Shown piece by piece: positions 1 through 20,000 of a DNA stretch of 20,000 bases. The stretch lies in the IMG/VR virus record IMGVR_UViG_3300034375_008561. One strand, 5' to 3'. The stretch is from an uncultured virus (IMG/VR IMGVR_UViG_3300034375_008561). Lineage: Duplodnaviria; Heunggongvirae; Uroviricota; Caudoviricetes. The notes below the pieces were generated by a model, which had not been told where the DNA came from, ran no database searches, and was given only the letters and a program-made list of their open reading frames with translations. The position numbers and the translations under genes are program-made. Positions within the stretch are counted from its first letter, which is position 1, and every line of letters starts with the position of its first letter.

Positions 1-1
1 T

Positions 2-214
2 CAACAAAAACTTAACAAAGCAAAAACTGAAGCAATTAATAATACAAGCACTGACTTTAGTTATGTTAATGGTAAAATTGTTGATAAGAATGGAAAAGTA
101 AAGATGAGCCCAGCAGAAATAGAAAAAGCAGCAAGAGTTGGAGGATTTTTAAACGCAGATGGAACTGTGAACACAGAAAAGTATTTAGCATCAATAGGTA
201 TAACAACAGAATAA
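2..214 (+). CDS. C-terminal end of an upstream gene (5'-truncated by the window), probable virion/cargo protein
   Basis: Open frame from the window edge: QQKLNKAKTEAINNTSTDFSYVNGKIVDKNGKVKMSPAEIEKAARVGGFLNADGTVNTEKYLASIGITTE, then TAA at 212-214, 3 nt before the next ATG. Codon style matches the downstream genes. Product inferred from context only. Confidence 0.75.
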   Translation, partial: QQKLNKAKTEAINNTSTDFSYVNGKIVDKNGKVKMSPAEIEKAARVGGFLNADGTVNTEKYLASIGITTE

Positions 215-217
215 ATT

Positions 218-2164
218 ATGGGAAGATTTTATAAAACAGCAAAGCCAACTTTTGTAGATGATATTATCTACCAGGCACCACATGAACTGATGTTAAATGC
301 CTTAACCTCTCATCAAGAGAAGTTTGACCAACAGAAAGAAGTCATTGATAGCTTTTCTGCAGCAGGAGAAAATCTTGACTATGTAGATAAAGATTCAGAA
401 GCAAGACAGGCAGCTATTGACAAACACAGAAATAAATCTAATGAGCTAGCAGATAAGATTGCTAAGAATCCAGCATTATATCAACATTATATGGGTGAAA
501 TCAATAAAGCCAAGAGAGACTATGAATATGATATGACTCAAGGTGATTTATTCCAAATGGACAGAACAGCAAAGAGACGAGAAAAAGTTAGAGCTGCTGA
601 GAAAGTCAGATTAGATAAAGGTGAGATTAGTGCAGACCAATATCAAGCAGCAATAGACACATTAGATAGACAATATGAAGGTGTTGGTAAAGGTAACTAT
701 GATGAAAGTATCCATATCTATAATAAAGTAGATGAAAATGCACTTGTCAAAAACCTTAAAGACAATATAAATGTCTCTACCACTGGAGTATCAACTACGC
801 AGCCTGATAAGCCTGGGTATATGATTAAAGAAGGGTCAACAACAGCTTACTTAACAAAAGAAAGGCTAGAACAAATTATAGAAGCAGACCCACAAATGCA
901 GGATTGGAGAAATGCTGAACTGCAAACTATGGAAAGACAACTAGCTAATGGTGCTCTTACAGATAAAAATGGCAGACCTATCACAGATGAGGATGGTATG
1001 AGAGCTGAGTATCTTAAAAGGTCAGAGGATTTCAAAAAATCAACTATTGACAAATTAGCTTACCAAAAAACTGATGTCGAAACTGCCTATTCTAATGATG
1101 CTTCATACTGGGCAGGGAAGAGTAATGAAAGAGCGTGGTATCAGATAAGAAAGAAAGAAGAAAAAGAAGGTGGTGATGTATATGAACTTAATGTAACTGG
1201 ACAATATAAAGAATTAGATGCAGGCAGTGTTGAAAACATATTTAGTATTGGAGGTTTGGATAAAACCTATGGTAACCAAATACCTAATGCTCCAGTTAAT
1301 GCAGATGGTTCAATTCCTAAAACTCCTTATACAAAAGCACAGATGGTTGCATATCTTAATAATGAAAAAGCTAATCTTGCTACAAAATTAAAGGCTATTG
1401 ATATGCCTCAGGAAACCTTTAAAGAAAAAATGAAAGACTATAATGAGAGAACTAAACTAGCTAAACAATTGGGAGTTACAGTAGAGCTACTTGCGAGACA
1501 AGCTAATTATGATACGAGTTATGAGTATAGGGCTGTTAGGTCTCCAGATAGAAATGGAGAAGATTATAATCTTAATCAGCAATATGAAGCAACTATTGTT
1601 AAGGGAGTAAATAATATGGGGGCTGAGACTATTGTTAAAGCTAAAATTATTCGCCCAGATGGTACAGTTGTATCAGATGAGGATATTACATTGGGTAATG
1701 CTAATAAACAAGGCTATATAACTCCACAACAGGTAGCAACAGTTGAAGAGGATTTAGTTCCACTTTCAAAGGATGGAAATGTTGGTTACAAAGGGCATAC
1801 TGGAGAAGTTGTAATGATGCCTTCTGGAGAAACAGAGGAAGTAAATGGCAAGATAAGAGACAAGGAAATTCCTGCAACTAAAGAGTATGTCGTGAATAAT
1901 GGATTAGGCGTAACTAAAAAAGTGCAGGGGGTAAAGAGTGATGACACAAAACCTTTAGTGAATATAGATAAAGATAGAATTACAACGTCTGAGATAACAG
2001 ATTATGGTAATGGAAGGTCAGCTCCTAAAACTACAAAATACTATAATGTCCACACATATAAAAATGTTATGAACCCTAGCACGGGTAAGATGGAACAACA
2101 CACAGTCATACTACAAATACCTGAAAAGGACTTCGACATTAAGATGTTGAGAACACAAAACTAA
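218..2164 (+). CDS. Hypothetical 648-aa phage protein, probable virion cargo (ejection) protein
   Basis: Long ORF immediately upstream of the vRNAP gene. The N-terminal half looks helical/coiled-coil and no Cys was seen. The N-terminus (MGRFYKTAKPTFVDDIIYQAPHELMLNALTSHQEKFDQ) resembles, from memory, crAss-like internal virion proteins at this position. The ORF is clear; the function is inferred. Confidence 0.7.
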   Translation: MGRFYKTAKPTFVDDIIYQAPHELMLNALTSHQEKFDQQKEVIDSFSAAGENLDYVDKDSEARQAAIDKHRNKSNELADKIAKNPALYQHYMGEINKAKRDYEYDMTQGDLFQMDRTAKRREKVRAAEKVRLDKGEISADQYQAAIDTLDRQYEGVGKGNYDESIHIYNKVDENALVKNLKDNINVSTTGVSTTQPDKPGYMIKEGSTTAYLTKERLEQIIEADPQMQDWRNAELQTMERQLANGALTDKNGRPITDEDGMRAEYLKRSEDFKKSTIDKLAYQKTDVETAYSNDASYWAGKSNERAWYQIRKKEEKEGGDVYELNVTGQYKELDAGSVENIFSIGGLDKTYGNQIPNAPVNADGSIPKTPYTKAQMVAYLNNEKANLATKLKAIDMPQETFKEKMKDYNERTKLAKQLGVTVELLARQANYDTSYEYRAVRSPDRNGEDYNLNQQYEATIVKGVNNMGAETIVKAKIIRPDGTVVSDEDITLGNANKQGYITPQQVATVEEDLVPLSKDGNVGYKGHTGEVVMMPSGETEEVNGKIRDKEIPATKEYVVNNGLGVTKKVQGVKSDDTKPLVNIDKDRITTSEITDYGNGRSAPKTTKYYNVHTYKNVMNPSTGKMEQHTVILQIPEKDFDIKMLRTQN

Positions 2165-2174
2165 ACTATAAAAT

Positions 2175-5100
2175 ATGGATGAATTTGCAATTGAAGTACT
2201 AAAAGCTAATGGGTATGATTATGACAGTGGTGGAATAATTGATGCAGAAGGTAATTTTCTATCTTCAGTAGAATTAAATGGTAAAACATACACTTCTGAG
2301 GCAGACCCAGTTCTCTGGGAAGAAGCACAACAACCTCAGTATCGTGAAACTGGAGCACCTGACCCTGTACAAGACTTTAGAGGTTTTGAAGCTGACCCAT
2401 TAGGGACTGCACTTACCCCAGCTCAAAAGGAAAATTATCCTATGTATGCTCAAATACAGGAAGAGCAAGGGCTCCCAACTTATGATGATGCAAACATCTA
2501 TGAAAAAGAGATGGAAAGGCAAGCTGAAGAAGAAATGGAAGACCCTTATTATGGTACATTGAGAGAGTTACAGGAAGAAGGACATGAGGGAATTAACGAT
2601 GAGTTAATCAATAAGATAAAAGAAAATGAAAAGTTCATCGCTGAAGTTGAAGCAAAAGACCCAAGTTGGAATGTTAATATAAGAGAGAAGGATGATACTG
2701 ATGAACAAATAGAAGATGCAGCTATGTATAATGTACCAGGTATAGCAGCTGGTTACATAGAAAAAGGAGTAATGGGTCTAGTTAAATGGGCAAACTCAAC
2801 CTTCTATGGTGAGAGTGCTGGTATGAATGGGACTAAAGAAGAAAAATTAGCTTATGAAAAAGCTTTGCAGGATAGAAAAGAAATGAAAAAACCTGCAGCT
2901 AGAATAATGAAAGCTAAGATAGATGAAAAATTAGCTGAGCTTAATCCTGTATGGGAGGAGATGAGTATGTTAGAAACAATTCACCCAGACAATGATATTG
3001 TAAGATATGCAATTAATGAATTAGAGCAAGAGAAAGCTTTAATTGATAACTCAATAGATGAGCAATGGATATTCAATCCTCTTAGTGATAAATATACAAT
3101 TAACACATTAACTGCAGGTTTTCAAGGTGTGATTGATAAATATATGCACTTTCAACCATTAGCTAATAAAGTTACAAAAGGTGAAGAACTTACTGAAAAT
3201 GAACAACTTGCAGCAGAAGCCTTAGGTTTACAAACAAAAACACAAGGTATGCAACTTGAACAACACTGGATGCATGGTTTAACAAAAGGTACTTTTGATA
3301 GTGCAGCATTCTTATATGGTGGTGCAGTAGGTAGGGTTGCAATGAAAGGTGTAACAAAAGCAGTAACCACAGCTGCATCTAAGCAAGTGGGTAATCTATT
3401 TGGTAATATTATAGGAGGAAGTGTAAACATGACTGGACAAGCTATCCTACACCCTGAGTCTCATATTAGAGCAATAGATAAATATTATGGTTCAATTGCT
3501 ATGGATGTTGATGCAGAGGGTAAGCCTGTTTTGACAACAGACAGAAGAACTTATGCTACTCTTATGGAAGAGATGACCCAAAAAGAGGATGAGCTTGAAG
3601 AAATGTTGCTTACTGCAAAAGACCCTGACATGAGAAGAAACCTTCAGGCTGTCTTAAAGAGTACACAAGATATTAAGAATGGATTAGTTGAGCCAGAAAC
3701 CTTGGCTAACTCTATTGGTTATGGATTTACATCAGTTCTTACAGAGAATACTATTGAGAACTACGGTTTAAAGATAGGAAAAGGGTTGATTAAAAACCCA
3801 GTAACAAAAAAATTAGCGTCTAAAAACTGGGTTAAATCAGTAGCTGCAAGTAGAGCTGCTAAAGGAACTGGAGCTGCACTTAATAAAGTGGATAATCTCT
3901 TTATGGGTGTCAAAAGAAAATTCAATGCTATCACAGGAGATGGAGGGTCTAAACTAGTTGGTGGTAACTTTGAAGAAATGGGTGAAGAAGTCGCAACACA
4001 ATTGGTACCTGTTTGGGGAGAAACTGATGAAGAAGCTATTGCAAGAAAAGGTGAACTGCTTGAATTGTCTTTTTATGGGCAAGTAGCAGGGCAAACTCTA
4101 TTGATGGGTGGACTGATGAAAGGTGTTCATGCACCAGCTGCAGGATTATCTGCTCTTCAAAATAGTAGAAATAAAGATGTAAAAAAGGCTAGACAAGCCT
4201 ACAAAGACCTCGTAAAAGAATTTGGAAAAGGAAATATCACAGAGGCTGAGACCCATGAGTTACTAATGAAAGCTGGTGGTGGTAAGTTCACAGTTCAAGA
4301 GTACAACAATAAAATAAACCAGCTAAAAGCCCAAGGTGATTTTGCTGGAGCAGCTGATGTTGAAAGAAATAAGACTTTCAATATTGGTAAGGAAATGATA
4401 AAAAATGGTAAAGGGAAGCAATTTGTTAGAGATATGAATCGCCTTATAGCCAATGGTACTATACCTGCAGAATCTACCCCAGCTGTAATGGAAGCTGTAA
4501 ATGAAATAAAGAAAATGAATGGTGATATGTCTAAGCACGGTGACCTTAGAAATAAGGACTTTGTCTTAGAATTGAAATCCAAGCAACGTTATACTGCAAA
4601 TCAAAAAAAGAAGATAAAAGAAGAAATGACAAGATTGCAGGGTGAAGAAGTTTCTCCACAAAGAGATGGGTCCATTAAAGGGCTAGAGACTGCATTGGCT
4701 AATATAGAAACCTTTGAAGGTCGTCTCAATAAGCAACTAAGACTGGAAACTTCAGAAGCAATGAGAGATAAACTGCAAAAAGAAGCTGAGATTACCCAGG
4801 AACTTGTTAAAAACTACAAAAAACATGAAGGTGACAAGGGTACAGGCTATGTAAAGATTACAAGAAAAGAGGCTATTGATAAGATGGAGAAGAAATATGG
4901 TAATACTATTCAGAGTTCTGTCAAACAAATGGCTAAGAAAAATCTTGATAGATACATTCTTAATGAGACCATTGATGAGCACATGAAGAAGTTTGAGGCT
5001 ATGCCTGCAAACAAACCAAATGAAACCGAAACAAAAGTTGATAATCAAAATCCTCCTGAGGATGGTGCAACACCACCACCAACATCAACTCCACCTGCAG

Positions 5101-8100
5101 AAACACAAGAGGTAACAGCAAAGCAAACAAAGGTTAAAGACCATGTTGATAAACTAAGTAAAAGTATCGATGATGTTACTGCACAATTAGAACAACAGCA
5201 GACATTATTTGATGATGAGGGTAGTCTAAATTTAGCATCCCCTGATACTAATGTACCTCCAACTAAAGAACCAGACACTGACCCTGCAAAGGATGCAACT
5301 CTAGAACAAGCAGAGCTTATGGATACTGCATTCTTTGATGATATGCCAAAAGCATCAGATGGTAAATTTGAAAATGAACCATTCCAAGCTATGGTAGATG
5401 CTGTGAAGACAAGAGTTAAAGAAATGGAAGAAGAAAATGGTGAAGCTCCTACATTTGATGACTATGTTGATGAGATGTTAGAGAATGGTGATGTTGAGGC
5501 AGATGTTATGAAAGGTCACATGAGAGCCCTAGGTTTAGCCTGGGATGGAGCTCAACTAGGAAAATCAAATTGGAAAAAATCTTACAATGAGAGATATGCT
5601 AGTATGGAAGCAATGTTAGCTTTGGATGCAGCAAAAAGAAGTAATGTACCTCCAAAGGTTAAAACTGATGAGGAAATTGTAGAAGAGGAGAAAGAACAAG
5701 AACAAGTGGCAGGTAAGAAGACTAATTCTGAACCTATCACATATAATCCAGACACTGGAGAAGGTTCACATGTTACACCTAATAAGCAAAAACATTACGG
5801 TACAGAACACAAAGCAAACTTCTCTGCTATTCAATATGAAGAGGAGATTACCATAGATGAAAATGGTAAAGAAGTACGTAAAAAAGTCAATGCACCTGTG
5901 CCTCAAGCAAATATGGAGAGTTCTGTTAATTGGTGGGACTTAGTAAATCCTAATAAGAATAACATAGGTGACAAACTAATTCCAACTTTATTAGAGGGAG
6001 AAGAATTAGCAAACACTGATGTAGCTGTTAGAGATGAGAGAGGTATTCAAATACCTGGGAAGTCAGAAACCTTTGAAGCATGGACATTGAGAACCATGGA
6101 GGAAAAATACCCAAGCTTAACATTTGAACAATTTCAAGAAACTCAAGAATATAAGGACAAAGTACCTATGGTCTATAAAGACTCTAATGGAAGCAATGTG
6201 GCTTATGTACCTGAGGTTATGTGGTTTAATGCAAATTCTGTTGGAGACCCAACTGATGTTGAAGAAATCGATTTAAACAATCCAACTGCATATCATCAAA
6301 AACTCATAGACCAAAATAGAGAGCAAGCTCGTGCTTTGAGAAATGGAATTCTATCTGGTGATGTTGTAGGAATGGAGATAGCAGATAATTTGAGTATGCC
6401 TCCATTTATTAAGATGGAGAAGCAAGATGCAGATGGTATGCCCATCCCAACAGCTCCATTAAATCAAATGCATCCTGATACAAGACTTGTTCAAATGAAT
6501 CCAAATGGACAGTTCTATGGATTAGATGGTGTTAGTTTAAAAGATGAACACGCTGACATTATTAACTATGGAGATGATAAGTCAGGTTTAGGTAAAATGG
6601 AGATGAAGCAGCAAGGAAAAGCTAAATCCCAAGTAGCAACTAATAAAGGACACTACTATGCTCTTAGTTTTATAGGTATGAAAGATGGTAGAAAACAATA
6701 TATAGCTATTGAACTTAATAGAAAGAAAGAAGATGGGCTTACAGATGGAGCTCATAAAGACGATATAGAAACTGCAAGATGGATTGCAGCCACAAATAAA
6801 ATTACAAAATTCCCTAATTCTCCAGTTGGGGATAATGATACTCACCCTAATCACATGACTAAGACTGAGGCTGAGGCTTTGAGAAGACAAATCCTGGAGG
6901 TAACTGGTATTGATGTAAAAGATAAGTATGCTGATATGCTTGAAGCTAGAGTTGCACACCATTTAGGTGGGTTTTCCAAAAAGACAACCTTTGGTAAAGA
7001 CACCATAGGCATGCTATTAGGATTTAATGAAACTGCAGGGACATATACAAAACCTGACAGTGAGTGGGTAAGTAACATGAAGTTTAAGTTTAATGCTCCA
7101 ATGGTTACTATTAAAAGGAATCCTGACAGGTCATTTGAAGTTAAGCTAGTTGAGATAACACCTAAAACAGTAAATGGTGAAAAAGTTACTCAAGCTAAAA
7201 ACTATGAAGATTTCTTAAAAGAAAGACTATCAAGTAATGTAATGGGATTCAATGTAGGTACTGAGGCAAACCCAGTGTTTACAGCTGCACCTCAACAAAG
7301 ATATAAACTTACACCTATACTTAAAGACAAAACCCTTGAGGACCACAAAGAGACCTTTAAACAAGAGGTAGAGGATTTGAAACAAGATGAGAAGGTAGAG
7401 AAGAAAACAACTGAAGTTGAAACAAAAGATGCTCCAGTAGTAGCTGATACTAAGATTATTGATAAGGCTAAGCGAAAAGAAGCAATGACTCAAGCTGCAG
7501 CTCTTGCTAAAAGATTAAACCTCAACATTGAAGATATTTCAGAAATCGATAACTTAGTTGTTGCAGAAATGGCTACAACTGAGCAGGTTGAAAAGGGAAT
7601 ACTAAGTACTCCTGGCTTAACTATCAAGCAAGAAGAACAAGTTGTAGACTGGTTATTCAGTCAGTTATCATCAAAAGAAGGAACTTATGAGGATGCAAAG
7701 CACAGAATTAGTGGAATCTTAACTCTTAATGTTGAAGAACTAAACCAATCAATCTCTGACCTTCAAGCATTTAAAGATAACCCAGTTGTCCTTCAGATGA
7801 TTTTGAACATGGAACAAGCTGTAGAACAGCAAACTGAAGTACTTAATTCACTAGATGAATTGGTAGCTGAAGCTGGACTAAGAGCAGTGAACGTTGATTT
7901 TGTCTCAGAAGAGTTTGATGTAGAAGAATGGGAAGAGAATATTAAAGATTTCTCAAAAGGTGCAGGAGAAGTTAAATCTATTGATAAAGTAGGAACTGCA
8001 TTGAAAAGAATCTTTGCTCAAGTTTCTGATGGACAAACAGGATTTATGGGACTTGAAACATTCCCTGGATTCAAAAGGATGTATGACACAGTTACTTTAG

Positions 8101-11100
8101 CTTTGTCTGCTGATACAACCTTAGAGCCTAACTTTGAACAAATGATGGAGATTCTGAAGAAGAGAAAAGATTCCACACCTTGGATGACACCTCTTATTGA
8201 AGCTCTGGAAGCTTCTGATAAACAAACACAGAATCAGTTTGTCTACAATACATACCAGCAAAAAGTATATGCAAAGTTTGCAGCATTGTCTATGAAGAAC
8301 AAAGCTATTGATAGTAGAGTCCTGGATAGTAATGCAAATGAAGCAAAGAGACAAATTCAAGAAAAATGGAGAGAAAACTTCAAGAGGTCACCTATTAATA
8401 ATGAAGGTCTAATAGATAAAGGAGCACTTGGAGTAGTAATAGAAGAATGGAATAGATGGCAAGAAGAAGGTGTAGAAGCTCAATCAGATGAGGTACTACA
8501 AAACTTCTTATCTAAATTTGGTATTGAATTATCACAAGGAACATGGGATGCTCTTAGAGCAAATGAATTAAATGTATCTGAAGGTGGTGGAAAATTAAAA
8601 GTTGCTGAGTTCAAGGACCTATTTAGTGGATTAACTCCAGAAAGTAGCTCAAACAGAACTGGTTTCTTATTTACTAACCTAGTTAAGTATGCATTGCTGA
8701 ATGAAAGCAAGAAAGGTGATATTGAATTCTATGAAGCAACAGACAATCACCCTTTCAAACAAATGTCAACAATTCTTAATCAGCTCAGTGAACTAGAGGC
8801 TAAATACAATCCAACTTATGGTGGTACTTCTAGGTATGTTGCTGGTAAGTCTGTGACTGAAATGGAACAGTTTACATATTTCTATGAGCAATTCAAGAAA
8901 TTAAAGAACAGTGCTAAAGGAGACAAAGCAGAGATAGCAAAGCTTCAGAACTTAAGCTTCTCTCAAGACTCATTCCTTTTAGACTTACTTACAAATGACC
9001 CTGTTTTTGCTGAGCAATTCCAACATGGACTAATAGATTTGATGGCTCTTAAAGAGTTGTACAAACAAAGCCCATTACAAGCAGGTATCGATGAATTAAG
9101 TGGAGTAGATTATAGATTTACTCAACGAGCTTTATTCCAAGATAGAAAGCAAGGTTCAGAAAGAACAGTTGAAGGACAAGATTTTGATATAAGAATGGCA
9201 CACATGAATACCTTGACTAATTCAGACAAGGGAAGAATGATGTTATTGAAGACAGCAGTCTTTGATTTCTACAAGCAATCTGGTAAAGCATTTAAGATAG
9301 AAGATGGAGAAGTTACTTTTACAGAAGAGCTTAACAATCTCCTTTACAAGCAATTAGTGATGCCTGAATTGCGTAGAATAGTGAATTATATCAACAATGG
9401 TAATAAATCAACTATTGATAGTTATGATGCAGGAGCCACAAGATTTAACATCCTATCAGAATTAAACACTCTGACAGATGCAAATGGGTTAACTTTTGTT
9501 GAAGCAATAGTAGCTGAGCTTGATAAAAATGGAGGTAATGTAGAAACAACTTTAACAGAGATTGAGAAAGAATTCAAAGGCAAGTCTACCAAAGTTCTTG
9601 AACAGAATGTAGTTAGAGAGGCTAAAGATAATGTAAAAGACATTTCTGAGTTTGCTAAAAAGAAAGACCAGTTTAATAACGCTGACTATTTAGCTAAGAG
9701 AGAAGGAACTGTTCTAGAAAATATGTTAGTAGCAGAGTTAGACTTTACATTAAACTCTATGCTAACAAATATGAATTACATGCAAATGATGACAGGGGAC
9801 CCAGCTTTATACTATAAGAAACATCGTTCTGATGAGGTTGCTGAGTTGAATGATTCAGTAGCACAAGAGAAAATGTCTCAAAGATTAGCTATAAACTTAG
9901 GGAAAAGAATGGCAGCAATGATTGCTCCAGGTTCTGTCCTAGCAGATTCTCATGACAATAAATACATCCAAGTCTTTTTAGATGATATGAATGGTCCAAC
10001 AGAAAACTTGCTGGACATCATAGAGATGCATTATGGAGAGAAAGCAGGTGACATCCAGCTGAGTGATGGTGTGTCTGTTAGAGAAGCAGTAGAGCTAACA
10101 AAAAAGGGAACTAGAGATTATGTTAAACAGCTGGAAGCTGAATTCCCTAGAATAGCAGAATTTATAGACATAGAAAGTACAGATGCTCAAGAGTATACTA
10201 CCTTAGAAGAACACCTACATGTGATGGACAAACAAGGTCGTATATCTCAAAAGTTAATGACAGACATAAAAGACAAGATAAAAAAAGGGGAAGACTTAAC
10301 CAAAGAACAACTGGACATTGTCATGCAACCTATCAAACCAGTCTACACAGGAACACAATTCGATGCAGATAATGATGTTAATAGGATGATGTACATTAAG
10401 TCCAGTTCTTTTCCCTTAATTCCTCAGCTTACAAAAGGTAGAGAATTAGATAAATTAAGAGTGAATATGGAAGAGGTTGAAGCATCTACTGGTAAAACAG
10501 TAAGAGCTGCCTATCATTCTGCAGTAAAAGTAGGTGGTATGGTAAGTGAAAACAGAATTAAAAGTTTTGACCAACCAATCCTACCTCAAAATACTTTGAC
10601 ATTGAACAGAGAGCATTTCAAAATACAGCAGGATGTACCATTCAAATCAAAAGAAATTCAAGATGATAAAGTATCTATGGGTACTCAAATCTTTAAATTG
10701 CTTATGGGTGATGGTATAATGGAGATGGACGGTTTCATGTACCAAGGTAAGCCAGTGACAGGAAAACAACTTCAAGCTGAATTCCATTCTGTTTTTGCAG
10801 AAATGGTAGGTATGAAGAAGGATAAATTCCTTAGAAGTCTAGGCTATGATGAGAACATGGAGACTAAGGACCCAGTTAAGACTATGCAGAAGCTAGAGGC
10901 TCTTCTTAAGAAAGAGGCTAAAAGCAGAGGATTTTCTAAGCAGGATTTAAAAATCTTAGACTTAGTTGATGGAGCAAGTGGTAAGACTTTCAAGCTACCA
11001 TTATGGTTGACAGGGAATAGTAATAAGTATGAATCGATGCTTAATGCTATGATTAACAATAAAATCTTTAAGCAAAAAATACCAGGAAACAAGTTCGTTA

Positions 11101-14100
11101 CTGGGTCTGAAGCAGGTTTTCAGGTTCAAGAGAATATGGAAGGTATTGACAAGAGTAGAATTGTCCATTTAGGTAATTTCAATGGTGATGTACTTCAAAG
11201 TGGTAAGATAATAGAAGGAGAGATGCAGAAAGCACAGGTCCTACTTCCATCTAAATTCAAATTAGGTGGTAAACTTATTGACCTATTTGAAGAGTTTGAT
11301 AATGATAAAGGTGATGGTGTTTACTTAAAAAGAGGTTCTGATGGAGTTGTTAGGGTAAAAGAGCACATGGTTGATAAGAAATTGTTAGAGCAGTTTACTT
11401 TCAGAATTCCAACATCCTCACATGGACTTGGGTCATCTATTGAAGTTGTAGGTTTCTTACCTCCAGAAAGTGGTGACTTAATTGTTACACCTAAAGGCTT
11501 TATTGCTCAGATGGGACAAGATTTTGATATTGATAGCTTAACAGCTTATCAGTATAATCATATTGTGATGGCTACAAATACTGAAAACTATTCAGAAGGT
11601 AGCATTCATTTATTGACAGAAGAAACCAGAGAGGCTTTTGTACAGGAGAAAGAATTCCTGTTGAACACACTGAGAGATGAGATTAAGAAGGATGGACTAG
11701 GGAAGATTATAGTTTCTGCAGCTCCAACAGTGGAGAAACCAAATAATGCTTTGATGGCAACACTAGCTCTAGTCCAAGAGACTGGAGCCAGAACAGAGAA
11801 AGAGATACTTGATGAGATTGATTTCCAAAAATCAGAACTTAGAAAAGATTTTGATTTGAAATTACTTGAGAACAAGTTTATTGAGATACACAATTCAGTG
11901 TATTCAAATCCTCAGGCTCAGAAGCAGATACAGAAAGTATTATCAATGGCAACAGCTGAACAACAAGCTGATGAAATCCAAGCTCTTCAAATAGGGTCAG
12001 GAAACTCATTTAATATTTTATCACCAAGGTACCAACAAATGAAACTTAATGCTGGTTCTACTGGTCAAGTTGCTATTGGTATCTATGCAAAAGGACTTAC
12101 ACTACATAGTTTGGTTCAACAAGCAAGTGCAGATGGTAGTCTAATTAGATTGGGTACAACAGACAGATTTGGAAAAGAGCATGTGAAGAAAGTAACAATT
12201 GGAAACTTGCATAGTGAAGGAGTTCTAGGACGAACAGATAGCATTAAATCTAAAGGAAAAGAATTTGACGGGTTTACAAGACGTATATCTACAATCTTAG
12301 ATGAGAGAGCAAATACTGCAACAGATAATGAGAAAGCACAAATATTAGGTAGAACAGGACTAAATTATAGAAGTGCTATTGGAGTTGATAGTTTATTATC
12401 CATGCTAGGCTTTGACCTTGAGTACACTAGAATTACTAAGGATGAATATATAGAAGGAGCACCTTTCCACAGAAAGGCAGAGATAGATGGAAATTCAGTG
12501 TATTATTTAGAGCACTCTTTACCTTACTTGTTACACTCACAGCCAATCATAAGAGAATACTTTGAGCTTATTGCTAAGAAAGGGTCTCAAACAACTGACT
12601 TTAGTGCAGATGCTAAAAAAGAGGCTCAACTTGCAATGCTTAAAAAATATGGAGAACAAGACCAAGAATTTTTTGATGGAAAAGTTGTAAGATGGGCACA
12701 AGATGGAGAGAAGAGAATTCCTCTAAGTGACCAGGATAACACTAAATTCACTTCTAAATTCTTAGCTGACCAAATAGAACTTAATGGAGCAGAGAATAAA
12801 ACATCTCAGTTACAGATATTAGCTTTGTATGTTGATTTGATAAACCAATCAGAGAAACAGAGAGAGATGATGTCACATGTTGACTTACAGAACTTAGGAA
12901 AATCTATGTGGGAGTCTACAACAAGAGCTAAAGAATTTAGAAAATACTTCTATTCTGCACAGAATAGAGGAATGCTTGGAGCTGAAAAGCTAATAGGTAG
13001 AGTAGTTCGTCAATCAACAGACCCAAATCAAATACCTTTAGGTGATGGTCTCATATTAGAGCCAACAACTAACCAGGGTGTTATGGTAGGTACTGCTTTA
13101 GGATTAAGTGAAGCACTGTTTACAAATGTATTCCCTGCAAAGAATGTTGCTTTAAATAATATGATGGATGACTTAATTGCAAAGAGTAATGTTAATGTAG
13201 ATAACATCAATACTCTTATTGATGCAAAAGAGAAAGTATTTCAAGAGGTTAAAAAATACTTAACCTCAGCAAAACAATTAGGTATCTTTGGTAAGAGTGC
13301 AAGTGAAGTTAGAAGAGAATTGATGACAGATAGAGAAGGTAACCAATCCTTGAGTAGTTATATTGGTAACATGATGACTTCTAAAAGTACAGAACATGCA
13401 GATGGTATTCAAGCAGTACAAACCAATTTGTTCCTAAACTTACTTAAAACAGTCAAAGGTGAAAATGGTAAGCCATCTTTATTGACCTTCAATAATAATG
13501 AATCATTTGAAGCTAATCAAGAAGCTATCTATGCTTCCTTTAAGGAGCTGATAGCTGAAGATAAGACTTTACCACGGGTTATGAGAAATGGAAAATCTGA
13601 GTACTATTCTACTAGAATTCTAGCTCAAGAATTGATTGCATATTCTTATGCTACTGGAGGTGTTGTACAAGGAGCAGTTCAGTTCCACAAGTTCTTACCT
13701 ATTGAGTATCTTGATGATATGACAAGGACAAATAAGAGAGGTGTGACATCAACTATTAGTGAGAACATGAGAAAATTCAATTCTTTCCATAATGAAGTTC
13801 CATTACCAATGGAATTAGAACAGTTTGAAAGACAATATTTCCAGAATAATCCTGACAAGGTGCCACAGAGTAAAATGAAAGAGATAAAGTTAGAGGATGG
13901 CACAGTACTCTATGAGACTTTAGAAAAAGCTGGTGGGCAATACCTTGCTGTAAGACAACAAACAAAAAGCAAGTTGAAGTCAGACAAGTGGAAATTATAT
14001 GAAAAAATTATAGTAGAGGACAGTGCATCATCAAAACTATACAGAGAAATCAGTGTCTTAGGTGATACAGGAATGACTGAATATGAATTTGGTCTAGAAG

Positions 14101-15188
14101 AATTGTCAAGTGTGGTTAATGAAAAGGTAGCTCCAATACGAGATATTGAGGCTTTAGAAATGGAGACCATATCAGATGAAAAAATGGGTGAAATTCCTGC
14201 TGATGGTAGTACAATAGTTTCTTTCTTAGATGCCATTGAGAATGGAGAGTATGGAGAATATGGTAATGTAAGAGAAATTGCTAAGTACTTAAAACAATTC
14301 GTAACAGATGACCAAGTGTTTACCTATACTAAGGCAGATGTTGCTGGTAGAGTTATAAATGGGCACTTAACTCTGAACCCTGATAACATACCCAACAGAA
14401 ATATACTTGCTCCAACTTTTATCCATGAAGTAGCACATGTCATAACTCAGAAACTTGTAAATCAGCATTTAGATGAGTTTGGAGAGCTTAAGTCAGGAGC
14501 ACCTGCAGAATTGGTAGGATTGAATAATGTATTGACAGAATACAAGAAGCAAATTATAGCTGATAATCCTGTGGAGTGGGAAAAATTCCAAGAGAAATTA
14601 ATTAAGTACAAAGAGGCAGCAAAACAGAATATACCTTGGGATGGTGTCTTCACACAGATGGAGCTTGATACTTTCTACCCTGCTACAAATCTACATGAAT
14701 TCATAGCTACTAGTTTAGGTAACAATCAAGAGTTCATCAAGAAAGCTAAATCGATGTCTTACCTTGAAAGTGGACAGACTATTATGCAAAAATTTGGTTC
14801 TCTCATTACTAATTTCATAAAAAGAATAGGTAAAATGCAGGGAATTCCAGAAAATAGCGTAGCTTTGCAAGCAATTCAAAGAAGTATGGGCGTAGTAGAA
14901 GCAGCAAACAGAGGAAGATTAGCAGAAATTGCAGAAAAAGTTGAAGCTCAAAAAGAACCTGATTTAGCCCATGATGAAACAGCTCACCTAGTCGAGAAAT
15001 TTAACCAACAAGAACCTGACTTTGATGAAAGTTTCTATCAAGGATGGGACCAAACTCCAGATAACTTAGGTGACCCAACTAAAGACAACACAACAGAAAA
15101 TACAGGAGACCCAAGCAATGACATAGCTGATGAGAATTCAATCTCTATGTTACCTGTAATGATTAGAACTAAAAATAAATGTAATTAA
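2175..15188 (+). CDS. Giant (4337 aa) virion-packaged DNA-dependent RNA polymerase of crAss-like type, with an N-terminal ejection-protein-like region and a C-terminal zincin metallopeptidase domain
   Basis: Catalytic motif GQDFDID (DFDID aa 3116-3120, nt 11520-11534) preceded by FRIPT (RIP nt 11403-11411). First-barrel motifs TDAQ (nt 10179-10190), QPIKP, YIKSS and SAVKVG. Candidate bridge-helix GQVAIGIYA and trigger-like TATDNEK. HEVAH at nt 14424-14438. Confidence 0.92.
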   Translation: MDEFAIEVLKANGYDYDSGGIIDAEGNFLSSVELNGKTYTSEADPVLWEEAQQPQYRETGAPDPVQDFRGFEADPLGTALTPAQKENYPMYAQIQEEQGLPTYDDANIYEKEMERQAEEEMEDPYYGTLRELQEEGHEGINDELINKIKENEKFIAEVEAKDPSWNVNIREKDDTDEQIEDAAMYNVPGIAAGYIEKGVMGLVKWANSTFYGESAGMNGTKEEKLAYEKALQDRKEMKKPAARIMKAKIDEKLAELNPVWEEMSMLETIHPDNDIVRYAINELEQEKALIDNSIDEQWIFNPLSDKYTINTLTAGFQGVIDKYMHFQPLANKVTKGEELTENEQLAAEALGLQTKTQGMQLEQHWMHGLTKGTFDSAAFLYGGAVGRVAMKGVTKAVTTAASKQVGNLFGNIIGGSVNMTGQAILHPESHIRAIDKYYGSIAMDVDAEGKPVLTTDRRTYATLMEEMTQKEDELEEMLLTAKDPDMRRNLQAVLKSTQDIKNGLVEPETLANSIGYGFTSVLTENTIENYGLKIGKGLIKNPVTKKLASKNWVKSVAASRAAKGTGAALNKVDNLFMGVKRKFNAITGDGGSKLVGGNFEEMGEEVATQLVPVWGETDEEAIARKGELLELSFYGQVAGQTLLMGGLMKGVHAPAAGLSALQNSRNKDVKKARQAYKDLVKEFGKGNITEAETHELLMKAGGGKFTVQEYNNKINQLKAQGDFAGAADVERNKTFNIGKEMIKNGKGKQFVRDMNRLIANGTIPAESTPAVMEAVNEIKKMNGDMSKHGDLRNKDFVLELKSKQRYTANQKKKIKEEMTRLQGEEVSPQRDGSIKGLETALANIETFEGRLNKQLRLETSEAMRDKLQKEAEITQELVKNYKKHEGDKGTGYVKITRKEAIDKMEKKYGNTIQSSVKQMAKKNLDRYILNETIDEHMKKFEAMPANKPNETETKVDNQNPPEDGATPPPTSTPPAETQEVTAKQTKVKDHVDKLSKSIDDVTAQLEQQQTLFDDEGSLNLASPDTNVPPTKEPDTDPAKDATLEQAELMDTAFFDDMPKASDGKFENEPFQAMVDAVKTRVKEMEEENGEAPTFDDYVDEMLENGDVEADVMKGHMRALGLAWDGAQLGKSNWKKSYNERYASMEAMLALDAAKRSNVPPKVKTDEEIVEEEKEQEQVAGKKTNSEPITYNPDTGEGSHVTPNKQKHYGTEHKANFSAIQYEEEITIDENGKEVRKKVNAPVPQANMESSVNWWDLVNPNKNNIGDKLIPTLLEGEELANTDVAVRDERGIQIPGKSETFEAWTLRTMEEKYPSLTFEQFQETQEYKDKVPMVYKDSNGSNVAYVPEVMWFNANSVGDPTDVEEIDLNNPTAYHQKLIDQNREQARALRNGILSGDVVGMEIADNLSMPPFIKMEKQDADGMPIPTAPLNQMHPDTRLVQMNPNGQFYGLDGVSLKDEHADIINYGDDKSGLGKMEMKQQGKAKSQVATNKGHYYALSFIGMKDGRKQYIAIELNRKKEDGLTDGAHKDDIETARWIAATNKITKFPNSPVGDNDTHPNHMTKTEAEALRRQILEVTGIDVKDKYADMLEARVAHHLGGFSKKTTFGKDTIGMLLGFNETAGTYTKPDSEWVSNMKFKFNAPMVTIKRNPDRSFEVKLVEITPKTVNGEKVTQAKNYEDFLKERLSSNVMGFNVGTEANPVFTAAPQQRYKLTPILKDKTLEDHKETFKQEVEDLKQDEKVEKKTTEVETKDAPVVADTKIIDKAKRKEAMTQAAALAKRLNLNIEDISEIDNLVVAEMATTEQVEKGILSTPGLTIKQEEQVVDWLFSQLSSKEGTYEDAKHRISGILTLNVEELNQSISDLQAFKDNPVVLQMILNMEQAVEQQTEVLNSLDELVAEAGLRAVNVDFVSEEFDVEEWEENIKDFSKGAGEVKSIDKVGTALKRIFAQVSDGQTGFMGLETFPGFKRMYDTVTLALSADTTLEPNFEQMMEILKKRKDSTPWMTPLIEALEASDKQTQNQFVYNTYQQKVYAKFAALSMKNKAIDSRVLDSNANEAKRQIQEKWRENFKRSPINNEGLIDKGALGVVIEEWNRWQEEGVEAQSDEVLQNFLSKFGIELSQGTWDALRANELNVSEGGGKLKVAEFKDLFSGLTPESSSNRTGFLFTNLVKYALLNESKKGDIEFYEATDNHPFKQMSTILNQLSELEAKYNPTYGGTSRYVAGKSVTEMEQFTYFYEQFKKLKNSAKGDKAEIAKLQNLSFSQDSFLLDLLTNDPVFAEQFQHGLIDLMALKELYKQSPLQAGIDELSGVDYRFTQRALFQDRKQGSERTVEGQDFDIRMAHMNTLTNSDKGRMMLLKTAVFDFYKQSGKAFKIEDGEVTFTEELNNLLYKQLVMPELRRIVNYINNGNKSTIDSYDAGATRFNILSELNTLTDANGLTFVEAIVAELDKNGGNVETTLTEIEKEFKGKSTKVLEQNVVREAKDNVKDISEFAKKKDQFNNADYLAKREGTVLENMLVAELDFTLNSMLTNMNYMQMMTGDPALYYKKHRSDEVAELNDSVAQEKMSQRLAINLGKRMAAMIAPGSVLADSHDNKYIQVFLDDMNGPTENLLDIIEMHYGEKAGDIQLSDGVSVREAVELTKKGTRDYVKQLEAEFPRIAEFIDIESTDAQEYTTLEEHLHVMDKQGRISQKLMTDIKDKIKKGEDLTKEQLDIVMQPIKPVYTGTQFDADNDVNRMMYIKSSSFPLIPQLTKGRELDKLRVNMEEVEASTGKTVRAAYHSAVKVGGMVSENRIKSFDQPILPQNTLTLNREHFKIQQDVPFKSKEIQDDKVSMGTQIFKLLMGDGIMEMDGFMYQGKPVTGKQLQAEFHSVFAEMVGMKKDKFLRSLGYDENMETKDPVKTMQKLEALLKKEAKSRGFSKQDLKILDLVDGASGKTFKLPLWLTGNSNKYESMLNAMINNKIFKQKIPGNKFVTGSEAGFQVQENMEGIDKSRIVHLGNFNGDVLQSGKIIEGEMQKAQVLLPSKFKLGGKLIDLFEEFDNDKGDGVYLKRGSDGVVRVKEHMVDKKLLEQFTFRIPTSSHGLGSSIEVVGFLPPESGDLIVTPKGFIAQMGQDFDIDSLTAYQYNHIVMATNTENYSEGSIHLLTEETREAFVQEKEFLLNTLRDEIKKDGLGKIIVSAAPTVEKPNNALMATLALVQETGARTEKEILDEIDFQKSELRKDFDLKLLENKFIEIHNSVYSNPQAQKQIQKVLSMATAEQQADEIQALQIGSGNSFNILSPRYQQMKLNAGSTGQVAIGIYAKGLTLHSLVQQASADGSLIRLGTTDRFGKEHVKKVTIGNLHSEGVLGRTDSIKSKGKEFDGFTRRISTILDERANTATDNEKAQILGRTGLNYRSAIGVDSLLSMLGFDLEYTRITKDEYIEGAPFHRKAEIDGNSVYYLEHSLPYLLHSQPIIREYFELIAKKGSQTTDFSADAKKEAQLAMLKKYGEQDQEFFDGKVVRWAQDGEKRIPLSDQDNTKFTSKFLADQIELNGAENKTSQLQILALYVDLINQSEKQREMMSHVDLQNLGKSMWESTTRAKEFRKYFYSAQNRGMLGAEKLIGRVVRQSTDPNQIPLGDGLILEPTTNQGVMVGTALGLSEALFTNVFPAKNVALNNMMDDLIAKSNVNVDNINTLIDAKEKVFQEVKKYLTSAKQLGIFGKSASEVRRELMTDREGNQSLSSYIGNMMTSKSTEHADGIQAVQTNLFLNLLKTVKGENGKPSLLTFNNNESFEANQEAIYASFKELIAEDKTLPRVMRNGKSEYYSTRILAQELIAYSYATGGVVQGAVQFHKFLPIEYLDDMTRTNKRGVTSTISENMRKFNSFHNEVPLPMELEQFERQYFQNNPDKVPQSKMKEIKLEDGTVLYETLEKAGGQYLAVRQQTKSKLKSDKWKLYEKIIVEDSASSKLYREISVLGDTGMTEYEFGLEELSSVVNEKVAPIRDIEALEMETISDEKMGEIPADGSTIVSFLDAIENGEYGEYGNVREIAKYLKQFVTDDQVFTYTKADVAGRVINGHLTLNPDNIPNRNILAPTFIHEVAHVITQKLVNQHLDEFGELKSGAPAELVGLNNVLTEYKKQIIADNPVEWEKFQEKLIKYKEAAKQNIPWDGVFTQMELDTFYPATNLHEFIATSLGNNQEFIKKAKSMSYLESGQTIMQKFGSLITNFIKRIGKMQGIPENSVALQAIQRSMGVVEAANRGRLAEIAEKVEAQKEPDLAHDETAHLVEKFNQQEPDFDESFYQGWDQTPDNLGDPTKDNTTENTGDPSNDIADENSISMLPVMIRTKNKCN
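9174..9190 (+). repeat. 17-bp exact direct repeat GGACAAGATTTTGATAT (second copy 11514-11530, in the RNAP catalytic motif)
   Basis: Both copies read directly. They are in the same frame, both encode GQDFDI and lie 2340 nt apart. Confidence 0.8.
10140..12345 (+). other. Catalytic core of the two-barrel (double-psi beta-barrel) RNA polymerase within the 4337-aa ORF
   Basis: Ordered motifs: ESTDAQ (D at 10182), K in QPIKP (10335), K in YIKSS (10398), SAVKVG (10518-10535), RIP (11403-11411), DFDID (11520-11534), AIGIYA (~12072-12089), ATDNEK (12318-12335). The order fits phi14:2 gp66 / QDE-1-like polymerases. Confidence 0.85.
14210..14840 (+). other. Zincin-like metallopeptidase domain (HExxH plus distal E) at the C-terminus of the vRNAP protein
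   Basis: AGRVINGHLTLNP strand region, then TFIHEVAHVIT (HEVAH aa 4084-4088) and NLHEFIATSLGNNQEF (E aa 4175, nt 14697-14699, candidate third Zn ligand). Domain boundaries are approximate. Confidence 0.8.
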
Positions 15189-15190
15189 AT

Positions 15191-18100
15191 ATGGCAAGAT
15201 GTGATATACAATTGAAAGAGGTAACTGACTTAGTCAACAAAAAGTCTGAAGAAGTCATTGCACTACTTTCAAATAAATCTCTTAAGGAAGCTAAAAGACT
15301 AGCACCCATAATGAATGATAGACATTTCTATGGAGCAAGAGTAATACAGGTGCCTAAAGCTCTAGGCACTACACCAGTAGTTATAGCAGACAAAGCTATG
15401 CTTGCTGAAGCAATAGAGAATAAGATTACTGATGATGAAAAATATGAGATGGAAGAAAGAATGGCTGAGCTTGAAGCAGGGCAAAACTATGCAACTCTAG
15501 ACATGTTGCCTTCAGGTATGAAGACCTACAACAAATTTAATTATTCCAATGTCTTGAACAACAAAATAATTCTCAAAGCCAAACTAGAGGCTCAGCGTAA
15601 CTTGATTAAGAATAAGAAACGTGATAAGCAACAATTAAGACAGGTTGAATACTTAAATAATACTATCAAAAAGTTAGCACAAGATATAAAACATCTTAGG
15701 ACAGCTGATGAGAGCTTAGAAGTTTATCTTAATAGTGTTGCTAGAGATGTAAGAAATGTTAAGGCATTACTAAAGAATCCTACTATTGATAACATTCAGG
15801 CTATTGGAACTTACATTGAGGTACTAGAGAATATAACAAAAAAGTCAGGGTCTGAAGGAAATGGATTCCTTATGGATGACATTGACACTATTGAAGAAGA
15901 CAACCCAATAATTTTTGAGCAGCTCAAAGAGACTATTGATGAGATTAACTTACTGAGACAAAAGCAAAATATAGCTCAAGAAAGAATGACTAGAGAGCTA
16001 ATTAGGAACTACTTAAAGAATACTAAAGGTGCAAACAACTGGGATGAATTAGATTTAGATGATGCAGTAGAGGCTCATTATAAAGAACAATTTGAATCCA
16101 ATAGAGAAATGGCTATGGGTCTTCAATATGTTACAGGAATGGATGAGCAAGAGAAGAAAAATATTATTGTTTCTGCAATCTATAAGACTTATGCAGATGC
16201 TCTAACCCAAAGTAATATGAAGGACAAGAGAAAAGCCCTTGATGATATTAAAGATGAGGTTAAAGCTGAACTCATTAAATTAGGGCACAGCACAGGAAGG
16301 ATGTTTAGAAAGGTTGCTAATCAAAATATATTTTTAAGAAAAAATACAAGTGCACATCAATTGATTGGTAAATTCTCTTCTGCCTGGGTAGCATTCCAGA
16401 ATAAGATGAAAACAGAGAATGAGAGAATAACACAAAATATTCTCTATGACCCAAAGAAAACTTCTGATGAGGTAGAGCTTATCAAAAAGACTTTTCAAAA
16501 GTTAGATGCTAACGTTGATTTTTTTGATGTTACTCTGGTTCCTGAAATCATAGAAGATGATACATTACAACACCATAAAGAATTCTTTGGTGACATAAAA
16601 GAAGCAGAAGCTTATCGAGATAAGTTAGTAGCTAAGATAGGACAAAGGGAATATGATAAGCTAAAAGATGATGCAATGCAAAAGATATTCTCTTATGATA
16701 TCTTTCTAGAACAACAAGAAGCTAGATTGTTAGAGAGACGAGAACAAGCAAAAAATAACCCCAAAATACCGTGGAATGAGGAGACCCATGTAAATAGAGA
16801 TTTACATTATTCATACTCAAAAAATCCATTCATATTTGCTAAGACCTACAAAGATACAGGAAGCAACCAGATTAACAAGCACTATACTGTCAATGGAGAA
16901 AAGAAATTTACTAATACTCCTGCTGATATGGAATTTATTTCATACTCTCCCAAGCATGAAAGTTACTTTGACCAAGACTTCAAAGAAATTGAAAATAACC
17001 CAGTACTAAACAAGGCTTGGGGAATTATGGCTGACCTTGTAGAGTTCAATAATCAAAATGGATTTAATAATTCACCTAATGATTTGAATGAGTACAGTTT
17101 AGCAGCTATGCAAAAGAAATTAAAGCAAATGCCTCTAAGTAAGCTTAAGTTGATGGGAAGGAAAGTCTTAAGTCATTTACATAAGAATGTGACAGCAGAG
17201 AGGGAAATGGATGAAAACATTGATAATCAATCCAATCAAGTTAGTGGTAGTAGAAACTTAGTTGATAAGCAGATAAAACAGTTATATAAGTCAAAAATTG
17301 CACAGTATACTAAGCCTGATAAAAAGACAAAAGAGACAGTTATGCAAGAGGCAAAAGCTCAGATATTAGAGAGACAAAACCCTGACTTAATGGATAACAT
17401 CCTGACTGCCACTAGAATGACTGAGGTATTTAAAGCAAAAAGAGAAGTTGAAGCTGAAGTTCTCTTCTTAAGAAATCAGCTACAAAAGGTAAAAGATAGA
17501 GCTGCATTTAAAAAGATAACAGATTTCTTCATCAACAAAGAATTCTATGGTATTAATAATAGACAGCACTGGGGTTGGCTTAATGTCCCTCCTGTTGAAG
17601 GAAGAGCAAGATGGTTTTCTGAACATGAGAAAGATATTAGAACTGAATCAAAGGCATCTATTAAAGCTCTTCAAGAAAGACTTAAGACAGAGACTGATGA
17701 TATGATTAGAGCAGACATACAAAGAGAGATTGCTGCTTTTGAAGAGTTTTTAGAGTCTGGTGGTAGAGTACTTACTGGAGGCTCTGTGGTTGAAGCAATA
17801 CTTATTAAGTCTACAAGAGTTGTAGCATTCTCAGTTAACTTTGGAGCACAGGCTACAAACAAAGTTATTGCAGATGTTAATGCTTGGGAAGTAGATGGGA
17901 GAGAAGGCTTTTGGTCAGCAGGTGCTTACCATGACTCTAAATCTTTCTCAAGAAAGTGGAAAGAATATGGTGGCAATTTAGAAACAAAACGACAAATTAA
18001 AATAGGAGACCTATTATTACAGAGATTAGAGGTATTCCAAAATAGTTCCAATGAGATATTTAAGCTGGAAAAATCAAAAGCAAAGAATGCTTTGTTGGCA

Positions 18101-19693
18101 ATATTAGAAAATCCAATGAACTTAGTGAGTGAGGTTGAGAAAACAATTCAGAGACCTCAAATTCTTGCTATGTTATCTGAGATAGATATACAAGGTGTAG
18201 ATGCCAATGGCAATCCTATAACTGTAAAGATGTGGGATAGAAAAACAAGAAGTTTTCCTGCTTTTACAGAAGTTGATGGTGCACTAGAATTAGCTGAAGG
18301 GTTTAAGTCTAAAGAAAATATTGATACATACCTTCTTAATAATTCACAAGAATACTCCAATCTCTTTGGAGATGCTGGTACAATACCTAGAAATATTGCC
18401 TTTATAAATGGTGATTACCGTGAAACTAGTACATACTTATTTGAAAAGAATATGCTAACTGCTTTGGCAATGCTATTTAAAAGATGGTCTGTTGCAACAG
18501 TTAAGAAGAAACTTAGTATGTATCAAAGACTAGGAGAAAATAAGTCAGGAGATTTAGCTACAATTGCAACTGCAATGAAAGGTGGGACAGTTATGTTAGC
18601 TTCAGGGACTCTCCTTGGTCCCATTGGTGGAATTATTGGACTTTCACTTTATGGTGCAAGTGTAGGGAGAAGAGTTTATAAAGCAAAATTAAAAGCTGAT
18701 AAGATAAAAGCCACTGAAGCAGGGATGCATTTAAAGAATACCCAAGTTACGTGGTATAAAAGAAAAGGTTTTGTAAAAAGACAAATGGTTGCAAGTGCTA
18801 GACTTTCTATGGCAGCTTCTGCCACAGCTTTATCTATGATTATAAGTCCATTTACAAAGAAACAATACATAAATAGTGACAAAATAAAAAGAATAATGGA
18901 TGTCAGAGGTCTCAACGAATTAGATGGGACTGAAGTTACAGACAAAGAAATTAGACAAATTGAAGATGATTTATATTTCTTGACAACTTCAGTTGCTTCC
19001 ACTTTAAAGTTTCTTGCAATGAGAGCTTTAGTTATGTTAGCCCTTTACCCAGGGGAAGATGAAGAGAAGGAGCATAAAGAAAGAGTTGCAAGAGGAGATT
19101 TGTTTTGGTCAAGAATGGCTGCTGACCCAGATACTGCTCTATATTATACCTTAGAAAATATGTTCTCTGGATTCATACAAGATGCAAACATGCTATTCAA
19201 TATAAATGGTCTAGTTAGAGAGGGAGATGTATTTGGAGCTAAAAAGCTAGGTATTATGGCAAATGACCTTGAAAGTATAGCACAAGGTAATGCAGAGTTA
19301 AAGAGTGGGGAAAACAAGGGTAAAAACAGATTCTGGACTCACCTCTTTAAATATTATACTCCTGCAGCTATGAAAGATGGGATGTCAATGGGATTTGGGT
19401 CAAAATCTAAGAGAGATTATAATACTCAAAACTGGATTGACCAACTCAAGAGACCTAAAATTGAAAAAATAAATAGTGCTAGACTTGAAGCTAGAGAAAA
19501 ACATAAGAAAGCTTTGGAAGAATCCAGCTTGTGGTCTAATATGACTGAGAAACAAAGAAATCTTCAGATATCACGAGAGCTATCAAAGATGTTTCCTGTT
19601 GTTAGAGACGAAGACATGTATGATGATGGTTTCCCTGATATCAATAAAAGATGGAAATGGAAGGACTATTATGATGATGGGTATGGAAACTAG
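15191..19693 (+). CDS. 1500-aa large virion cargo/ejection protein with C-terminal hydrophobic (putative membrane) helices
   Basis: Starts 2 nt after the vRNAP stop. Largely helical, with hydrophobic segments at ~18554-18667, ~18785-18853 and ~18971-19051. The NGDY...LAMLFKRW segment (18407-18487) resembles C-terminal regions of large crAss-like virion proteins. Ends with TAG. Confidence 0.75.
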   Translation: MARCDIQLKEVTDLVNKKSEEVIALLSNKSLKEAKRLAPIMNDRHFYGARVIQVPKALGTTPVVIADKAMLAEAIENKITDDEKYEMEERMAELEAGQNYATLDMLPSGMKTYNKFNYSNVLNNKIILKAKLEAQRNLIKNKKRDKQQLRQVEYLNNTIKKLAQDIKHLRTADESLEVYLNSVARDVRNVKALLKNPTIDNIQAIGTYIEVLENITKKSGSEGNGFLMDDIDTIEEDNPIIFEQLKETIDEINLLRQKQNIAQERMTRELIRNYLKNTKGANNWDELDLDDAVEAHYKEQFESNREMAMGLQYVTGMDEQEKKNIIVSAIYKTYADALTQSNMKDKRKALDDIKDEVKAELIKLGHSTGRMFRKVANQNIFLRKNTSAHQLIGKFSSAWVAFQNKMKTENERITQNILYDPKKTSDEVELIKKTFQKLDANVDFFDVTLVPEIIEDDTLQHHKEFFGDIKEAEAYRDKLVAKIGQREYDKLKDDAMQKIFSYDIFLEQQEARLLERREQAKNNPKIPWNEETHVNRDLHYSYSKNPFIFAKTYKDTGSNQINKHYTVNGEKKFTNTPADMEFISYSPKHESYFDQDFKEIENNPVLNKAWGIMADLVEFNNQNGFNNSPNDLNEYSLAAMQKKLKQMPLSKLKLMGRKVLSHLHKNVTAEREMDENIDNQSNQVSGSRNLVDKQIKQLYKSKIAQYTKPDKKTKETVMQEAKAQILERQNPDLMDNILTATRMTEVFKAKREVEAEVLFLRNQLQKVKDRAAFKKITDFFINKEFYGINNRQHWGWLNVPPVEGRARWFSEHEKDIRTESKASIKALQERLKTETDDMIRADIQREIAAFEEFLESGGRVLTGGSVVEAILIKSTRVVAFSVNFGAQATNKVIADVNAWEVDGREGFWSAGAYHDSKSFSRKWKEYGGNLETKRQIKIGDLLLQRLEVFQNSSNEIFKLEKSKAKNALLAILENPMNLVSEVEKTIQRPQILAMLSEIDIQGVDANGNPITVKMWDRKTRSFPAFTEVDGALELAEGFKSKENIDTYLLNNSQEYSNLFGDAGTIPRNIAFINGDYRETSTYLFEKNMLTALAMLFKRWSVATVKKKLSMYQRLGENKSGDLATIATAMKGGTVMLASGTLLGPIGGIIGLSLYGASVGRRVYKAKLKADKIKATEAGMHLKNTQVTWYKRKGFVKRQMVASARLSMAASATALSMIISPFTKKQYINSDKIKRIMDVRGLNELDGTEVTDKEIRQIEDDLYFLTTSVASTLKFLAMRALVMLALYPGEDEEKEHKERVARGDLFWSRMAADPDTALYYTLENMFSGFIQDANMLFNINGLVREGDVFGAKKLGIMANDLESIAQGNAELKSGENKGKNRFWTHLFKYYTPAAMKDGMSMGFGSKSKRDYNTQNWIDQLKRPKIEKINSARLEAREKHKKALEESSLWSNMTEKQRNLQISRELSKMFPVVRDEDMYDDGFPDINKRWKWKDYYDDGYGN

Positions 19694-19702
19694 TGGTATG
19701 AG

Positions 19703-19744
19703 AAAAAAATAGGGTAGCCTAACATGTCTGTTAAGCTACCCTAT
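19703..19744 (-). terminator. Rho-independent terminator for minus-strand transcription
   Basis: On the minus strand: ATAGGGTAGCTTAACA-GACA-TGTTAGGCTACCCTAT followed by TTTTTT. This is a 16-bp stem with one G.U pair, a GNRA loop and a U-tract, about 20 nt after the TAG of the convergent gene. Confidence 0.85.
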
Positions 19745-19763
19745 GAAAATGATAAAAAGCTAA

Positions 19764-20000
19764 CTACTGTGATATCTTCAACCACATAATTGCCTCTGTT
19801 ATTTTGCTGTATATGTTAAATAAACACATACTTGTGTGTACATTACCTTGTGGTGAATAAACCTCTGCACATCTTCGCATCTCTTCTTCGTCAGTGACAA
19901 ATTCCACAAATATTTGGATTTGCTTTTCTAGGTAATTTATCATATCCTGAGTACTGTCATTATCTTTTGTTAAAACATCTACAATAGGGTTATACTGTAC
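19764..20000 (-). CDS. 3' end of a convergent minus-strand gene (5'-truncated by the window), hypothetical protein
   Basis: Open frame from the window edge: VQYNPIVDVLTKDNDSTQDMINYLEKQIQIFVEFVTDEEEMRRCAEVYSPQGNVHTSMCLFNIYSKITEAIMWLKISQ, then TAG at 19766-19764, directly followed by a correctly oriented terminator. Confidence 0.75.
   Translation of the reverse strand, partial: VQYNPIVDVLTKDNDSTQDMINYLEKQIQIFVEFVTDEEEMRRCAEVYSPQGNVHTSMCLFNIYSKITEAIMWLKISQ

Follow-up and report, generated by a model that had tools for sequence, protein, structure and literature searches.

Paired terminal cysteines face each other across split cargo-gene junctions in crAss-like phages

The window analysed here, a stretch of 20,000 nucleotides from an uncultured virus (IMG/VR IMGVR_UViG_3300034375_008561), holds the block of cargo (ejection-protein) genes of a marine crAss-like phage. 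We found that a giant RNA polymerase protein (protein B) and the protein encoded next to it (protein C) each carry a single cysteine, at the C-terminus of the former and the N-terminus of the latter, and the sequences of relatives indicate that this pair is under strong selection and tracks the breaks in the polypeptide chain. A near absence of cysteine is a known trait of proteins injected by phages across the cell envelope. In the human gut no viruses are more abundant than the crAss-like phages, which are also common in the sea, and these phages have to pass several giant proteins (150-500 kDa each) through a narrow tail in the correct order. By analogy with cyanophage A4 (Anabaena phage A-4L), in whose pre-ejectosome a disulfide between gp27 Cys1715 and gp26 Cys5 was described by cryo-EM (PNAS 2025, PMC12002296), the terminal cysteines of B and C are probably kept as an intermolecular disulfide in the particle, linking B by its C-terminus to the N-terminus of C; we put the probability of this reading at roughly 0.7.

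Gene organization of the window

In the whole record (G000), ORFs of 1944, 575, 648, 4337 and 1500 aa follow one another, and by its position the 575-aa ORF is the first gene of the cysteine-free cargo block (Table 1). In FpV4, proteins of 598, 732, 4287 and 1596 aa come after a large structural protein that is truncated by the edge of the locus, and the gene order in cr4_1, cr118_1 and L027 is identical to that of the G000/FpV4 block. The gene block of the crAss-like RNAP module, in which a large structural protein and two mid-size cargo proteins precede the giant RNAP protein or proteins and an RNAP-associated protein, is therefore present in G000. The spacing between the B and C genes varies among relatives, from overlap up to 29 bases, so that there is no fixed reading-frame relation across the junction.

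Table 1. Coordinates of genes, motifs and terminal cysteine codons in the window
Feature	Position	Strand	Remarks
575-aa ORF, Cys-free, 3' end	1..214	+	G000 8760-10487; 0 Cys in 575 aa
Protein A, 648 aa, Cys-free, phrog_14670	218..2164	+	Cargo-type; precedes giant gene, as in FpV4
Protein B, 4337 aa, phrog_16227 'virion structural protein'	2175..15188	+	Single Cys at residue 4336
RNA polymerase core of B, residues 2654-3308	10134..12098	+	phi14:2 gp66 (PDB 6VR4; 6vr4_A) match, E 5.1e-13
HExxH (zincin-like) motif, B residues 4084-4088	14424..14438	+	About 250 residues ahead of terminal Cys
Acidic, low-complexity tail of B, residues 4259-4324	14950..15145	+	18 D/E vs 3 K/R in 66 residues
Conserved end of B, SMLPVMIRTKNKCN	15144..15185	+	Family consensus LLPxMxxTKNKCK
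TGT, Cys4336 of B, penultimate, sole Cys of B	15180..15182	+	Invariant in 19/19 homologs; penultimate in 25/28
B/C junction: stop TAA, 2 bases, ATG of protein C	15186..15193	+	
Protein C, 1500 aa, phrog_14721	15191..19693	+	Groups with phi14:2 g065 / crAss001 gp49 homologs, 'RNAP-associated'
TGT, Cys4 of protein C, sole Cys of C	15200..15202	+	Invariant in 31/31 aligned homologs

Judged from profile and motif matches, the RNA polymerase in B is of the gp66 two-barrel type and homologous to phi14:2 gp66. The B profile matches phi14:2 g066, and the DFDxD catalytic motif, which is named in 10.1101/2020.03.07.982082, occupies residues 3116-3120 (window 11520-11534), with D3116, F3117, D3118 and D3120 invariant in 19 homologs. 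Protein B corresponds to phi14:2 g066 and g067 fused in one chain, the g067 part being assigned by size and gene order. Residues H4084, E4085 and H4088 of the HExxH motif are also invariant among homologs. The tail of B at 14950-15145 had been described as acidic and probably disordered: its acidity is plain from the residue count, and disorder is a prediction from composition, residues favouring it making up 71% of residues 4259-4324. This acidic tail is probably a flexible leash.

Cysteine content

The preliminary description had counted by eye no cysteine in the 648-aa protein and one each in the 4337-aa and 1500-aa proteins (residues 4336 and 4), or two in the 6485 residues of A, B and C. 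A script count returned the same numbers, and the two TGT codons were confirmed in the contexts reported for them, RTKNKCN followed by the stop and MARCDI. In the whole record, the four consecutive genes for the 575-, 648-, 4337- and 1500-aa proteins encode two cysteines in 7060 residues; the 1944-aa gene ahead of the cysteine-free block encodes 16, and the cysteine content of 148 control ORFs from the window's phage and 12 related loci was 1.00%. A strong depletion of cysteine relative to the proteome, as in N4-like ejection proteins, was thus found here. For two lone cysteines at random positions, the probability of lying this near the chain ends (2 residues or less from one, 4 or less from the other) is about 1.2e-6. 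In the 148 other ORFs, a cysteine occurs at positions 2-6 in 2.7% and in the last four residues in 7.4%.

Conservation of the cysteine pair

Conservation and co-occurrence of the terminal cysteines in crAss-like homologs, on which the original proposal depended, were borne out. The sole cysteine, always penultimate, is present in 25 of 28 homologs of B (26-100% identity). In the C family, 82 of 84 cluster representatives (1400-2100 aa) have a cysteine at positions 2-8, and 89 of 91 full-length homologs, drawn from the 84 representatives and nine closer homologs, have one within the first 8 residues. This N-terminal cysteine is the only one in 70 of the 89, and all other cysteines of C homologs amount to 37 per 145,312 residues (0.0255%). 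A facing pair was found at 26 of 26 crAss-like split junctions with both sides visible, with the upstream cysteine 1-9 residues from its C-terminus and the downstream one at positions 3-5. Because many of these rows share ancestry, fewer independent events lie behind them than the counts suggest; our estimate is four or more independent fissions or fusions. The junctions come from the wider lineage of the window (12 contigs, including FpV4 at 22% identity) and from phi14:2, crAss001, DAC15, p-crAssphage, cr110_1, cr8_1, cr4_1, cr118_1, bajarodcaudo virus 1 and L008. The upstream cysteine is 9 residues from the end in crAss001 and the bajarodcaudo virus, and 11 residues in cr10_1, which is outside the set with both sides visible.

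The N-terminal cysteine is absent from P0102, a C-family member with divergent first 120 residues, and from P0090, whose start was probably called 12 residues late. In the B family, P0029 (3903 aa) has no cysteine and stops about 350 residues early.

The pair could in principle be a product of chance, or of a DNA- or translation-level signal at the junction, such as translational coupling, that encodes cysteine incidentally, since the two TGT codons of the window, like those of its close relatives, stand 18 bases apart and have similar ATGT(A/G)A surroundings. However, the pair survives a 29-base gap in FpV4 and protein identity as low as 22%, and is still present where the two genes are on opposite strands, as in crAss001 (gp47/gp50) and DAC15 (gp078/gp076). 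Moreover, TGC replaces TGT in 6 of the 38 terminal cysteine codons counted, the other 32 being TGT, and chance was estimated at about 1e-6 for this window alone. Gaps, strands, TGC use and the chance estimate effectively refute this explanation. The opposite strands, the variable gaps and the use of both codons place the constraint on protein rather than DNA.

Fusions and new splits

The chain of the module is in three pieces with two cysteine pairs in phi14:2, crAss001 and DAC15, and in p-crAssphage the first junction is split and the second fused. The preliminary description had asked whether the pair is lost where the genes are fused, and it is: both cysteines are absent from the natural B-C fusions P0035 (no cysteine) and P0036 (one unrelated cysteine), and LLPDCI, the end of the nearest split relatives, aligns with VLPDMP in P0035. 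The fusions of both junctions represent one lineage, P0035, P0036 and P0061 being 50-59% identical, and in gut phages with a fused second junction the presence of several internal cysteines leaves little weight on pair loss. In L008, a member of the fused lineage, a 5.9-kb block of tail-fibre-like genes breaks the chain at a new site, and the new ends carry a new pair, DLMGCLWQ before the stop and MAIKCLK at the start, the former containing the sole cysteine among those 1361 residues of the upstream half that are visible. No pair was found at the apparent ends of an RNAP gene broken only by a group I intron, or at the frameshifts of L030.

These data bear on the possibility that B and C form no bond with each other, and that the cysteines instead make homotypic disulfides (B-B, C-C) or anchor each protein to some other virion component, for instance the portal, the tail or a protein of the inner capsid. 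Bonding partners are not distinguishable from sequence alone, several copies of each cargo protein can fit in the particle and other inter-protein disulfides occur in crAss001 virions (both PMC10172136), and terminal cysteines with no facing partner in the adjacent translated genes were found in p-crAssphage gp47, the FpV4 598-aa protein and cr8_1 gp90. Such bonding, however, predicts neither the joint loss of both cysteines upon fusion nor a cysteine on both new ends of the L008 split, and A4, with the identical signature, is heterotypic; we regard it as unlikely.

Non-covalent docking of the termini, with the two thiols sharing a metal ion such as zinc, an option left room for in the preliminary description, would fit the pairing statistics as would any direct end-to-end contact, and residues around the cysteines are conserved (LLPxM..KNKCK in B, MxxCKEQ in C). 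Two thiols alone nevertheless make a poor metal site, no conserved histidine or extra cysteine was seen near either end, and the sole solved case with this signature, A4, is a disulfide, making a shared metal rather unlikely. It is still less probable that the terminal cysteine acts as a 'cysteine switch', capping the zinc in the neighbouring HExxH (zincin-like) domain so that a protease stays latent until ejection. The motif is found 180-255 residues before the terminal cysteine in B, FpV4, p-crAssphage gp45, cr110_1 gp39 and crAss001 gp47, and 245 residues after the N-terminal cysteine in phi14:2 g065, but pairs exist with no HExxH in either protein (phi14:2 g067/g066 and crAss001 gp50/gp49), the motif is absent from all three DAC15 proteins, and the new ends of L008 are distant from it. 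In addition, one cysteine would suffice for a switch, whereas a facing pair is kept here.

Proposed mechanism

In the earlier proposal that paired cysteines join the cargo termini, the pattern has held, the pair being conserved, co-occurring, lost in fusions and renewed at a new split, and the bond itself we infer; its identity as a disulfide is suggested by the A4 gp27-gp26 analogy and by disulfides among other crAss001 virion proteins. The B-C disulfide would form in the assembled particle and would hold the cargo proteins together and ordered during ejection, after which the host cytoplasm would reduce the link and free the polymerase. As only a few residues separate each cysteine from its chain end, the linked product would be nearly linear, with about 5,800 residues, and since it would share the topology of the natural fusion, it could traverse the portal and tail channel partly unfolded. 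The order would be that of the protein module and not that of the genes on the map, given that the paired proteins of crAss001 and DAC15 are encoded on opposite strands.

A tentative extension, to which we give somewhat less than even odds, is that throughout Crassvirales the RNAP module is delivered as a quasi-linear thread of at least about 5,800 residues, in which peptide and disulfide links would be interchangeable in evolution and cytoplasmic reduction would release the active polymerase. If so, genes may split, fuse or switch strand without altering the injected product. A reducible covalent tether would explain joint packaging and a fixed order of exit, the tolerance of gene fission, fusion and inversion in the module, and why injected proteins depart from the cysteine-free rule at precisely these sites. 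The terminal cysteine also provides annotators with a sequence rule for locating the true starts and partners of module genes. Two database start sites look wrong by this rule.

Comparison with known systems

Linkage through terminal cysteines is not a wholly new mechanism. The preliminary description had supposed it to be undescribed, but one structural example, A4 gp27-gp26, is in print (PNAS 2025, PMC12002296). The sole cysteine of A4 gp27 (1717 aa) is residue 1715, 3 residues from the end, resembling that of B (4336 of 4337), and the sole cysteine of gp26 (1114 aa) is residue 5, resembling position 4 in C; as in the window, the genes are adjacent, and gp27 and gp26 are both ejected. Unlike B/C, the A4 pair includes no RNA polymerase and is a single link, and its bond is described as stabilising a folded 'mortise-and-tenon' assembly (PMC12002296). 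The available text of that paper mentions neither a chain, nor a rule that follows fission and fusion, nor crAss-like phages. A4 gp27 and gp26 gave no match to B or C at E<=10 in hmmsearch, and hhalign probabilities were 0.2% and 0.8%; with no detectable homology, the A4 precedent is an analogy. We found no paper describing end-to-end disulfide linkage in crAss-like phages.

Among cultured crassviruses, the RNAP modules of phi14:2 (gp67-gp66-gp65) and crAss001 (gp47-gp50-gp49) match the window in surrounding gene order and show terminal cysteine pairs like that of the window, where the first two module proteins are in one chain and there is one pair instead of two. The proteins of both modules are reported to be in virions and translocated into the cell (10.1101/2020.03.07.982082, PMC10172136). 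In term look-ups of the available texts, 'cysteine', 'Cys' and 'disulfide' occurred 0 times in the former, and in the latter 'cysteine' occurred 0 times and disulfides were discussed only for gp57 and tail proteins.

The absence of cysteine from N4-type virion RNAPs, a feature linked to passage through the periplasm, had been given as known in the preliminary description and agrees with published accounts, in which the gp50/gp71 vRNAP of Schitoviridae (N4-like phages) and its partners are almost free of cysteine, which makes up about 0.9-1% of the remaining proteome (PMC11445570, PMC2784036). As in these phages, the injected giant virion RNAP of the window and the neighbouring ejection proteins are nearly cysteine-free. 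However, the RNAP of N4-like phages is a T7-like single-subunit enzyme whereas that of the window is of the two-barrel gp66 type, and N4-like proteins are reported to have essentially zero cysteine whereas in the window one cysteine is kept at each facing end.

Cysteine distribution in the RNAP block

The preliminary description had counted, by eye, no cysteine in the 648-aa protein (A), one near the C-terminus of the 4337-aa virion RNA polymerase (B) and one near the N-terminus of the 1500-aa RNAP-associated protein (C), and a script count proved these numbers and positions exact, with no additional internal Cys. In the full viral record of 52 kb, which is estimated to be about half complete and of which the window represents bases 10274-30273, the 575-aa ORF directly upstream of A was also Cys-free, so that four consecutive genes, together 7060 residues long, contain a total of two Cys. 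The 1944-aa gene preceding this Cys-poor block encodes 16 Cys, and the mean Cys content of 148 control ORFs from the window record and 12 related loci was 1.00%. Among these other ORFs, Cys occurred at positions 2-6 in four (2.7%) and in the last four residues in 11 (7.4%); random placement would bring two lone Cys this near to facing ends about once per million.

Features of the window and of related crAss-like loci
Feature	Location	Strand	Description
Protein A, 648 aa	window 218-2164	+	ORF; no Cys
Protein B, 4337 aa	window 2175-15188	+	ORF; one Cys, residue 4336 ('...RTKNKCN*'), TGT 15180-15182
HExxH motif	window 14424-14438		zincin-like, invariant; B residues 4084-4088
Protein C, 1500 aa	window 15191-19693	+	ORF; one Cys, residue 4 ('MARCDI'), TGT 15200-15202
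Inverted repeat	window 19712-19741		13 bp, one mismatch (GGGTAGCCTAACA / TGTTAAGCTACCC), 4-base loop
FpV4 598-aa protein	L007 2607-4403		lone Cys5
p-crAssphage gp47	L014 795-3368		lone penultimate Cys
cr8_1 gp90	L021 457-4005		lone Cys5
cr110_1 gp40, annotated start	L017 10770		seems too early
Bajarodcaudo virus 1 XHH63389, annotated start	L022 20937		seems too early
Bajarodcaudo virus 1, gap in RNAP gene	L022 17308-18188		endonuclease gene with group I intron matches on either side
Tail-fibre-like ORFs, 224, 204, 478 and 483 aa	L008 4637-9307		inserted mid giant RNAP gene, which resumes on both sides
Thioredoxin-family genes	L014 26185-26463, 27183-27452; L021 28333-28602; L022 11822-12067		annotated close to RNAP block in gut crAss-like genomes

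The label of virion RNAP given earlier to B was correct, with the qualification that B corresponds to g066 of phage phi14:2 plus, by size and position, g067, only the g066 part of this equivalence being picked up by the B profile. B belongs to phrog_16227 ('virion structural protein') and C to phrog_14721, and a DFDxD motif at B residues 3116-3120 was invariant across 19 homologs. The closest cultured relatives were Flavobacterium phages of the FpV4 group, with an identical gene order. Pfam gave no match for B or C, the C-family profile had only chance-level matches in the PDB, unnamed viral clusters and weak leads to LPD38/LPD39 were all that a protein atlas offered, and no match was obtained for the junction DNA against phage records or when viral contigs were scanned with a single protein. 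Downstream of C, the inverted repeat separates the end of the gene from convergent minus-strand genes and is probably a two-way terminator.

Conservation of the terminal cysteines

Conservation of both terminal Cys in homologs, a point raised by the preliminary description, was found in each family. A search with the last 838 residues of B recovered 28 proteins, 25 of which, down to 26% identity, had exactly one Cys, always penultimate; the other three were P0029, a 3903-aa protein without Cys that ends about 350 residues early (as seen in the protein sequence only), and P0035 and P0036, each about 5,900 aa long. All nine closer homologs of C (46-65% identity) had a single Cys at position 3 or 4. 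When 1.84 billion cluster representatives were searched with a C-family profile, 123 matched; the 84 with lengths of 1400-2100 aa were counted, and 82 of these had Cys at positions 2-8. The 39 matches outside the count, P0036 and P0061 among them, were mostly fragments; nine, including P0061, start with Cys at positions 3-5, taken here as the apparent N-terminal signature of the family. With the closer homologs included, 89 of 91 C-family proteins carried an N-terminal Cys (position 3 in 49, position 4 in 29 and position 5 in eight), which was the sole Cys in 70 of the 89, while all other Cys in the family combined amounted to 0.0255% of residues. As for the exceptions, P0090 aligns with its nearest relatives only from their residue 13 onward, probably reflecting a late start call, and P0102, in which the first 120 residues differ, may be a real exception.

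Cysteine pairs at split junctions

A pair is defined here as a Cys near the C-terminus of the upstream protein and a Cys near the N-terminus of the downstream protein, facing each other across a chain break. In phi14:2, g067 ends in its only Cys, g066 (2180 residues) carries Cys3 and Cys2179, and the sole Cys of g065 is Cys3. In crAss001, a single Cys is the third-last residue of gp47, gp50 carries Cys5 plus another at the ninth-last position, and Cys5 is the only one in gp49; DAC15 has a matching arrangement. In p-crAssphage, cr110_1 and cr8_1, the first junction (g067/g066-type) is split with a pair and the second (g066/g065-type) is fused; cr4_1 and cr118_1 resemble the window. The preliminary description had asked whether consecutive cargo genes of crAss-like phages carry such pairs, and we found them at every split junction that could be seen on both sides (26 of 26), a count that includes near-duplicates (the ends of L004 and L006 are identical) and from which contigs L009, L012, L028, L003 and L024 had been left out as repeats. 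The counts take in related sequences, and we estimate at least four independent fission/fusion events.

Several annotations deserve comment. The second Met of cr110_1 gp40 gives 'MSCTVKI' and a later Met (third in frame) of bajarodcaudo virus 1 XHH63389 gives 'MAKSCAII', each consistent both with the N-terminal Cys rule and with how the protein aligns to its relatives. In cr4_1, table-11 translations of the cargo genes gp24, gp25 and gp27 contain in-frame stops; stop-codon reassignment has been described for some crAss-like phages. The cargo proteins tabulated with a lone terminal Cys have no facing partner in adjacent translated genes and may form further links to other proteins; the 575-aa homolog in the window record has no Cys.

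Apparent breaks of other kinds had no pair. The RNAP gene of bajarodcaudo virus 1 appears split, with no pair at the apparent ends; the gap is read as a group I intron that carries the endonuclease gene, although the flanking RF00028 matches, at 47 and 32 bits, fell short of the gathering score of 50. Locus L030 has frameshifts in the giant gene and in the next gene (at about 6072 and 15405), which may reflect misassembly or gene decay; there was no pair at either, and the true B/C junction keeps its pair ('..NIKRC*', then 'MSCRLNY').

A signal at the DNA level was excluded by the opposite strands of some partners (crAss001 gp47 vs gp50; DAC15 gp078 vs gp076), by intergenic gaps varying from overlap to 29 bases, and by mixed codons, TGC replacing TGT in six of 38 junction codons. 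The idea that B and C are joined by read-through or frameshifting was rejected since spacing and frame vary among relatives, as was a lipoprotein-type Cys in C, in which no hydrophobic, signal-peptide-like stretch precedes the Cys, the first residues being judged by eye only.

An HExxH motif lies 180-255 residues from the Cys-bearing chain end in window B, FpV4, p-crAssphage gp45, cr110_1 gp39, crAss001 gp47 and phi14:2 g065, and the protein carrying it varies between phages, as if a small domain moves with a junction; this domain might process fused forms. The short distance between the motif and a Cys junction, no more than about 250 residues in most of the phages examined, suggested a 'cysteine switch', in which the junction Cys would involve the nearby HExxH, but some junctions that carry a pair have no HExxH in either of their proteins.

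Gene fusions and a new split

Loss of the pair on gene fusion, a further question put by the preliminary description, was observed in P0035 and P0036, in which B and C form one chain. Cys is absent from P0035, and the only one in P0036, residue 2048, lies a long way from the junction; in a loose tail alignment, the '..LLPDCI*' end of the nearest split relatives corresponds to 'VLPDMPLDD...' in P0035. In P0061 (locus L008), a third member of this lineage, the old B/C junction is still fused and Cys-free, and a new split has arisen near residue 3050 in the numbering of the fused protein. Between the halves lie four tail-fibre-like genes, a block of 5.9 kb, with no intron signal found at the split. 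The upstream half has gained an acidic tail, '..DLMGCLWQ*', with the sole Cys in 1361 visible residues, and the downstream half begins 'MAIKCLK'. The last two inserted ORFs (478 and 483 aa) resemble each other by eye. A search for longer homologs returned no fused forms of 2640-5000 aa, which is weak evidence given that the actual fusions are longer than 5000 aa.

Proposed linkage and comparison with known systems

As judged from sequence comparison, selection acts on a Cys pair that follows chain breaks. The best reading is that B and C would be joined by a heterotypic end-to-end disulfide, equivalent in effect to the peptide bond found in naturally fused proteins. With each Cys only a few residues from its chain end, the linked product would be almost free of branches, a form that could be threaded along the tail. 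The cargo order would follow the protein module and not the arrangement of the genes, since the genes can be on opposite strands. We infer the chemistry of the bond, the time of its formation and its fate: the disulfide would act in the ordered exit of the cargo proteins and be reduced in the host cytoplasm.

The accessible text of two N4 reports (PMC11445570, PMC2784036) confirmed the absence of Cys from the N4 virion RNAP and its link to the periplasm, N4-like RNAPs and their partner ejection proteins lacking Cys in connection with periplasmic passage. For phi14:2, the three RNAP-module proteins are present in virions and fused in some phages, and the words cysteine, Cys and disulfide were absent from the accessible preprint on term look-up (10.1101/2020.03.07.982082). 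The crAss001 atlas (PMC10172136), with data acquired on both reduced and untreated virions, describes disulfides between proteins for gp57 and the tail and assigns gp47, gp49 and gp50 to a cargo zone of the capsid, from which they must partly unfold to exit; its accessible text does not mention cysteine, and the searchable text of its supplements contains nothing on these three proteins. A full-text search of the crAss-like phage literature found no paper on terminal Cys. The closest parallel in arrangement comes from Anabaena phage A-4L: although no sequence relation to B and C was found, the sole Cys of gp27 (1717 aa) is Cys1715 and that of gp26 (1114 aa) is Cys5, and cryo-EM has revealed a disulfide between the two (PMC12002296).
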